From assembly GCA_965218795.1 (NCBI GenBank), contig OZ244653.1, forward strand, positions 2,144,001 through 2,208,000: 64,000 nucleotides of DNA, given 5' to 3'. This stretch comes from a bacterium (GTDB taxonomy: Bacteria; UBA8248; JACPRG01; G963555815). Below the pieces are notes generated by a model. It made no database searches. It was not told where the DNA came from and saw only the letters and a program-made list of their open reading frames with translations. A program made the position numbers and the translations under genes. This document shows positions 1 through 64,000 of this stretch, piece after piece (the first letter of the stretch is position 1; each line of letters begins with the position of its first letter).

Positions 1-405
1 CTGCTCTTCCGTTCCCAGCACGGCGCTGAAGCCCATATCGATCATGGAATTCTGCTTGACGACATCGATCGCCCAGGGCGTGTATTCGCGGTAGGACTTG
101 GTGGCGTCCTCCCGATTCAGGAGCATCGGGACCACCGTGGTGACCCCGCCGGCGGCGAATGACCGCGACTCGGTCAGGACGTTCACTTCGAAGGGGTCCT
201 GAAAGAGCTGGAGGTGGACGTGAGGGTCGATGACCCCGGGAATGACGAAGAGCCCTTTGGCGTCGATGACCTCATCTCCGTCGGGCACGGTTCCCGGCTC
301 GCCCACGGCGATGATCTTCCCGTCCCGGATAGCGATGTCCTCCATCCTGCGGCCGTCCCTGCGCACGACCATCCCACCCCTTACAACCGTATCGGCCTTG
401 GCCAT
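1..405 (-). CDS. Cyclic amidohydrolase (dihydropyrimidinase/allantoinase/dihydroorotase family), 3' part outside window
   Basis: Manual translation from ATG at 405: MAKADTVVRGG...DIAIRDGKII...IDAKGLFVIPGVIDPHVH...AAGGVTT. HxH metal motif present; GGAGAG RBS upstream. Not in the ORF track because it runs off the edge. Confidence 0.85.
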   Translation of the reverse strand, partial: MAKADTVVRGGMVVRRDGRRMEDIAIRDGKIIAVGEPGTVPDGDEVIDAKGLFVIPGVIDPHVHLQLFQDPFEVNVLTESRSFAAGGVTTVVPMLLNREDATKSYREYTPWAIDVVKQNSMIDMGFSAVLGTEEQ

Positions 406-483
406 GATTTCTCTCCATTCAAGCATTGATCGACGGCAATCCGGACCCTGTCGGCAATCGGATGACAGCACGACGGTTCTGGG

Positions 484-1881
484 TCAACGCCCCTTCAGGT
501 CCTCGAAATAGTCTCCGAGATCCACCCGGTCCAGAACATGTGGGGGAACGTCGGCCAGATCTTCGAAGGGGGCCTCGATGGGCATGGTCGCATCGATCGC
601 CCACTTCGTGTTCATCCCGTTCCGCTCGTGGCGGCTCCAGACCGAGTAGCCCGACGGGTCGAGCCGCGAACCGACGGAATTGGGCACGAAAAACGTGTCC
701 TGATCGGGCTGGGTGCGCGTCGCCACCGCCCAATGGACCTCCTCTTCCCGGTGGATGTTGACATCTTTGTCGACCACGATCGCAAGCTTGACGAAGGCAT
801 CCGAAGCCAACGCCGCCAGCGCCGCCATCTTCGCCTCGCCGTCGAACTGCTTGTCGATCTGAACGTAGGCGGTCATTCGGCACATGCCGGAAAGCGGCAT
901 CGACACGTCCAGCACCGAGGGACAACTCGCCTGCACCTTTTTCAGCAACACGGCCTCTCGGCCCAGCCGCGTGGCCAGATGATGCTCCGGGCTGACGCTG
1001 AACAGGTCCTGATAGATTGGGTTCTCCCGGTGGGTCATGGCCGTAACCTCGAAGACGGGACTGTTGCGGGCGTAGCCGTAGTACATGGTGTACTCGCCGA
1101 ACGGCCCTTCCCATCGCCGTTCATGGGGACGGATGAACCCCTCAATGGCAATCTCCGCATGCGCTGGAACCATCAAGTCGACCGTCTCGCAAGGGACCAG
1201 CTCCAACGGTTCCTCCATCAGACCGCCCATGACCGACATCTCGTCGTGCCCGTAGGGCAGGCGGGATTGGCTGCCCAGAAGACAGGCGGGATGGTGCCCG
1301 AGATACGTTACGATGGGGGTCCCCTTCCCTTCCTGCTCCGACTTTCGGTAGGCATAGCCCAGATGGGATTGGGGCTCGAAGCTCATCCCCACAACGTTCC
1401 GCTCATGGAGCATCTGTCGGTAGATCCCCGAATTGAACGATCCGGTGTCGGGGTCGCGGACGATCGTGACGCCCGCCGTGAGAAAGGCCCCGCCATCCTT
1501 CTCGCACTGAACCGGCCAGGGCAGGATGTTCAGATCGATCTCTTCTCCGGTATAGACCTTCCCCTTGACGGGCCCGTCCTTCACATGCTTCGGAGGGATC
1601 GGATGGGCCTCGCGCTCGACGAATGACTTGAGGAGATATTCCTCCGGAACATCCAGCGTCAGCGCCAGCTTGGTATTGTCCGCAATCACGTTGGAGACGA
1701 TAGGGAAATCCGAACCCCTGACCTCTTCGAAATAGACGAGGGGATACTCGCCGCGATGCTGGAACTTTCTGAGAATCGCCGAGGACTCGTACTCGGGGTC
1801 GACTTCCCGGCTTACCCGCCGGAATCCGGACGGATCCTTTCGTTCGACCAATTCCATGAATGTTCTCAGGTCCTTCGGCAC
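484..1881 (-). CDS. UbiD-family (prFMN-dependent) decarboxylase
   Basis: KDLRTFM N-terminus, GIYRQ, EGPFGEY, VVDKDVNI, WAVATR, IDAT. Start set at GTG 1881 (AAGGAG RBS) rather than 2064. Confidence 0.92.
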   Translation of the reverse strand: MPKDLRTFMELVERKDPSGFRRVSREVDPEYESSAILRKFQHRGEYPLVYFEEVRGSDFPIVSNVIADNTKLALTLDVPEEYLLKSFVEREAHPIPPKHVKDGPVKGKVYTGEEIDLNILPWPVQCEKDGGAFLTAGVTIVRDPDTGSFNSGIYRQMLHERNVVGMSFEPQSHLGYAYRKSEQEGKGTPIVTYLGHHPACLLGSQSRLPYGHDEMSVMGGLMEEPLELVPCETVDLMVPAHAEIAIEGFIRPHERRWEGPFGEYTMYYGYARNSPVFEVTAMTHRENPIYQDLFSVSPEHHLATRLGREAVLLKKVQASCPSVLDVSMPLSGMCRMTAYVQIDKQFDGEAKMAALAALASDAFVKLAIVVDKDVNIHREEEVHWAVATRTQPDQDTFFVPNSVGSRLDPSGYSVWSRHERNGMNTKWAIDATMPIEAPFEDLADVPPHVLDRVDLGDYFEDLKGR

Positions 1882-2361
1882 GGAAAAGACTCCTTGACTC
1901 GCGAAAGTCCGCGGGTGGGTTCCATCCTCAAGATGAAAGGTCCCAGGGAACTCCAAGGGCGCGCACGGTTTTGAGAGACGAATATTCGACCGCGCGGTGC
2001 GCTTATCATACCGAAATTCATCTATGCCGGAAACTCCGTGATCGCCATTGTGCGTTGCGCGCACAGTGAGGAAAAAGAATCATCGGGTCGATATGCGGGC
2101 GCCACACAGGTCTTGCAAGCGAGGTGACCTCTCATCCGCGAAATGGCCGGCACGCAGGCATCCGAAAAAGTCCCCCGGGATTTCTGAAGAAATCCTCACC
2201 GGATAAGATTTTCATTCCGGCACAACGTCGGGTAAAATCTGCGTTGGAATTATCCGTTCAAGCACCATCAGCCGAAAAGCCCGGTTTCTGACCTTCACGA
2301 CCCATCCAGGCGGCCTTCTGCGTCCGCGGGAAATCAAATCCGGAGGCGCAGGGCGTGGACG

Positions 2362-3207
2362 ATGAAGGCATCGACGAAAAAGAAAGGACGGACTTTGAAC
2401 GCGAGCCAAGGAAGCGACGACCGAGAGTTCGAAGGCAGAGTGGCTATCATTACCGGAGGCGCCAAAGGGATGGGGGGTGAGATCTCCCTGGAGCTCGCCA
2501 GAGCGGGAGCCCGGCTCTCCCTCTGCGCCCGCGACCTGGACGCCCTGAACACCCAGGTCGATGAGATCCGGAAGGAAGTCCCCGCCCTCGAAGCGATCAC
2601 CCTGTCCCTGGATGTCCGGGATGAGGACCAGGTTCGGGGCATGGTGGAGGAAACCCTCAAGGCCTTCGGCACGATCGATATCCTGATCAATACGTCCGGT
2701 GTGATCGGGCCCGTGGAAACTCCGGTCCATGAAATCGCGGTGGAAGACTGGGATTACGTCATCGGCGTGAATCTGAAGGGAACGTTCCTCTGTTGCAAGC
2801 ACGTGATCCCCACCCTGATCGGCAAGAACTGGGGCAAGATCGTCAACATCTCCGGGACATCGGGGTTGCGGGGCTACATCAACCGGGCGTCCTACTCCTC
2901 ATCCAAGTGGGCGGTCCGCGGGTTCACCCGGACCCTGGCCCTCGAGCTGGGCCCCCACAACATCAACGTGAACTGCATTTGTCCGGGACCCGTTTACGGA
3001 GACCGGATGGAGAAGATCATCAAAGACAAGGCCAAGGTCTGGAACATGCCGGACGAGGAGGTCTACAAGAAGTACACCACCGAAATGGCACTGGGGCGTT
3101 TCCCCTACGAGAATGAGATCGCTTACGCCGTCGTCTACCTCTGTTCGGAAAAATCCCGCAACATGACCGGCCAGGCCATGGTCATCGACGCCGGATGGGA
3201 CGTTTGA
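2362..3207 (+). CDS. SDR-family oxidoreductase
   Basis: TGGAKGMG, YSSSK, INVNCICPG. Start may be TTG ~2395. Confidence 0.92.
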   Translation: MKASTKKKGRTLNASQGSDDREFEGRVAIITGGAKGMGGEISLELARAGARLSLCARDLDALNTQVDEIRKEVPALEAITLSLDVRDEDQVRGMVEETLKAFGTIDILINTSGVIGPVETPVHEIAVEDWDYVIGVNLKGTFLCCKHVIPTLIGKNWGKIVNISGTSGLRGYINRASYSSSKWAVRGFTRTLALELGPHNINVNCICPGPVYGDRMEKIIKDKAKVWNMPDEEVYKKYTTEMALGRFPYENEIAYAVVYLCSEKSRNMTGQAMVIDAGWDV

Positions 3208-3230
3208 CAGCCAACGGGAGACCTGGACGC

Positions 3231-5633
3231 ATGACGGTCAAGGATTGGATGGAGACCCAGGGAAGCCAGGGCGCGCTCGGGAGCCGGATGATCCGCCACG
3301 ACGCCGTGGACAAGGCCGGGGGCAACCTCCGCTATGCGTCGGACTATCTCCCGCGCGGCACCCTGATCGGCCGCGTCCTCCACGCCGAACACCCCTCCGC
3401 GCGGATTCGCGGAATCAACAAGGAGCCGGCCCTCCGGGTGCCGGGCGTCGTGTGCGTCCTCACCGCAGAGGACGTGCCCAAGAACGAGCTCCTCGCCGGC
3501 CTTCCGGGCCGCATGTCCGATTCCGGCGAAAAACCGCATGAGGCCTTCCATCAGATCCTCGCGGCGGACCGCGTCCGGTACCTGGGCGAGCCCGTGGCGT
3601 TGGTCGCCGCCGAGAGCCCGGCCGCGGCCGAGGAGGCGCTGGCGCGGATCGAGGTCGACTACGAGCCCCTGCCCGGCGTCTTTGACCCGCTGGAGGCTCT
3701 GAGGCCGGATGCCCCGGAGGTGCACGACGGCGGAAATCTCGTCTGCCAATGGACGATTCGAAAGGGGGACGTGAAAGCCGGATTCGGCGAAGCGGACGTG
3801 ATCGTCGAGAACGAGTTTTCGACGCAATTCATCGACCACGCCTATCTGGAGACCGAGACCGGCGTGGCCTGGGTAGACGAAAGCCGGGTCATCAACATCT
3901 TCGTCGGCACCCAGGTGCTCGAACACTACCGGGACGTGGCGCAGGCCCTCCAGGTTCCCGACAGCAGGGTCAGAATCCAGTGCAGCTATATGGGCGGAGG
4001 GTTCGGAGGCAAGGAAGACGTGACGGTCGAGGTCTTCCTGGGTCTGTTGGCGTGGAGGACGGGCCGCCCCGTTCGGGTGGAATACAAGCGGGAGGAATCC
4101 ATCCTCGCCCACGGAAAGCGGCATCCTTACGTGATGCGGTACAAGACGGGCGCTACGAAGGGTGGACGCATCACCGCTCTGGAGGCGGACTTTGTGGCCG
4201 ATGCCGGGGCCTACGCCTACCTGACCGTGTGGGTTGTCCACTACACCGCCGTCACGGCCACCGGACCCTACAGGGTCCCTCACGTCAAGGTGGACGCCCG
4301 CGGTGTCTACACCAACAATACCTTCGCGAGCGCCATGCGCTGCTTCGGCTCCCTTCAATCCAATTTCGGGTACGAGATGCAGATGGACGCCGTGGCGCGG
4401 GAGCTCGGGCTGGATCCGCAACGGTTCCGGGAAATCAACTATATCGAAAAGGGGGATACCCTCGGCACGGGAGAGGACGTCCGATCCGAAGTGGCTCTGA
4501 CCGAAGCGGTCAACAGGTGCGGGGAAGCAATTGGGGGGAACGGTTCGTTCTCCACTGGGGAACCCAAAAACAATATGGAGGGCAACCTCCTGATCGGCAG
4601 GGGCGTCGCGGCCAGCTTCACGCCCTATGGGCGGATGCATTGGACGCACGACAGCTCCCAGGCGTGGGTCGGGTTCGAGATGGACGGCAGCCTGGTCATT
4701 CGGGCGGGCACTCCGGACCATGGAGGCGGACAAGCGTCCTCCCTGGCGACGATTGCGGCCCAGACGCTGGGCGTCGATCCGGAGCGCATCACGGTCCAGC
4801 GGGCAGACAGCCAGCTTACCCCTCTTGCGGGGACGACGACCGCAACCCGCCAGTTGACGATGAGCGGCAATGCCGTTCTCAAGTCGACCCTGCTCATCCG
4901 TCAGGACCTGGTCGAAGTCGCGGGAGACCTGCTCGAGGTGTCTCAAGGGGAGCTCGATCTGGCCAACGGACGGGTCTTCGTCAAGGGCTACCCCGAGCGC
5001 GGCCTCGACACGGCCGAGGTCGTACGCAGGATGGCCTCCTTGGGCAAGCCGCTGGGTAACCTGACGAAATTCGATGCCCCGGGCGGCGACCCGATCGACT
5101 CGCTCACCGGCCAGGGCCGGGCCTTCAACGATTACACGTTCGGGGCAATCGGCGCCGAGGTGTCCGTGGATACGGAAACCGGCGAAGTCATCGTCCGCCG
5201 GCTGAGTTCCAGTTTTGACGTGGGGCGCGCGGTGAACCGGACGAGCGTGGAAGGCCAGATGGAAGGCGGGGCCTACATGGGCCTCGGCCAGGGCTTGATG
5301 GAGGAAGTGATCCTCGAAGACGGGATCACCCAATCCGACAACCTGGAGACCTACCTGCTGCCCACCGCTCTCGATACGCCGGATATCGCGACTCATATTA
5401 TCGAGTCCGGCTCGGGCGTCGGGCCCTTTGGGGCCAAAGGGATCGGCGAACCCTCTCTCACGCCCGCGGCGACAGCCGTTGCGCTTGCCGTGGCGGACGC
5501 CGTGGGCGAGCCGGTTCGCAGTCTTCCGGTCACTCCGGAACGTGTCCTGGCCGCCTTGTCTGTTCGGGCGAAGTCTCCATCAGCGATGACGAGGCCACCC
5601 TCCCCCAGCGGCTCGGGAATTCGGCTCTCATGA
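3231..5633 (+). CDS. Xanthine dehydrogenase-family molybdopterin-binding subunit
   Basis: HAYLETE, GGGFGGK, MRCFG, EGQMEGG, GAKGIGEP. ATG 3231 with GGAG RBS. Confidence 0.92.
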   Translation: MTVKDWMETQGSQGALGSRMIRHDAVDKAGGNLRYASDYLPRGTLIGRVLHAEHPSARIRGINKEPALRVPGVVCVLTAEDVPKNELLAGLPGRMSDSGEKPHEAFHQILAADRVRYLGEPVALVAAESPAAAEEALARIEVDYEPLPGVFDPLEALRPDAPEVHDGGNLVCQWTIRKGDVKAGFGEADVIVENEFSTQFIDHAYLETETGVAWVDESRVINIFVGTQVLEHYRDVAQALQVPDSRVRIQCSYMGGGFGGKEDVTVEVFLGLLAWRTGRPVRVEYKREESILAHGKRHPYVMRYKTGATKGGRITALEADFVADAGAYAYLTVWVVHYTAVTATGPYRVPHVKVDARGVYTNNTFASAMRCFGSLQSNFGYEMQMDAVARELGLDPQRFREINYIEKGDTLGTGEDVRSEVALTEAVNRCGEAIGGNGSFSTGEPKNNMEGNLLIGRGVAASFTPYGRMHWTHDSSQAWVGFEMDGSLVIRAGTPDHGGGQASSLATIAAQTLGVDPERITVQRADSQLTPLAGTTTATRQLTMSGNAVLKSTLLIRQDLVEVAGDLLEVSQGELDLANGRVFVKGYPERGLDTAEVVRRMASLGKPLGNLTKFDAPGGDPIDSLTGQGRAFNDYTFGAIGAEVSVDTETGEVIVRRLSSSFDVGRAVNRTSVEGQMEGGAYMGLGQGLMEEVILEDGITQSDNLETYLLPTALDTPDIATHIIESGSGVGPFGAKGIGEPSLTPAATAVALAVADAVGEPVRSLPVTPERVLAALSVRAKSPSAMTRPPSPSGSGIRLS

Positions 5634-7657
5634 CGCAAGCCTCCTGGAAAATCGGCGTGGACGTCGGCGGAACCTTTACCGACGTGGTCGCCCTGTCTCC
5701 GGATGGGGAGTCAACCGTTTTCAAGGTCCCCAGTGACCCCGAGCACCCCGCCGCGGCCCTCCTGCAAGTCCTGGAGAGAATCACGAACGGATCCGGCGGC
5801 AACCTTCAGGGTCTGGAGATCGTTCACGGCACAACCGTCGGGACCAACGCCCTCGAAGAACGGAAGGGGGCGCGGACGGCGCTGATCACGACCCGCGGAT
5901 TTCGAGACCTTCTCGAGATCGCCCGCCAATCGCGGGACGAGATTTACGAAGTGGACGTCCCCTCGCGACAGCCGCCCTTCGTGCCCCGTGAGCTCTGTTT
6001 TGAAGTCAGTGAGCGGCTGGATGTTTCCGGCGAGGTCATCACCCCCCTCCGGTCGGACGAGATTCCCGACCTGATCGACCGCCTGAAGGAGTCCCAGGTC
6101 CAATCCATCGCCATTTGTCTCCTCCATTCGTACGCCAACCCGGTCCATGAACGGGCCCTGGGAGAAGCTCTCCGCGCCGAGTTTCCCCACGTCAGCCTCT
6201 CGTGCGAAGTGAACGCGGAGTTTCGCGAGTACGAGCGCGCCCTGACGACCGTCTTGAACGCCTATCTGATGCCCGTGGTCGGGAGATTTCTTTCTCACCT
6301 GGATGACGACCTTCATGGACTGGATGCCCACCTGCACTTGGTGCAGTCCAACGGAGGAATGATGTCCGCCGCCGCCGTCCGTCAAAGGCCGCTGAACCTT
6401 GTCATGTCGGGGCCCGCGGCTGGAGTCTCCGCCGTCTGCTCGCTCAGTCGAAACCATGGGTTCGCCCGCGCCCTCGCTCTCGATATGGGGGGGACGACCA
6501 CGGACGTCTGTCTGATCGAGGATGGCCGGGGGGAGCTCATGGCCCAGCGGACGGTCGCGGGCCAGCCCTTCCGCCTCCGCTCCGTGGCCGTCGAAAGCAT
6601 TGGAGCCGGAGGCGGCTCGCTGGCGTGGACGGATGAGGTCGGCGCGCTGCACGTGGGCCCGCGAAGCGCCGGGGCGGACCCCGGCCCGGCCTGTTACGGA
6701 CTCGGCGGGATGGAACCGACCCTGACCGACGCCAACCTTCTGCTGGGCTATCTGAACCCGGAGGCCGTCCTGGGGGGAAGGATCCGGATCGATCGAAAAA
6801 AGGCCGAGGATGCCGTGGGCCGGCTGGGCGGGAAGGTGGGCATGACGATGGAGGAAACGGCGCGCGGCATTGCCGCCATCGCGGAGGCCAACGTTCTGGG
6901 GGCGCTGCGTCTGGTCTCCATCAAGCGTGGCCGGGACGTGCGCGCAGGTGCTCTGGTCGCTTACGGCGGCGTCGGGCCGGTTCACGCAGCCACTCTCGCC
7001 AAAGAACTCGATATGGAGTGCGTCGTCGTCCCTTCGAATTCATCGGTCTTCTCCGCGCTGGGATGCATGACCTCCGATCTTCTCTACGAAGCCGTAAGAA
7101 CGCATCACGTGATCCTGGACGACCTTTCACCCGACGATCTGAAGCCCGTCTGGAAAGACCTCTTCCAATCCACACGGGACCTGCTCATCCACGAAGGGCA
7201 CCCGAAGGAGGAAGTGCAAGTCCGGCTTTCCCTGGATCTGCGCTACAAGCGGCAGAACTACGAAATCGAAATCCCTCTCAGCGAGATGAACGGCTGGACC
7301 GTACAGGAAGTCCGCGGGGCGTTTGATCAGCGGCACCAGGCCCTCTATCACTACGTGACGGAGGAGCTCATCGAGTGCGTCAACATGCGCGTAGCGGCCG
7401 TCGTGCCGACCCGCATTCGGGCGGAAGCGGCCTCCGCTTCCACCAACGGGGCCCGGCGGGAACTCGGCCATCGCGCGGTGGAATTCGGCGGAGAGAAAGT
7501 TTCGACGCCCATCCTGAACCGGGCCGCCCTGGCGGTCGGAGAAACCATAGACGGTCCGGCGGTCGTGGAAGACGAATGGTCCGTCACGGTCCTTCCGCCC
7601 GGTCATACCCTGACGGTGCAGGATGAGGGCCATCTGATCCTGAAGGCGAAGCCGTGA
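5630..7657 (+). CDS. Hydantoinase/oxoprolinase subunit A (ATP-binding)
   Basis: GVDVGGTFTD, HGTTVGTNA, SGPAAG, DMGGTTTD, GAGGGS, PGPACYG. Confidence 0.93.
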   Translation: MTQASWKIGVDVGGTFTDVVALSPDGESTVFKVPSDPEHPAAALLQVLERITNGSGGNLQGLEIVHGTTVGTNALEERKGARTALITTRGFRDLLEIARQSRDEIYEVDVPSRQPPFVPRELCFEVSERLDVSGEVITPLRSDEIPDLIDRLKESQVQSIAICLLHSYANPVHERALGEALRAEFPHVSLSCEVNAEFREYERALTTVLNAYLMPVVGRFLSHLDDDLHGLDAHLHLVQSNGGMMSAAAVRQRPLNLVMSGPAAGVSAVCSLSRNHGFARALALDMGGTTTDVCLIEDGRGELMAQRTVAGQPFRLRSVAVESIGAGGGSLAWTDEVGALHVGPRSAGADPGPACYGLGGMEPTLTDANLLLGYLNPEAVLGGRIRIDRKKAEDAVGRLGGKVGMTMEETARGIAAIAEANVLGALRLVSIKRGRDVRAGALVAYGGVGPVHAATLAKELDMECVVVPSNSSVFSALGCMTSDLLYEAVRTHHVILDDLSPDDLKPVWKDLFQSTRDLLIHEGHPKEEVQVRLSLDLRYKRQNYEIEIPLSEMNGWTVQEVRGAFDQRHQALYHYVTEELIECVNMRVAAVVPTRIRAEAASASTNGARRELGHRAVEFGGEKVSTPILNRAALAVGETIDGPAVVEDEWSVTVLPPGHTLTVQDEGHLILKAKP

Positions 7658-9261
7658 GCACAATCGATCCGATCACGCTGGAGCTTATCCGAAACGCAGT
7701 GCTGGCGACCTCGGAGGAGATGCGATTCATCGTGATGCGGTCCGCCCGGGCGCCGTTGCTCAAGGAAGCCGGCGACCTCTCCTGCGTCCTCACCGACGCG
7801 GGGGGCCGGGTCATCGCCCAGGGGAAGGACACGCCGGTCCATCTCGGCGTCATGGCGTTCACCGTCAAGGAATTCCTCAAGCGCGTTCCCCCCGAAAGGT
7901 TTCGGCACGGAGACGTCTACCTCACCAACTTGCCCGAGATCGGCGGAAACCACCTTCCGGACGTGAAGGCCATCCGGCCCGTTTTCTTCGGAGGGGAACT
8001 CGTGGCGTTTGCGGTGAGCCTCGCCCACTGGCCCGACACCGGCGGGGCCCTCCCGGGCAGCTACGTCCCGGACGCCACCGAAATTTATCAGGAAGGTCTG
8101 CGAATCCCGCCGGTCTTGATCTTCAAGAACGACCAGCCGGTTCGCGAGACGCTGGATTTCGTGTTGGAGAACGTTCGGGGCCGGGAGGAGCGGGAAGGCG
8201 ATATCCTCGGGCAGTACGCCAGCCAGACGGTGGCGGAGTCCCGCCTGCTGGAGCTCTTCGGTCAATGGGGGCGCGATGCGGTGCTTGCCGCCTTCGCCCG
8301 GATGCAGGACGAATCGGAAATCCGTATGCGCCGGGCCATTGAAGCCATTCCGGACGGCGACTACCCTTCGGAGAATTTCCTGGACCCGGTCGAGCCCGGG
8401 GGCGAACCCCTGCCGATCCGGCTGACGGTCCGCGTCCGTGGCGATCAAGCCGAATTCGACTTTACGGGGACCGCCCCGCCCGTCCCCGTCCCCATCAACA
8501 CAACCCCCTTCATCGCCGGGGCGTCGGTCTTCTACAGCATGCGCGTGCTCGTGGGATCCGGGATTCCGATGAACGACGGCTGCTGCCGGCCGTTGATCGT
8601 CCACGCGCCCGAAAATACGATCCTGAATCCCGGCCGCGAAGCGCCCCGCGTGGGGGGCAATCATGAAACGTCCCAGGTGATCGTAGACACGGTCTTTCAG
8701 GCGCTGGCGCCCGTTCTGCCCGACCGAATCACCGCCGGCGGACCGGCGACCTCGGGGCTGACATTGTTCAGCGGAAAAAAGGAAGACGGCTCCACGTTCA
8801 TCCTCTACGAGGTCCACGGCGGAGGGGCGGGCGCGGCATCCCACCGGGACGGCAGCAACGCCACCCGGGTCCACATGAGCAACGTGATGAATACGCCCAT
8901 TGAAGTGCTGGAGGCCGAATACCCCATGCGCGTGGAGCTCTATGCCCTGCGGGACGGCAGCGGGGGCGCCGGAAGCAAAAAAGGAGGGCTCGGCATCCGC
9001 CGCAGCTACCGAATGCTGGCCGGCGAGGCCCGTGTGACCACGATGATGGAGCGCCACGAGATCCGGCCCTGGGGCGCCTTCGGCGGAGAGCCGGGGGAAA
9101 CCTTTCGCGTCATCCTGAACCCGGGAGAACCCGGCGAGCGGCCGATTCGGGGGAAGGAGAGCCTGCCCCTCACCGCCGGCGACGTTGTTCTGGTGGAAAC
9201 CTCCGGGGGAGGAGGGTACGGTCCTCCCGAAGAGGGGGACGAGACACCCCCTTCCCCCTGA
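7654..9261 (+). CDS. Hydantoinase B/oxoprolinase subunit B
   Basis: DPITLELI, PVHLG, GGNHLPD, HWPDTGG, NTPIEVLE, SGGGGYG. GTGA overlap with subunit A. Confidence 0.93.
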   Translation: MSTIDPITLELIRNAVLATSEEMRFIVMRSARAPLLKEAGDLSCVLTDAGGRVIAQGKDTPVHLGVMAFTVKEFLKRVPPERFRHGDVYLTNLPEIGGNHLPDVKAIRPVFFGGELVAFAVSLAHWPDTGGALPGSYVPDATEIYQEGLRIPPVLIFKNDQPVRETLDFVLENVRGREEREGDILGQYASQTVAESRLLELFGQWGRDAVLAAFARMQDESEIRMRRAIEAIPDGDYPSENFLDPVEPGGEPLPIRLTVRVRGDQAEFDFTGTAPPVPVPINTTPFIAGASVFYSMRVLVGSGIPMNDGCCRPLIVHAPENTILNPGREAPRVGGNHETSQVIVDTVFQALAPVLPDRITAGGPATSGLTLFSGKKEDGSTFILYEVHGGGAGAASHRDGSNATRVHMSNVMNTPIEVLEAEYPMRVELYALRDGSGGAGSKKGGLGIRRSYRMLAGEARVTTMMERHEIRPWGAFGGEPGETFRVILNPGEPGERPIRGKESLPLTAGDVVLVETSGGGGYGPPEEGDETPPSP

Positions 9262-9303
9262 CCGCTTCGAATGAAGACGGTCATTGTTCAGGAATGAGAA
9301 ACC

Positions 9304-10470
9304 ATGGAGAATTCATTTCAGTTTCGACTTCCCGACCTGCTCCTCTCGGGCCCCGGATCTTCACGGCGTTTCGGCCCGGAGCTCGTAAAGTCGGGTATCC
9401 GGAAGCCGTTGATTGTGACCGATCCGGGAATCGCTCAGAGCGGAATCCTGGAACGGGTGGTCGCCGGTCTCGTGGAAGCCGGTCTGACCGTGAGCGTCTT
9501 CGATGAGGTCACGGCCGATCCTCCCGTTCACGTGGTCATTGCCGCCGCCGAGGTCTTCCAACGCACGGGATCGGACGCGCTGATCGGCCTGGGGGGGGGG
9601 AGCTCCATCGATGCGGCCAAGGCGACCGCTGTGGTCGCCGCGAACGGGGGCGACCCCGTCGATTACAAGGCGCCCTTTGAAGATTTCCCCTCGCCTCCCC
9701 CCCCGCTGATTGCAGTACCCACCACCGCGGGCACGGGAAGCGAGGTGGGGTCGGCCGCGGTGATCACCGACCTGGAGAGGAAAGAAAAGTTCGTCATCAA
9801 GAGCTTGGCCCTGACGGCCCGTCTGGCTGTGCTGGATCCGGAGCTTCTGGCCGGCCTGCCGGTTCAGGTCGCCGCGCAGACATCTCTCGACGCCCTCAGT
9901 CATATCGTCGAATCGTTTGTCTCGCGCCGGAGGACGCCGCTCACCGAGTCGATTGCGCTGGAGGCGGCACGGCGCTGGGGAGCGAACCTCCGCGCTTACC
10001 TGGACGACCGGTCAGACTCCGAGGCGGCTAACCACATGATTCACGCGAGCTGCATGGCCGGCATGGCCATGTCGAACGCCGGCCTGGGTCTGGTTCACGC
10101 CCTGGCCCACCCGTTCGGCGCGATGACCCACATCCCGCACGGCGCCGTGTGCGCCATGTTCATGCCGCCCGTGATTCGGTACAACGAAACCGAGGTCGCG
10201 GACCGATATGTCCGGCTGGCGGAGATCCTTGCGCCCGCCCTCTGGCCGGATGGAGACGCGCCGGAGCCTCTCACCCCGGCGGACCTGGCCGAGGGGATCG
10301 CGACCCTGGCGGACCGGGTGGGAATTCCGCGGAGGCTTTCGGAGATCGAGCGCTCGGCCGTTTTGCCCGAGAGGACGCTCGAATCCATCCTGCGCGCCAT
10401 CCAATGTCAGACCAACCCCCGGCCGGTGGACCGGGAAATCGTCCGACAAATCTGGCAGGGGATGCAGTAA
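9304..10470 (+). CDS. Iron-containing alcohol dehydrogenase
   Basis: GGGSSIDAAK, PTTAGTGSE, DALSH, GLVHALAH, PHG. Confidence 0.92.
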   Translation: MENSFQFRLPDLLLSGPGSSRRFGPELVKSGIRKPLIVTDPGIAQSGILERVVAGLVEAGLTVSVFDEVTADPPVHVVIAAAEVFQRTGSDALIGLGGGSSIDAAKATAVVAANGGDPVDYKAPFEDFPSPPPPLIAVPTTAGTGSEVGSAAVITDLERKEKFVIKSLALTARLAVLDPELLAGLPVQVAAQTSLDALSHIVESFVSRRRTPLTESIALEAARRWGANLRAYLDDRSDSEAANHMIHASCMAGMAMSNAGLGLVHALAHPFGAMTHIPHGAVCAMFMPPVIRYNETEVADRYVRLAEILAPALWPDGDAPEPLTPADLAEGIATLADRVGIPRRLSEIERSAVLPERTLESILRAIQCQTNPRPVDREIVRQIWQGMQ

Positions 10471-10625
10471 CATCCCGCTGCGCCCCCTCAAGCCACGGAA
10501 GGGACGCAGGATGTTCCGCCCTTCCCCGCCATGGATGTCGGCGGGCAAGAAAATCCCCGGTTGGCGAGAGAGGCAGACTCGAGGATTTCGAGATGGGACG
10601 CGTCCCCGTTCTCGAACCCAAGACG
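10470..10625. repeat. Palindromic intergenic element (REP/MITE-like)
   Basis: Several GC-rich inverted repeats, including cccgcc-atggatgtc-ggcggg. Only one copy seen in the window. Confidence 0.3.
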
Positions 10626-10666
10626 TTCTTCTCCTGTCAACCATTCATCGAAATGAGGATTCCACG

Positions 10667-11419
10667 ATGAGCCTCACAGGAAAAACCGCCGTCATTACAG
10701 GCGCCGCAAGCGGTATCGGCAAGGCGGCCGCCATCCGGTTCGCAAAGGAGCACGCCAACCTGACCCTCGTCGACATCGACGAGAAACATCTGACCGCGGT
10801 AGAGTCAGAATGCCGAGGCCACGGAGTCGAAGTCCTTCCCATCGTGAACGACGCATCGAAACCTTCGGCGATGGATGAATTTGTCCGGGAAACGGCCGAC
10901 CGGCTCGGCGGTATCGATATCCTCTTGAACAACTGCGTCTACCGGGTCACCAAGCCCTTTCTCGAGGTCCAGCCGGAGGAGATCCTCCGCAGCCTGGAGG
11001 TCAACGTCGCCGGGTATTACATCCTCACCCAGAAGGTCGTCCCCTACATGGAGGAGCGAGGCAGCGGATCGGTGATCCATATTTCCTCCCAGCTGGGTTT
11101 TGTGGGGACGGAGAAGCTTTCGGCCTACTGCACCTGCAAAGGGGCCGTGGTGAACATGACACGAACCCTGGCGCTGGAGCTTGCCGGGAAAAACATCCGT
11201 GTCAACGCGGTGGCACCGGGCCCCACCGACACGGAGGGGCTGTCCCACGTCTACCACGGCAATCCCACGATGCTTGAATCCCGCTTGGCCGATGTTCCGA
11301 TGCGGAGGCTGGGCCGGCCGGAGGAAATCGCCGAAGCCTGTCTCTTTCTCGCGGGCGAAGCCTCAAGCTACGTCACCGGCCACAACCTTGTCGCGGATGG
11401 AGGGTTTTTGACGCACTGA
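10667..11419 (+). CDS. SDR-family oxidoreductase
   Basis: MSLTGKTAVITGAASGIG, YCTCK, IRVNAVAPG. GAGGA RBS before ATG 10667. Confidence 0.92.
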   Translation: MSLTGKTAVITGAASGIGKAAAIRFAKEHANLTLVDIDEKHLTAVESECRGHGVEVLPIVNDASKPSAMDEFVRETADRLGGIDILLNNCVYRVTKPFLEVQPEEILRSLEVNVAGYYILTQKVVPYMEERGSGSVIHISSQLGFVGTEKLSAYCTCKGAVVNMTRTLALELAGKNIRVNAVAPGPTDTEGLSHVYHGNPTMLESRLADVPMRRLGRPEEIAEACLFLAGEASSYVTGHNLVADGGFLTH

Positions 11420-11478
11420 CGCATTTCTCCGGATCCGGGACCGCTTGTCCATCCAATGCCGTCCGGGACTGCGAACGG

Positions 11479-11513
11479 GTCAATTGACTTCCCCGGCGGC
11501 GAAATGTGAGAAT
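11479..11513 (+). promoter_or_regulatory. Candidate sigma70 promoter overlapped by palindrome GTCAATTGAC
   Basis: TTGACT at 11484, 18-nt spacer, GAGAAT. Lies upstream of the second hydantoinase pair. Confidence 0.35.
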
Positions 11514-11675
11514 GTCCTGTTTTCCCGAGCTGGAGGAGAGAGTGATCGTTCCTTTGCGGTTGGGAAAACCAATGGAGTCCGGTGTGACTCGCAACAACCC
11601 CAAAAAGCATGGAGCCTCCTTGCCTTCTATTTGAAAGCTCGGAGAGAAATCGGTTTGAAACCTCAGGGGAGCACT

Positions 11676-13733
11676 ATGGCCCGCTACAGCGTCGGAATCG
11701 ATATCGGCGGCACCTTCACGGACCTCGTATGTCTGAACGAAACCACCGGCCATGTCACCAATCACAAGGTTCCTTCCACACCCCCCACTTTCATCGAGGG
11801 TGTCATGGAGGTTCTGTCGCTGGCCGTCTCCAATCCCAAAGAAATGACGACCTTCCGTCACGGATCCACAATCGCTACGAACGCCATTATCGAGCGAAAA
11901 GGGGCCAATACGGGTCTGGTCACAACGGATGGGTTCCGGGACGTGTTGGAGGGCGCCCGGGGCGAAAGGCCCGACGTGTTCGACCTGAACTGGGATCCCG
12001 CCCCGCCGCTGGTCCCCCGCTACAACCGTCAGACCGTACCAGAGCGGATCGGCTTCGAGGGGGATGTGATGACCCCTCTCAAGGAATCTGAACTCAAAAG
12101 GATCGCCCGCATCTTCCGAAAGCGCGGTATCGAAAGCGTCGCCGTTTGCTTTATCAACGCTTTCATGAACCCAAAGCACGAGCAACGGGCAAAGGAAATG
12201 CTCTCCGGACTCCTGCCGGACGCCTATATCTGCACATCCTCCGAGGTGTTCCCGGAAATCCGGGAGTTTGAGCGAACGAGCACGACCACCGTCAACGCCT
12301 ATCTGGGCCCCATCCTCGACCGGTATCTGACCGATCTGGAAACGAGGACCAAAGCGTGGGGGTTCGGGGGCGACGTCCTGATCATCCATTCGGGCGGCGG
12401 GGTGATGAGCACCAAGCTGGCCCGGACGATTCCCTCCCGCACCTGTCTTTCCGGCCCGTCCAGCGGCGTGGTCGGCGGCGCCTACATCGGAGCCCTCGCC
12501 GGACACGAAAATCTCATCACATTCGATATGGGCGGGACCAGCGCGGACCTTTCCCTCGTGTGGAAGGGCGAGCCGCTCGTTCAGTCGGGCTTCAAGGTCG
12601 AGTTCACCATACCCATCCGCTTTCCGTGCGTGGACATCACCACCATCGGAACGGGAGGCGGCAGTATCGCCTGGATCGACGAAGGGGGGTCGCTCAAGAA
12701 CGGGCCGCAGAGCGCAGGGGCCTATCCCGGTCCCGCCTGCTACGGCCGGGGCGGCGAACAGCCCACGAACACCGACGCCCAGGTTGTCCTCGGGGTCATC
12801 GATCCGGACCGGTTCCTGGGCGGCGCGATGAGCCTGGACGCGGACAAGGCACGCGGGGCCATCGAGCGTCACATCGCGCGCCCGATGGGGATGTCGGCTG
12901 AAAAGGCGGCCGACGGCATCCTGCAACTCGCCGACGCCAACATGATCAACGCCGTCAAGCTGATCAGCGTTGTCCGGGGATACGATCCCCGCGACTTCGC
13001 ATTCGTCGCCTTCGGCGGCGCAGGCCCGATGCATGCGGTGACGATGGCGGCCGAGCTCAAAATCCCCAAGGTCATCGTCCCTCGATTCCCGGGCGTCACG
13101 TCGGCCTTCGGGGCCCTCCGGGTTGACATCCGACACGATTTCATTCAGCCCATTTTGAAGAAGACCGACGACTTGACCCACGAGGAGCTGGCCCGGACCT
13201 ACCGGGATCTGGAGAAGGAAGCGAGGCAGACGCTCAAAGGCGAGAACATCCCCCTGGAGCGCGTGGAGCTGCACCGTCTGGCCGACGTGAAATACTTCCC
13301 GCAATCGAAATACATGCCGATCCCCGTCCCTCCGGGACGGATCACCCAAAAGACGCTCGACGATATCGTGAACAACTTCAATGAACAGTACCTGCGGGAG
13401 TTCGGATATACGATCCCGGAGGAATTTGCGCAGATCGAAATCAGCAACGCGCGTCTGGCGGCCGTTGGCGTGGTCCCAAAGGGGACCCTGCGGCGGTCCA
13501 AAAAGGAGGGAAGCGCGAGGGCAGCGTTGAGGGGAACCCGAAAAGTCTACTTCCGGGAGTCCGGGGAATTCATCAAGACCAATATTTATGACAGAGACGG
13601 CTTCGGCGTGGGGAACCGGGTGAAGGGCCCGGCCATTATTGAGCAGCCGGACTCAACAACCGTGCTGCCACCCGGGTCCAGCGCGACCGTGGACGCCAAT
13701 CTCAATTTGATCGTTTCGCCCGGCAAATCATGA
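11676..13733 (+). CDS. Hydantoinase/oxoprolinase subunit A, second paralog
   Basis: GIDIGGTFTD, HGSTIATNA, SGPSSG, DMGGTSAD, PGPACYG. GGGGAG RBS before ATG 11676. Confidence 0.93.
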   Translation: MARYSVGIDIGGTFTDLVCLNETTGHVTNHKVPSTPPTFIEGVMEVLSLAVSNPKEMTTFRHGSTIATNAIIERKGANTGLVTTDGFRDVLEGARGERPDVFDLNWDPAPPLVPRYNRQTVPERIGFEGDVMTPLKESELKRIARIFRKRGIESVAVCFINAFMNPKHEQRAKEMLSGLLPDAYICTSSEVFPEIREFERTSTTTVNAYLGPILDRYLTDLETRTKAWGFGGDVLIIHSGGGVMSTKLARTIPSRTCLSGPSSGVVGGAYIGALAGHENLITFDMGGTSADLSLVWKGEPLVQSGFKVEFTIPIRFPCVDITTIGTGGGSIAWIDEGGSLKNGPQSAGAYPGPACYGRGGEQPTNTDAQVVLGVIDPDRFLGGAMSLDADKARGAIERHIARPMGMSAEKAADGILQLADANMINAVKLISVVRGYDPRDFAFVAFGGAGPMHAVTMAAELKIPKVIVPRFPGVTSAFGALRVDIRHDFIQPILKKTDDLTHEELARTYRDLEKEARQTLKGENIPLERVELHRLADVKYFPQSKYMPIPVPPGRITQKTLDDIVNNFNEQYLREFGYTIPEEFAQIEISNARLAAVGVVPKGTLRRSKKEGSARAALRGTRKVYFRESGEFIKTNIYDRDGFGVGNRVKGPAIIEQPDSTTVLPPGSSATVDANLNLIVSPGKS

Positions 13734-13813
13734 GGAATTGCATGGAGTCTTCATGGACCGGCTGCGAATACAGGAATTCGCTCGGCCGTAATCATCGATA
13801 GGAGCCCACGGGC

Positions 13814-15694
13814 ATGACCAAAGCGAAAAAGAAGAAATCCCTGACGAGCATGGACCCGATCACCTTCGAGGTCCTCCGAAGCGCTTTTCGCGACCTCTGC
13901 ACCCAGGGCAGCGCAATGATCGAGCGCATTGCCTACGCTCCGGCCATTACAGAGGGCCGAGACTTCTCGGTCTCTCTGCTGACGGCGGACGGACGGCTCG
14001 TCGCGCACGGGACCCGCGATCACACGCCCCATTTCGGGACGTTCGAGGGCACGGTTCAAAGCGTGGTCGAGGACGTGGAGGACGATTTCCGGCCAGGGGA
14101 CGTGTACATGTTCAATAACCCCTACCGGGGCGGAACGCATACGCAGGACGTTCGGCTCGTCCGGCCGGTTTTTCACAAAGGCAAGCACCTCGCATTCACC
14201 ATCGCCAATTGCCATTGGACCGACGTGGGAGGACCGGTCCCCGGAACCTTCAACCCCAACGCGCGCGAGTATTACGCCGAAGGGCTCATGGTCCCGACCA
14301 CAAAGCTATACGACCAGGGAAAGCCGGTGAAGTCGAGCTTTGACCTGCTCCGATGGAACGTGCGGGTTCCCCACGACCGGATGGGCGACCTGGCGGCCCA
14401 GGCGCGGGCGGTCGAGGTCATGGAGATACGGATTCAGGAGTACGCGGAAAAATACGGTCCGAAGACCATCCTCCGGGCATTCGAGGAATCGATGGATTAC
14501 TCGGAGCGGCTGTTCCGTCAAGAAGTGGCCCGCCTGCCGAACGGGACGTATCAATTTACAGATTATTGCGATATGGATGAAGGCCACCCCGATCACCCGA
14601 GGGTCAAGGTCCACTGCATTCTGACCATCAAGGACGACCAGGTGACGCTCGATTTCACCGAGAGCGATCCGGCCCCCAAGGGTCCCACGGGCCTGACGTA
14701 CCCCGGCCTCACCTCGGCGGCGTTCGACGGTACCCTTCACTGCTTCCCCCACCTGACCCCGCTGAACAACGGTATCATCCGGTCGGTCGATGTAAAGACG
14801 AAACCCGGCACGACGGTCCACATCCTGCCCCCCACGCCGATGGCCGGCTACTGCGCGGGGACGTATGAGAAGGTGGATGCGGCGGTCATGGCCTGCTGGG
14901 CGCAACCCCTCGCTCAAGTGGACCCCACCCAGATTCATGCGGGCACCGTCAACCTGGAAAACTGCGTCTGTGGAGGAGCGCACCCGAAGACCGGAAACCT
15001 TTTCGTTTCCTACAACTGGATGGAAGGGGGACAAGGGGCGCGCGTGGACCGGGACGGCCCGAGCTTCATGATGATGATGTTCGCGGGCGGGGCGTGCAAT
15101 CAGCCGGTCGAAGTCCTGGAACGCTGGTTCCCCTACACATATCTCAAGGCGGAACTCCTCCCCGACTCCTGCGGACACGGAAAGTTCCGCGGGGGATTCG
15201 GCTTTCAGCGGCATTACCGGCTGTGGGGGGACGGGCTCATCACGATTCACGGCGACCGCGAGGAAGTGACGCCCTACGGCCTGGCCGGCGGTATGAACGG
15301 CGGCTCCAATTCCCTCTCGCTCAATGAGGGAACGAAGCGCCACCGACATCTGGGAATGCACGCCACCGGCGTCAACGTGGGGCCGGGCGATGTGGTCAAC
15401 TTCCGAAGCAACGGAGGCGGGGGCTATGGCGACCCGAGGGAACGAGCCCCGAAACTCGTCCTTCAGGACGTGATGAACGAGATGATCTCCGAGGAAGTCG
15501 CCCGAAAAATCTACGGCGTCGTCATCAAGGTGGGGGATCCGGAGGCGCTGGAGTTTGAAGTCGACTGGAAGGCGACCCGAGCGCTTCGAAAAAGACTGGG
15601 CAAGAAAAAATTCCCGGTGGGCTACGGCCCGGAGGAGGTCCACCCCTCTGGACGGAAGCTGAAGGTCAAGGCGAGGAAATTACATTCCGGCTAG
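13814..15694 (+). CDS. Hydantoinase B/oxoprolinase subunit B, long form with C-terminal extension
   Basis: DPITFEVL, GGTHTQD, HWTDVGG, GGGGYGDP, followed by a VLQDV...ARKIYGVVI extension. Confidence 0.92.
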   Translation: MTKAKKKKSLTSMDPITFEVLRSAFRDLCTQGSAMIERIAYAPAITEGRDFSVSLLTADGRLVAHGTRDHTPHFGTFEGTVQSVVEDVEDDFRPGDVYMFNNPYRGGTHTQDVRLVRPVFHKGKHLAFTIANCHWTDVGGPVPGTFNPNAREYYAEGLMVPTTKLYDQGKPVKSSFDLLRWNVRVPHDRMGDLAAQARAVEVMEIRIQEYAEKYGPKTILRAFEESMDYSERLFRQEVARLPNGTYQFTDYCDMDEGHPDHPRVKVHCILTIKDDQVTLDFTESDPAPKGPTGLTYPGLTSAAFDGTLHCFPHLTPLNNGIIRSVDVKTKPGTTVHILPPTPMAGYCAGTYEKVDAAVMACWAQPLAQVDPTQIHAGTVNLENCVCGGAHPKTGNLFVSYNWMEGGQGARVDRDGPSFMMMMFAGGACNQPVEVLERWFPYTYLKAELLPDSCGHGKFRGGFGFQRHYRLWGDGLITIHGDREEVTPYGLAGGMNGGSNSLSLNEGTKRHRHLGMHATGVNVGPGDVVNFRSNGGGGYGDPRERAPKLVLQDVMNEMISEEVARKIYGVVIKVGDPEALEFEVDWKATRALRKRLGKKKFPVGYGPEEVHPSGRKLKVKARKLHSG

Positions 15695-15724
15695 AGAGCG
15701 GAGCGCAACGGAGTCGTCAAGAAG

Positions 15725-15759
15725 AAAAACCCGCCGGGCTGAATCCGGCGGGTTTTTTT
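15725..15759. terminator. Bidirectional rho-independent terminator
   Basis: aaaaacccgccgg-gctgaat-ccggcgggttttttt between convergent genes. Confidence 0.85.
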
Positions 15760-15785
15760 GGAAAAAAGGATTTTCTTCCTGGCCC

Positions 15786-16271
15786 TCAACTCGATCGCAA
15801 ACTCTCCGCGGCGACCTGCACGGATTTGATGATATTCACATAACCCGTGCATCGGCAGAGGTTTCCGACCAGAGCGTCCCGGATCTCCTCTTCCGAGGGG
15901 TCCGGATTCCGATCCAAAAGGGCCTTGGCCGTCAACAACATCCCCGGGGTGCAGAATCCGCACTGCATCCCGGTGTTTTCCAGAAACGCCTGTTGAATGG
16001 GGTGAAGGTTTCTGCCCTCCGCCAACCCCTCGACGGTCAGGATCTCCGCGCCGTCAGCGAGAAAGGCGAACCGCAGACAAGGCTTCATCGGCAAACCGTC
16101 GCAGAGAATCGTGCACGTACCGCAGACGCCGCTCTCGCAGCCCTGCTTGGTTCCCGTCAGCTGAAGCCGCCGTCGAATGACTTCCACCAGGAGATCCGAC
16201 GACCGGACGGTCTCCTCCACCGGCTCGTTGTTGACGGTCAGTCGGATCGTGTGATGCGTCTCGCCCTTCAC
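15786..16271 (-). CDS. (2Fe-2S)-binding small subunit (CoxS/XdhC-like)
   Basis: GCESGVCGTC, QCGFCTPG, NLCRCTGY. Confidence 0.94.
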   Translation of the reverse strand: MKGETHHTIRLTVNNEPVEETVRSSDLLVEVIRRRLQLTGTKQGCESGVCGTCTILCDGLPMKPCLRFAFLADGAEILTVEGLAEGRNLHPIQQAFLENTGMQCGFCTPGMLLTAKALLDRNPDPSEEEIRDALVGNLCRCTGYVNIIKSVQVAAESLRSS

Positions 16272-17146
16272 AGGTTTTCCCTCGCTGACGCCAATGCCTT
16301 CTCCGCGGCCCGCCGGAAGAATACCTTCACCATCTCCAGACGATAGGGCGCGGGCCCCCGAACGTCGTCAATGGGCTCGATGCCGTCCGCCGCGCGCTCG
16401 GCCGCCGCCCGCAACAGGTCCTTGGAAACCTCCTGTCCCTTCAGCGTCTCCTCCGCCCCCGAGGACCGCACGGGCGCTGGAGAGGCCGCGCCCACGCCCA
16501 CCCGCGCGTCCGCGCACGTCTTTCCGTCTTCGGCCAGCGCCAAAGCGACGCCGACGCACACGAAGGGCCGGTCCTCCAGGGTCGTTGTCGTGTACCGCAG
16601 ATACGCCATCCCGGACCGCGGGGCCGGCGCGGGCAGCCGGATCGACGTCAGAATTTCGTCCGGCGCCAGACGGGTCTCGTAATACCCGCTGCACAGGTCC
16701 TCGATGGGAAGGGATCGCTCTCCGCCGGAACCCTGAACCGTGGCTTCCGCCCCCGCCGCGATCAGGGCGGTCGGCGGATCGGAGGCCGGATCGGCATGGC
16801 AAAGGTTTCCGCCGATCGTCCCCATGTTCCTCACCTGGGGATTGGCCACATGATGGGCCATCTCCACAAGGGCCGGAACCTGCTCGCCCAGTTGGGCGTC
16901 GTGCTCGATGTCCCGGTGGAGGGTGAGCGCACCGATGGACCAGCCGCCGTCCCCAGCCTTTCGGATTCCCGCCAGGTCGGAAAGCGCATTCAGGTTGATG
17001 AGCGCCTGCGGCCGGTAGATTCCCTGCCGCATCAGGAGCGTCAGCGCCGTCCCTCCCGCAATAACCCGGGCGGAATCTCCGTAATGCCCGAGGGCCTGGA
17101 TCGCCTCCTCGACCGACGCGGGCGCGATGACCTCAAAGGGCTTCAC
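16268..17146 (-). CDS. FAD-binding medium subunit (CoxM/XdhB-like)
   Basis: IAGGTAL, QVRNMGTIGGNLCHADPASD, DDVRG. Confidence 0.94.
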   Translation of the reverse strand: MKPFEVIAPASVEEAIQALGHYGDSARVIAGGTALTLLMRQGIYRPQALINLNALSDLAGIRKAGDGGWSIGALTLHRDIEHDAQLGEQVPALVEMAHHVANPQVRNMGTIGGNLCHADPASDPPTALIAAGAEATVQGSGGERSLPIEDLCSGYYETRLAPDEILTSIRLPAPAPRSGMAYLRYTTTTLEDRPFVCVGVALALAEDGKTCADARVGVGAASPAPVRSSGAEETLKGQEVSKDLLRAAAERAADGIEPIDDVRGPAPYRLEMVKVFFRRAAEKALASARENL

Positions 17147-19458
17147 GACGCCGATCCCTCCGAGGCGCGAAGGGCCCCGAACACCCTGGCCGGCGTGACG
17201 GGGAGATCCTTGACGCGGACCCCGACGGCGTCAAAAATCGCATTCGCAACGGCGGGAGCGGTCGGCACCAGAACGGGTTCACCGATCCCCTTCGCGTTAT
17301 AGGGCCCCTCGGGATCATCGGTCTCCACGATGATGGGGATCACCTCCGGCATGTCCTTGGACGTGAAGATCTTGTAGTCCGCGAAATTGCCGTTGAGAAA
17401 CTGACCGCCTTCGATGGCCAGGTTCTCGGTCAGGCCGTAGCCCAGCCCCTGTGACAGGCCGCCGTGGATCTGGGCCTCCAACAGCATGGGATTGATGGCC
17501 CGCCCCACGTCGTGAGCGGCGGCGATCCGGAGGACCCGAACCCGGCCCGTCTCCGTGTCGACCTCCACTTCGGCGGCGTGGGCCGCGAATGAATAGGCCG
17601 GCGAGATGTTTCCCGTCCCCGTCATGTGGTCGATGAATTCGGTCGGCGTATCGTAGTGCGCCGACTCCAGAATGGCCTCGCTCCCCTGCCGGTAGGTGGA
17701 TGCCTCGGCCACCTCGCCGAGCGTCATGGACCGATCGGGCGCTGATTTGACGAAGATCCGGCTGCTGCGGATATCCAGATCCTCCACCGCGGCCTCCAGC
17801 TTCTCGGCGGCCACGGTCAGGAGCTTCTCCCGCGCTTGTTTGGCGGCGTTGTAGACGGCGTTTCCGGAAATGAACGTCACGCTGGATGCGCTGGCGCCGC
17901 GGCTGTCCATCGGGGCGTTTTCCGTATCCATGGTATAGATGCGGACTTCGTCGAGATTCATCCCGAGGGTTTCGGCGGCGATCTGCGCCAGAACCGTCTT
18001 CGCGCCCTGCCCGCAATCCACGGTGCCCGTGATGACGCTGGCCGAGCCGTCGTCGTGAATCTTCAGGAACGCGCCGGAACAATCGGCGTCCCAGTATGCG
18101 CGGGCGCCGACCGTGTAGATCATTCCGGCGATGCCCCGGCCGCGCTTGACCGTTCCGTTCGCCGGCCGTTCCGACTCCTTCCACCCCACGTCGATGGCGC
18201 GGGCCGCTTTCTCGATGCACTCCTCCATCGCGCACGTGCCGATACGCCAACCCACCGGCGTCACGTCGCCCGGCTGCGTGGCGTTCTTTTTTCGCAGTTC
18301 GACGGGCTCGATGCCGAGCTCCTCGGCGAGTTCATCCATCTGGGTCTCGACCGCAAAGGTCACCTGGGGGCCGCCGAAGCCCCGGAAGGCGTTCGCCCAG
18401 CTCTTGTTGGTATAGACGACGTAGCCGTCGTAGCGGACGTTCGGCACCCGGTAGAGCGACGTGAGGATGCTCCCGCCGACGCCCGTCGTCGCGGGGGTTA
18501 CATTATTGTAGGCGCCGTTGTCGACGTAGGACTCCCCCTTCCGGGCCACCAGGGTTCCGTCCTTCTCGGCCGCGGTCCACAGACGGATCCTGAGCGCGCT
18601 TCGATGCCCGGAGGTGGCGAACTCTTCCTGCCGCGAGAGAAAGAGCCGAACGGGACGTCCGGTCTTCTTGGCAAGGAATCCCGCGAGGGCCTCGTTCGCC
18701 CCGACCTTCGACTTCCCGCCGAACCCGCCGCCGATGAAGACCTCGTGGACGTGGACGTTGCCGAGGGAGACGTCCAGGGCGTTGGACAACTCACGGCGAA
18801 GCAGGTCGCTCGCCTGGGTGGACGCCCAGAATTTGTACCGGCCCTGGGAGTCGCACTGGGCCACGCACCCGTGGGTTTCCATCGGGGTTTGCGCGACAGG
18901 CTGGGTCGTGAAACGGCCTTCGATCACCAACGCCGCCTTTTGGAGGGCCTCCTCGCAGTCGCCCGCGTTCCGAACGACGTGGGCGGCAATGTTTCTCTCT
19001 TTGCTCTCGTGCAAAAGGGGCGCATCGGGCTGGACGGCCTCCTCCGGATCGAAGACGGCTGGCAGCGGCTCGTATTCGACTTCGATGAGCGAAAGCGCCT
19101 CCTCCGCCGTATCCTCATCCACGGCCGCGACGGCTGCGACCTCATCTCCGACAAACCGGACCCGATCGATGGCGAGCGGGTATTTGTCCTCGTGGGGATG
19201 GCCGAGGAAATGGTACTTGATCTTCGGGGTGTCCTCGGCCGTGATCACGGCCTGGACGCCTCGAAGCCGCTCGGCCTTCGAGGTGTCGATGTTCCGGATC
19301 CAGGCGTGCGGGTGCGGACTCCGCAGTATCTTTCCGTACAGCATCCGGGGAAGGGTGATATCGAAGGCGTACATCGCCTCTCCGGTCAGGAGAAGCTCGC
19401 CGTCCACCTTGACCGCGCGCTGGCCGACGACGGCCAAGTCACGATTTTCGGCATTCAA
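17143..19458 (-). CDS. Xanthine dehydrogenase-family molybdopterin-binding large subunit (not a CO dehydrogenase)
   Basis: GGGFGGK, AFRGFGGPQ, AKGIGEP. Lacks the CODH AYXCSFR motif. L-M-S operon order. Confidence 0.93.
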   Translation of the reverse strand: MNAENRDLAVVGQRAVKVDGELLLTGEAMYAFDITLPRMLYGKILRSPHPHAWIRNIDTSKAERLRGVQAVITAEDTPKIKYHFLGHPHEDKYPLAIDRVRFVGDEVAAVAAVDEDTAEEALSLIEVEYEPLPAVFDPEEAVQPDAPLLHESKERNIAAHVVRNAGDCEEALQKAALVIEGRFTTQPVAQTPMETHGCVAQCDSQGRYKFWASTQASDLLRRELSNALDVSLGNVHVHEVFIGGGFGGKSKVGANEALAGFLAKKTGRPVRLFLSRQEEFATSGHRSALRIRLWTAAEKDGTLVARKGESYVDNGAYNNVTPATTGVGGSILTSLYRVPNVRYDGYVVYTNKSWANAFRGFGGPQVTFAVETQMDELAEELGIEPVELRKKNATQPGDVTPVGWRIGTCAMEECIEKAARAIDVGWKESERPANGTVKRGRGIAGMIYTVGARAYWDADCSGAFLKIHDDGSASVITGTVDCGQGAKTVLAQIAAETLGMNLDEVRIYTMDTENAPMDSRGASASSVTFISGNAVYNAAKQAREKLLTVAAEKLEAAVEDLDIRSSRIFVKSAPDRSMTLGEVAEASTYRQGSEAILESAHYDTPTEFIDHMTGTGNISPAYSFAAHAAEVEVDTETGRVRVLRIAAAHDVGRAINPMLLEAQIHGGLSQGLGYGLTENLAIEGGQFLNGNFADYKIFTSKDMPEVIPIIVETDDPEGPYNAKGIGEPVLVPTAPAVANAIFDAVGVRVKDLPVTPARVFGALRASEGSAS

Positions 19459-19608
19459 TAGGGGTATCCCCCTTGGAGGAATTCACCGACACGGGAGAAG
19501 GGCTCCGGGTCGAGTCGGCATCGGTACCCGGAGTACCCTCCCCTTCGACGATTCAGGTCTTCACACGTCGATCAGAACCAAATCAGCCGCGCCCGGCGGG
19601 CCCTTTCG

Positions 19609-20634
19609 TCAGTTCATCGCGGGCCGCTTGGGGATAATCGGCGGTTTGGGCTGGAATTCGTTCGTGTAGTAGTTCATCACGGGCTCGACGTTCTTGATTT
19701 CCCGCGCCTCTGCGATGACGTCCCGGGTGTACTTCATCTTGCCGTAGGCGATGTGGCCCAGTCCGTTCAATTGGGTATCCGGCGTGATGAGATGATCGAC
19801 GGCAATATCCCAGTGGGCCCGCGCCAGCTTCGCATTGATCTCCCCATGGTTTTTGAGGAAGACCTTCGTACCCTCGCCGGGATGCTCCACCCCGTAGGCC
19901 AGGCCCTTCAACGACGCGCGCATGAACTTACGGAGGAAATCCTGGTCCGAGCCGATCATCTTCTCCGTCGCCAGGAACCCGTTCGAGTACAGGTCCAACC
20001 CGTGGTCTGCGTACCGAATGGTGGTGACGGCAACGTTGCTACTCTTGGCGACCTTCATGACGTTCGGACCCACGGTGGTGTAAGTCACCAGACCGTCCAC
20101 CGACCCCGAGACCATGCTCGGGATCTTGGAGCTCCAGGCCATCGGAACGAACTTCACCCTTCCGGCGTTCAGACCCGCGGCCTTCGCGAGCGGCGGGAAC
20201 AGGACGCTGCCGTCCTCCTCCGCCACCGTAGCGATGCTCTTTCCCTCAAGGTCTTTGACGCCTTTGATCCCGCGGTCCGTCCTGGCGTAGATGACATGCA
20301 TGCTCTTGGTGTGCCAAACGCCGATGGCCCGGACCTTGACCCCCTGGGCGCGGGCGATCACAAGCGTATCCACGCCGCCCGAGGCCACGGTGCAGGCGCC
20401 CGTGGAGGTCCGCTTCGCGTTGTCCATTCCGCTGACGCCTTTGACGAATTTGACGTCCATCCCTTCGGCTTTATAGAAGCCCTTTTCCCGGCCCACGTAG
20501 AAGCCCACATGTTTTCCGTAGGGGTTCCAGGCGAAGCAAAATATAACATCTCTCGCCTCGGCCTTCGTCACCGGAAGGAAACCGCTCATACAAAAAACCA
20601 ACAACCCGGCCAGGAGATACTTCGCGCACTTCAT
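19609..20634 (-). CDS. ABC substrate-binding protein, NMT1/THI5/SsuA-like
   Basis: Signal peptide; W...H.GFY...KGFYKAEGMDV; GLDLYSNG; LRKFMRASLKG. Confidence 0.85.
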   Translation of the reverse strand: MKCAKYLLAGLLVFCMSGFLPVTKAEARDVIFCFAWNPYGKHVGFYVGREKGFYKAEGMDVKFVKGVSGMDNAKRTSTGACTVASGGVDTLVIARAQGVKVRAIGVWHTKSMHVIYARTDRGIKGVKDLEGKSIATVAEEDGSVLFPPLAKAAGLNAGRVKFVPMAWSSKIPSMVSGSVDGLVTYTTVGPNVMKVAKSSNVAVTTIRYADHGLDLYSNGFLATEKMIGSDQDFLRKFMRASLKGLAYGVEHPGEGTKVFLKNHGEINAKLARAHWDIAVDHLITPDTQLNGLGHIAYGKMKYTRDVIAEAREIKNVEPVMNYYTNEFQPKPPIIPKRPAMN

Positions 20635-20924
20635 GTCTCACCCTCCATACAGACGAAAGTGGTTTCGCATTGATCGACGACGATCAACAGTGCAAAGACA
20701 TACTTCCAGCCCTCATCTCTCCACCGCTGACCTCCCCGAAGCGGCCGGAAGCACAATTTTGCGGAACTCGGCCTTATTAAACTGAAATATGTTGAGCGTG
20801 TCAACGGAATTCGGCCCTCTCTCAGGCATGTTGACTTCGGTCCACCCCCACGAGTAGCATCGTCGCAAGCTGGCTCTCAATACAGCCCCGCGTAGACACT
20901 TCTTTCGGAGAGAATCGCACTGCC

Positions 20925-22124
20925 ATGAACGACCCAGCCTCCATGGCTTTGTTCCAGCCCGGACAGATCGGAAACGTCGAGACGAGAAACCGCTTCATCC
21001 GGTCCGCCACGTCGGAATCCATGGCCGACACCGAGGGCTTCATCACGCCCGCTTACCGCGACCTTCACCTCACACTGGCCCGGTCCGGCGTCGGCCTGCA
21101 ATTTACGGGACATATCTACGTCCATCCGCAGGGCCGGTATACGGCGGACATGACCGGACTTTCGCGGGATGAGCACGTCGAGCCCTTCAAGAGCCTCACG
21201 CGGGAGGTCCAGGCGGCAGGATCCAGGTTCTTCGCTCAGTTGAATCACGCAGGAAGCCAGAGCCGCGACCCCGCCGTGGATCCCATCGCGCCTTCCGTGA
21301 TCCCGAATCTTCAGCACGGCCGGACGCCTGAGGAGGCGACCGAAGAGCAGATCCGGGAGATCATCGACGCGTTCGGCCAAGCCGCGGGACGGGTGCGGGA
21401 AGCCGGGTTCGACGGCGTCCACCTGCACGCGGGTCACGGATACCTGTTGACCGAGTTCATGTCTCCCTACGCCAACCGGCGGGAGGACGACTGGGGCGGG
21501 CCGCTGGAAAACCGCCAGCGGCTCCTCCTGGAAGTCGTCCGGGCCATCCGGAACACCGTCGGCGCCGATTTTCCCTTCACCGTGAAGCTCGGCATGCGCG
21601 ACTTCGTCTCGGGCGGGGTCACTCTGGAGGAGGGCCTTGATACAGCGGCGAAGCTCGACCGGTTTGGGGTCGAGGCCATCGAGGTCTCGGCCGGCCTGAT
21701 CTCGGCCAAGATGGAGAGCGCCGCGTCGTATGCGGGCGTGACTCGAAGCCGCGCACTCCAGGACAAGCTCCTCCACCGTGTCTTCGCGAAACCCGTCCCC
21801 GAGGCGTACTTCCGGGAGGCGGCGCGGAAGCTCAGAGAGGTGGTGCGGTGCCCCATCATTCTCGTGGGCGGGATTCGGACGGTGGAGATGATGGAGTCTA
21901 TCGTGGCCGAAGGAATCGCCGACTTCGTCTCGATGGCCCGGCCCTTCATCCGGGAGCCGGACCTCGTGCGGAAAATCGAGCAGGGCAAGCGGGGACTGGT
22001 CGAGTGCACCTCCTGCAACATCTGCCTGATGCACGAAGGCTTCCACTCCCTCCGGTGCTGGAGAAAGAGCAACAAGGACCTCCTCGCCCACGCCTGGCAC
22101 CGGTTCACGGGCAAGCTTCACTGA
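20925..22124 (+). CDS. NADH:flavin oxidoreductase (old yellow enzyme family) with C-terminal Cys cluster
   Basis: NRFIRSATSE, QLNHAG, HAGHGYLL, NRREDDWGG, CTSCNIC...C. Confidence 0.9.
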   Translation: MNDPASMALFQPGQIGNVETRNRFIRSATSESMADTEGFITPAYRDLHLTLARSGVGLQFTGHIYVHPQGRYTADMTGLSRDEHVEPFKSLTREVQAAGSRFFAQLNHAGSQSRDPAVDPIAPSVIPNLQHGRTPEEATEEQIREIIDAFGQAAGRVREAGFDGVHLHAGHGYLLTEFMSPYANRREDDWGGPLENRQRLLLEVVRAIRNTVGADFPFTVKLGMRDFVSGGVTLEEGLDTAAKLDRFGVEAIEVSAGLISAKMESAASYAGVTRSRALQDKLLHRVFAKPVPEAYFREAARKLREVVRCPIILVGGIRTVEMMESIVAEGIADFVSMARPFIREPDLVRKIEQGKRGLVECTSCNICLMHEGFHSLRCWRKSNKDLLAHAWHRFTGKLH

Positions 22125-22398
22125 CTGAAGGATTTGGGAAATGATGGTGGTTTTTGCGAGTGGTTTCTCGATTCGAATCGGACAACGATCCTAAGATCGT
22201 TGAGGACTTTCCGGCTTGACCGGCTAGACCCCGGGAATGACAGCGTATTCGCTCAACCCAACGCTGGCCGTCATTGCGAATGAGGGTCTTCAGGCACTCG
22301 TGAGGAATCAGCTCGATCTGACAGCCGACCTGCTTTCCATCAAAAGACTGACAAAGGACATTCGGCAGTGATGGACGCTCGTATCGGAAAAAAGCGGC

Positions 22399-23910
22399 CT
22401 ATGCCTCCTCCCGGATGAAATCCGCAACACGCTCGCCGATCATCAGGGAAATGTTATTGGTCGGGGAGTGCGGGATGACGGGGATGATGGAGGCGTCGGC
22501 GACCCGGAGATTGTCCATCCCGTGCACGCGCAGCCGATCATCCACAACGGCCATCGGGTCGGAAGCGGGCCCCATCATACAGGTCCCCGCCGCGTGGTGG
22601 AAGCTGTCGTACGTTGTCCGCGCGTATCGTTCCCAATCGTCCTCGGGACCGGGTTGGATCAACGGGCCGTAATGCTCCTTCATCGGCTCGGTTTTCACCA
22701 GCTCCTCGATGAACTTCATCATCGTAACCATGGCCTCCATGTCATCGGGGTCCTCCATCATCCGGGGATCAATCCCCGGCGGCTGACGAGGGTCGGTGCC
22801 GTTCAGGTAGACCCGTCCGGGAGACCGGTGCTCGATCAGCCGAACCGTGATGGAGTTGATCTGTCCCAGTCCCTCCATCTCCGTGGGCGGCCGGAGGATG
22901 ACCTGAACGTTGGAAAACTCCATCCCCGGGTCGCTCTTCAGGTTCAGCATGACGCCGGGAACGATCCACTCTTCCCGGTGCGGCTTGGCGCCCTCGTACG
23001 ACATATAGACCACCGTGTGGTCCTGGAAATTCTCCCCCACCCCTTCGAGGGGGCAAACCACCGGAATTCCGTGTCTTTCCAACTCGGCAACCGGTCCGAT
23101 TCCCGACAACAGCAAAATCTTCGGAGAATGATACGCGCCCGCGCTCAAGATCACCCGGTCCCCTGACACGGTCGTGACCCGCCCGTCCTGTTCGTACCGG
23201 ACCCCGGTCGCGCGGGTCTCCTCCACGTCGAGGGAGTGAACGAGGGCGTCCGCCTCGATGGTCAGGTTTTCCCGCTCCCGGGCGGGACCGAGATAGGCCA
23301 CGGCCGCCGATTGGCGCATCCCGTCCTTGACGGCGTAGGCGGTGAGGGATACCCCATACGGGTTGGGAAGGTTCTGGTCGGCACAGAGCGGCAACCCCAT
23401 CTCCCGGGCCGCTTCGGTCACGGCGCGCTCCAGTCCCTCCATCGGCTGATCGAAGCAGAGACGGCGCTTGACGTAGACCGGCCCGCTGTCGCCGTGATAC
23501 GGGCTTTCCGGGTAGTCCTGGTCCGATTCGATGCGCCGGAAGACAGGGAGAACTTCCTTCCACGTCCAGCCCGCGATTCCCCGTTTCGTCCAGACCTCGA
23601 AGTCGCGCGGGATCGGGCGCACGATGGACATCATGTTGACCGAGGAGCCTCCGCCCATAACGTTTCCGGCCAGGGCCTGGAACACGGTGCCGTCGGCGTT
23701 GCGGGGGGTCGGGAGGAGCTCGATGTAGGGGCTTTCCAGCAGGAGGCGCGTGACGAGCGTCGCGTCGGCAACGACGTCCGGGATGGGCTGGGGATCCGGC
23801 GCCCTTTCGAGGAGCAGGACCTTCCGCGCGGGGTCTTCCGAAAGCCGCGCGGCCGCCACGCAGCCCGCCGAGCCGCCTCCAATGATGATCACGTCGTACC
23901 GGCCCGTCAT
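22399..23910 (-). CDS. GMC oxidoreductase (third in transcription order)
   Basis: GGGSAG, GGGSSVN, GENFQDH, SFHHAAGTC, LRVADASI. Confidence 0.93.
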   Translation of the reverse strand: MTGRYDVIIIGGGSAGCVAAARLSEDPARKVLLLERAPDPQPIPDVVADATLVTRLLLESPYIELLPTPRNADGTVFQALAGNVMGGGSSVNMMSIVRPIPRDFEVWTKRGIAGWTWKEVLPVFRRIESDQDYPESPYHGDSGPVYVKRRLCFDQPMEGLERAVTEAAREMGLPLCADQNLPNPYGVSLTAYAVKDGMRQSAAVAYLGPARERENLTIEADALVHSLDVEETRATGVRYEQDGRVTTVSGDRVILSAGAYHSPKILLLSGIGPVAELERHGIPVVCPLEGVGENFQDHTVVYMSYEGAKPHREEWIVPGVMLNLKSDPGMEFSNVQVILRPPTEMEGLGQINSITVRLIEHRSPGRVYLNGTDPRQPPGIDPRMMEDPDDMEAMVTMMKFIEELVKTEPMKEHYGPLIQPGPEDDWERYARTTYDSFHHAAGTCMMGPASDPMAVVDDRLRVHGMDNLRVADASIIPVIPHSPTNNISLMIGERVADFIREEA

Positions 23911-23941
23911 GGGTGTTCCTTTTGGGTTCCGTTGGCGGGAA

Positions 23942-25453
23942 TCAGCCGTCTTCTCTGACGAAATCCGCCAGACGCTCGCCGATCATCAGGGAAATATTGT
24001 TGGTCGGGGAGTGCGGGATGACGGGAATGATGGAGGCATCGGCGACCCGGAGATTGTCCATCCCGTGCACGCGCAGCCGATCATCCACAACGGCCATCGG
24101 GTCGGAAGCCGGACCCATCATGCACGTTCCCGCAGCGTGATGAAAACTGTCGTAGGTCGTCCGTGCGAAGTGCGCCCAATCCTCTCCCGGACCGGGATCG
24201 ATCCGCGCGCCATAATACTCCTTCATCGGCCCGGTTCCGGCCAGATCGTCGGCAAACTGCATCATCGAGACCATAGCGCCGAGGTCGTCCGGATGTTCCA
24301 GCATCCGGGGATCAATCTCCGGATGCTCACGAGGGTCCGCGCTCTTCAGCAATACGCGGCCTCGATTCCTCTGCTCGATCAGCCGGACCGCGAGACCGTT
24401 GATCTGGCTCAGACCTTCCATCCGGGTGGGGGGCCGAATGTTGACCTGAACATTGGAATACCCCAGGTCCGGGTCGCTCTTCAGGTTCAGCATGACGCCG
24501 GCTACGATCCAGTCTTCCTGGTGCTCCTTGGCCCCCTCGTACGACATGTAGACCACGGCGTGGTCCTGTAGATTTTCGCCGACCCCCTCCTTGGCGTGAA
24601 CCAGGGGGATCCCGTTCCGCTCCAGTTCGACCGGCGGCCCGATGCCCGACAACATCAGAATCTTGGGCGACTGATACACACCCGCGCTCAGGACAATCTG
24701 CTCCCCCGACACCGTTTCGATGGCCCCGTCCTTCTCGTACCGGACCCCTGTGACGCGAGGTCCTTCGATATCCAGCGAGTGGGCCCAGGCCCCCGAAACA
24801 ACCGTCAGATTGGGCTTGGACCGTGCGGGCTCCAGATAACCGACCACGACGGATTGTCGCTTCCCGTCCTTGACGCATCGCGCCGGGGTCGAGACCCCGT
24901 AGGGGTTCGGGACGTTCTGGTCAGGACAAAACGGGAGGCCCAAGAGTTGGGCGGTCTCCGTCAGCGCCCGTTCCAGTCCCGCCATCGGCCGGTCGAACTT
25001 GACCCGGCGACTGACGGACACCGGCCCGGAATTCCCGTGGTATGGGTGGTCGGGGTAATCCTGGTCCGACTCGATACGCCGGAAGACGGGAAGGACGTCC
25101 TCCCAGGTCCACCCGGAAACGCCGCGGCCCGTCCAGACCTCGAAATCGTGGGGAATCGGCCGGAGCCACTCCATCATATTGACCGAGGAGCCGCCCCCCA
25201 TGACCTGGCCGGCCAGCGACTGAAATACGCTTCCGTCAAGGTTCCGCGCGGTCGGTAGAAGCTCGATATAGGGAGATTCAAGCAGGATTCGAGAAGCCTG
25301 CCCGGCGTCCGCGATGACTTCCGGCAGGGGTTGGGGGTCCGGCGCCCGTTCGAGAAGCAGGACCTTCCGCGCGGGGTCTTCCGATAGCCGCGCGGCCGCC
25401 ACGCAACCCGCCGATCCGCCCCCAACCACGATGACGTCGTAGCGTTCCGTCAT
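23942..25453 (-). CDS. GMC oxidoreductase (second in transcription order)
   Basis: GGGSAG, GGGSSVN, GENLQDH, SFHHAAGTC. Confidence 0.93.
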   Translation of the reverse strand: MTERYDVIVVGGGSAGCVAAARLSEDPARKVLLLERAPDPQPLPEVIADAGQASRILLESPYIELLPTARNLDGSVFQSLAGQVMGGGSSVNMMEWLRPIPHDFEVWTGRGVSGWTWEDVLPVFRRIESDQDYPDHPYHGNSGPVSVSRRVKFDRPMAGLERALTETAQLLGLPFCPDQNVPNPYGVSTPARCVKDGKRQSVVVGYLEPARSKPNLTVVSGAWAHSLDIEGPRVTGVRYEKDGAIETVSGEQIVLSAGVYQSPKILMLSGIGPPVELERNGIPLVHAKEGVGENLQDHAVVYMSYEGAKEHQEDWIVAGVMLNLKSDPDLGYSNVQVNIRPPTRMEGLSQINGLAVRLIEQRNRGRVLLKSADPREHPEIDPRMLEHPDDLGAMVSMMQFADDLAGTGPMKEYYGARIDPGPGEDWAHFARTTYDSFHHAAGTCMMGPASDPMAVVDDRLRVHGMDNLRVADASIIPVIPHSPTNNISLMIGERLADFVREDG

Positions 25454-25484
25454 TTCTGAACGTTCCGGTCAAGAGAAGAGCGGA

Positions 25485-26999
25485 TCAGCCGTCCTCTTTG
25501 ACGAAATCCGAGAGACGCTCGCCGATCATCAAAGAGGTGTTGTTGGTGTGGGCGTGCACGATGACGGGCATGATCGAGGCGTCCCCGATCCGCAGGTTGG
25601 CCATCCCGTGCACCCGGAGCCGTTCATCGACGACTGTCCCGGGACTGGAGGACGGCCCCATCATGCAGGTGCCCACGCCGTGGTGGAAGCTGTCATAGGT
25701 GGAGCGGGCGTACTTCGGCCAGTCCTCGTTGGGGTCGGGCTGGAAGAGGTTGCCGTAGAACTCGGCCATGGGTTTCGATTTCGCGATTTGGTCGATGATT
25801 TCCATGCCCTTCACGATGGCCCTGATGTCGCCCGGGTCCTCCAGCATCTGCGGGTCGATGCCCGGCAGGTCCTTCGGATCGGTCGATTGGAGAAACACCC
25901 GGCCGCGGGTCCTCTGCTCCAGGAGATGCACGGAGATGGTGTTGATCTGTCCCAACTCCTCCATGGCCGCAGGCTGGCGGATGATGGCCTGCAGGTCGGA
26001 CACTTCAAGTCCCGGGTCGCTCTTGAAATTGTGCATAATGCCCGGAGCAATCCAGTCCTCGACATGGTCCTTTGCTCCCTCGTACTGCAGGAAGACGACG
26101 GCGTGGTCCTGGTGATTCCCGCCGACGCCCTCCAGCCCCTGCACCACCTGGATGCCGTGCCGCTCCAGCTCGGCGGAGGGGCCTATCCCCGACAACATGA
26201 GGATCTGAGGCGACCCGTAAGCGCCCGCGCACAGGCAGATCTGGTCACCCGAGACGGTCCCTGTCTCCCCGTCCTTCTCATACCTGACGCCGGTGACCCG
26301 GTCTCCCTCGATATCCAATCCGTGGACCAGGGCTTCGGCGATGATGGTGAGATTGGGCCGCCCCCGCGCCGGTCCCACAAAGGCCACCGCGGAGGATTGC
26401 CGCCGCCCGTCCTTCACGTTATAGGCGGTTCGGGATACACCGAAAGGATTCGGGAGATTCTGATCGTCGACCGTCGGGTACCCCAGCTCCGCGGCCCCGT
26501 CGATGAATGCCCGCTCCAGACCATCGGGACGGATCTCGTCGAACACATATCGGCGTTGAACGTACAGGGGGCCGCTGTTTCCGTGACTCGGATGATCGGG
26601 ATAATCCTGGTCCGACTCGATCCGTTTGTAGACGGGCAAAACTTTTCCCCAGGCCCATTCAGGGTTTCCGAACTCCACCCAGCGGTCGAAATCGGAAGGC
26701 TGGGCCCGGATGACGGTCATGAAATTGACGGACGATCCCCCGCCGAGAATCCGCCCCGCCAGCGCGTAAAAGACTCTTCCATCGATGTTTCGGGGCGCGG
26801 GCAGCATCTCGATGTAAGGGGACTCGAGCATGATACGGCCCACGTTCTGATGGTCGGCGATGATCTCCGGCAGCGGCTGTGGGTCCGGGCTGCGATCCAG
26901 GAGGAGGACGTTCCGGTCCGGGTCTTCGGATAGGCGCGCGGCGGCCACACATCCGGCCGAGCCGCCGCCCACGATGACGACGTCGTAATGTTCGGCCAT
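25485..26999 (-). CDS. GMC oxidoreductase (first in transcription order)
   Basis: GGGSAG, GRILGGGSSVN, NHQDH, SFHHGVGTC, HAHTNN. Confidence 0.93.
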   Translation of the reverse strand: MAEHYDVVIVGGGSAGCVAAARLSEDPDRNVLLLDRSPDPQPLPEIIADHQNVGRIMLESPYIEMLPAPRNIDGRVFYALAGRILGGGSSVNFMTVIRAQPSDFDRWVEFGNPEWAWGKVLPVYKRIESDQDYPDHPSHGNSGPLYVQRRYVFDEIRPDGLERAFIDGAAELGYPTVDDQNLPNPFGVSRTAYNVKDGRRQSSAVAFVGPARGRPNLTIIAEALVHGLDIEGDRVTGVRYEKDGETGTVSGDQICLCAGAYGSPQILMLSGIGPSAELERHGIQVVQGLEGVGGNHQDHAVVFLQYEGAKDHVEDWIAPGIMHNFKSDPGLEVSDLQAIIRQPAAMEELGQINTISVHLLEQRTRGRVFLQSTDPKDLPGIDPQMLEDPGDIRAIVKGMEIIDQIAKSKPMAEFYGNLFQPDPNEDWPKYARSTYDSFHHGVGTCMMGPSSSPGTVVDERLRVHGMANLRIGDASIMPVIVHAHTNNTSLMIGERLSDFVKEDG

Positions 27000-27011
27000 G
27001 GGGCTCCCCTT

Positions 27012-27458
27012 CTATGTCTCTTCCAGACGGCTCCGCAGCCGCTTGGCGAATTCTTTCAGCATGACTCCGGCCACGCCCCGAAGGATCATGTCCCCCACAA
27101 TGGCGATCCGGCCCTGGATGTCAGCATCGAAATGATGGCGCATGTGCGTTCCGTCCCCATCTTCGGCCAGCAAGAGGGAGATGGTCGCGTCGATCTTGCT
27201 CTTCGTAACGTCGTCTTGCCCATCCACCCGGACCTTCATCTCCGCGGGCGGCGCGCTCGCCACGATGCTGGCCGTAAAGCGGAACTTTCCCGAGATCGGG
27301 CCGACCTTGGCGCCGATGACCCCGTCGAAAGTCTCTTCGTCAAGCTGGTGGATTGCCTCCAGACCGGGCACGCAGGAGGAGAATGCCTGGATATCCATCA
27401 GGAAATCCCAGACCTTCCGCACGGGCGCATGGACGTCAACCTGTCCTTCGATAATCAC
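27012..27458 (-). CDS. CoxG-like SRPBCC-fold protein
   Basis: VWDFLMD...CVPGLE...KVGPISGKF...F...L pattern typical of CoxG. Confidence 0.85.
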   Translation of the reverse strand: MIIEGQVDVHAPVRKVWDFLMDIQAFSSCVPGLEAIHQLDEETFDGVIGAKVGPISGKFRFTASIVASAPPAEMKVRVDGQDDVTKSKIDATISLLLAEDGDGTHMRHHFDADIQGRIAIVGDMILRGVAGVMLKEFAKRLRSRLEET

Positions 27459-27491
27459 GGTTTCAATGTCCGATCACGGTTCCGGCCCCGG

Positions 27492-29129
27492 CTACCGGGG
27501 GATGACGGGCAGCATCAGGCGCGACCCGCCCTTCCCTTCGTGCACCGTGTTTTCCGCCTTGAGGGCCTTGGCCGCGTGATACCAGAAGAAGTTGTCCGCC
27601 ACGGAGTCGCAGCTCGACAACTCCAGCCTCACCCGGTGGCCGGGCTGAAACACGTTGCACGTCGGAATGATCTCGACGGCGAATTCCTCGGGCTGATTCG
27701 GCGTCAGCGAAATCTCGCGCAAATGGGTATGCCAGGGCTGCCAGGACTTGCTGCGCTCCGGATCGAGTTCCCGGTGGGAGGCGCGGAGCCAGCCCTTGGT
27801 CAGAACCTTCGCCGACCCGTCCGGGGCCTCGTCCATGAAGACCGCGAACCAGTCGGTGTCCTCGGCCGAGGAGTGCGCGACAAGATTCAGCACGATAGGC
27901 CCGGTGACCTCCAGGGGCTTGTCCATCGGCTCGGAGCGATACGTGAGGCGCGGGTTTCCATACCGGGCCTCCTCGCTGAGCGGGTCGTATTCGTAGACCC
28001 GCTCCCCGTCGCTTCCGGCAACCTCCGAGAGGGTCCCTTGCAGGCCGTCCGACGGGCCCCCCAGGTAGTAGTCCGTCCATTGTGTCCTCGCCAACGGCCA
28101 TTCGCTCTCCGACCGCCAGACGTCATCACCCTGGATGTAAAGCTGAATGGGCGGGCCTTCCATCACCCCCGTGTCCATTCCCTTGAGCCAATGGTCGTAC
28201 CAGCGCAGCGCCTCCAAGTGATAATTGGCGAACGGACGTCGGGGTTTGGGGGACGGACCCAGAAGCATTCGCTTGGGGGCATTCTGCACCGCTTCCCAGC
28301 CGCTGAACGCGCCCCGCAGGTGCAGGTTGTAGAACTGCCAGTCGCAGCCGAAGTACGTCGGGGTGTTGATCCGATCCAGGCGCGGCCAGGCCGACCGCTC
28401 CTGGTAATACTCGTGGTCGAGGGGGTACTTCAACCCCAGCGCGGTTTGGAAGTGATGATGAAAACCGGAGGGGTCCTTCAGTCGGCCTCCCCAGAAATTC
28501 AGGTAGGACATGTTGGCGAACCAGCCGCGCAGAAAACCGTCGGACGGTATTCCCCCATGGAAACAACTGTCCCGGTACATGTCCGTGGCGGCGTCGTATG
28601 GAAAGATGGCCTTCAGGCTGGGCGGCTGGTGTCGGCCGGCCACCATGATCTGGCTGCGCGCGTAATACGAGCAGCCGACCATCCCCACATTTCCGTCGCA
28701 CCAGGGCTGTGAAGCCGCCCACTCGATGGTCTCGAACAGGTCGTGCTGCTCCGTCGGCCCGCAGAAATCCCAGGCCCCGTCCGAGTCGTTCGAACCCCGG
28801 CAGTCCACGACCACGTGAACGTACCCCCGCGGCACCCAGAACTGCGTGATGCCCGCCTCGTTCTGACCGAGGGGGACGGACGTGTGCTGGAGCTGCCTCG
28901 AATAGCAGGACCAGGCGATGAGGGCCGGGAACTTCTCTCCCGGAGCATACGGCCGGAAGATGTCGGCGGCGAGCGAGATATCGTCGCGCATCCGAATCCG
29001 GATCCCTTCCTCCTCATAGATGCCGTAACGCGGGACGGACTGCTCGGGCGTGGCGGGCGTCTCATTAAAGGGATGCTGCGGCCATGCGGCGGGGAAAGCG
29101 GTTCGAATGCTGTCGGGATTGACGCGCAA
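27492..29129 (-). CDS. CocE/NonD-family serine hydrolase (peptidase S15)
   Basis: MRDDISLAADIFRP, DCRGS..SDG, QPWCDGNVGMVGCSYY, WYDHWLKG, GWLRASHR. No signal peptide seen. Confidence 0.92.
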   Translation of the reverse strand: MRVNPDSIRTAFPAAWPQHPFNETPATPEQSVPRYGIYEEEGIRIRMRDDISLAADIFRPYAPGEKFPALIAWSCYSRQLQHTSVPLGQNEAGITQFWVPRGYVHVVVDCRGSNDSDGAWDFCGPTEQHDLFETIEWAASQPWCDGNVGMVGCSYYARSQIMVAGRHQPPSLKAIFPYDAATDMYRDSCFHGGIPSDGFLRGWFANMSYLNFWGGRLKDPSGFHHHFQTALGLKYPLDHEYYQERSAWPRLDRINTPTYFGCDWQFYNLHLRGAFSGWEAVQNAPKRMLLGPSPKPRRPFANYHLEALRWYDHWLKGMDTGVMEGPPIQLYIQGDDVWRSESEWPLARTQWTDYYLGGPSDGLQGTLSEVAGSDGERVYEYDPLSEEARYGNPRLTYRSEPMDKPLEVTGPIVLNLVAHSSAEDTDWFAVFMDEAPDGSAKVLTKGWLRASHRELDPERSKSWQPWHTHLREISLTPNQPEEFAVEIIPTCNVFQPGHRVRLELSSCDSVADNFFWYHAAKALKAENTVHEGKGGSRLMLPVIPR

Positions 29130-29212
29130 GTCATCCTCTCCTCATCTGTGCGACATACCGTTTCGGGTCAGACCGAACGCAGCGGCGCAACGGCCTTTGG
29201 TTGGGACGCGGC

Positions 29213-30502
29213 CTACCGCGAAGCGATGGCGACGGCATCCATCTGGACGGAGCAGCCCCGAATCCAATGCGGGGGGCGAACGCCGCAGACCAAAGCCGCG
29301 GGCGGTTTCTTGGGAAACGCCGTCTGCCAAACGTCCAGGGAAGCGTCGAACCGGCTGAGATCGGTATAGAAATTCTGCGTCCAAACCACATCCTTCAGCG
29401 AGCTTCCCCCGGCCCGGCAGATCGCCTCCATGTTCTTAAGGATGTGCTCGGTTTCCCGCCTCCCGGCAGAGCCGAACCAGGGCATCTCGGAATGGACCGC
29501 CGCCCCGGGGGAGATCTCCATCTTTCCATCCGCGGCGAGAAGGCCGGACAGGAAAAGAAAGTCCCCCGCCCGCACGGCGTGGGGCTGATGACCTCCCGTG
29601 CCCGGAATCCCCTTGGCCTTGACGATTGTCTTCTTCGCGGCGCCGTCGTTCTTGACCGCAATCAGGTTGACCTCGATGCAGCAGTCCACGTCGGAGATCC
29701 GGCTGACGGGAATGATGGTCCGCGCGGGCGGCTCCTTCGGGAAGAGCTCCTCCCAGACCTCCTCGAATTCGTAATAGTCCTCCATATCCAGCAGCCAGAC
29801 GTCGGCCTTGACGACGTTTTCGAGCGAACTCCCCGCTTCTTCCAGGACCATCTGGAGGCGCTTCATGACGTAATCGGTCTGAAGCTTGATGGCCGAACCG
29901 TACCAGAAATCGGGATTCTTCCAGGCCTCGGCAGCCACACCGGTCTTGAAATCGCTTGCAATCTGGCCGGTCAGAAAGATGAAATCCCCCGCCGTCACCC
30001 CTTGCGGCCCTCCGGCGAAGGGTCCGCCCGGCGACTTCGGGATGCTTCCCATGTCGACGATCTCTTTGACCGTCTTGCCCTTCTCCGCAACGGCGATGCA
30101 CTCCAAACCGACCAGCGAGCCAGGCACCAGAAAATCCTCGACGGCCACATTCGTGCTGGCGGGCCGGATGGAGGGAGAAACGTAGTTTTTCCGGGTGTCC
30201 AGGTACGGGGAGGCGGCCTCCGGCCGCGTGACCAATTGATCGATCCGGACGCCGTAATCCAGCGATGACCCGGCCGCCTTCAGGATGGCCTGCGTGTTTC
30301 TGAGAATGTAATCCGACTGAATCTTGGCCAGGACGACGGGATTCGTGATTCCCCGGCTTTTTTTCTTGACCTCGGGCGCGAGTCCGGTCTTGTAATCTGT
30401 CGGGATCTGGCCGCCCACGAAGATGAAGTCGTCCGCCCGGACGGCGAGGGACCCCATGACGGGTGCCGGGACTTTGGGACATTGGATCACATCGCGACGC
30501 AT
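29213..30502 (-). CDS. Rid (RidA/YjgF/UK114) family protein with three tandem Rid domains
   Basis: Three ~140-aa repeats, each with (A/D)DF(I/L)F..G, (A/G)GSSL, PA and a terminal (I/V)A strand. Confidence 0.88.
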   Translation of the reverse strand: MRRDVIQCPKVPAPVMGSLAVRADDFIFVGGQIPTDYKTGLAPEVKKKSRGITNPVVLAKIQSDYILRNTQAILKAAGSSLDYGVRIDQLVTRPEAASPYLDTRKNYVSPSIRPASTNVAVEDFLVPGSLVGLECIAVAEKGKTVKEIVDMGSIPKSPGGPFAGGPQGVTAGDFIFLTGQIASDFKTGVAAEAWKNPDFWYGSAIKLQTDYVMKRLQMVLEEAGSSLENVVKADVWLLDMEDYYEFEEVWEELFPKEPPARTIIPVSRISDVDCCIEVNLIAVKNDGAAKKTIVKAKGIPGTGGHQPHAVRAGDFLFLSGLLAADGKMEISPGAAVHSEMPWFGSAGRRETEHILKNMEAICRAGGSSLKDVVWTQNFYTDLSRFDASLDVWQTAFPKKPPAALVCGVRPPHWIRGCSVQMDAVAIASR

Positions 30503-30625
30503 CTCATTCCTTTCTTTCCCGCGGGAGCGCCAAACCCCGAGACATTCGGAATTCGGGCCCTCCCGGCGACAGCCTTGAGCGGTCCGGACAGCCTGCGCAC
30601 GGGACGGGTCCCCGCGCCGATCGGT

Positions 30626-32017
30626 TCACCCGGAAACGCCATCCGGGAAATATTCATCCAGATCGATGGAACGCCAGACGCTCTCGGGCGGATCGCACCG
30701 GTCGGGCAGGGGAACATCGATCGGCTTGGTGGCATCGATCAGGACCTTCGTGTTCAACCCGTTCCTGTACGGCCAGCCCCTCCCCGAGACGCCCATGGCG
30801 TCCAGCGTTCCGCAATGCACGTCCTTGATGAAGTCGAAGTCCCTATCCGGCCGGGTTCGGGCCGTTATGGCCCACAGGACTTCTCCCAGGTTGGCCGGGT
30901 TCACGTCCTCGTCCACCACGATGGCGATCTTCAGCAGGTAGACCGACGCGAGCGCGGCCAATCCCGCCGCCTTGCCCTGCCCCTCCGTTTCCTTGCGAAT
31001 TTGAATGACCGCCGTGTGGACGATGCCCTCGGACGGGTGGAACACATCCAATACATTGTGCACCGAGGCGCGGATTTTGTTGAACACGTACGCGTCCTGA
31101 GCGAGGACCGAGCAGTTCACATGGTCGATGTAGGGGGAATGTACGTCGTAGAGGATAGCGTCTTTGCGGTGCGTGATGGCCGAGACCTCAATCACCGGCG
31201 AGTTTCGGGCCTCCCCATAGAAGAACGTGTACTCCCCGAAGGGCCCCTCTTCTTCCCGAACGCCTGAGAGGAACTTGCCCTCGATGACGAACTCGGCCCG
31301 GGCGGGGACGGGGACATCCACGGATTCCGCCGGGACGAGCTCGAGCGCTTCGCCCAATACGCCGCTCATCGTGGCCAGCTCATTCTGGAGCGGTCCCCGC
31401 ACCTGGGAGGCCAGAACGCAGAGGGGATGATGGCCGATGAAGATGGCGCACTCCAGGTCCTGTCCCTTCGCCTCCGCCTTCTTGAGCAGATGGAACAGGT
31501 GCGTGCCCTCGTTGATGAAGCAACCCAGCCGCCGAGGTCCTTTGAGCATGTGCCGGTAAATTCCGATATTGGGCTCGCCGGTATCGGGGTTGCGTACGAC
31601 GGTCACGCCCGCAGTGACAAAAGGTCCCGAATCCTTCTCGGCGTGGGTGACGATGGGGAGCCTGCGGAGGTCGCATTCTTCTCCCCGAGAGACCACCTCC
31701 TTGACGGGTCCGGTGTCCACCTGGACGGGGGGGATGGGTTTGTCCAGCCCTTCACTCCAGGCCTTCAACATGGATTGGCGGTCGGCTACCCCCATGCCGT
31801 AGGCCATCCGTTCCCGGGTGGCGTGAACATTCGTGAGCACAGCGTGATCGCTTCCCTGGACGTTCTCAAAAAGGACGGCGGGGTATTTCCGGTCTTCCTG
31901 AAGCCGCCGGATCACACCCGAAATCTCGAATTTCGGATCGACCTGACGCGAGACACGCAGGATTTCACCCGGATGACGCTCCTCCATCTCTTCGATGAAG
32001 GTTCTCAAATCCTTCAT
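30626..32017 (-). CDS. UbiD-family decarboxylase, second paralog
   Basis: MKDLRTFI, GIYRH, EEGPFGEY, VVDEDVN, IDATKP. Confidence 0.93.
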   Translation of the reverse strand: MKDLRTFIEEMEERHPGEILRVSRQVDPKFEISGVIRRLQEDRKYPAVLFENVQGSDHAVLTNVHATRERMAYGMGVADRQSMLKAWSEGLDKPIPPVQVDTGPVKEVVSRGEECDLRRLPIVTHAEKDSGPFVTAGVTVVRNPDTGEPNIGIYRHMLKGPRRLGCFINEGTHLFHLLKKAEAKGQDLECAIFIGHHPLCVLASQVRGPLQNELATMSGVLGEALELVPAESVDVPVPARAEFVIEGKFLSGVREEEGPFGEYTFFYGEARNSPVIEVSAITHRKDAILYDVHSPYIDHVNCSVLAQDAYVFNKIRASVHNVLDVFHPSEGIVHTAVIQIRKETEGQGKAAGLAALASVYLLKIAIVVDEDVNPANLGEVLWAITARTRPDRDFDFIKDVHCGTLDAMGVSGRGWPYRNGLNTKVLIDATKPIDVPLPDRCDPPESVWRSIDLDEYFPDGVSG

Positions 32018-32195
32018 GATTTCGATCTCCGCGTACTTGTCCTGCCGTCAAATCGAATGGACTGAAAAAAGGAGAAGACCTTTTTTTAACCGCTTATCCT
32101 TGGGACGGCAATCGCCGCCAACGAGCAACCGCGACTGCCCGCGTAGCCGAAGCAAGGCCGAACCGGGGCCCTCCCGGGCAGCGGCCGAGGCCCAA

Positions 32196-33290
32196 TCAGA
32201 CTTCCGGCAGAAGAACGACCTTGATGGAATCCTCTCCCGGAAGCTGGCGCCCAACGCACTGAACCGCCTTTTCGGCCTCGGAGAGCTTGAACCGGTGAGT
32301 CACCATCTTCTCGACGGGATATTTTCCCGCCTCTAGGAGGCGAATCGTCGGCACGACCGAATCCGCGTCATGCGTGAAAACCCCCTGAATTCGGATCTCG
32401 TTGAGAGCGATCTTGTCGACGTTGAGGGGCGTTTCGACCAACGTCCCCTTCAAGCCCGCACTGACGATGGTCCCCTGCTTCCGAACCCAATCGACGGCCT
32501 GCGTCAATGCGGCCGGGCTCGAGGTCACATCGATGACCACATCGGCGCCCAGACCGCCGGTCAATTCCATCACCCGCTCCGACGCGCCGGGCTCATCGAC
32601 CCTCACCGTGTGGTCCGCCCCCAGCTCTTCCGCCAGGGCAAAACGTTTCTCATCTCCCGAGACCCCCGTGGCGATGATCAAGCCCGCGCCCGCCTCCTTG
32701 CAGGCCACGATAGCGGCCAGACCCTGTTGGCCCACCCCTTCGATGATAACGACGTCGCCGATCCCGACGCCGCCCCGCTGGTGCGCCCACCTGAGCCCGT
32801 TGGCGAGCACTCCGCAGGTGAGAACCGCCGCTTCCGCGGGTACGGACTCCGCGATCTTATGCACCCGGGCGCCAGGCGCGATGTAAAGAAATTGACCGTA
32901 CGCCCCCCAGAGGTGAGGAGGCTGATCGCAGGGCACTGAGGTGCCGTAGCCCAGATCGTTGTCGCAGAAGACATAGCGCCCAGCCTTGCAGAAGCGGCAG
33001 CCGCCGCAGCTGATGCGGGATTCGACCACCACGCGATCGCCCTCGGCCACCCCGAGGCGTTGGGCGGCCTTTTCGCCAAGCTTCTCGATCCGCCCCAGAA
33101 TTTCGTGGCCAAGAATCACCGGATAGTGCGGAAGCTTCACTTTTTCGTGAAACCAGGCGTAGTCGGACCCGCAAACTCCGGTCATCTCCACGCGCATGAG
33201 CCCGTCGTCCTGTCCGGTCTCCGGCAGGGGAAATTCCCGCAGGCCCATGATCTCTTTGCCTTCCATCACCGCAGAGCATTCACTCGCCAT
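32196..33290 (-). CDS. Zn-dependent (MDR) alcohol dehydrogenase
   Basis: GVCGSD, GHE, CGGCRFC...C, GVGQQG. Start set at ATG 33290. Confidence 0.92.
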   Translation of the reverse strand: MASECSAVMEGKEIMGLREFPLPETGQDDGLMRVEMTGVCGSDYAWFHEKVKLPHYPVILGHEILGRIEKLGEKAAQRLGVAEGDRVVVESRISCGGCRFCKAGRYVFCDNDLGYGTSVPCDQPPHLWGAYGQFLYIAPGARVHKIAESVPAEAAVLTCGVLANGLRWAHQRGGVGIGDVVIIEGVGQQGLAAIVACKEAGAGLIIATGVSGDEKRFALAEELGADHTVRVDEPGASERVMELTGGLGADVVIDVTSSPAALTQAVDWVRKQGTIVSAGLKGTLVETPLNVDKIALNEIRIQGVFTHDADSVVPTIRLLEAGKYPVEKMVTHRFKLSEAEKAVQCVGRQLPGEDSIKVVLLPEV

Positions 33291-33586
33291 TGGCTGTATC
33301 CAATCCTCGACCCGCCCCACCGGAAGGGGGCCGGGTCCTTGTGACTCGAATCATGAGAAAGGCATTTCCAAACAGGAGACATCATACACCGCCTTTTTGG
33401 AATCGATCGCAAAAAATGGGCGTGTCCTCTATTTGAGGAAGACCATTTTCTCTGTTTTGGAAGTGCGGGGCCAAGTCCATCGAAACCATCAACCTATTCG
33501 TTAGCCAAGAAGGTTAAGGGGACAGGCATTTTCAGGGGAAGGTATCTGACTGGTGCAGACCCGCCGGTTCGCGCTGGGGAATACCA

Positions 33587-33620
33587 AGAGAAAAGGCCCC
33601 GCACGATGGTACGGGGCCTC
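33587..33620 (-). terminator. Rho-independent terminator after the glycosyltransferase
   Basis: Minus strand aggccccgtac-catc-gtgcggggcct followed by tttctctt. Confidence 0.65.
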
Positions 33621-33700
33621 ATTTCTCCAAATTTTCAAAGCCTATTACAAATTCAATTTCTGTTTGGCCCTTCCTGCCGAATTCCGAAAAAAGCCATCGA

Positions 33701-34924
33701 TCAGGCGACCTCGGCCATCTTCGCGCTCTCATCGATTGCGGCGTTGATTTGATCGAGAAAATCCGGGATACCCGAGATGACCCGGTTCCAGTTGGGCATG
33801 GGCTTATCGCCCATGGGATCCTCATAAAACTCGTTGCCGGCAATCTCGATGGCGTTGGTGAACGCCTCAACCGCCAGCCCTTCTTCATGCCTGTCGAAAA
33901 CGAGCCGGTTGATCGCCGCGTCTGCGTTGTAGCGCACAATATGATCCTGCGCCATTCTTACATAAGCCACCCGCAGGGTTTTCAGGAATCCCGCAGAAAA
34001 GGTCACCCCTTCGGACGCCAGCGTCCGGAAAATGGCCTTCGTGACGTCGATACTCATTTTGAGCAAACCCATGCCCGCGTCATTCGCCGAGAGCGGCTGG
34101 TGTTTGTGGTCGTAGTTTCCGCAAAGCTCGACCTGGCAAACACGTTTCACCGAACAGTTCCGATAAATCTCGGCCAGCGTCCCCACCTCCAGACCCCAGT
34201 CCGAAGGCACGCGGTTGATCCTGGCCAAGTCGACTTTCATGGAGAATTCACCGGCCAACGGGTAGCGGAAGCTGTCCATGTATTCCAGGAACGGCAATGG
34301 GCCCAATAGCGTCTTGAGACTTCTCAGAAGAGGCGTCACGAGCAAACGCGTCACGCGCCCATGCAATCGGTCCGTCACGCGGCTGTAGAATCCTTTGCAG
34401 AACTCAAAGGAAAATGCCGGATGAACCAGTGGATAACAAAGTCTGGCGAGGAGTTCGCGATCGAACGTGGTGATGTCGCAGTCATGGAGGACGATGGTCT
34501 TGGCCCTTCCTTCCGCCAGGATGTAACCATAGGCCAGCCAGGCCGCCCTCCCCTTCCCTTCCGAGCCGGGGTCCAGATCATTCCGGGCGAGCACCTGGAT
34601 TAATTGGCTCATCGGGGCGCCTTCCAGCCAGAGTATGCGTTTCCTTTGCGGGAGAATCGAGAAGAAGTCCACAGCCCTGAGGTAGTCCTCGCCCGACGCC
34701 CTTCCGAGCGCAATTACGATTTCATCGATATATTCGGCGCCCCGCAAATGCTGGACGATGTTCGGGAGCGCATCCCCATCCATTTCGCTTGTCAAGCAGG
34801 GCAGAACAAGCGCTATCGGGTTTTCCTCGGAAAAACGGACGAGTTCGTCCTCCAATTCCGGGAGGATATCAGAACGGAGACGATTCAGCGTCGCGATAGG
34901 ACCATTTTGATAGAAATCACCCAT
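33701..34924 (-). CDS. gpgS: Glucosyl-3-phosphoglycerate synthase-like glycosyltransferase (compatible-solute synthesis)
   Basis: MGDFYQNG.IATL, GKGRAAW, HDCDI, CKGFYSR, GRVTRL, RYPLAGEF, DWGLEVG, YDHKHQ. Adjacent to a HAD phosphatase. Confidence 0.8.
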   Translation of the reverse strand: MGDFYQNGPIATLNRLRSDILPELEDELVRFSEENPIALVLPCLTSEMDGDALPNIVQHLRGAEYIDEIVIALGRASGEDYLRAVDFFSILPQRKRILWLEGAPMSQLIQVLARNDLDPGSEGKGRAAWLAYGYILAEGRAKTIVLHDCDITTFDRELLARLCYPLVHPAFSFEFCKGFYSRVTDRLHGRVTRLLVTPLLRSLKTLLGPLPFLEYMDSFRYPLAGEFSMKVDLARINRVPSDWGLEVGTLAEIYRNCSVKRVCQVELCGNYDHKHQPLSANDAGMGLLKMSIDVTKAIFRTLASEGVTFSAGFLKTLRVAYVRMAQDHIVRYNADAAINRLVFDRHEEGLAVEAFTNAIEIAGNEFYEDPMGDKPMPNWNRVISGIPDFLDQINAAIDESAKMAEVA

Positions 34925-35176
34925 GAATTTTCCCCTCTGTTCCTGGGGGATGTAACCCCTTTCCAGCTTCCCGTTCCATGACCGCCGGGCTGCGGCAATT
35001 GAAGGAATCGTCAAGCTGGTTAAGGAACCCGGAGAGTCCAATCCGGACCGTCAGGCTCCCTTGGTGCCGAATTACCCTTTAGTATTCCCCATTTTGAGAA
35101 TGACTGGAAAGAGAGGGGGGGGGATTCCGCCCGAGGGCCCGAAGTAAAATAAGGTATTGGGCTCTTGGCCAAGTGA

Positions 35177-35259
35177 TCAGGTCTGCCGACTGAAGCCCCT
35201 TCCCTTCCCACGGGACCCATCGGCCTTCCGCCCACCTTATCGGGATGGATTCTGTATCC
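35177..35259 (-). ncRNA. Candidate GEMM-I-like (c-di-GMP/3'3'-cGAMP) riboswitch variant in the gpgS leader
   Basis: Minus strand ATACAGAATCCATCCCGATAAGGTGGGCGGAAGGCCGATGGGTCCC...AGTCGGC: a CCATC/GGTGG stem, a CGGAA junction, then a GCCGA/TCGGC stem. It starts just after a TATATT -10-like box. Degenerate relative to the canonical motif. Confidence 0.4.
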
Positions 35260-35481
35260 TAATAATATAACCCGAAAAAAGGATGGGTCCATGACAAGTT
35301 TGTGAACTCTTCAATTCATTATAAATTACAATGAGTCCAATCGTAGATTTCGATGGTTCGGGGTTCAATTCTTCCATTTCATGAAAATTCTTGCTCCAAC
35401 GAGGCGATCCGCAGGCTGCTTTTTCGAAATGAATACGATTGGCTTCAGGGGATTGTTAGAGAGGCACAAAGAAAATACTAT

Positions 35482-36336
35482 TCATTGATGGGGGGAATGG
35501 ACCCTGATTTTTCTTTCATTCAGGACGGCCCAGACCTCATCCACCCAGCCGCCGGGGGCGCGGCGCATGGCCAGGCGGACCCCGGAAAGAGCAGCCAATC
35601 TGTGATCCCAACCCTTCCGCGTCGGGATCACAACGGGCAGATCGGCCCGTTCCAAAAGCCCGAGATCGTTTTCTGCATCGCCCAGGGCGACCGTAAATCC
35701 ACGGTTCCCCTTTTTCTGAATAAAATCCATCAGCCGCCCCAGAGCCGCCCCTTTGTCCACATGTCCCATCAGATGATGAAGCCTGCCTCCTTGGACCACA
35801 CGCAGGTTGTTTTCGTCAGCCAGGGTCTTGAAGCGTTCCAGCGCGAATGCCTGCCCTTCGAATTGGAATGGAAGGATATACTCCCGCTCACGCGCCAAAG
35901 CCGCGGCCTCCATCGGTAGTCCCGTCACACAGGCGACTTCATCAACCGGCATATCCAGGAGCGTTCGCACCCGCAGGTCCGCCCACCTTGCCATTGACTC
36001 CATTTTGTCCTGAAGTTCGGAAACCGCCGGCCCCAACTCGAGGAACCATCGATCATCATTCATTACGCCGCCGGGGACGGGATTGGGAAACCCTTGAGGA
36101 AATACAACGGCGCTGCCGTTCTCGCAAATGAACGGGCCTCGAACCTGAAGGGCATCTTGCAAGACGTCCATCTCTTTTCGGGTCTTGCTCGACGCCAGGA
36201 TGAGGGGAATCTCTCTCTCTGCCAGGAAGCGGAGCACCGGCTCAGCCTCGCCGAACCCGTACGTATCCTCCCCCAGAAGGGTCCCGTCCAGGTCGGAGAC
36301 GAGAAGGAGATCGATGGATTTCCGGCCGTCCGGCAT
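35482..36336 (-). CDS. Glucosyl/mannosyl-3-phosphoglycerate phosphatase (HAD-IIB)
   Basis: SDLDGTLL, SSKTRKE, PFICENG, REY, QGGRLHH, DKG, LGDAEND. Confidence 0.9.
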   Translation of the reverse strand: MPDGRKSIDLLLVSDLDGTLLGEDTYGFGEAEPVLRFLAEREIPLILASSKTRKEMDVLQDALQVRGPFICENGSAVVFPQGFPNPVPGGVMNDDRWFLELGPAVSELQDKMESMARWADLRVRTLLDMPVDEVACVTGLPMEAAALAREREYILPFQFEGQAFALERFKTLADENNLRVVQGGRLHHLMGHVDKGAALGRLMDFIQKKGNRGFTVALGDAENDLGLLERADLPVVIPTRKGWDHRLAALSGVRLAMRRAPGGWVDEVWAVLNERKIRVHSPHQ

Positions 36337-36392
36337 AGGCTCGATATTTCAGTGGAAGGGTGAAAGGCGGGCTTGTCACCAGGATCAGCGGG

Positions 36393-37421
36393 TCACTCGA
36401 CACCGACTTCGCGCATCATCCGCCGATATTCGAGGGCAATACTGTCCGGTCCTTTCACGTGGAGCTCTTCGGAGAGGTCGAGCGGAAGCTCCTCCGGCCG
36501 CTGGTTGCCGACGATCACAAAGTCCTGTTCATAGATGGTCGCCTGCGTCTCGATGTGTTTCTGCCCCGATTCCGTCAAGGGTGGACCCGTAATCTCATCT
36601 CCGTGGAAGAGGGTCGGCCCGTCCACCACCTCCCGCTCATCCAAATCGTAATTCCGGCAGAGCTGCATGAACCGGGTGCTCTCCTTTTCCGTGTGCGGGC
36701 AGACGCAAACCAGATAAACCTCGCAGGCGCCGTCGGGCTGCTCCTTACGCTGGTGAATCGTGAAAGGGCGCTTCAGCCTGTAGCTCCGGACGTGGGGGTC
36801 GGCATGAAACTCGTCCGTGGGATTGTCGAAATGGAATACCATCTCCTCAGGCTCCCGCTTCAGGAAGAACTCGGGCATCAAGGTCTTGTCGCGTGTGCCG
36901 AGGATATTTTCATGCACCCAGGCGAAATGGGCCTGATCGACGAAGTTCTCGATCACTCGGGCCGCGCTGCCCTCCCAGGCGGTCCGCTGCCGGAGGAACA
37001 CCTTGTAAGCCGGGTCCTCGAAATCCGGACATTCGGGAATGCCTGCGCGCGGCTCATCGGCCAGGCATACCCAGATCAGACCATATCGTTCCTGGGTGCG
37101 ATAAGCCGTCAGGCAGGCCTTTTTCGGAATGGGATGTTCAAGCGGGACGGACGGGATGCGGGTGCACCTGCCCTCCGTATCGTACGACCAGCCGTGGTAG
37201 GCGCAGACGACCTGTTCGCCCTCAATCCACCCGAGCGATATGGGGGTTCCCCGGTGAATGCAGAGATCATAAAACGCCCGATACACGTCCCCCAGCTTGC
37301 AGATCGCCAGGCGTTCCCCCAGGAGGGTCGCCTGCGCGGGCTTGTCATCGGGCACCTCGTGCGCATACACAACGGGATGCCAGTAAGACCGAATGGCAGG
37401 CCAGATATCACTCTCACGCAT
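36393..37421 (-). CDS. Rieske non-heme iron oxygenase alpha subunit (VanA/NdmA demethylase-like)
   Basis: CIHRG...CAYHGW Rieske motif; ENFVDQAHFAWVH; EQD; LHVKGPD. Confidence 0.9.
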   Translation of the reverse strand: MRESDIWPAIRSYWHPVVYAHEVPDDKPAQATLLGERLAICKLGDVYRAFYDLCIHRGTPISLGWIEGEQVVCAYHGWSYDTEGRCTRIPSVPLEHPIPKKACLTAYRTQERYGLIWVCLADEPRAGIPECPDFEDPAYKVFLRQRTAWEGSAARVIENFVDQAHFAWVHENILGTRDKTLMPEFFLKREPEEMVFHFDNPTDEFHADPHVRSYRLKRPFTIHQRKEQPDGACEVYLVCVCPHTEKESTRFMQLCRNYDLDEREVVDGPTLFHGDEITGPPLTESGQKHIETQATIYEQDFVIVGNQRPEELPLDLSEELHVKGPDSIALEYRRMMREVGVE

Positions 37422-37706
37422 TCCTATGTCTCCCCATCAGGATCCACAGTTCCTCAGTTGAATACGAACAGGGCCACGAGACAGACCCGACCGGACCGAT
37501 ACGAGACCGTGCGCTCCTCCAACGAATCCTGAACCACCGTCCGACCGCATGTTCACCGGAGCGCAAGCCGCTCATATTCTATATGAATCCCGAAAAGGTA
37601 ATACAGCTGTTCTGTGAAAAGCACATGCAATCCCAATCGCACCGGTTTAGAATATGCGCGGATTCGATCGATGGTCGGAGGTTTCCCGTCATGTGGATGA
37701 CTCCCA

Positions 37707-39299
37707 ATGGGTGATCAGTTTCGAACGGGACGGTCCGCAGTCTACGCCCAAAACGGTATGGCGGCGACCAGCCAGCCGTACGCCACCCTGGCCGCTCTGA
37801 ACATCATGCAGAACGGCGGAAACGCCATTGATGCCGCGGTGGCGGCGGCGGCGGTTCTGAACGTTGTCGAGCCCCACAGTACAGGCATCGGCGGGGACGT
37901 CTTCGCGCTTTTCTGGTGGGCCGAGACGGGCGAGCTCAAGGCCCTGAACGGCAGCGGCCGAGCGCCCGCAGCCGCAACCATCGAAGCGTACCGGAGGCGC
38001 GGTCATTCTACGATGCCCTTCGAGGATGTTCTCTCCGTGACCACGCCGGGAACGGTCGACGGCTGGGCGCGGCTGTTGGAAGACTATGGCCGCATGGACT
38101 TCGCGAAGGTGCTGGCGCCGGCCATACGTCTTGCCGAAGAAGGCTTCGCGGTCTCTCCGGTCATCGGCAAAGCCTGGGAGGGGGAAACGGAAAAGCTCCT
38201 CCGGGACCCGGACGCCGCCCGAAGCTATCTGGTGGACGGCCGCGCTCCCAGCGAGGGAGACCTGGTGCGGAATCCCGCGTTGGGCCGAACGTTTCGCATC
38301 CTCGCCGACGGGGGAAGAGACGATTTTTACAAAGGCGGGTTGGGTGAGATGATCGTCCGGTCCCTCCAAGAGAAGGGCGGTCTACTTACAATGGAAGACC
38401 TCAAGGCGCACCGGTCGGATTGGGTTGACCCCATCTCCACGACGTTTCACGGCTACGAGGTCTTTGAGATTCCGCCCAACGGGCAGGGGCTGACCGCCCT
38501 GCTCGCGCTGAACATCCTGGAGAACGAAGACTTCTCCCTGCTCGAACCCGAATCGGCGGATTATTGCCACCTGATTCTCGAAACGATGAAGCTGGCGTTT
38601 GCCGACCGCGATTTCTACATTGCCGACCCCGGGTTCGTGGACGTTCCGGTCGAACGACTCCTTTCGAAGGAATATGCGGCGGAGCGGAGGAGGCTGATCG
38701 ATCCCCGCCGCGCGCTGCCGGATACCGCCCACGGACATGCTGACGGAGGGGACACGGTCTACCTCGCGACGGCGGATGCCGACGGAAACATGGTCTCCTT
38801 CATCAACAGCATCTATACAAGCTTCGGCTCGGGTATCTGCGCGGGCAATACAGGAATCATGATGCAAAACCGGGCGGCCGGATATGTTCTGGACGAGGAT
38901 CACCCCCGGCGCCTGGAGCCCGGCAAGCGTCCCTTCCATACAATCATCCCCGGGTTCCTGATGAAGGACGGTCACCCCCTGATGGCGTTCGGCGTCATGG
39001 GGGCGGACATGCAGCCCCAGGGCCACGTCCAGCTCCTGCTGAATCACCTGGAGTTCGGGATGGACCTTCAGGAGGCGGTGGAGGCGCAGCGCGTCCGGTT
39101 TATCACGGGAAATCAGGTCTGGGTGGAAGATCGGATCCCGGCAGCCGTGGCCCAGAACCTGGTCGGACGGGGACACGCTGTGTACCGGGTGGGCGCAATG
39201 GGGTTCGGGGGCGCGCAGGCAATCGCGCGGAATCCGCAGACCGGAGTCTATACCGGCGCATCGGAATCGCGTAAAGACGGTTGTGCGATGGGGTACTAG
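37707..39299 (+). CDS. ggt: Gamma-glutamyltransferase-family Ntn hydrolase (cytoplasmic YwrD/HpxW-like)
   Basis: GGNAIDAA, GIGGD, PPNGQG, GGD|TVYL (catalytic Thr), PGKRPFHT, GVMG. No signal peptide. Confidence 0.92.
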   Translation: MGDQFRTGRSAVYAQNGMAATSQPYATLAALNIMQNGGNAIDAAVAAAAVLNVVEPHSTGIGGDVFALFWWAETGELKALNGSGRAPAAATIEAYRRRGHSTMPFEDVLSVTTPGTVDGWARLLEDYGRMDFAKVLAPAIRLAEEGFAVSPVIGKAWEGETEKLLRDPDAARSYLVDGRAPSEGDLVRNPALGRTFRILADGGRDDFYKGGLGEMIVRSLQEKGGLLTMEDLKAHRSDWVDPISTTFHGYEVFEIPPNGQGLTALLALNILENEDFSLLEPESADYCHLILETMKLAFADRDFYIADPGFVDVPVERLLSKEYAAERRRLIDPRRALPDTAHGHADGGDTVYLATADADGNMVSFINSIYTSFGSGICAGNTGIMMQNRAAGYVLDEDHPRRLEPGKRPFHTIIPGFLMKDGHPLMAFGVMGADMQPQGHVQLLLNHLEFGMDLQEAVEAQRVRFITGNQVWVEDRIPAAVAQNLVGRGHAVYRVGAMGFGGAQAIARNPQTGVYTGASESRKDGCAMGY

Positions 39300-39413
39300 G
39301 CGGAGATTCCGCGTTCAAGAGTAAAACGGCCTGATATCACCGGCTGCATCACCAGGCACTTCGCACAAAGCGGCCCGTCACGTCATTGAAAGACACCTCA
39401 CACCCGGCCCTCC

Positions 39414-39449
39414 ACAGAGAAGGGAAGGACGCCGTCCTCCCCTTTCTGT
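39414..39449. terminator. Hairpin between convergent genes (probable terminator)
   Basis: acagagaagggaaggac-gcc-gtcctcccctttctgt. Confidence 0.5.
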
Positions 39450-39474
39450 CTAATCAGAAAACCGATGAATCGCC

Positions 39475-40353
39475 TTACATCCCCCGCCGGACCCAATCGT
39501 AGACCCGTTCGATGTTCATCGGCAGGTACTTTTTGTAGCCCCGCCACTCCTGATACTTGGGGAGCTTAATGGTCGCCCGGGCTTTGTTCACGGACAGGCG
39601 TTCCTTGAAAGCGGCCCGAACGGCGGCCATGAGGATCTCAAGATACTCGCGGTTCATCTTGATCAGCGCGCGGGGAAGCGTGGGCGGACCATGGCCCGGC
39701 ATGATCCGATCGAACCCCTGTAGGGCCTCCAGCCGCTTGAGGACCCGGATGGAACCTATTGGATCGACGTCCCGCATCCCGCGATAGGGGAGGCTCTTTC
39801 CGCTGACCAGATCGACCAGGAACAAAAGTCGCTGCTTGGGCAGGTGGGCGAAGCTCAGGCAGTCCGAATGGCTCGGACCGAAATAGAGCATCCGGACGGT
39901 CTCCCCGCCGAGCTTGACCTCATACCGGTTCTTGAAGGTGGTATCCGGCCGGACAACCTTCGGGTTGGGGACCCTGTCGAAATATTTCATGCAGCGTTCC
40001 TGGCTAACGATCTTCGCGCCCTGGGCCTTGAAGATCCCCGCGCCGGCGGAATGGTCCCAATGGTTGTGGCTGTACAAGACGTACTTGACCGGCTTGTTGG
40101 TCAATTTCTTGATCTCGGCATTCATCATTTTGGCGCCGATGGCGCTGATGGGATCGCCCACAATGACGCCGTCGCTCGTTACGACGAAGAAGGTTCGGTG
40201 AAAGAACGACCGGAATGAGTACACGTTGTCCGCCACTTTCGTGGCCTCGAACTTCTTCATCCCCGGAGGCATCTGCGCGCGGACGGCCCCCGATCCAAGG
40301 ATCAAGGAAAAACCGACGATGAAAACCGAGCAGAACCAAAACCGCTTTTTCAT
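39475..40353 (-). CDS. Secreted MBL-fold metallo-hydrolase
   Basis: Signal peptide MKKRFW...VRA; YSHNHWDH, GPSHS, VDLV, PGHG. Confidence 0.88.
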   Translation of the reverse strand: MKKRFWFCSVFIVGFSLILGSGAVRAQMPPGMKKFEATKVADNVYSFRSFFHRTFFVVTSDGVIVGDPISAIGAKMMNAEIKKLTNKPVKYVLYSHNHWDHSAGAGIFKAQGAKIVSQERCMKYFDRVPNPKVVRPDTTFKNRYEVKLGGETVRMLYFGPSHSDCLSFAHLPKQRLLFLVDLVSGKSLPYRGMRDVDPIGSIRVLKRLEALQGFDRIMPGHGPPTLPRALIKMNREYLEILMAAVRAAFKERLSVNKARATIKLPKYQEWRGYKKYLPMNIERVYDWVRRGM

Positions 40354-40511
40354 GTAGTCTCTCCATTTCAAGTGTGAATTGGGGGGGCGAATCCTCTCTA
40401 CTCTCCGACTTCAGAAGATTTCAAAGGCAGGAGATCAAGGGCCAGGGAATTGCCGCGAATCCCGCCCTTAACTCGTAATAGGCGAAAAAAGCTTCGATTA
40501 TTCCTGCAATC

Positions 40512-40615
40512 TTACTTCACAACCTTCCTCTCTGCCGTTGTCATGGCTCCTCCCTCTCTGTCTTCCGAAGGACCTCCTTCCCCCTTTGATAGATATCATC
40601 TGTTCTGGTCGTACA
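40512..40615 (-). mobile_element. IS481-like left-end remnant (copy 1)
   Basis: Minus strand TGTAC...GGGAGGAGCC-ATG ACA ACG GCA GAG AGG AAG GTT, then a stop. Related copy at ~52876-52990. Confidence 0.5.
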
Positions 40616-40827
40616 CTTTAGACTTGCCGGTCTCGCGCTCCCGCTTCTCGGCTTCTTCCTGCAACTCACCGAATCTCAGGGTCGATGAAGAGCTTGACCG
40701 AGCGTCTCCACCCTTCCTGCGTGCGCGGCGGGCAAGGCTGGGAGCGACATGGGTAAAGGCTGCCACCGGCGCACCCACGCTGCTTGCGCGCCTACTGCTC
40801 GGCGAGGCGACGCGGGAAACGTACGCT

Positions 40828-42186
40828 CTAGGTGTCGAAATACTCGCGCGTGACCTTGAAGACCATTGGGGCCAGCAACAACAGGCCGATGAGGTTGGGC
40901 ACCGCCATCAGGCCATTCAGGGTGTCCGAGAGGTTCCACACGAAAGCCACCTTCACGTTGGCGAAACCCAGCGCCGCCAGCACCCACAGCGCGCGGTAGA
41001 CCACCAGGCTGTTTTCACTGAACAGGTACTGCCAGCACCGCTCGCCGTAATACGACCACCCGAGGATGGTGGTGAAGGCGAAGACCGCCAGCGCGATGGT
41101 GACGATATACTGACCACCCGCCATCGAACTCTGAAAGCCCGCCGAGGTGAGCGCTACGCCGGTCAGTCCTCCGCCGGCGCCCTTCATCACCCAGGCACCC
41201 GAGGTGAGAATCACCAGCGCCGTCATCGTGCAGACGATGATGGTGTCGATGAAGGTTCCCAGCATGGCGATGATGCCCTGCCGCACGGGGCTGCTGGTTT
41301 GGGCCGCCGCATGCGCGATGGCGGCGGAACCCAGGCCGGACTCGTTGGAGAACACGCCGCGCGCGACGCCGAAGCGAACCGCCGCCGCCACCGCCGCCCC
41401 GGCGAAGCCGCCAGCCGCGGCCGCTGGCGTGAACGCATGGGTGAAAATCAGGCCGATGGCCGCCGGCACCTCGGCGATGTTGATGAGGATGATGAGCAGC
41501 GCCGCCCCGACGTAGAGGACGATCATGGCCGGCACCAGCTTGCCCGCCACATCGCCGATTCGCTGAATGCCGCCGATGATGACGACGCCCACCAGCACCG
41601 CGACAATGACGCCCGTCAGCCACGTCGGAACCCCGAAGCTGCCCCCGAGCGCCGACGCCATCGAGTTGACCTGCACCGCGTTGCCGATGCCGAAGGCCGC
41701 AACCGCGCCGAATACGGCGAACGCCAGTCCCAGCCACTTGGCGAGTTCGGGCGCGAATTCGCCCACGCCGTTGCGCAGGTAGTACATGGGACCCCCCACG
41801 TACTTGCCCGCCCCATCCACTTCGCGATAAGTGACCGCGCACACCGCCTCGGCGTATTTCGTGGCCATGCCGAACAGCGCGATGAGCCACATGTAGAAAA
41901 TGGCGCCCGGCCCGCCCAGGGCGATGGCGGTGGCGACGCCGGCGATGTTCCCGGTGCCGACCGTCGCCGAGAGGGCCGTCATCAGCGCGTTGAAGGGCTT
42001 GACCTCTCCCTCGCCGCCGACGTCATCCTTCTCGGCCAGCAGCCTGAAGCCATAGCCCACCTTGCGCCAGGGCATGAACACCAGGCCAAGGGTTAAAAGC
42101 ACGCCCGTCACGCCCAGCATTCCGAGCATGGGCGGCCCCCAGGCGAAGGCGTTCACGGAATCAATAAGGGAATTGAGCCAGTCCAT
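40828..42186 (-). CDS. Sodium:alanine/glycine symporter (AGCS family)
   Basis: ALSATVGTGNIAGVATAI, GGPGAIF.MW, GGPMYY, RGVFSNESGLGS, GTFIDT, WSYYGE. Confidence 0.95.
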   Translation of the reverse strand: MDWLNSLIDSVNAFAWGPPMLGMLGVTGVLLTLGLVFMPWRKVGYGFRLLAEKDDVGGEGEVKPFNALMTALSATVGTGNIAGVATAIALGGPGAIFYMWLIALFGMATKYAEAVCAVTYREVDGAGKYVGGPMYYLRNGVGEFAPELAKWLGLAFAVFGAVAAFGIGNAVQVNSMASALGGSFGVPTWLTGVIVAVLVGVVIIGGIQRIGDVAGKLVPAMIVLYVGAALLIILINIAEVPAAIGLIFTHAFTPAAAAGGFAGAAVAAAVRFGVARGVFSNESGLGSAAIAHAAAQTSSPVRQGIIAMLGTFIDTIIVCTMTALVILTSGAWVMKGAGGGLTGVALTSAGFQSSMAGGQYIVTIALAVFAFTTILGWSYYGERCWQYLFSENSLVVYRALWVLAALGFANVKVAFVWNLSDTLNGLMAVPNLIGLLLLAPMVFKVTREYFDT

Positions 42187-42449
42187 CGCATCTCCCCTCC
42201 ATGCGCCAAACAATTGGCAAAAGATTCAGCGCCTCGCCAACGCCGGGCGGCGGACGCCGTCTTGCCATCCAAGGTCAAAATAGCAAACCCAGCCGCCACG
42301 GACAATGTTCGTGAGTGCTTTGGGGTTGGGGAGTTGGGGGATGATGGGTAGGATGAGGAATCCTGATTGCGCAAAACTTGATAAGCCATGCGCTTATTGA
42401 AAGTTGTGGCGTAAATGTTCATAAGGTGATTGGGGGGATGCAAGGGGCA

Positions 42450-42548
42450 GGCCGTTGACGATGCCGCTTTGCTTATCCTGCGTGATTCGATAGCGGTCGA
42501 TGAACCACCCAAGCGGCGTCCGCCCGTTGACCTCATACCTAAATACAC
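42450..42548 (-). pseudogene. Fragment of a Type ISP restriction-modification enzyme C-terminal region
   Basis: FRYEVNGRTPLGWFIDRYRITQDKQSGIVN resembles the Y.VNG....W...Y....DK.SGIVND motif. Isolated fragment. Confidence 0.65.
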
Positions 42549-42655
42549 CTCGGGTTAGGGTATTCTCCTGACAGTCTTCACTCCCCTTGCCGCATCGCCT
42601 CCCCTCTGCTAGCGTTCGGGAAAATCCATTTCTTTTCATCAGGAGGAGGCGCGCG

Positions 42656-43180
42656 ATGGCGGAATTCACCGTAGCCCGGTTCAAGGATGTATCCGAGGGC
42701 GTGCAGGAGGGCCAGTTCGCCGTGGGCGAGAGGAAAAAGGCGAGCGGCCTGGCGGAGCTGGACCCCATCTACAAACAATTGCTGGACATGCCGATCACGG
42801 TCACGCTGGGTTTAACCGGCCCGGACGGGCGGGTGAATCTAACGCCCATGTGGTTTGACTACGAGGGCGATACGATTTTGGTGAACACGGCCTCGCACCG
42901 AGCGAAATGCGGGTGGATAAGAGAAAACCCGCGCCTCACGATCCTGCTCGTGAACCCCGAGAACCCTTACCACTGGATGAGCATCAAGTGCACGGTCACC
43001 AACGAGATACGAGAAGGCGAGCCGGGCGGGGAGAAAGCCGGTGAGCAGCTCGACCGCATCTGGACGAAATACACGGGCCAGGACCCGCCCTACGCGCTCA
43101 GAGACCCCGTGATCGAGGAGAAGCGCGTCCTGTTCGAGTGTCGCGTGGATCGGGTCGCCACGTTCGGAAAACCGTCATAA
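42656..43180 (+). CDS. Pyridoxamine-5'-phosphate-oxidase-like (PPOX class, possibly F420-binding) protein
   Basis: GPDG.VNLTPMWFD, VNT...R.K...ENPR, PENPYHW. AGGAGG RBS. Confidence 0.8.
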   Translation: MAEFTVARFKDVSEGVQEGQFAVGERKKASGLAELDPIYKQLLDMPITVTLGLTGPDGRVNLTPMWFDYEGDTILVNTASHRAKCGWIRENPRLTILLVNPENPYHWMSIKCTVTNEIREGEPGGEKAGEQLDRIWTKYTGQDPPYALRDPVIEEKRVLFECRVDRVATFGKPS

Positions 43181-43240
43181 GGCCCCGCCAAGGCCACCGG
43201 TTCGTCCCGCGCGGCCTCGCTCAGGTCGGTTATGGTTTTG

Positions 43241-43265
43241 CTAGGGCCTGTTAGCACTAATGGTT
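43241..43265. mobile_element. Possible IS5-family-like terminal repeat remnant
   Basis: CTAG-GGCCTGTTAGCACTA resembles IS5-type ends. No transposase or second end found. Confidence 0.25.
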
Positions 43266-43466
43266 GAGATCATGTTATCCTTTGCGGTCGCATCCGAGCG
43301 GCCAGGGCGGATGCGTTCAAGGGAACTGTCGTCGAGGTGTTTGTGTTTCATGCCGATGTCGTCTATCCTATCCTCAGAATACGGTTTAGTGGGATCTTGC
43401 GGTCAATGTCCGGGGCCGACAATTCAAGCTACCGCGAATACCCAATCTACAGAGGAGGCTGGAGCA

Positions 43467-45236
43467 ATGTCATCACGCCGAGCCCTGGTCGATGTTGCCC
43501 TTGGCAATGAACCGGCGGATCTCGCGATAACGAACGGCCGTGTCGTCAATGTACTGACCCGTGAAATCTACGGCGCCGGGGTCGCGATCAAGGGCGACCG
43601 AATCGCGGCGGTCGGCGACATCGACTATGCGATCGGTGAGAACACAGAGGTGGTCGACGCGGAGAATCGCTATGTGACACCCGGCCTGATCGACGCTCAC
43701 CTCCATATGTATCACTCCTACATAGGCGTGAACGAGTTCGTCGAGGGGATGCTGCGCCATGGCGTCACCGCGTACGCAGACGGCTTCTATGGCCAGGGGA
43801 TCGTCGGCGGTAAGGACGCGGTCCGATTTTTCAAGGATGCGTTCGAGGCCACCCCTCTCAGGCTTATATTTTTGGTCCCCACTCTCGCGCACCTGCAGAA
43901 CCGCGAACTCGGCCTCGAGCCCGCGCCGGGCATCAGCGTCGAAGATATGAACGAGATGCTCGACTGGGAGGGCTGTCTGGGCTTGGAGGAGCCGCCGTTC
44001 TTGCCGATCTGCGAGAAGTGGGACGATTATCTGGACCTCTTCGACCGGTGCTTAGAGCAGCGCAAAACGATTACGGGGCATGCCGCCGGTAGTTATTGGC
44101 GCCAGATGCAAGCATATGCCGCGGTCGGCGTCAGTACCGACCACGAGGCCATTGCGGCCAACGAGGCGGTCGACAAGGCCCGGGCCGGCCTACGTGTGCT
44201 CATGCGCCTCGGATCAGGCGCGATTGACGTGCCAGAGCTCGTCAGGGCGTATGTTGAGCATAAAATCGATCCTAGAACGCTTGCCATGTGCGCTGATCTT
44301 GCATCGCCAGAGAAACTGCTGCGCGAGGGCGGGGTCGACGAAAATATCCGATCGGCCATTAAGCATGGGGTGTCGCCCGATGTCGCGCTTCAGATGGCGA
44401 CCATCAATGTTGCCGAGGCCTTCTTTTTGCAGAGGGAAATGGGGGCGGTTGCTCCCGGCCGCTACGCTGACATACTGATCGTTGACGACCTGACCACGTT
44501 TGACATCACCCGCGTATTCGTCGGCGGCGAGACCGTCGTCCAGGACGGCGAGTTCCTCGTAGACCTGACCCCCATCGAGTATCCAGGCAATTTCCGCGGC
44601 ACGATTAAGGTCGAGCGTGAGATCACCGCTGGTGATCTCGAACCACGGACCGACGCCGAGGGCCCGGTGACCGTTCGAGTGATCGGCGTGACGGGCGGCA
44701 GCCTCGTAACCGATGACGGAAGGGCGGTCCTCAACGTCGAAGACGGCGTGATCCAACCGGATCTCGTCAACGACGTCCTGCCGTTGACGATGGCAGATCG
44801 GTTCGGCAAGGGCAAGGGGCGCATCGGTAACGGCTTCGTCCGCGGCTTCGGACTGAAGCGCGGGGCGATTGCGTCGACTGTCAACGCCGTCTGCGAGAAC
44901 CTTGTTGCGGTAGGTACGAGCGCCTCCGATATGGCCTTTGCCATGAACAAGCTCGCCGAGATCGGTGGCGGGAAGATCGTCGTTGCCTATGGTGAGATTC
45001 TTGCGCTGGTGGAGTTGCCCCTTCTCGGGCTTCTTTCCGAAGAACCTACGGAGACGGTCGCGGCAAAGTTCGATAAGGCGTTCGACGCCATACGCGAACT
45101 CGGGTGCGATCTCGCGAGCCCGTTCTCGCAGCTTGAGTTCAGCTTCGCCTGCGGCGAAATCGGCGACCTGCGACTTTCTGACGAAGGGTTGTTGCGGGTT
45201 GACCCACCGGAGATGGTGCCGTTGGTCGTCGCGTGA
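43467..45236 (+). CDS. Adenine deaminase-like amidohydrolase (divergent)
   Basis: PGLIDAHLH, GH, TDHE, MATIN.A, GAVAPGRYADI, GFGLKRGAIAST, LPLLGLLS. Several Ade signature motifs are altered. Confidence 0.85.
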   Translation: MSSRRALVDVALGNEPADLAITNGRVVNVLTREIYGAGVAIKGDRIAAVGDIDYAIGENTEVVDAENRYVTPGLIDAHLHMYHSYIGVNEFVEGMLRHGVTAYADGFYGQGIVGGKDAVRFFKDAFEATPLRLIFLVPTLAHLQNRELGLEPAPGISVEDMNEMLDWEGCLGLEEPPFLPICEKWDDYLDLFDRCLEQRKTITGHAAGSYWRQMQAYAAVGVSTDHEAIAANEAVDKARAGLRVLMRLGSGAIDVPELVRAYVEHKIDPRTLAMCADLASPEKLLREGGVDENIRSAIKHGVSPDVALQMATINVAEAFFLQREMGAVAPGRYADILIVDDLTTFDITRVFVGGETVVQDGEFLVDLTPIEYPGNFRGTIKVEREITAGDLEPRTDAEGPVTVRVIGVTGGSLVTDDGRAVLNVEDGVIQPDLVNDVLPLTMADRFGKGKGRIGNGFVRGFGLKRGAIASTVNAVCENLVAVGTSASDMAFAMNKLAEIGGGKIVVAYGEILALVELPLLGLLSEEPTETVAAKFDKAFDAIRELGCDLASPFSQLEFSFACGEIGDLRLSDEGLLRVDPPEMVPLVVA

Positions 45237-45263
45237 CGCAAGCCGGAAACACGAGGAGAGATC

Positions 45264-46025
45264 ATGAGTAACGGAAAGCTGACGGGCCGAGTCGCAATCG
45301 TGACCGGTGGATCGCGGGGGCTTGGACAGGCGATCGCGTGGGAATTCGCAAACGAGGGTGCTGACGTGGCCGTGGTCGGGCGAGACGAAGGCGCCCTCGG
45401 GGAAACGGTTGCCGGCATCGAGCAGCGTGGCAGAAAGGCCGTCGCTATTGCGGCAGAACTCCGTGACGTCGCCTCGATTCCGGGTGTCTTCGACAAAGCC
45501 GAGAAGGAGCTCGGCGAGTCGACGATCCTTGTCAATAGTGCGGGCGTGCAGGGGGATCGTCCTGCACTCGATGTCACTGAGGAGCAGTATGACGAGGTAG
45601 CCGATACCAACATGAAGGCGCTCTTCTTCTGCTGCCAGGAGGCCGGCAAGCGGTGGATCGATCGCAAGAGTGGAGGGCGCATCATCAACCTCGGTTCTAT
45701 TTTCGCCGTCGTCGGGATGGGGAATTTCTCGGTCTACTGTTCAACAAAAGGCGGCGTGCTGCTGCTGTCCAAATCTCTCGCGATCGAATGGGCGAATCAC
45801 GGAATCAACGTAAACCTGATCGGCCCCTGCGCCACGATGACAGACATGGTCAGACCGCTGTTCGACGACCCCGAATTCAAGGCGGCGTACATGCCGAGAG
45901 TGCCCGCCGGCGCCCTGCCTGATCCCTTGGATATCGGCAGAGCAGCCGTCTTCCTGGCCTCGGACGACGCGCGAATGATTCATGGGCACCATCTACTCGT
46001 CGACTCCGGCTATACGACCAACTAA
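45264..46025 (+). CDS. SDR-family oxidoreductase (KduD/gluconate-5-DH-like)
   Basis: TGGSRGLG, VNSAG, YCSTKGG, LAIEW. Confidence 0.9.
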   Translation: MSNGKLTGRVAIVTGGSRGLGQAIAWEFANEGADVAVVGRDEGALGETVAGIEQRGRKAVAIAAELRDVASIPGVFDKAEKELGESTILVNSAGVQGDRPALDVTEEQYDEVADTNMKALFFCCQEAGKRWIDRKSGGRIINLGSIFAVVGMGNFSVYCSTKGGVLLLSKSLAIEWANHGINVNLIGPCATMTDMVRPLFDDPEFKAAYMPRVPAGALPDPLDIGRAAVFLASDDARMIHGHHLLVDSGYTTN

Positions 46026-46041
46026 TCGAGGTTCGGGGGGG

Positions 46042-47145
46042 CTGACCCTGGTTACTGACCAGAGCGAAACACTAGGCGGTTCTGCCGCAGGCGACCCTTT
46101 CGGGAACGGTCCCCAACAGGAAGCGACCTGGGCCGCCCGCGCTTTGGAACAAACGGGTGGTTTGCTGCGTCTCGAGGTGCAGCTACTGCTCGCCCTCGCC
46201 CTCCTCTACCTCGGGTTTTCGATCGCAGAGCCCGACATCTTTATTTCCAATAGGACGATTGAGAATCTCGCCAGACAGACGGGGGTACTGCTGGTCGTCA
46301 GCGTTGGGCAGATGATGGTGCTTGTCGTGGGCGGTTTCGACATCTCGGTGGGCGCGACAGCGGGATTCGCCTCCACAGCGATGGCGCTGCTCGTTGACGA
46401 TCTGGGGTTGTACGGGGCCGTAATAGCGGCGTTGACGCTCGGAGCAGTTGTTGGAACCGTCAACGGTGTCGTTATCGCGTATCTTGGGGTCAACCCGTTC
46501 GTAGCCACTTTGGCGATGCTGACATTCCTGACCGGGTTGTCAAACGAACTGAGCAGCGGTGCTTCGGTTCCGATTACCGACCGGGGAGTGAGCATGTTCG
46601 GGGCGGACGACTGGGGGCCGCTTCCGGGGACAATAGGCATTGGACTGGTTGTCGTATTCATCGCGTACCTGCTTCTCAACCGCGTCAGGGCGGGTCTCTA
46701 TATCTATGCGATCGGGGGGGGCCGTGAGACGGCGCGTCTGTCAGGGATTTCGGTCGCCCGTTACGAGGTTCTTGCGTATGCGATGTGTGGCCTTTTTGCG
46801 GCGACGGCCGGGGTCATGCTCGCATCCAGGGTCACTCTTGGACAGGCAAGCCTCGGGGCTGGGCTGGAGCTTGAATCGATCGCCGCGGCGGTGATTGGGG
46901 GCGCCGCGATCGGTGGCGGAGTCGGTCGGCTGCTTGGCGCCGCGATGGGGGTGGCGATCCTGACGGTGCTCACCAGCGGCCTCGAGATCGTCGGTGTTTC
47001 GGAGTTCGCGCGCCAGATGGTCACCGGCGTAGTGCTGGTCGTAGCGGTCGCCTTCAACCAACGACGACGGCTAGGCGAATGGGCGATCCTCAGGCAAGCG
47101 AAATCACTGCTTCGCGGCCGGGGCGCAGGGTCCAGCGGCCCTTGA
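46042..47145 (+). CDS. Sugar/nucleoside ABC transporter permease (RbsC-like); start uncertain
   Basis: GGFDISVG, NPFVATL, IYAIGG..E.ARLSGI, ELESIAAAVIGG. Confidence 0.9.
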   Translation: MTLVTDQSETLGGSAAGDPFGNGPQQEATWAARALEQTGGLLRLEVQLLLALALLYLGFSIAEPDIFISNRTIENLARQTGVLLVVSVGQMMVLVVGGFDISVGATAGFASTAMALLVDDLGLYGAVIAALTLGAVVGTVNGVVIAYLGVNPFVATLAMLTFLTGLSNELSSGASVPITDRGVSMFGADDWGPLPGTIGIGLVVVFIAYLLLNRVRAGLYIYAIGGGRETARLSGISVARYEVLAYAMCGLFAATAGVMLASRVTLGQASLGAGLELESIAAAVIGGAAIGGGVGRLLGAAMGVAILTVLTSGLEIVGVSEFARQMVTGVVLVVAVAFNQRRRLGEWAILRQAKSLLRGRGAGSSGP

Positions 47146-47201
47146 TTCGACGTATGGTTTTCACTACCATGAAGACAAGCAAATGCGGCGGTTGAGCATG
47201 T

Positions 47202-47257
47202 TGAAGGAGAGCAAAATGCGTATGAAACCTGTGAAGGAGAGCAAAATGCGTATGAAA
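47202..47257 (+). repeat. Tandem duplication (26-nt unit, 30-nt period) containing RBS and start codon
   Basis: TGAAGGAGAGCAAAATGCGTATGAAA at 47202-47227 and 47232-47257. Confidence 0.9.
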
Positions 47258-48367
47258 TATGTGATTGCCCCCCTGAGTGTCGTCTTTCTTGCGCTTTTAT
47301 TCTGGGGACAGAACGAGGTTAGTGCCCAGACCATCAAGATCAGTCCCGACGATGAAGCCTATGCTAAGTATCAGGTGCTTCCGACGGCGAAGAAGCTGCA
47401 TACGAATCTCCCCTGCACAGTTTCTCCTACCCCGGACGAAGCCGCGGCGTACCGCGTGCCCAAGGCGAAGCGCAAATACACCATCGGCTTTATGGAGCCC
47501 ACGTTGGCGGGGCACTACTACCAGGCAGGTTCGAGCGGCGCGGTTAAGGCTGCTGCCGAAGCGGGCGTGAAGCTTGAGTTCGTTTCTGCGGGTACCGGAT
47601 ACGCGTCGCCCGAGCAGCAGTTCAAACAGGCCGAGCGTCTCCTGCTAAAAGGTGTAGACGCAGTAGCAATCATCCCGACTGATATTCAGGGTGGCGTCGC
47701 AATCACCAATCTTTTCCTCCGCGAGAAGATTCCGGTTGTGATCGTGGCCACTGAGGCTGGCTCGCCAGATGCATACATGGTCATGCAGGACGACTACCAG
47801 ATGGGTCGTGATTCGGCCGACCTGCTGGTGAAAAAGCTCGGCCCAGATGCCGGGCCGGGCATCGTGATCGCTGGTCCAGCCAACGCCACCTGGTCGGCCA
47901 AGCGGGCGGCCGGTTTCGCGGACCGGGTGAAAGAACGGTACCCGGGCGTCAAGATCGTCGTCTCGGCGACGCAGAATGTCGATCCCGCCCAAGGGCTGAA
48001 ATCATTCGAGAACGCGATCCAGGCCAATCCTGATATCAAATGGGTGTATTCGGTCTTTAACCTGCTACTCGATCCCGACTCGATGCCATCGCGGTACCAG
48101 AACGTGGCTTTCATCACGAACGGCCTGGACCCTGCCTCCATTCAGGATTTGACCGAGGGTCAATACACAACGATCATAGGCATCACACCGACTCCGATGG
48201 GGTATCAGGGGGTCGGTCACGCTGTGTCGATCCTGAACGGCGATCAAAACGTGCCCGCCCTGGTGTGTATCCCGCTGACTCAGTACACCGCGGATGACAT
48301 GCCGCCCAACGACACTGCGGTGAAGTTGGAGCTTATCCAGAAAGGGTTTGAGGTCTCGGGTGAGTGA
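47246..48367 (+). CDS. Sugar ABC transporter substrate-binding protein (RbsB-like)
   Basis: Signal peptide; GVDAVAI.P, QDDYQMG, IAGPA..TWS..R..GF, ANPDIK. Confidence 0.88.
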   Translation: MRMKYVIAPLSVVFLALLFWGQNEVSAQTIKISPDDEAYAKYQVLPTAKKLHTNLPCTVSPTPDEAAAYRVPKAKRKYTIGFMEPTLAGHYYQAGSSGAVKAAAEAGVKLEFVSAGTGYASPEQQFKQAERLLLKGVDAVAIIPTDIQGGVAITNLFLREKIPVVIVATEAGSPDAYMVMQDDYQMGRDSADLLVKKLGPDAGPGIVIAGPANATWSAKRAAGFADRVKERYPGVKIVVSATQNVDPAQGLKSFENAIQANPDIKWVYSVFNLLLDPDSMPSRYQNVAFITNGLDPASIQDLTEGQYTTIIGITPTPMGYQGVGHAVSILNGDQNVPALVCIPLTQYTADDMPPNDTAVKLELIQKGFEVSGE

Positions 48368-48409
48368 CCAAATCCAGCAGCACTTCGCTGCAAGCCTGAT
48401 GGTCTCAGG

Positions 48410-49948
48410 ATGGAATCGCTGACTGTCCCGGCCGCAGAACGCCGTGTTCCTGCCATCGGGATGCAGAATGTCAGCAAAACGTTTCCCGGCATCAAGGCTC
48501 TGGATCGCGTCAGTTTTGAAGTCGACCACGGCGAGATACACGCGTTGGTCGGGGAGAATGGGTCGGGAAAGTCCACGCTTTTGAAGTCGATGGTGGGCGC
48601 TCTCCCGCTGAACTCCGGGTTGATCCACATCAACGGGGATGAGGTTCGGCTGCGCTCACCGCGTGAAGCCAGGAAGCGATACGGTATCAAGATGATGCCG
48701 CAGGACGTCGAGTTGTGCGGGCAACTGACGACCGGCCGCAACATCATGCTGGGCCTAGAGGGAGCACTGGTCGACCGAAATAGACTGTCGCGCCGCGAGC
48801 GAGCAGCAACGACAGAAGTGCTTCGCCTGATCGGTGCTCACGTGGATCCCCGGATCAGAGCGGAGGACTTGAGTACATCGGAGGCCCGATTTATACAGAT
48901 CGCTCATGCGCTCCTGCCCCCGGTGAGCGTGGTCCTTTGCGACGAGCCGACGGCGGTACTCTCCGCGGTGGATGCCGAGGCGCTTCTGGCCACCTTAACC
49001 AGGATTCGGAGCGAGGCTGGTACGGCCATTGTATATGTCAGCCACCGGATCGGTGAGGTCCTCCAGATAGCTGACCGGATCACGATCCTGCGTGACGGCC
49101 GCAGCGTCGGTACTTTTCGACGAGACGAGATCGACCGACAACAAATGATCGAGTTGATGACCAAGTCCGCGCGCGTCGGCAAGCAAGGGGTGTCGGCGAA
49201 AGACGCTGCGCAGAGCGCAGCGAAAGGAAGCAAGCTAGCGGTTAAAGCACTTGGGCTCGGTCGAAGCTTTTCAGACGTCTCGTTCGAAGTAGCGACGGGA
49301 CAAATTGTGGGAATTGCCGGCGCGCAAGGTGCGGGATTTGGTCCGCTGCTCGCCGCAATCGCGGGCCGTATCAAATACGACGTCGGCTCTATCGAACTGG
49401 ACGGGGTCACTATTCCGCCCGGCTCAACCTCGAGAGCGTACAAGCTTGGGATCGCGCTGGTCCCTGCCGATCGACGGCAAGCGGGTATCGCCCCAACCCT
49501 CACGGTTCGGGAGAACATCGCCTTACCCGTTACTGGATCGCTTGGACGATACGGTTTCCGGCTTCGACGGGCCGAGCGAGAGGCGAGCCGAAGGTACGCT
49601 GAGGCATTCGATATCAGGGGAGCCGGGCTTAACACCAAGGCCGGAAACCTGAGCGGCGGCAACCAGCAGAAACTAGCGATTGCTCGAGCCCTTCAGGGGC
49701 CCCCCAAGTTCCTTCTACTCGAAGAGCCCACGCAAGGCATCGATGTTGGCGCCAAGGCCGAGATCCGTCATAGCATCAGCCGACTCGTACGTAACGAAGG
49801 GATGGGCGCGTTGGTTGCAAGCTCCGAGTTCGAAGATCTGATCGGCTTTTCGGATGTCCTCCATGTGATGCGTCTGGGCCAAATCGTCGCGACATTCGAT
49901 GGAAAGACGGTAACCTACTCGGAGCTCCTCCACGCGGCGCTCCCATAG
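48410..49948 (+). CDS. Sugar ABC transporter ATP-binding protein (RbsA-like, double NBD)
   Basis: GENGSGKST, DEPT, YVSHR, VPADRR, LSGGNQQK, EEPTQGIDVGAK. Confidence 0.95.
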   Translation: MESLTVPAAERRVPAIGMQNVSKTFPGIKALDRVSFEVDHGEIHALVGENGSGKSTLLKSMVGALPLNSGLIHINGDEVRLRSPREARKRYGIKMMPQDVELCGQLTTGRNIMLGLEGALVDRNRLSRRERAATTEVLRLIGAHVDPRIRAEDLSTSEARFIQIAHALLPPVSVVLCDEPTAVLSAVDAEALLATLTRIRSEAGTAIVYVSHRIGEVLQIADRITILRDGRSVGTFRRDEIDRQQMIELMTKSARVGKQGVSAKDAAQSAAKGSKLAVKALGLGRSFSDVSFEVATGQIVGIAGAQGAGFGPLLAAIAGRIKYDVGSIELDGVTIPPGSTSRAYKLGIALVPADRRQAGIAPTLTVRENIALPVTGSLGRYGFRLRRAEREASRRYAEAFDIRGAGLNTKAGNLSGGNQQKLAIARALQGPPKFLLLEEPTQGIDVGAKAEIRHSISRLVRNEGMGALVASSEFEDLIGFSDVLHVMRLGQIVATFDGKTVTYSELLHAALP

Positions 49949-50289
49949 GCGCCGCCGCTGAGGTTGCGGCGAACGGCGCAGAGTGAAACTCCAGTGATAT
50001 TGCAGTAGCACGTATTGTCGGAGTACAGCGGCACTCGCTCAAATACATCCACAAGGGCACTGTCAGACAAACGCGAACGGGTAACACGCGAACATGCTGC
50101 GCTCGCTAAAGGGGGCTCGAATTGATCCAAATCAAATTGATCAGAGGTCCGAGACCGCAATTCGTCATGACTGATTTTGGCTAACAACTGCCGTTAGCGG
50201 ATTCCAAGAAGTACGACCGGTTCACCCCCAACTCCGGACATTGCGGCGTCAAACGTCTGCTTTCGAGGGCAAACCGGTCGTAAATCTCG

Positions 50290-50445
50290 ATAGGTGTCAA
50301 TCGTCTGCATCGACCGCGCGGCCCGTTCCGCCTGGGTCACAGACACGTGCAGAAGCAGCGGGTTGCCATAGTCGGTCACCTTGTCGGTCCCGATCCGCGC
50401 CCATGCGCCGAACAAGCTGTCGCCGCAGCAGAGATGATGGTAGAC
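50290..50445 (-). pseudogene. Fragment of a Type IIG (Eco57I-like) restriction-modification enzyme
   Basis: HHLCCGDSLFGAW...YGNPLLLH...RAARSMQ resembles the HHLRCGDSL motif. Isolated fragment. Confidence 0.5.
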
Positions 50446-50559
50446 ATAGGCACGTTCATGAATCTCCGGACAAGGAGGTTCGTACCGCTTGATCAGGCCG
50501 GGTTTTCGGGATGACGACATCCGCGAGCGAGAGACCGCCCTCCAACAGATCGCTGATTT

Positions 50560-50889
50560 GCGGGAGGTCACCTCAACATAGACAAGTTCCGCACACTCGG
50601 CAGGAGACACCTGATTCCCACGCATATCGTAGTCTTCGTTCGCTTTCGTCCCAACGTCATTTCGACAGCTCATTTCCCAAACGGATCGGCCCTTTGGCAC
50701 CCAGGCATTGCCCGTATCGCTGAAAACCTCGCCATCGAAACCCGGTTGAGTGACCGAATCCCCGGCTGGAACCGAGATTTGTTTGATCGTTTCCCTTGCG
50801 TAGAGCAACTTTCAAATCAGGCGCGACAACTCTCCACGCACTTCGCTTGTAGCGGCCCAATCGGCTATTTGCTTGGCTGTGATTTTCAT
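50560..50889 (-). pseudogene. Truncated, nonsense-disrupted N-terminal nuclease-like domain of a large putative defence NTPase
   Basis: ATG 50889 MKITAKQIADWA...LSRLI*KLL...PAGDSVTQPGFDG...WVPKGRSVWEMSC...KANEDY. In-frame TGA at 50812-50814; ends after ~110 codons. Confidence 0.55.
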
Positions 50890-51129
50890 GACTATGAACA
50901 GTGGGACGGGTCACTTGCGCTGATTCGCTTGGCTTCAGTTGCGAACCGAGCAATGTCCCTATGGTCTACATGCTACCGTCCCATCGTCAGTGATCCGCCA
51001 AAAATCTACTAGATATTGTGGTTTTTCTATCCGGAGACCCACACATGATGTGTATGCACCGTGAGAAACCTGATGTCAAACCATATTCGCTTCATTGGAT
51101 TTACCGACCCGGTCCAGGGCTATTGGCCT

Positions 51130-51210
51130 GTCATTCCCGCGTAGGCGGAAATCCAGTCTTCCTCGCCCCACACTCACCCTGTGGGAGGTCTCCCAAGGGG
51201 AGAGGAGGGT
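51130..51210. repeat. REP-like palindromes
   Basis: GTCATTCCCGCGTAGGCGGAAATCCAG followed by a CTCACCC...CTCCC..GGGGAGAGG palindrome. Related GATTCCTGC...GGAATGACA at ~63310-63360. Confidence 0.45.
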
Positions 51211-51401
51211 TGACACCGATGCCGAGCAGGTCGGGAAACGCGACGCCACAGGCGCCTTTTTCCCCATAGATCGATGCGGGATACCGGACCATGAGCCTGT
51301 TCTCCTTGCAGGATCCAAATACAATTCAAAGAATCAGAGAAGTATGCGCAATATGAAATTTCAACTTGCATATTGTTCGTATTTCTGGTATGTCAACTGC
51401 C

Positions 51402-52575
51402 ATGATCGAGCGCGACATCACTCCCTGCCTGGTCAGGCTCTTCAAGCAATATCCCTATTGTGACCGTGACCGGGCCACGCCAATCCGGCAAGACCACGCT
51501 CTGCCGCGAGACCTTTCCTCATCTGAAATACGCCAATCTGGAAGCACCCGACCAACGGGAATTTGCCGAATCCGACCCTCGGGGCTTTCTCTCTCAGCTC
51601 GATGGTGGCGCCATCCTGGATGAGATCCAGCATGTCCCCGAACTCCTGTCGTATCTCCAGGTCCTCGCCGACGAGAAGGGACAGAACAGCCTCTTTGTCC
51701 TCACAGGTAGCGAGCACTTCAAGCTCTCCGAAGCCATCAGCCAGTCGCTGGCGGGACGGACGGCACTGCTCCGTCTGCTGCCGTTTTCGCTGGCGGAACG
51801 GCAAAGAACGGGCGCAAGCAACGCAGTAGACGATATTCTCTACTCGGGCTTCTATCCGCGGATTCACGATCAGGGGCTCGAGCCGCGGCAAGCACTCGGC
51901 GATTACTTCGAAACCTACGTCGAGCGCGATGTGCGTCGGCTGGGCGAAATTCGCAACCTATCAAGCTTTCAACGTTTCGTCCGCTTATGCGCCGGGCGTG
52001 TCGGGCAACTGGCCAATCTCTCCTCCCAGGGTGCGGACGCCGGCGTCTCCCACACCACAGCGCGACACTGGCTCACGCTGCTGGAAGCGAGCTACATCGT
52101 TTTCCAGCTACCGCCATTTCACGCCAATATTCGAAAGCGCTTGGTCAAATCGCCCAAGCTCTACTTCTACGACGTTGGGCTGGCCTGCTATCTCATTGGC
52201 ATCGAGCGGTCCGAGCAGATTGCCACCCATCCCCTGCGCGGGGCGCTGTTCGAGAATGCAGTTGTGGCGGAGGCGCTCAAATATCGTTTGAATCGGGGGC
52301 GCCCACTCAATCTGTCCTTTTTCCGCGACAGCCGGGGTCTGGAATGCGACCTATTGTTTGAAACCGGCCACGGCATGGGCGCCATTGAGATCAAATCCGG
52401 CGCAACAATTGCCTCGGATTATTTCGATTCGCTCAATCGCGTTGCCAGGTTGGTTCCGGAGATTTCTACGAAAGCCGTCATCTACGGCGGCATACATCGG
52501 CAATCCCGAAGTGTAGACGAGGTTGTACCGTTCGGTGATTTATACGATGTGCTCGAACGCTTCGAAGTCAACTAA
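51402..52575 (+). pseudogene. AAA_14/DUF4143 ATP-binding protein with a frameshift near codon 18
   Basis: MIERDI...FKQYP starts at 51402 in one frame; IVTVTGPRQSGKTT, LDEIQ, LTGS, TYVERD, KSPKLYFYD, FEN, ECD, IEIK lie in another. One extra base in tatccctattgtg. Confidence 0.8.
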
Positions 52576-52616
52576 GAGTTAGCAGCCTGTCCTATTTGCT
52601 GGGACCACCTCACACC

Positions 52617-52722
52617 GACCACTGGAACGAAAACGCCAATCCGTTTGTGTGGACGGCTACGGCCGATTCCATCCTCGCTAAGATCAAATGACTTTAGTGA
52701 ATATATCTCTGAGTCATAACAC
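52617..52722 (+). mobile_element. IS630-family transposase C-terminal remnant and right end
   Basis: DHWNENANPFVWTATADSILAKIK followed by ...TCTGAGTCATAACAC. Confidence 0.7.
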
Positions 52723-52875
52723 GAGAATCAAGGTGCTCGTTATTGTAGAACTTCAGGCCTGCCTTGTCGGCAGACAGGTACGCGTCCAGGTCCTTCCCCC
52801 GCAGCCCGCCCTATGCCGCCTGGATTCCTGCCTGCAGCCTGCCCTTGAAGGTTCCCCGCCGTAGGATCGCGGGGA

Positions 52876-52990
52876 CAAGCTGAGTCGATGCTCCGCAACC
52901 TTCTTCTTTGCCGTTGTCATGGCTCCTCCCTCTCTGTCATCCGGGGGATCTCGTTCCCCCTTTGAAAGATATCATCTGTTCGGGTACGTG
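52876..52990 (-). mobile_element. IS481-like left-end remnant (copy 2)
   Basis: Shares an ~80-nt leader with 40533-40605; encodes MTTAKKKVAEHRLSL and then breaks off. Confidence 0.55.
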
Positions 52991-53189
52991 TATCGATCTG
53001 TTTTCATCGACTGTGAAACCCTAATATCATATTGATATTATTGAATTATAGAGATTATTCTTGCCTTGCCCGGAACGGGCCTTGCGTAGTTCGTAATCAA
53101 AATGAAAGCGGATTCGTTAAAACGCCTGCGCATCTCGGCGAGTCCCTGTCGGGTAATCGTTCGGCCGGGCCGTGATGGGGGGTCTGACT

Positions 53190-53693
53190 TTAGCTGTTGA
53201 GGGTTCGTTTCCAATTTTTTCTGAGGGGGCGAAGCCAGATGTCCTTTTTCGGTTGGGCGCGTTTCGTGTGCCTGTCGTAGCGTCCGCGTCCCTGGGTGGT
53301 TCCGACATGGATCCAGCCCGATGCCCTGTAGACGGCGCCGGTGTATCGCGGTGTCTGGACGAAGGTCTCGATGAGCACGGGGGTTGTGTTGTAGCGCCCG
53401 GTCCAGTCCTCGGGCAGGCGACGGCGGACGATGGCGAGGATGTACGAACCGAGGTTGGGGATCTTGATCCAGGGTAGGATGAGGAATCTCGGGTTGTCGA
53501 CCACGAGGGGGAGGTTCTTCTCGCGCAGTTGCGGCGTCCAACCGATGAAGCGGTCTCGAGGGGCCAGCTTCCACGCGGCGGTGCTGAAGCCGAGCATGGC
53601 GAGCGGCCAACCGTCGCGGTCGTGGACGGCGTAGCGCATCTGGGCGCCGACGAGGGTCTTGTAGCCGAGATAGTGGTAGCGGGCGACGAACTC
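53190..53693 (-). pseudogene. DUF4338 (DruA-like) protein, 5'-truncated, IS-associated
   Basis: EFVARYHYLGY...GAQMRY...LGFSTAAWKLAPRDRFIGW...RFLILPW..PNL.S...ETFV...G.VYRASGW..VG.TQGRGR. Sequence upstream of 53693 is unrelated. Confidence 0.8.
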
Positions 53694-54242
53694 TGAGAAT
53701 TTGCTCGGCCACGGGCACATGCTTTTCAAATTTTCCCTTTTCCCCGATACCCAGCACCAGGAACATGTTGGGCGCATTCGTATCCAGGAGAAACACCGCA
53801 ATCTCGACCTTCTTCCCCGTTAGCGCCAGGCGCGGTTTTGTTCGTCTTGTTGTTTGACCGCCTCTAAGACCAGGACAAGACCCGCTCCGGCAGCGCTCGC
53901 ACCGCCGTACGTCCCGGAAACGAGGCGTTTGGTGATCGGGTTCCGCGGGCCAAGAGTACTGAAGGTGGACCGTCCGCCCCTTCGTGCCGCGGGATGGATT
54001 TCAGCATCCCGATGCGGGGGGTGGAAAGTTGTTGACGCCGGATTCAAATGGATGTTGAATGATTCCAGGGGTAAAATAAAGATCGGGAATCCAGCGTTAA
54101 GAATCGATCGGGGAAGCTCCGCATAGATTTCTTTACGTCTGTGCAATTCGCCAAATTCAGGATGGGTGTTGTCGATGAAGAGAAAGGCATCCTGACCATG
54201 AGGCGATTAACCGATGCGTTCATCGCAAGGAGGGTGGGGGCC

Positions 54243-55958
54243 ATGGATCCGTTTGAATTCGACCGATTCCAAACTGAGGTAGAGGACGAGGGCGAGAACA
54301 GGGGGCTGCGCCCCTGGATCAATCGGCGGCAGTTCATGAAGTGGGCGGGACTTCTCGGCGCCAACACCATCTTCCTGACAACCGCCGGGAGGGGATGGGG
54401 GGCGAATGCCCAGCCGGGAAAACCCGTGCCGCCCTTCGAAGCCTGGTATTACACCTATCCGGAGTGGATTGAGTTCTGGCGGTACACCCCTATTGATCTC
54501 AAGCCGCTTGGAATCCAAATCAAGCCGAACTCGGGTACGCTGATCACGATTCTCGGCCGGGTGCTCCGGCAGAGGAAGTACGGCGACATGGTGACCTTCT
54601 CCTGGGTGGCGAACCCGGAACGGGTCGACCCCAACTTCTGGCTGAAGCACCTTCTCCATTCCAAGGGGGGCCGGAACTACGTCCATTACTCCAACCCCGA
54701 ATTCGATCGGGTCGTGGAAGCGCAGGCATCGGAGATGGACCCCGAGAAGCGGCGGGAGCTCGTGTGGAAGGCCCAGGAGATTGCCGCCAAGGATCACGCC
54801 AAGATGTATCTGGCGCACCCCGACGAGGTCCACGCCTACAACGACAAGGATTGGGCGGACGCCTCTCCCGGCCTGGGCGCGGCGCTCAACTTCGGAAACA
54901 TCTGGCACTATTTGAATTTTCGCCCTCTCAAGGACCGGAAGGTTTTTCGCTGCGCGGCCATCGGCGACATCGACACCCTGAATATCTTCAACACCTCGAG
55001 CGGCACGAACATCCAGTTGCTCCGGTTCATCTACGACCCCTTCGTGCGGTACACGACGGACTTCAAAGTCATTCCGTGGGCAGCTGAGTCCTGGGATGTC
55101 GTCAATCCGACAACCGTCGACATTGTTCTGCGGTCGGGAATGAAGTTTCACGACGGCAAGCCGGTCACCATCGCCGACGTGAAGTTCACGATGGATTATC
55201 TGAAGAAGTGGAATTTCCCCTTCTTCAAGTTTGCCGTGAATTACGAGCGGACCGAAGTGATGGGCGACCGCCGCCTGCGATTCCATCTCAGCAAGCCGCA
55301 CGCCGGCTTCGTCACGGTGGATCTGTCCTTCCTGGTCATCCTGCCCAAGCACATCTGGCAGGACATTCCCAAGCGCGCCGGGTTGGCCGATCCGCGCAAG
55401 TGGGCCGTGTATCCCGAGACCGTCGGCACCGGTCCGTTCAAGCTCAAGCGCTGGCGGAAGGGGGAAGGCCTGGTGATGGAGGCCAACAAGGAGCATTTCC
55501 ATCCCCCCAAGGCGGACGGGTTCATCTACCGGCCCGTTTCCACGGTCGAGGCCCAGGTGGGGATGCTGGAAACGGGGGAGATCGACATGACGACCGGCGC
55601 CCTGGCGCTGACGCCCGAAGTGGCCAATCGCCTGTCCGAGCGTCCCAACATCTCCGTCGCCAAGTCGAAGTCCTACAAGCTTTGGTACCTGGGGCTGAAT
55701 CTGAAGCGACAGCCCTTCAAGGACGTGGAGTTCCGCCGCGCCCTCAACCACGCCATTGACCGAAGGAAGTTCGTCGACATCGCGTTGCGAGGAGGCGGCA
55801 CCCCGGCCAAGGCGACGCCCATTTCGCCGGTCCTGCAGCCTTGGCATAACCCGAACCTGCCGCTGCCGGAGTTCAATATCGACAAGGCCCGGGAGATCCT
55901 GAAGAATGCGGGCTATACCTGGGATCGCCGGGGACGTCTCGTGATGCCCGAGGCGTGA
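54243..55958 (+). CDS. Peptide/nickel ABC substrate-binding protein (SBP family 5), Tat signal, circularly permuted
   Basis: INRRQFMK twin-arginine leader. YSNPEFD..DPEKRREL..AQEI precedes IYD..PWAAESW..KFHDGKPVT..VGTGPFK..FRRAL..AID..KAREIL..AG. Confidence 0.9.
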   Translation: MDPFEFDRFQTEVEDEGENRGLRPWINRRQFMKWAGLLGANTIFLTTAGRGWGANAQPGKPVPPFEAWYYTYPEWIEFWRYTPIDLKPLGIQIKPNSGTLITILGRVLRQRKYGDMVTFSWVANPERVDPNFWLKHLLHSKGGRNYVHYSNPEFDRVVEAQASEMDPEKRRELVWKAQEIAAKDHAKMYLAHPDEVHAYNDKDWADASPGLGAALNFGNIWHYLNFRPLKDRKVFRCAAIGDIDTLNIFNTSSGTNIQLLRFIYDPFVRYTTDFKVIPWAAESWDVVNPTTVDIVLRSGMKFHDGKPVTIADVKFTMDYLKKWNFPFFKFAVNYERTEVMGDRRLRFHLSKPHAGFVTVDLSFLVILPKHIWQDIPKRAGLADPRKWAVYPETVGTGPFKLKRWRKGEGLVMEANKEHFHPPKADGFIYRPVSTVEAQVGMLETGEIDMTTGALALTPEVANRLSERPNISVAKSKSYKLWYLGLNLKRQPFKDVEFRRALNHAIDRRKFVDIALRGGGTPAKATPISPVLQPWHNPNLPLPEFNIDKAREILKNAGYTWDRRGRLVMPEA

Positions 55959-55994
55959 TGCCTCCGGCCGGATCCGTTCGAGCGACTGTCTGAA

Positions 55995-56024
55995 GCGGGA
56001 GAGGCCCCACGGGGGCCCTCCCGT
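55995..56024 (+). promoter_or_regulatory. Intercistronic stem-loop after the binding-protein gene
   Basis: gcgggagaggcccc-ac-gggggccctcccgt with no U-tract. Confidence 0.45.
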
Positions 56025-56090
56025 TGCTCTCTCTTCGCCTTCTGCTGAAAGTCCGGCGGGGGGGCGTCTCCTTCCCAAAGGCAAAACGGA

Positions 56091-57065
56091 ATGGGACCGC
56101 GCGGCTTTTTCATTCGACGGCTCGTCCAGACCCTTGTCCTTCTCTGGGTCGTGCTCACCTTGATGTTCTTTCTCTTCCGGATGATGCCCGGAGATCCAGT
56201 CTCCATGCTGGTCAGCCTGGATCTGGATGAGACGGCCCAAGAACGGATCCGGGCGGATTGGGGGCTCGACCAGCCGGTTTACGTTCAGTACGGGCGTTAC
56301 TTGCAAAACCTGCTCAAGGGCGACTGGGGGACCTCCTTCTATTACGCCAGACCCGTGTGGGAATCCGTCTCCGTCCAGCTCCGGAACACCTTGATCCTCA
56401 TGGTGATCAGTGTGTTGATGGCCTTGGCCTTGAGCATTCCCATCGGGGCCTTTCTGGGGTGGAAACGCGGTAAGCGAATCGAGCGGCTGGGGGTCCTCCT
56501 TCCCTTGGCCATTCGGTCGATTCCCATCTTCTGGGCCGGAATTCTCCTCCTCATGGTTTTCGCGTTCTGGCTCAGGGCCTTCCCCGTCGGGGGAATGCTC
56601 TCCCCAACGTTTTCTCAACCCCCGTTCCCGAGGTTCCTCTTGACGGCGGATTTCCTGCGCCATCTCTTTCTGCCGTTCGTTTGCGCCACCCTGTTCCTGA
56701 TGCCCGAACCTCTGATGATCATGCGGACAAGCACGCTGGAGGTGAAGGGCGAAGAGTTCCTGGAGCTTCTCAAGGCCAAGGGAATGTCCGAGGCAGGGGT
56801 GATCCGTCATGCAGCCCGGAATTCTCTCCTGCCCGTCATCTCCTGGACTACCCTGATGGCGAGTTTCGCATTCGGGGGACAGGTCCTGTTGGAGGTTGTG
56901 TTCTCCTGGCCGGGGATCGGGCGCGAAATGGTTCTGGCGGTCTCGCGCCAGGATTTTCCCGTGGCCCAGGCGACCTTCTTCCTCATGGCGTTCGTGGTCA
57001 TCGTGATGAACCTCATCCTGGACATGGTCTATGGATTCCTGGATCCCCGGATCGTCTATAAGTGA
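56091..57065 (+). CDS. Peptide ABC permease (DppB/OppB-like)
   Basis: MPGDP, GLDQP...QY, GDWGTS, KAKG, HAARN, EVVFSWPGIG, DPRI. Confidence 0.95.
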   Translation: MGPRGFFIRRLVQTLVLLWVVLTLMFFLFRMMPGDPVSMLVSLDLDETAQERIRADWGLDQPVYVQYGRYLQNLLKGDWGTSFYYARPVWESVSVQLRNTLILMVISVLMALALSIPIGAFLGWKRGKRIERLGVLLPLAIRSIPIFWAGILLLMVFAFWLRAFPVGGMLSPTFSQPPFPRFLLTADFLRHLFLPFVCATLFLMPEPLMIMRTSTLEVKGEEFLELLKAKGMSEAGVIRHAARNSLLPVISWTTLMASFAFGGQVLLEVVFSWPGIGREMVLAVSRQDFPVAQATFFLMAFVVIVMNLILDMVYGFLDPRIVYK

Positions 57066-57966
57066 GGCCCCGGCCGTCCAGGCGACCGCCGAGCCGTCGG
57101 CGTCCCGGAAAGGCCTCGGCGCGGCGGTCAAGCTGATCCGCCGCGAGCCCGCCGGTGTCCTGGCCTGTGTCCTCCTGCTCGTTTTTTTCCTGTTTGCCCT
57201 TGCACCCCAGGCTTTCGTCCGTTATGAGCCCATGTCCTATCAGTACCGCGCGGACCGCTCGCTGGACGCGCTGACGCCTCCCTCGTCCAAGCACTGGCTG
57301 GGGACCACTTTTTACGGTCGGGACGTATTCAGCCTGACCATCGCGGGATCCCGCGTGGCCATCATCGTCGGGATGATTTCCGCCTTGTTCATTATCATCA
57401 TCGGGACGAACATCGGGCTCCTGGCGGGCTATTTCGGCGGGCGGGTGGACGACGCCCTCATGCGCCTGACGGACGTGGCCTTCAGCATCCCTTTCATCCC
57501 CTTTGCGATCGTGCTCGCGGGGCTTTTCGGGCCCAGTCTGTTCAACATCATCTTTTCGATCTCCATTCTGATGTGGCGCACCTGCGCGCGGGTCATCCGT
57601 GCCCAGGTGCTGAGTCTGAAGGAACGGCCTTTCGTCCTGGCGGTCCGGGCGGCCGGAGGGGGCCATCTCCGCATCCTTTACGGTCATCTGCTTCCGAACG
57701 TTCTGCCTCTTGCACTGTTGTACGGGGCCTTCGGCGTGGCCTGGGCGGTGATCGCCGAGGCGGGCGTCAGCTTTCTGGGCTTCGGGGATCCTCTGGTGGT
57801 GAGCTGGGGACAGATGATTCACCTGGCCTTCGTGACGGCAACCATCCGAAAGGCCTGGTGGTGGGTCGTGCCGCCGGGTCTCTGCATTGTGCTCTTTGTC
57901 ATTTCCTGCTTTTTGATTGGACGGGTGATCGAGGAAATCGTCTTCCCACGCCTGCGGGAGAAGTAG
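57031..57966 (+). CDS. Peptide ABC permease (DppC/OppC-like); start uncertain
   Basis: PPS..HWLGT...GRD, AGYFGG.VD..LMR, ARVIRAQVL, HLLPN, EAG.SFLG, SWG, WWW..PPG. Confidence 0.93.
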   Translation: MDSWIPGSSISEAPAVQATAEPSASRKGLGAAVKLIRREPAGVLACVLLLVFFLFALAPQAFVRYEPMSYQYRADRSLDALTPPSSKHWLGTTFYGRDVFSLTIAGSRVAIIVGMISALFIIIIGTNIGLLAGYFGGRVDDALMRLTDVAFSIPFIPFAIVLAGLFGPSLFNIIFSISILMWRTCARVIRAQVLSLKERPFVLAVRAAGGGHLRILYGHLLPNVLPLALLYGAFGVAWAVIAEAGVSFLGFGDPLVVSWGQMIHLAFVTATIRKAWWWVVPPGLCIVLFVISCFLIGRVIEEIVFPRLREK

Positions 57967-57968
57967 CC

Positions 57969-58985
57969 ATCGCGCTTCTGGAAGTCAACGATCTCAAGGT
58001 GTACTACCGGCTCGGCGAGCGGACGGTCCGGGCCGTGGACGGCGTCTCCTTCGAGGTCAAGGAGGGGGAGTATTTTGGGATTGTCGGAGAGTCGGGCTGC
58101 GGCAAGTCGACCTTGGCCAAGGCCCTTCTGCGGATTCTTGCGCCGACGGCCGAGATTCCCACCGGAGAGGTCCGCTTGGAGGGACGGGACCTCCTCGGCC
58201 TTTCGGAGGCCAAGATGAGGCAGGTCCGATGGAAGAAAATTTCCATGATCACCCAGAGCGCCCTGAACGCCCTGGATCCGGTCGCGACGGTCGGACACCA
58301 GGTCGTCGAGGCCATCCGGCTCCACGAGAACGTGAGGAAAGAGGAGGCCTTGCACCAGACACATGCACTGTTCGAACTCGTGGGGCTGGACCCGGGCCGG
58401 CACCGCAACTATCCCCATCAGTTCAGCGGAGGGATGCGGCAGCGGGTCATCATCGCAATGGCCCTGGTGCTCAATCCCAGCATCGTGATCGCGGATGAGC
58501 CCACCACGGCTCTGGATCTTGTGGTCCAGGATCAGATTTTCGCCAAGATTCGTGAGCTCCACAGCGCCGGGAAGCGCTCCATGATCCTGATTACCCACGA
58601 CATCTCGCTGATCGCGGAGAATTGCGACCGAGTCGCAGTGATGTACGGCGGGCGGATCATGGAGATGGCCGACGCCGTATCCGTCTTCTCCCGCGCCTAT
58701 CACCCGTACACCCTGGGATTGCAGAACGCCGTACCCCTCGTGCGCGGACCGAAGAAGGCCCTCATCTCCATTCCGGGCAGACCCCCGCCCCTCGACGCGC
58801 CCATGCCCGGGTGCCCCTTTGTCGATCGATGCCCTTTTGCCACGGACCGATGCCGGGAAGAGGAACCCCGCCCCCGTTCCGTTGCGCCCGGTCATTGGGT
58901 GGCCTGCCATCACACCGATAAGGCCGAGGAGATTCGGGACAGGGCGGTTCAAATCGAGACATGGCGCCGACTGGAGGCGCGTTGA
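57969..58985 (+). CDS. Peptide ABC ATP-binding protein (DppD/OppD-like); apparent ATC start
   Basis: [51 protein letters not shown]. Confidence 0.93.
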
Positions 58986-59987
58986 ATGACCCAGGCGCAA
59001 GAGAAGGTCGGCGTCCGAATCCAAGACCTGCGAAAGCACTTCCCGCTGCATCATGGATTCCTGGCCTCGGTTTTCTCCCAGGGAGAGGGTCCGACGCTTC
59101 GGGCGGTGGACGGGGTCAATCTCGCCATCGCCCCCGGCGAGATCGTGGGCGTGGCCGGAGAAAGCGGCTCGGGAAAAACCACCCTCGGGATGACCATCGT
59201 CCGCTTGTATGAGCCGACGGAGGGGGCCATCCTGTTCGGGGAGCAGGACATCTCTCACCTTCAGGGCGAGGCGCTGAAGGCGTTCCGGAGGGAGGCCCAG
59301 ATTGTATTCCAGGATCCATACGGCTCCCTGGATCCCCGATTGAACATCTTCGACACGGTGGCCGAATCCCTTCGAATCCACGGGGTTCGGAACCGAGGGG
59401 AGCTGACCGACCGGGTTTCGCTGTCCTTGCAGCGCGTCCGTCTGGATCCGTCGAGAGAGTTCGTCCGGCGTTTTCCCCACGAGCTCTCTGGCGGCCAACG
59501 GCAACGGGTGGCCATCGCCCGAGCCATTGTGCTCGAGCCCCGGTTCCTCGTCGCCGATGAGCCCGTTTCCATGCTCGATGTCTCGGTGAGAGCCGGGATC
59601 ATCGAGATTTTGAACGGGCTTTCGGAGTCCATGGGTCTCACGATGCTCTACATCTCCCATGACCTTTCGACCATCCGATACATTTGCCACCGCACGGCCA
59701 TCATGTATCTCGGCCGCATCGTGGAAATCGGTTCCACCGAGGAGGTCATCCAGGATCCGCAACACCCCTACACAAAGGCCCTGGTGGCCGCGGTTCCCGT
59801 GGCCGATCCGCTCTTTCGAAGATCCCGGGTCGAGCTGACGGGCGCGATCCCCAGTCCCATCGATGTCCCCAAGGGGTGTGCATTCCGGGAGCGGTGCCCC
59901 AGCGCCATGAGTCACTGCGGCGCTGCCTCGCCGATGCTGAGACCCGTCCGGAATGGACGCGCTGTGGCCTGTTTTCTCTACGAGTGA
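58986..59987 (+). CDS. Peptide ABC ATP-binding protein (DppF/OppF-like)
   Basis: GESGSGKT, FQDPY, FPHELSGGQRQR, ADEPVSMLD, HPYT, GCAF..RCP. Confidence 0.95.
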   Translation: MTQAQEKVGVRIQDLRKHFPLHHGFLASVFSQGEGPTLRAVDGVNLAIAPGEIVGVAGESGSGKTTLGMTIVRLYEPTEGAILFGEQDISHLQGEALKAFRREAQIVFQDPYGSLDPRLNIFDTVAESLRIHGVRNRGELTDRVSLSLQRVRLDPSREFVRRFPHELSGGQRQRVAIARAIVLEPRFLVADEPVSMLDVSVRAGIIEILNGLSESMGLTMLYISHDLSTIRYICHRTAIMYLGRIVEIGSTEEVIQDPQHPYTKALVAAVPVADPLFRRSRVELTGAIPSPIDVPKGCAFRERCPSAMSHCGAASPMLRPVRNGRAVACFLYE

Positions 59988-60030
59988 AGTCATCAGGAGG
60001 ATTTCTTTTCGATCGAATGGAGGCCTTTTC

Positions 60031-61428
60031 ATGAGTTCCCCCAAACGGAAGATGGTGGAATGGATGAACGAGCGCGAGTCGCACTGGACCGACATCAGCC
60101 GAGACCTTTGGGAGCATCCGGAGCTCGCGATGGAGGAGCATTACTCTGCAGCCCTTTTGGCGGATGAACTGGAGAAGGAGGGTTTCGAGGTGGAGCGGGG
60201 CGTGGCCGAGATGCCGACGGCCTTTGTGGCCTCCTGGGGGAGCGGCTCTCCCACAATCGGCATTTTGTGCGAGTACGACGCCCTGCCGGGTCTGTCCAAC
60301 GAGGCGGTGCCGGAGCGAAGTTCGAGCGTGGAGGGGGGTCCAGGTCACGGTTGCGGCCACAACCTGATCGGGACCGGGGGCATGGCCGCGGCCGTGGCGG
60401 TTCGATCCGTTCTGGAGAAGGAGAAGTTGCCCGGAACGGTCAAGCTGTTCGGCACGCCGGCGGAGGAGACCCTAGCCGGGAAGGTCTTCATGACGCGGGA
60501 CAGGGTGTTCGAAGGGCTGGACGCCGTCCTCACCTGGCACCCGATGTGGGAGAACGAGGCCACCTTTGAGAGCTGTCTGGCCCTCTACTCGATCAAGTTC
60601 GCCTTTCAGGGACGGTCGTGTCACATTCCTTCCACGCCCGAGGCCGGAAGAAACGCCCTCGACGCCGTCGAGCTGATGAATGTGGCGGCCAACATGCGTC
60701 GCAAGCACCTTCCCCCTGGGGCGACCCTCGAATACGTCGCCCTGGAAGGCGGGAGCTTTCCGAACGTGGTTCCGGACTTGGCGGAGGCTTGGTATTACGT
60801 CCGGGCCCCCGAGGTCGGGATACTGCGCGCGGGCGTGGAGGAGCTGGAGAACGCCGCCCGGGGGGCCGCCGTGGCCACGGGAACGGAGGTGGCTTGGCGG
60901 GTGGTCACGGGTTGCTATCCTTATCTCCCCAACCGCGCCTTTGCCGAGCTTCTGTATGAGAATCTGCAAGAAGTCGGCCCCCCCCAGTATTCGGAAAAGG
61001 ATCACGCTTTTGCCAGAAATCTCCAAAAGACGTTCGCCGCTCCTCCCGGAGAGGCCCTGGACGAGGGTCTCCGACTGACGGGAGACTTCGTGGGGCCCTA
61101 CAGCCAGGATGACGGAGACCTCTCCTGGCTCTGCCCGTTGGGCCTGGTTCATACCTCCGCCTGGGTCCGCGGTGTCCCCGCGCACACCTGGCAGGTGGTG
61201 GCCACCTCCGGGATGTCCATCGGGTTCAAGGCCATGATCAGCGCCGCCAAGACGATGGCCGCGGGGGCCCTGGACCTCTTCACCCAGCCGACGCGGCTCG
61301 AAGCACTCCAGAAGGAGTTTCGCGAACGAACGGATGGATTCGAGTACGAAGGCCTGGTGTCCAAGGAGGTGAAGCCGCTTGAGGCGGATTCGCCGCCCTA
61401 TGATTTTTCGGGTTCCCGGGCCGGGTGA
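60031..61428 (+). CDS. M20 amidohydrolase (AbgB/p-aminobenzoyl-glutamate hydrolase B-like)
   Basis: EYDALPGLS, GHGCGHNL, GTPAEE, WHP, GRNALDA, NVVP, HTWQ. Confidence 0.9.
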   Translation: MSSPKRKMVEWMNERESHWTDISRDLWEHPELAMEEHYSAALLADELEKEGFEVERGVAEMPTAFVASWGSGSPTIGILCEYDALPGLSNEAVPERSSSVEGGPGHGCGHNLIGTGGMAAAVAVRSVLEKEKLPGTVKLFGTPAEETLAGKVFMTRDRVFEGLDAVLTWHPMWENEATFESCLALYSIKFAFQGRSCHIPSTPEAGRNALDAVELMNVAANMRRKHLPPGATLEYVALEGGSFPNVVPDLAEAWYYVRAPEVGILRAGVEELENAARGAAVATGTEVAWRVVTGCYPYLPNRAFAELLYENLQEVGPPQYSEKDHAFARNLQKTFAAPPGEALDEGLRLTGDFVGPYSQDDGDLSWLCPLGLVHTSAWVRGVPAHTWQVVATSGMSIGFKAMISAAKTMAAGALDLFTQPTRLEALQKEFRERTDGFEYEGLVSKEVKPLEADSPPYDFSGSRAG

Positions 61429-61485
61429 GTTCCCACGCCGGTCCGGCTGCGCTTGGAATGAAGCCGCAAGAGGAGAAGACGCCTG

Positions 61486-62868
61486 ATGGACAGATCGAAA
61501 TCGAACGCCGTGGAGTGGATCGAGGAGCGACGCGAAAGATTCACCGACATCGCCCAGCGGATCTGGGAGCACCCGGAACTCGCGATGGAGGAGCATTTTT
61601 CCGCAGCCCTTTTGGCGGATGAGTTGGAGCAGGAAGGTTTCACGATGGAGCGGGGCGTGGCCGAGATGCCGACGGCTTTTGTCGCCTCCTGGGGGAGCGG
61701 CTCTCCCACGATCGGCATCATGTGCGAGTACGACGCCCTGCCGGGTCTGTCCAACGAAGCGGTGCCGGAGCGAAAGCCGATCGTGGAGGGGGGGCCGGGT
61801 CACGGTTGCGGTCACAACCTGATCGGAACCGGGAGCATGGCCGCCGCCATGGCGGTTCGCTCCGTCCTGGAGAAGGAGAAGCTGCCCGGAACCGTCAAGC
61901 TGTTCGGCACGCCGGCAGAGGAAACCCTGGCCGGGAAGGTCTTCATGACGCGGGACAAGGTGTTCGAAGGGCTGGACGCCGCCCTTACCTGGCACCCCTA
62001 TGGCAAGAACCGCGCGACCTATGAGAGCAGCCTGGCCCTGCTGTCAGTTCGGTTCGCCTTCGAAGGAAAGACGTGTCACATTCCCTCCCGGCCCGAGGCC
62101 GGGCGCAACGCCCTGGACGCCGCCGACCTGATGAACGTGGCGGCCAACATGCGTCGCAAGCATTTCCCTCCCGGAACCACCATGGAATACGTCCTTCTGG
62201 AGGGCGGAAACTACCCGAACGTGATTCCGGACCTGGCGGAGGTGTGGTATTTCATCCGGTCGCCCGAGGTCAACCGGCTGGAGGAGGTCTTCCGGGACGT
62301 ACAGAACGCCGCCCGGGGAGCCGCTCTGGCGACCCGGACCGAAGTAAAAATGAAGATGGTCAGCGGCTGTTACGGATATCTTCCCAACAAGTCGCTGACT
62401 CGAGTCGCCTTCGAGAATTTCCAGCTCGTGGGAGCCCCCAGGTTCACCCAGGAGGAAAAGGCCCTGGCGCACGCCCTTCAGCGGACCCTGGACATCGAGA
62501 TGGAGGAGCCGCTGGATGAGGGGATCGAATTTCACGGAGATGAGGTGGGGCTCTTCTCCCAGGACGACGGGGATCTTTCCTGGCTCTGCCCGCTGACTCG
62601 AATCCGCACGTCCGCCTGGGTGGATGGCGTCCCGTCTCATACGTGGCAGACGACCGTCAGCTGCGGAACCTCGATCGGATACAAGGGGATGATGGTGGCG
62701 GCGGAGGCGATGACCCTGACGGCCCTGGACCTGTACACCCGGCCGGAAGCCCTGAAGGCGGCGAAGGAGGAATTCGATGATCGGACCCGCGGATTCGAGT
62801 ACCGCTGCCTGATCCCTCCGGACGTGAAGCCCATTGGAGACCCGCCGTCCATGCCGCTGTCTTCCTAA
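61486..62868 (+). CDS. M20 amidohydrolase (AbgB-like), tandem paralog
   Basis: Same motifs as the upstream paralog; 5' third near-identical at DNA level. Confidence 0.9.
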   Translation: MDRSKSNAVEWIEERRERFTDIAQRIWEHPELAMEEHFSAALLADELEQEGFTMERGVAEMPTAFVASWGSGSPTIGIMCEYDALPGLSNEAVPERKPIVEGGPGHGCGHNLIGTGSMAAAMAVRSVLEKEKLPGTVKLFGTPAEETLAGKVFMTRDKVFEGLDAALTWHPYGKNRATYESSLALLSVRFAFEGKTCHIPSRPEAGRNALDAADLMNVAANMRRKHFPPGTTMEYVLLEGGNYPNVIPDLAEVWYFIRSPEVNRLEEVFRDVQNAARGAALATRTEVKMKMVSGCYGYLPNKSLTRVAFENFQLVGAPRFTQEEKALAHALQRTLDIEMEEPLDEGIEFHGDEVGLFSQDDGDLSWLCPLTRIRTSAWVDGVPSHTWQTTVSCGTSIGYKGMMVAAEAMTLTALDLYTRPEALKAAKEEFDDRTRGFEYRCLIPPDVKPIGDPPSMPLSS

Positions 62869-63029
62869 CCTGACAGAATGAAGGCATGGATCCGGGGCGG
62901 ATGCGTCGTGGCTTTCGAAGACGATACCCGCAAGGCCTTCCGGGGAGGGGGCGGGCGTCTTTGGGAATGACCATATTATCCACGCAGGCGGCGGCGATGA
63001 GGGAGATCAGGAATCCAGGCCCCATCACC

Positions 63030-63180
63030 TCGCCGCCGAAGCAGGTCGCGCAGAAGAAGTCCCCAGCCCGCAGATCCCCAGCGCGAACACGCCGGTAGTG
63101 CGCGCGTCGCGCCTGCGGCGAGCTCGGTGTGCTCGTAGCTCGTCGCCGAGGCGCCCAGCTTGCCCGCGTAGTCGTCCCGG
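63030..63180 (-). pseudogene. Frameshifted fibronectin type III-like domain fragment
   Basis: ATSYEHTELAAGATR / HYR / VFALG..GLG.SS read across two frameshifts. Confidence 0.45.
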
Positions 63181-63392
63181 AAGCACGCGCTCCACGCAGG
63201 CGGACGGCAAGACCTCTCCCACCACGTTGAACACGGCGTCGTCATCAAGGGCGTCGCGCGGATCCGCTGGAGCTTTTCCAACAATCGCTGGGGCACCCGT
63301 CCCTATTCCAGATTCCTGCCCCCGACGAAGACATTCGGGAGCAGGCCGGCAGGAATGACAAGAGTTGGTGAGGCTCTCAATCTTTCGGAACC

Positions 63393-63612
63393 GCGGCTAC
63401 GAGGATGCCGACGACTGCGACGCCTTGCGTTCGGACCCAATGTTCAAGATGGCAGTGGGGCAAGCGCCAGAAAGCGGCCGCAACCTGTGTTCGCAGCCGA
63501 CCATGAGTCGACTGGAGAACACGCCATCACGCATCGAAACGGCGCGGATGACAGCGGCGCCGGTCGATACCTTCTGCCGGAGCTTCCGCGCGCCCCCCGC
63601 CACCGTCACCCT
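63393..63612 (+). mobile_element. IS1380-family transposase internal fragment
   Basis: GYEDADDCDALRSDPMFKMAVG..PES...LCSQPTMSRLEN...VTL. Confidence 0.85.
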
Positions 63613-63649
63613 CGCCGGTGGTCCCGTTTATGTTGTTCGGCTTGGATAT

Positions 63650-63878
63650 AGGGAAGCTGAGGGGTGAGCTCCTGAACGTGGAGGTGTTTGAGACGCTGAA
63701 GGAAGCCCAGGTGCTGGTGCGGGAGTACAACCAGCGACGGCCTCACAGCGCCTTGGCCTACCAGCCGCCGGCGCCACAGGCCAGATTCCCAAGATCCCAA
63801 GCCCTGGCGCCGGTTCCCCGGAGTGGACTTCAAAGGGTCCCGTGTCTAACGTAGCAGGTCGTCTCGTTGGGGGGTCAG
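63650..63878 (+). mobile_element. IS3-family transposase C-terminal fragment with probable right end
   Basis: GKLRGELLNVEVFETLKEAQVL...YNQRRPHSALAYQPPAP, ending in ...TTGGGGGTCA. Confidence 0.8.
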
Positions 63879-64000
63879 CGATCGGACCGGATAGGGTCGG
63901 CAAACCTTCGGGTTGCCGGACTCTTGCACAGGGTCGGCGGCCCAGGTTGACTCGCCAACGGTATGCTCCTACCATCCACGTGAGTCGACTCAAGAACCGG

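Follow-up and report, generated by a model that had tools for sequence, protein, structure and literature searches.

A widespread, circularly permuted subfamily of family-5 solute-binding proteins, exemplified by a member encoded in an intact DppBCDF-type operon

Family-5 proteins rank with the most thoroughly studied binding proteins, and their ligands are very diverse, with NikA and CntA taking metal chelates. Canonical oligopeptide-binding proteins have their termini close together in domain I, and their lobe 2 is one continuous segment (PMC10924461, in the part available). A permuted ABC binding protein has been described outside this family, namely Tp0684 of Treponema pallidum, which according to the accessible part of its report still binds glucose and changes shape, and which founded 'cluster Bc' (PMC4990184). 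Here we describe a permuted family-5 protein, the order and completeness of its blocks, and the relatives that share its arrangement.

The window, a 64-kb stretch of DNA, contains a gene for a family-5 (cluster C) solute-binding protein of 571 aa (ORF at 54243-55958, + strand). An AAGGAGG that reads like a ribosome-binding site is found at 54227-54233 (+ strand), 9 nt before the ATG at 54243. The database copy of this protein (P0002) starts 27 codons farther upstream, whereas the leaders of two relatives (P0003 and P0004) have the shorter length matching the ATG at 54243. P0004, which is 95% identical, loses similarity after residues ~395-405 and is 533 aa long, its divergent end being due to a frameshift or to an assembly error in that record. 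Residues 1-56 (54243-54410, + strand) form a probable Tat signal peptide composed of a long acidic n-region, the motif NRRQFMK (RR at 54324-54329), a hydrophobic stretch and an A-N-A site (residues 54-56), after which the leader would be cleaved judging from the motif. The Pfam TAT_signal model (PF10518) matches residues 26-40 below its cut-off (18.6 vs 22.7 bits, E 0.0017), the NRRQFMK-type twin-arginine motif is common to the closest relatives, and pLDDT in the AlphaFold2 model is low across the leader except for a helix at 28-40. Tat export is plausible as far as the sequence can tell. The RRQF leader and all the other motifs quoted in the initial annotation were found in the 571-aa translation, in the order claimed there. 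No promoter-like site was found upstream of the gene and no terminator-like site within 53800-56200; a hairpin 3' of the gene is no more stable than its shuffled versions (z -0.8).

The normally C-terminal third of the family-5 chain, here called Block B, now comes first (residues 57-228; 54411-54926, + strand), as seen from a search with the N-terminal block, the family profile and the structure 3o6p_A, while the normally N-terminal two-thirds, Block A, comes last (residues 232-571; 54936-55958, + strand), as seen from PF00496 and from B. subtilis AppA (1xoc). This swapped order, the main claim of the initial annotation, is borne out by PF00496, by the family profile on 1xoc and by alignment of the block-restored protein to a canonical relative (P0225). 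In the Pfam scan, PF00496 matches residues 275-562 with its positions 1-282 of 368 (214.7 bits, cut-off 32.4), and ~85 profile positions are still to come where the protein stops. Split matches in swapped order had been expected from this model, but the single-sequence scan gives one stretch, and the second block comes into view only with PDB sequences or a profile of the family. With a profile built from 112 relatives, AppA residues 23-345 are matched by profile positions 223-546 (E 2.5e-64) and AppA residues 361-495 by profile positions 51-188 (E 1.7e-13), two stretches in swapped order, and the same pattern is found for 5u4o and 8efz. Residues 57-232 alone match the C-terminal regions of family-5 structures, the best being 2d5w at 426-542 (E 2.5e-9). 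Against canonical P0225, the native order gives two swapped pieces (169 and 74 bits), whereas the protein with its blocks restored to canonical order gives a single alignment (2-513 to 35-538, 30% identity, 227 bits); the restored protein also aligns in one piece with canonical P0236 and P0264. Nothing has been lost or duplicated, AppA being covered at 22-358 and then at ~361-495. A collinear full-length match, the contrary outcome that had been envisaged, was found to none of the solved structures listed by the profile search, Foldseek and VIA-align. These results confirm that the protein is a clean circular permutant of a family-5 (cluster C) protein. All 10 matching NCBIfam models stay far below their cut-offs (DppA, 72 vs 1005 bits; NikA, 101 vs 393 bits); the permutation itself reduces the scores. 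No cluster B family was matched in the Pfam scan.

An AlphaFold2 model (112 sequences; pLDDT 91.8, pTM 0.88) predicts the three-domain, two-lobed family-5 fold for the mature chain of 515 aa, with pLDDT of 94-97 across the junction. The structural aligners gave one block per chain, so that the two blocks were matched separately. By VIA-align, model residues 233-571 superimpose on AppA 22-358 (Z 23.9, rmsd 3.5, 329 aligned, ~27% identity in the structural alignment), and residues 55-194 on 387-526 of 3o6p_A, the structure of a C-terminal fragment (Z 9.5, rmsd 2.4, 135 aligned). Full-length family-5 chains all cover only about 225-571 of the model in VIA-align, and Foldseek matches reach a TM of at most 0.50 by query length. 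Every solved chain listed by the profile, Foldseek and VIA-align searches has the canonical order; none of the PDB chains listed by Foldseek and VIA-align aligns over both blocks and hence no solved permutant was seen, nor is there one among the matches listed for the family profile (60 of 115 PDB sequences). Only family-5 clusters were returned from the ESM Atlas, several of them named for twin-arginine signals. Block A would comprise domains I and II, the first hinge strand and the first half of lobe 2, and Block B the second half of lobe 2, the second hinge strand and the C-terminal part of lobe 1. The new cut would thereby lie inside lobe 2, lobe 1 would now be continuous, and two hinge crossings would remain, near model strands 188-200 and 470-485.

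The junction of the old C- and N-termini lies where it had been claimed (~54930), around RPLKDR at residues ~227-232 (54921-54938, + strand). The spacing of the block profiles at the junction equals 7 in 191 of the 251 permuted proteins retrieved (5-8 from the 5th to the 95th percentile), and each of the 112 rows of the alignment runs across the junction with 26-34 residues over 30. At the cut site, the structural alignment takes Block A as far as AppA 358, and in the family profile Block B starts at ~361. Directly upstream of the operon there are an AAA_14/DUF4143 gene and a short ORF with a DruA domain (PF14236) (51460-53801, from Pfam), and downstream of it fragments at 63355-63667 that we take to resemble a broken IS1380-type transposase. 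Mobile-element remnants on both sides of the operon would be in keeping with an assembly mis-join, or with a recent rearrangement leaving a dead gene. But the block order is kept in 119 of the 120 best matches (one of the 120 being the window's own protein, and the odd one out a fragment) and occurs in finished replicons such as pHV3 of H. volcanii and plasmid 2 of Halalkalicoccus; the junction length is conserved; and no repeat was found at the junction, nor is there a composition step there, GC and GC3 being similar in the two blocks. Because every one of the 112 aligned relatives, from independent genomes, has this junction, a mis-join, which the initial annotation had named as a refuting outcome if reads showed it, is ruled out, and the probability that the arrangement is an artefact or a recent accident is negligible.

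The supposition that similar permutants may exist in databases proved right, as there are many of them in both bacteria and archaea. The 150 best representatives at 50% identity comprise 138 permuted proteins, 9 Block-A fragments and 3 canonical proteins, and the corresponding numbers for all 264 retrieved proteins are 251, 10 and 3. A GTDB scan gave, among the matches listed, 34 permuted genes in 32 of the 79 loci kept, along with 51 canonical genes, counts from which no frequency can be read because the scan was ranked by likeness to the 54243-55958 protein. Among the same listed matches, the bacterial carriers belong to Pseudomonadota, Bacillota, Chloroflexota, Actinomycetota, Atribacterota and Deferribacterota and the archaeal ones to Thermoproteota and haloarchaea, i.e., at least six bacterial and at least two archaeal phyla. 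Of the 37 matches in plasmid records, 27 span 80% or more of the query. Two haloarchaeal members, HVO_RS00095 of Haloferax volcanii and HACJB3_RS16870 of Halalkalicoccus, were checked and are permuted. The protein thus belongs to a large and widespread subfamily of permuted proteins and is not peculiar to its genome; all the relatives were ranked by likeness to it, a sampling by which independent permutations elsewhere would be missed. Permuted proteins are easily overlooked because Pfam labels them SBP_bac_5. Two cases from the scan deserve mention on their own. In Natrinema hispanicum (L060:4834-9437 and L061), one permuted gene stands in tandem with a second, divergent one, and no dppB-like gene was detected in the fetched flanks. 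An Atribacteria contig (L010:2-1492 and 5654-7309) has a canonical and a permuted gene adjoining each other, each followed by permease genes of its own.

Trees were computed with both blocks aligned in a fixed order (331 of 339 two-block proteins passed the coverage filter) and rooted at the midpoint, without a true outgroup. In the FastTree result, 279 permuted and 52 canonical rows are separated by one change with a support of 73, and in a subset of 64 rows, obtained by thinning on identity and leaving out six canonical rows with long branches, 45 permuted rows are separated from the other 19 with an SH-aLRT of 97. The permuted group has a support of 95 in the tree of Block A only, while the tree of Block B only needs 3 changes, none of which is forced by strong branches. 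One origin of the permutation fits these trees; it stays short of proof because there is no true outgroup and because sampling was by likeness to the 54243-55958 protein. The canonical protein P0264 branches beside the permuted group on a long branch, and its segment across the cut site resembles the C-terminus of the permutant joined to its N-terminus; P0264 may be a sister of the ancestor or a reversion. P0225, P0236 and L055:7845-9818, the last from a Desulfurococcales archaeon, carry a Thr-rich linker and a hydrophobic tail at the C-terminus.

As for the route, the four best-scoring canonical proteins are identical for Block A and Block B (P0225, P0236, P0264 and L055, all uncharacterised and the nearest unpermuted sequences for either block), which favours rearrangement of one gene. 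Duplication followed by truncation, and fission followed by fusion, are both recognised routes to permutation (PMC3320104, in the part available). A chimera arising by fission and re-fusion, with halves taken either from split genes or from two distinct family-5 genes, would be consistent with its standing as a recognised route in that source and with the Block B tree being less clean than the Block A tree. We consider such a chimera improbable, given the nearest canonical relatives common to the two blocks (rank correlation 0.50 over 54 proteins), the position of the cut inside a lobe, and the number of B-only proteins, which was zero among 86 short matches (84 A-only, 1 permuted fragment and 1 canonical fragment; many were probably cut at contig ends, so they are uninformative on A-only genes). 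Block B folded alone also models poorly (pLDDT 66, pTM 0.47), which is weak evidence as only 29 sequences went into it; family-5 chains top the matches of that model at Z 7.9 with an rmsd of ~10, and we do not take this as proof of the fold. In addition, 3 of 8 long proteins contain canonical blocks repeated in tandem as A-B-A-B, from which the duplication route could start. Duplication followed by truncation would be our choice of route, an inference still, since neither a partial duplicate nor a B-only protein appeared: all 8 long proteins, of 1116-3185 aa, have the canonical order and none is a duplication intermediate of the permuted subfamily (the long and short searches together left out lengths of ~1000-1116 and 288-314 aa). 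Among the very long proteins, P0265, P0268 and P0269 have two family-5 domains of canonical order in tandem, to which kinase and/or AAA domains are fused.

Intactness of the operon and probable function of the protein, both stated in the initial annotation, are upheld together with the permutation itself. All genes of the operon are on the + strand, and the permuted gene, which comes first, is followed by a DppB/OppB-type permease (56091-57065; PF00528 and PF19300, best NCBIfam model Opp2B, below cut-off), a DppC/OppC-type permease whose start is not fixed (57031-57966; PF00528, best NCBIfam model Opp4C, below cut-off), a DppD/OppD-type ATPase with an approximate start (57972-58985; PF00005 and PF08352), a DppF/OppF-type ATPase (58986-59987; PF00005 and PF08352) and two M20 amidohydrolases. 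The first M20 gene (60031-61428; PF01546 and PF07687, with TIGR01891 above cut-off) was scanned for domains from an upstream start at 59953, and the second (61486-62868) was identified from Pfam and NCBIfam scans. The two M20 proteins are 67% identical, and their nearest solved relatives are the Xaa-Arg dipeptidase 7yh4 and HmrA (3ram). The permuted protein most likely works in the usual family-5 way. A dppB-like gene is present in 26 of the 32 permuted loci among the GTDB matches listed.

The likeliest solute would be a small peptide-like or N-acyl/amide compound. A metal chelate or a sugar, such as those bound by NikA/CntA and by Thermotoga and Vibrio proteins, seems an unlikely ligand: the best NCBIfam match is a nickel-binding model, which scores far below its cut-off (132 vs 600 bits), the H. 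volcanii member is near a gene annotated as D-xylose dehydrogenase and family-5 ligands vary greatly, but the operon ends in two M20 amidohydrolases, and the recurring neighbours of permuted genes are M28 and M20 peptidases, hydantoinase/oxoprolinases, Asp/Glu racemases and enolase-superfamily enzymes. M20/M28 genes were found at 13 of 32 permuted vs 3 of 47 other loci among the matches listed, a comparison that is tilted by queries which came from permuted loci and favour those loci. The neighbours vary by subgroup, so the ligands probably vary too. One subgroup, including Neorhizobium and Brevibacillus, repeatedly lies beside genes for ~580-aa M28 peptidases (L003, L006, L007, L008, L016, L017, L018, L021, L025 and L028, with four M28 copies in L006), and hydantoinase/oxoprolinase and racemase genes are often near, making it a good lead for ligand discovery. 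At L004, L005, L014 and L022, dppB and dppC are separated by an MR/MLE enolase-superfamily gene, and a DAO-family oxidase gene comes after.

Leaders of the 251 permuted proteins, sorted by crude patterns, were of Tat type in 97, Tat with lipobox in 33, lipobox only in 40, other in 73 and truncated in 8. Many members thus carry lipoprotein-like or other leaders, which is why the permuted fold would not need Tat and why Tat export appears to be incidental to it. The permutation might have been selected for a changed function, through a tether or signal peptide on the other lobe, Tat export, permease docking or ligand range. One cut site is kept throughout bacteria and archaea, a twin-arginine pattern is present in 130 of the 251 permuted proteins, and among the GTDB matches listed it is carried by 11 of 34 permuted proteins, compared with 6 of 47 canonical proteins from the loci that are complete; a tethering advantage has also been proposed for Tp0684, where it is untested (PMC4990184, accessible part). 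Against these, inheritance alone accounts for the constant cut site, the partner permeases and ATPases look ordinary, and 113 of the 251 permuted members are without a twin-arginine pattern by the same crude criteria, so no single export route is required. We therefore hold selection for a changed function to be unlikely.

Our best explanation, in which we have high confidence, is that the protein serves a DppBCDF-type ABC importer as its functional extracytoplasmic binding protein and is a member of a subfamily of family-5 (cluster C) proteins that was circularly permuted long ago. In an ancestor, the original C- and N-termini, which are neighbours in lobe 1, would have been linked by a few residues, and new termini would have opened in a surface turn after the GYTWD motif of lobe 2 (AppA ~358-361). 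With neither loss nor doubling of any part, the fold of three domains would be retained together with the cleft and the two hinge strands; lobe 1 would have turned into a continuous segment, and lobe 2 would bear both termini together with the signal peptide or lipid anchor. The 54243-55958 protein would probably be exported folded, via Tat, close on a small peptide-like or N-acyl-amino-acid/amide solute and pass it to DppBCDF, and the imported solute may then be cleaved in the cytoplasm by the two co-transcribed M20 amidohydrolases. A bolder version, which we regard as doubtful, would set the subfamily apart as a 'cluster Cc', in which a single ancient permutation was kept for changed tethering or permease docking and which serves N-acylated or amide solutes with M20/M28 processing; the functional advantage is its weak step. 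If it were true, the protein would be turned inside out, with its signal peptide, lipid anchor and both termini on the opposite lobe.

Several other features of the window are worth recording. Two hydantoinase/oxoprolinase A and B gene pairs (5630-9261 and 11445-15694, + strand) are near molybdopterin oxidoreductase genes. Three GMC oxidoreductase genes, for proteins of ~503 aa, are in tandem (22399-26999, - strand), and a 429-aa protein with three RidA/L-PSP (PF01042) repeats (29213-30502, - strand) is encoded next to an S15 peptidase and a UbiD-family decarboxylase.

In the literature searched, which took in a minority of subscription papers, no paper was found that describes a family-5 permutant, and the locus tags of the permuted H. 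volcanii member are absent from the literature found. Term look-up in the available parts of PMC8694067, PMC2238938, PMC13552848 and PMC9763678 returned nothing relevant, and a listing in the supplement of PMC13552848, a structure-wide permutation survey, is possible. The permuted family-5 subfamily is apparently undescribed, and that it is both real and new to the literature we rate as reasonably probable. Specialists in binding proteins would be surprised by it. In ordinary alignments a third of the chain goes missing, and with it part of the binding cleft, which affects ligand prediction. A natural permutant indicates that the fold tolerates opening of lobe 2 at a defined site and offers a proven cut site for biosensor design, and the many natural sequences, including HVO_RS00095 of the model archaeon H. 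volcanii, could be used for testing how terminus position bears on export, tethering and permease docking. By itself, the permutation points to no new pathway.

Compared with known systems, the permuted protein is homologous over both blocks to B. subtilis AppA (1xoc), DppA (1dpp), OppA (1b05), NikA (1zlq) and YliB/GsiB (1uqw). It shares DppBCDF-type partner genes and a similar predicted fold with the AppA-type cluster C systems, but AppA-type proteins have both termini in domain I, whereas here the order is swapped and the termini are predicted in lobe 2. MeAmi_SBP (8upi; bioRxiv 10.1101/2024.02.22.581678, available part) is a family-5 protein whose operon also encodes an amide hydrolase; its ligands are amino-acid amides, and it is a model for finding the ligand class of the permuted protein; it has the canonical order and an FmdA/AmdA amidase, while the permuted operon has M20 enzymes instead and its relatives M20/M28, and the string 'permut' does not occur in the main text of that report. 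T. pallidum Tp0684 (MglB-2, 'Type Ic / Cluster Bc'; PMC4990184, accessible part) is also a naturally permuted ABC binding protein with a subfamily spread over distant taxa. It is a cluster B sugar binder of a different fold class, and so an analogue only, with a solved structure and a known ligand, and its permutation adds a fourth hinge crossover, whereas the family-5 permutant appears to keep two. Overall, the phenomenon has a precedent in permuted sugar-binding proteins such as Tp0684, and the function of the permuted family-5 protein is probably conventional.
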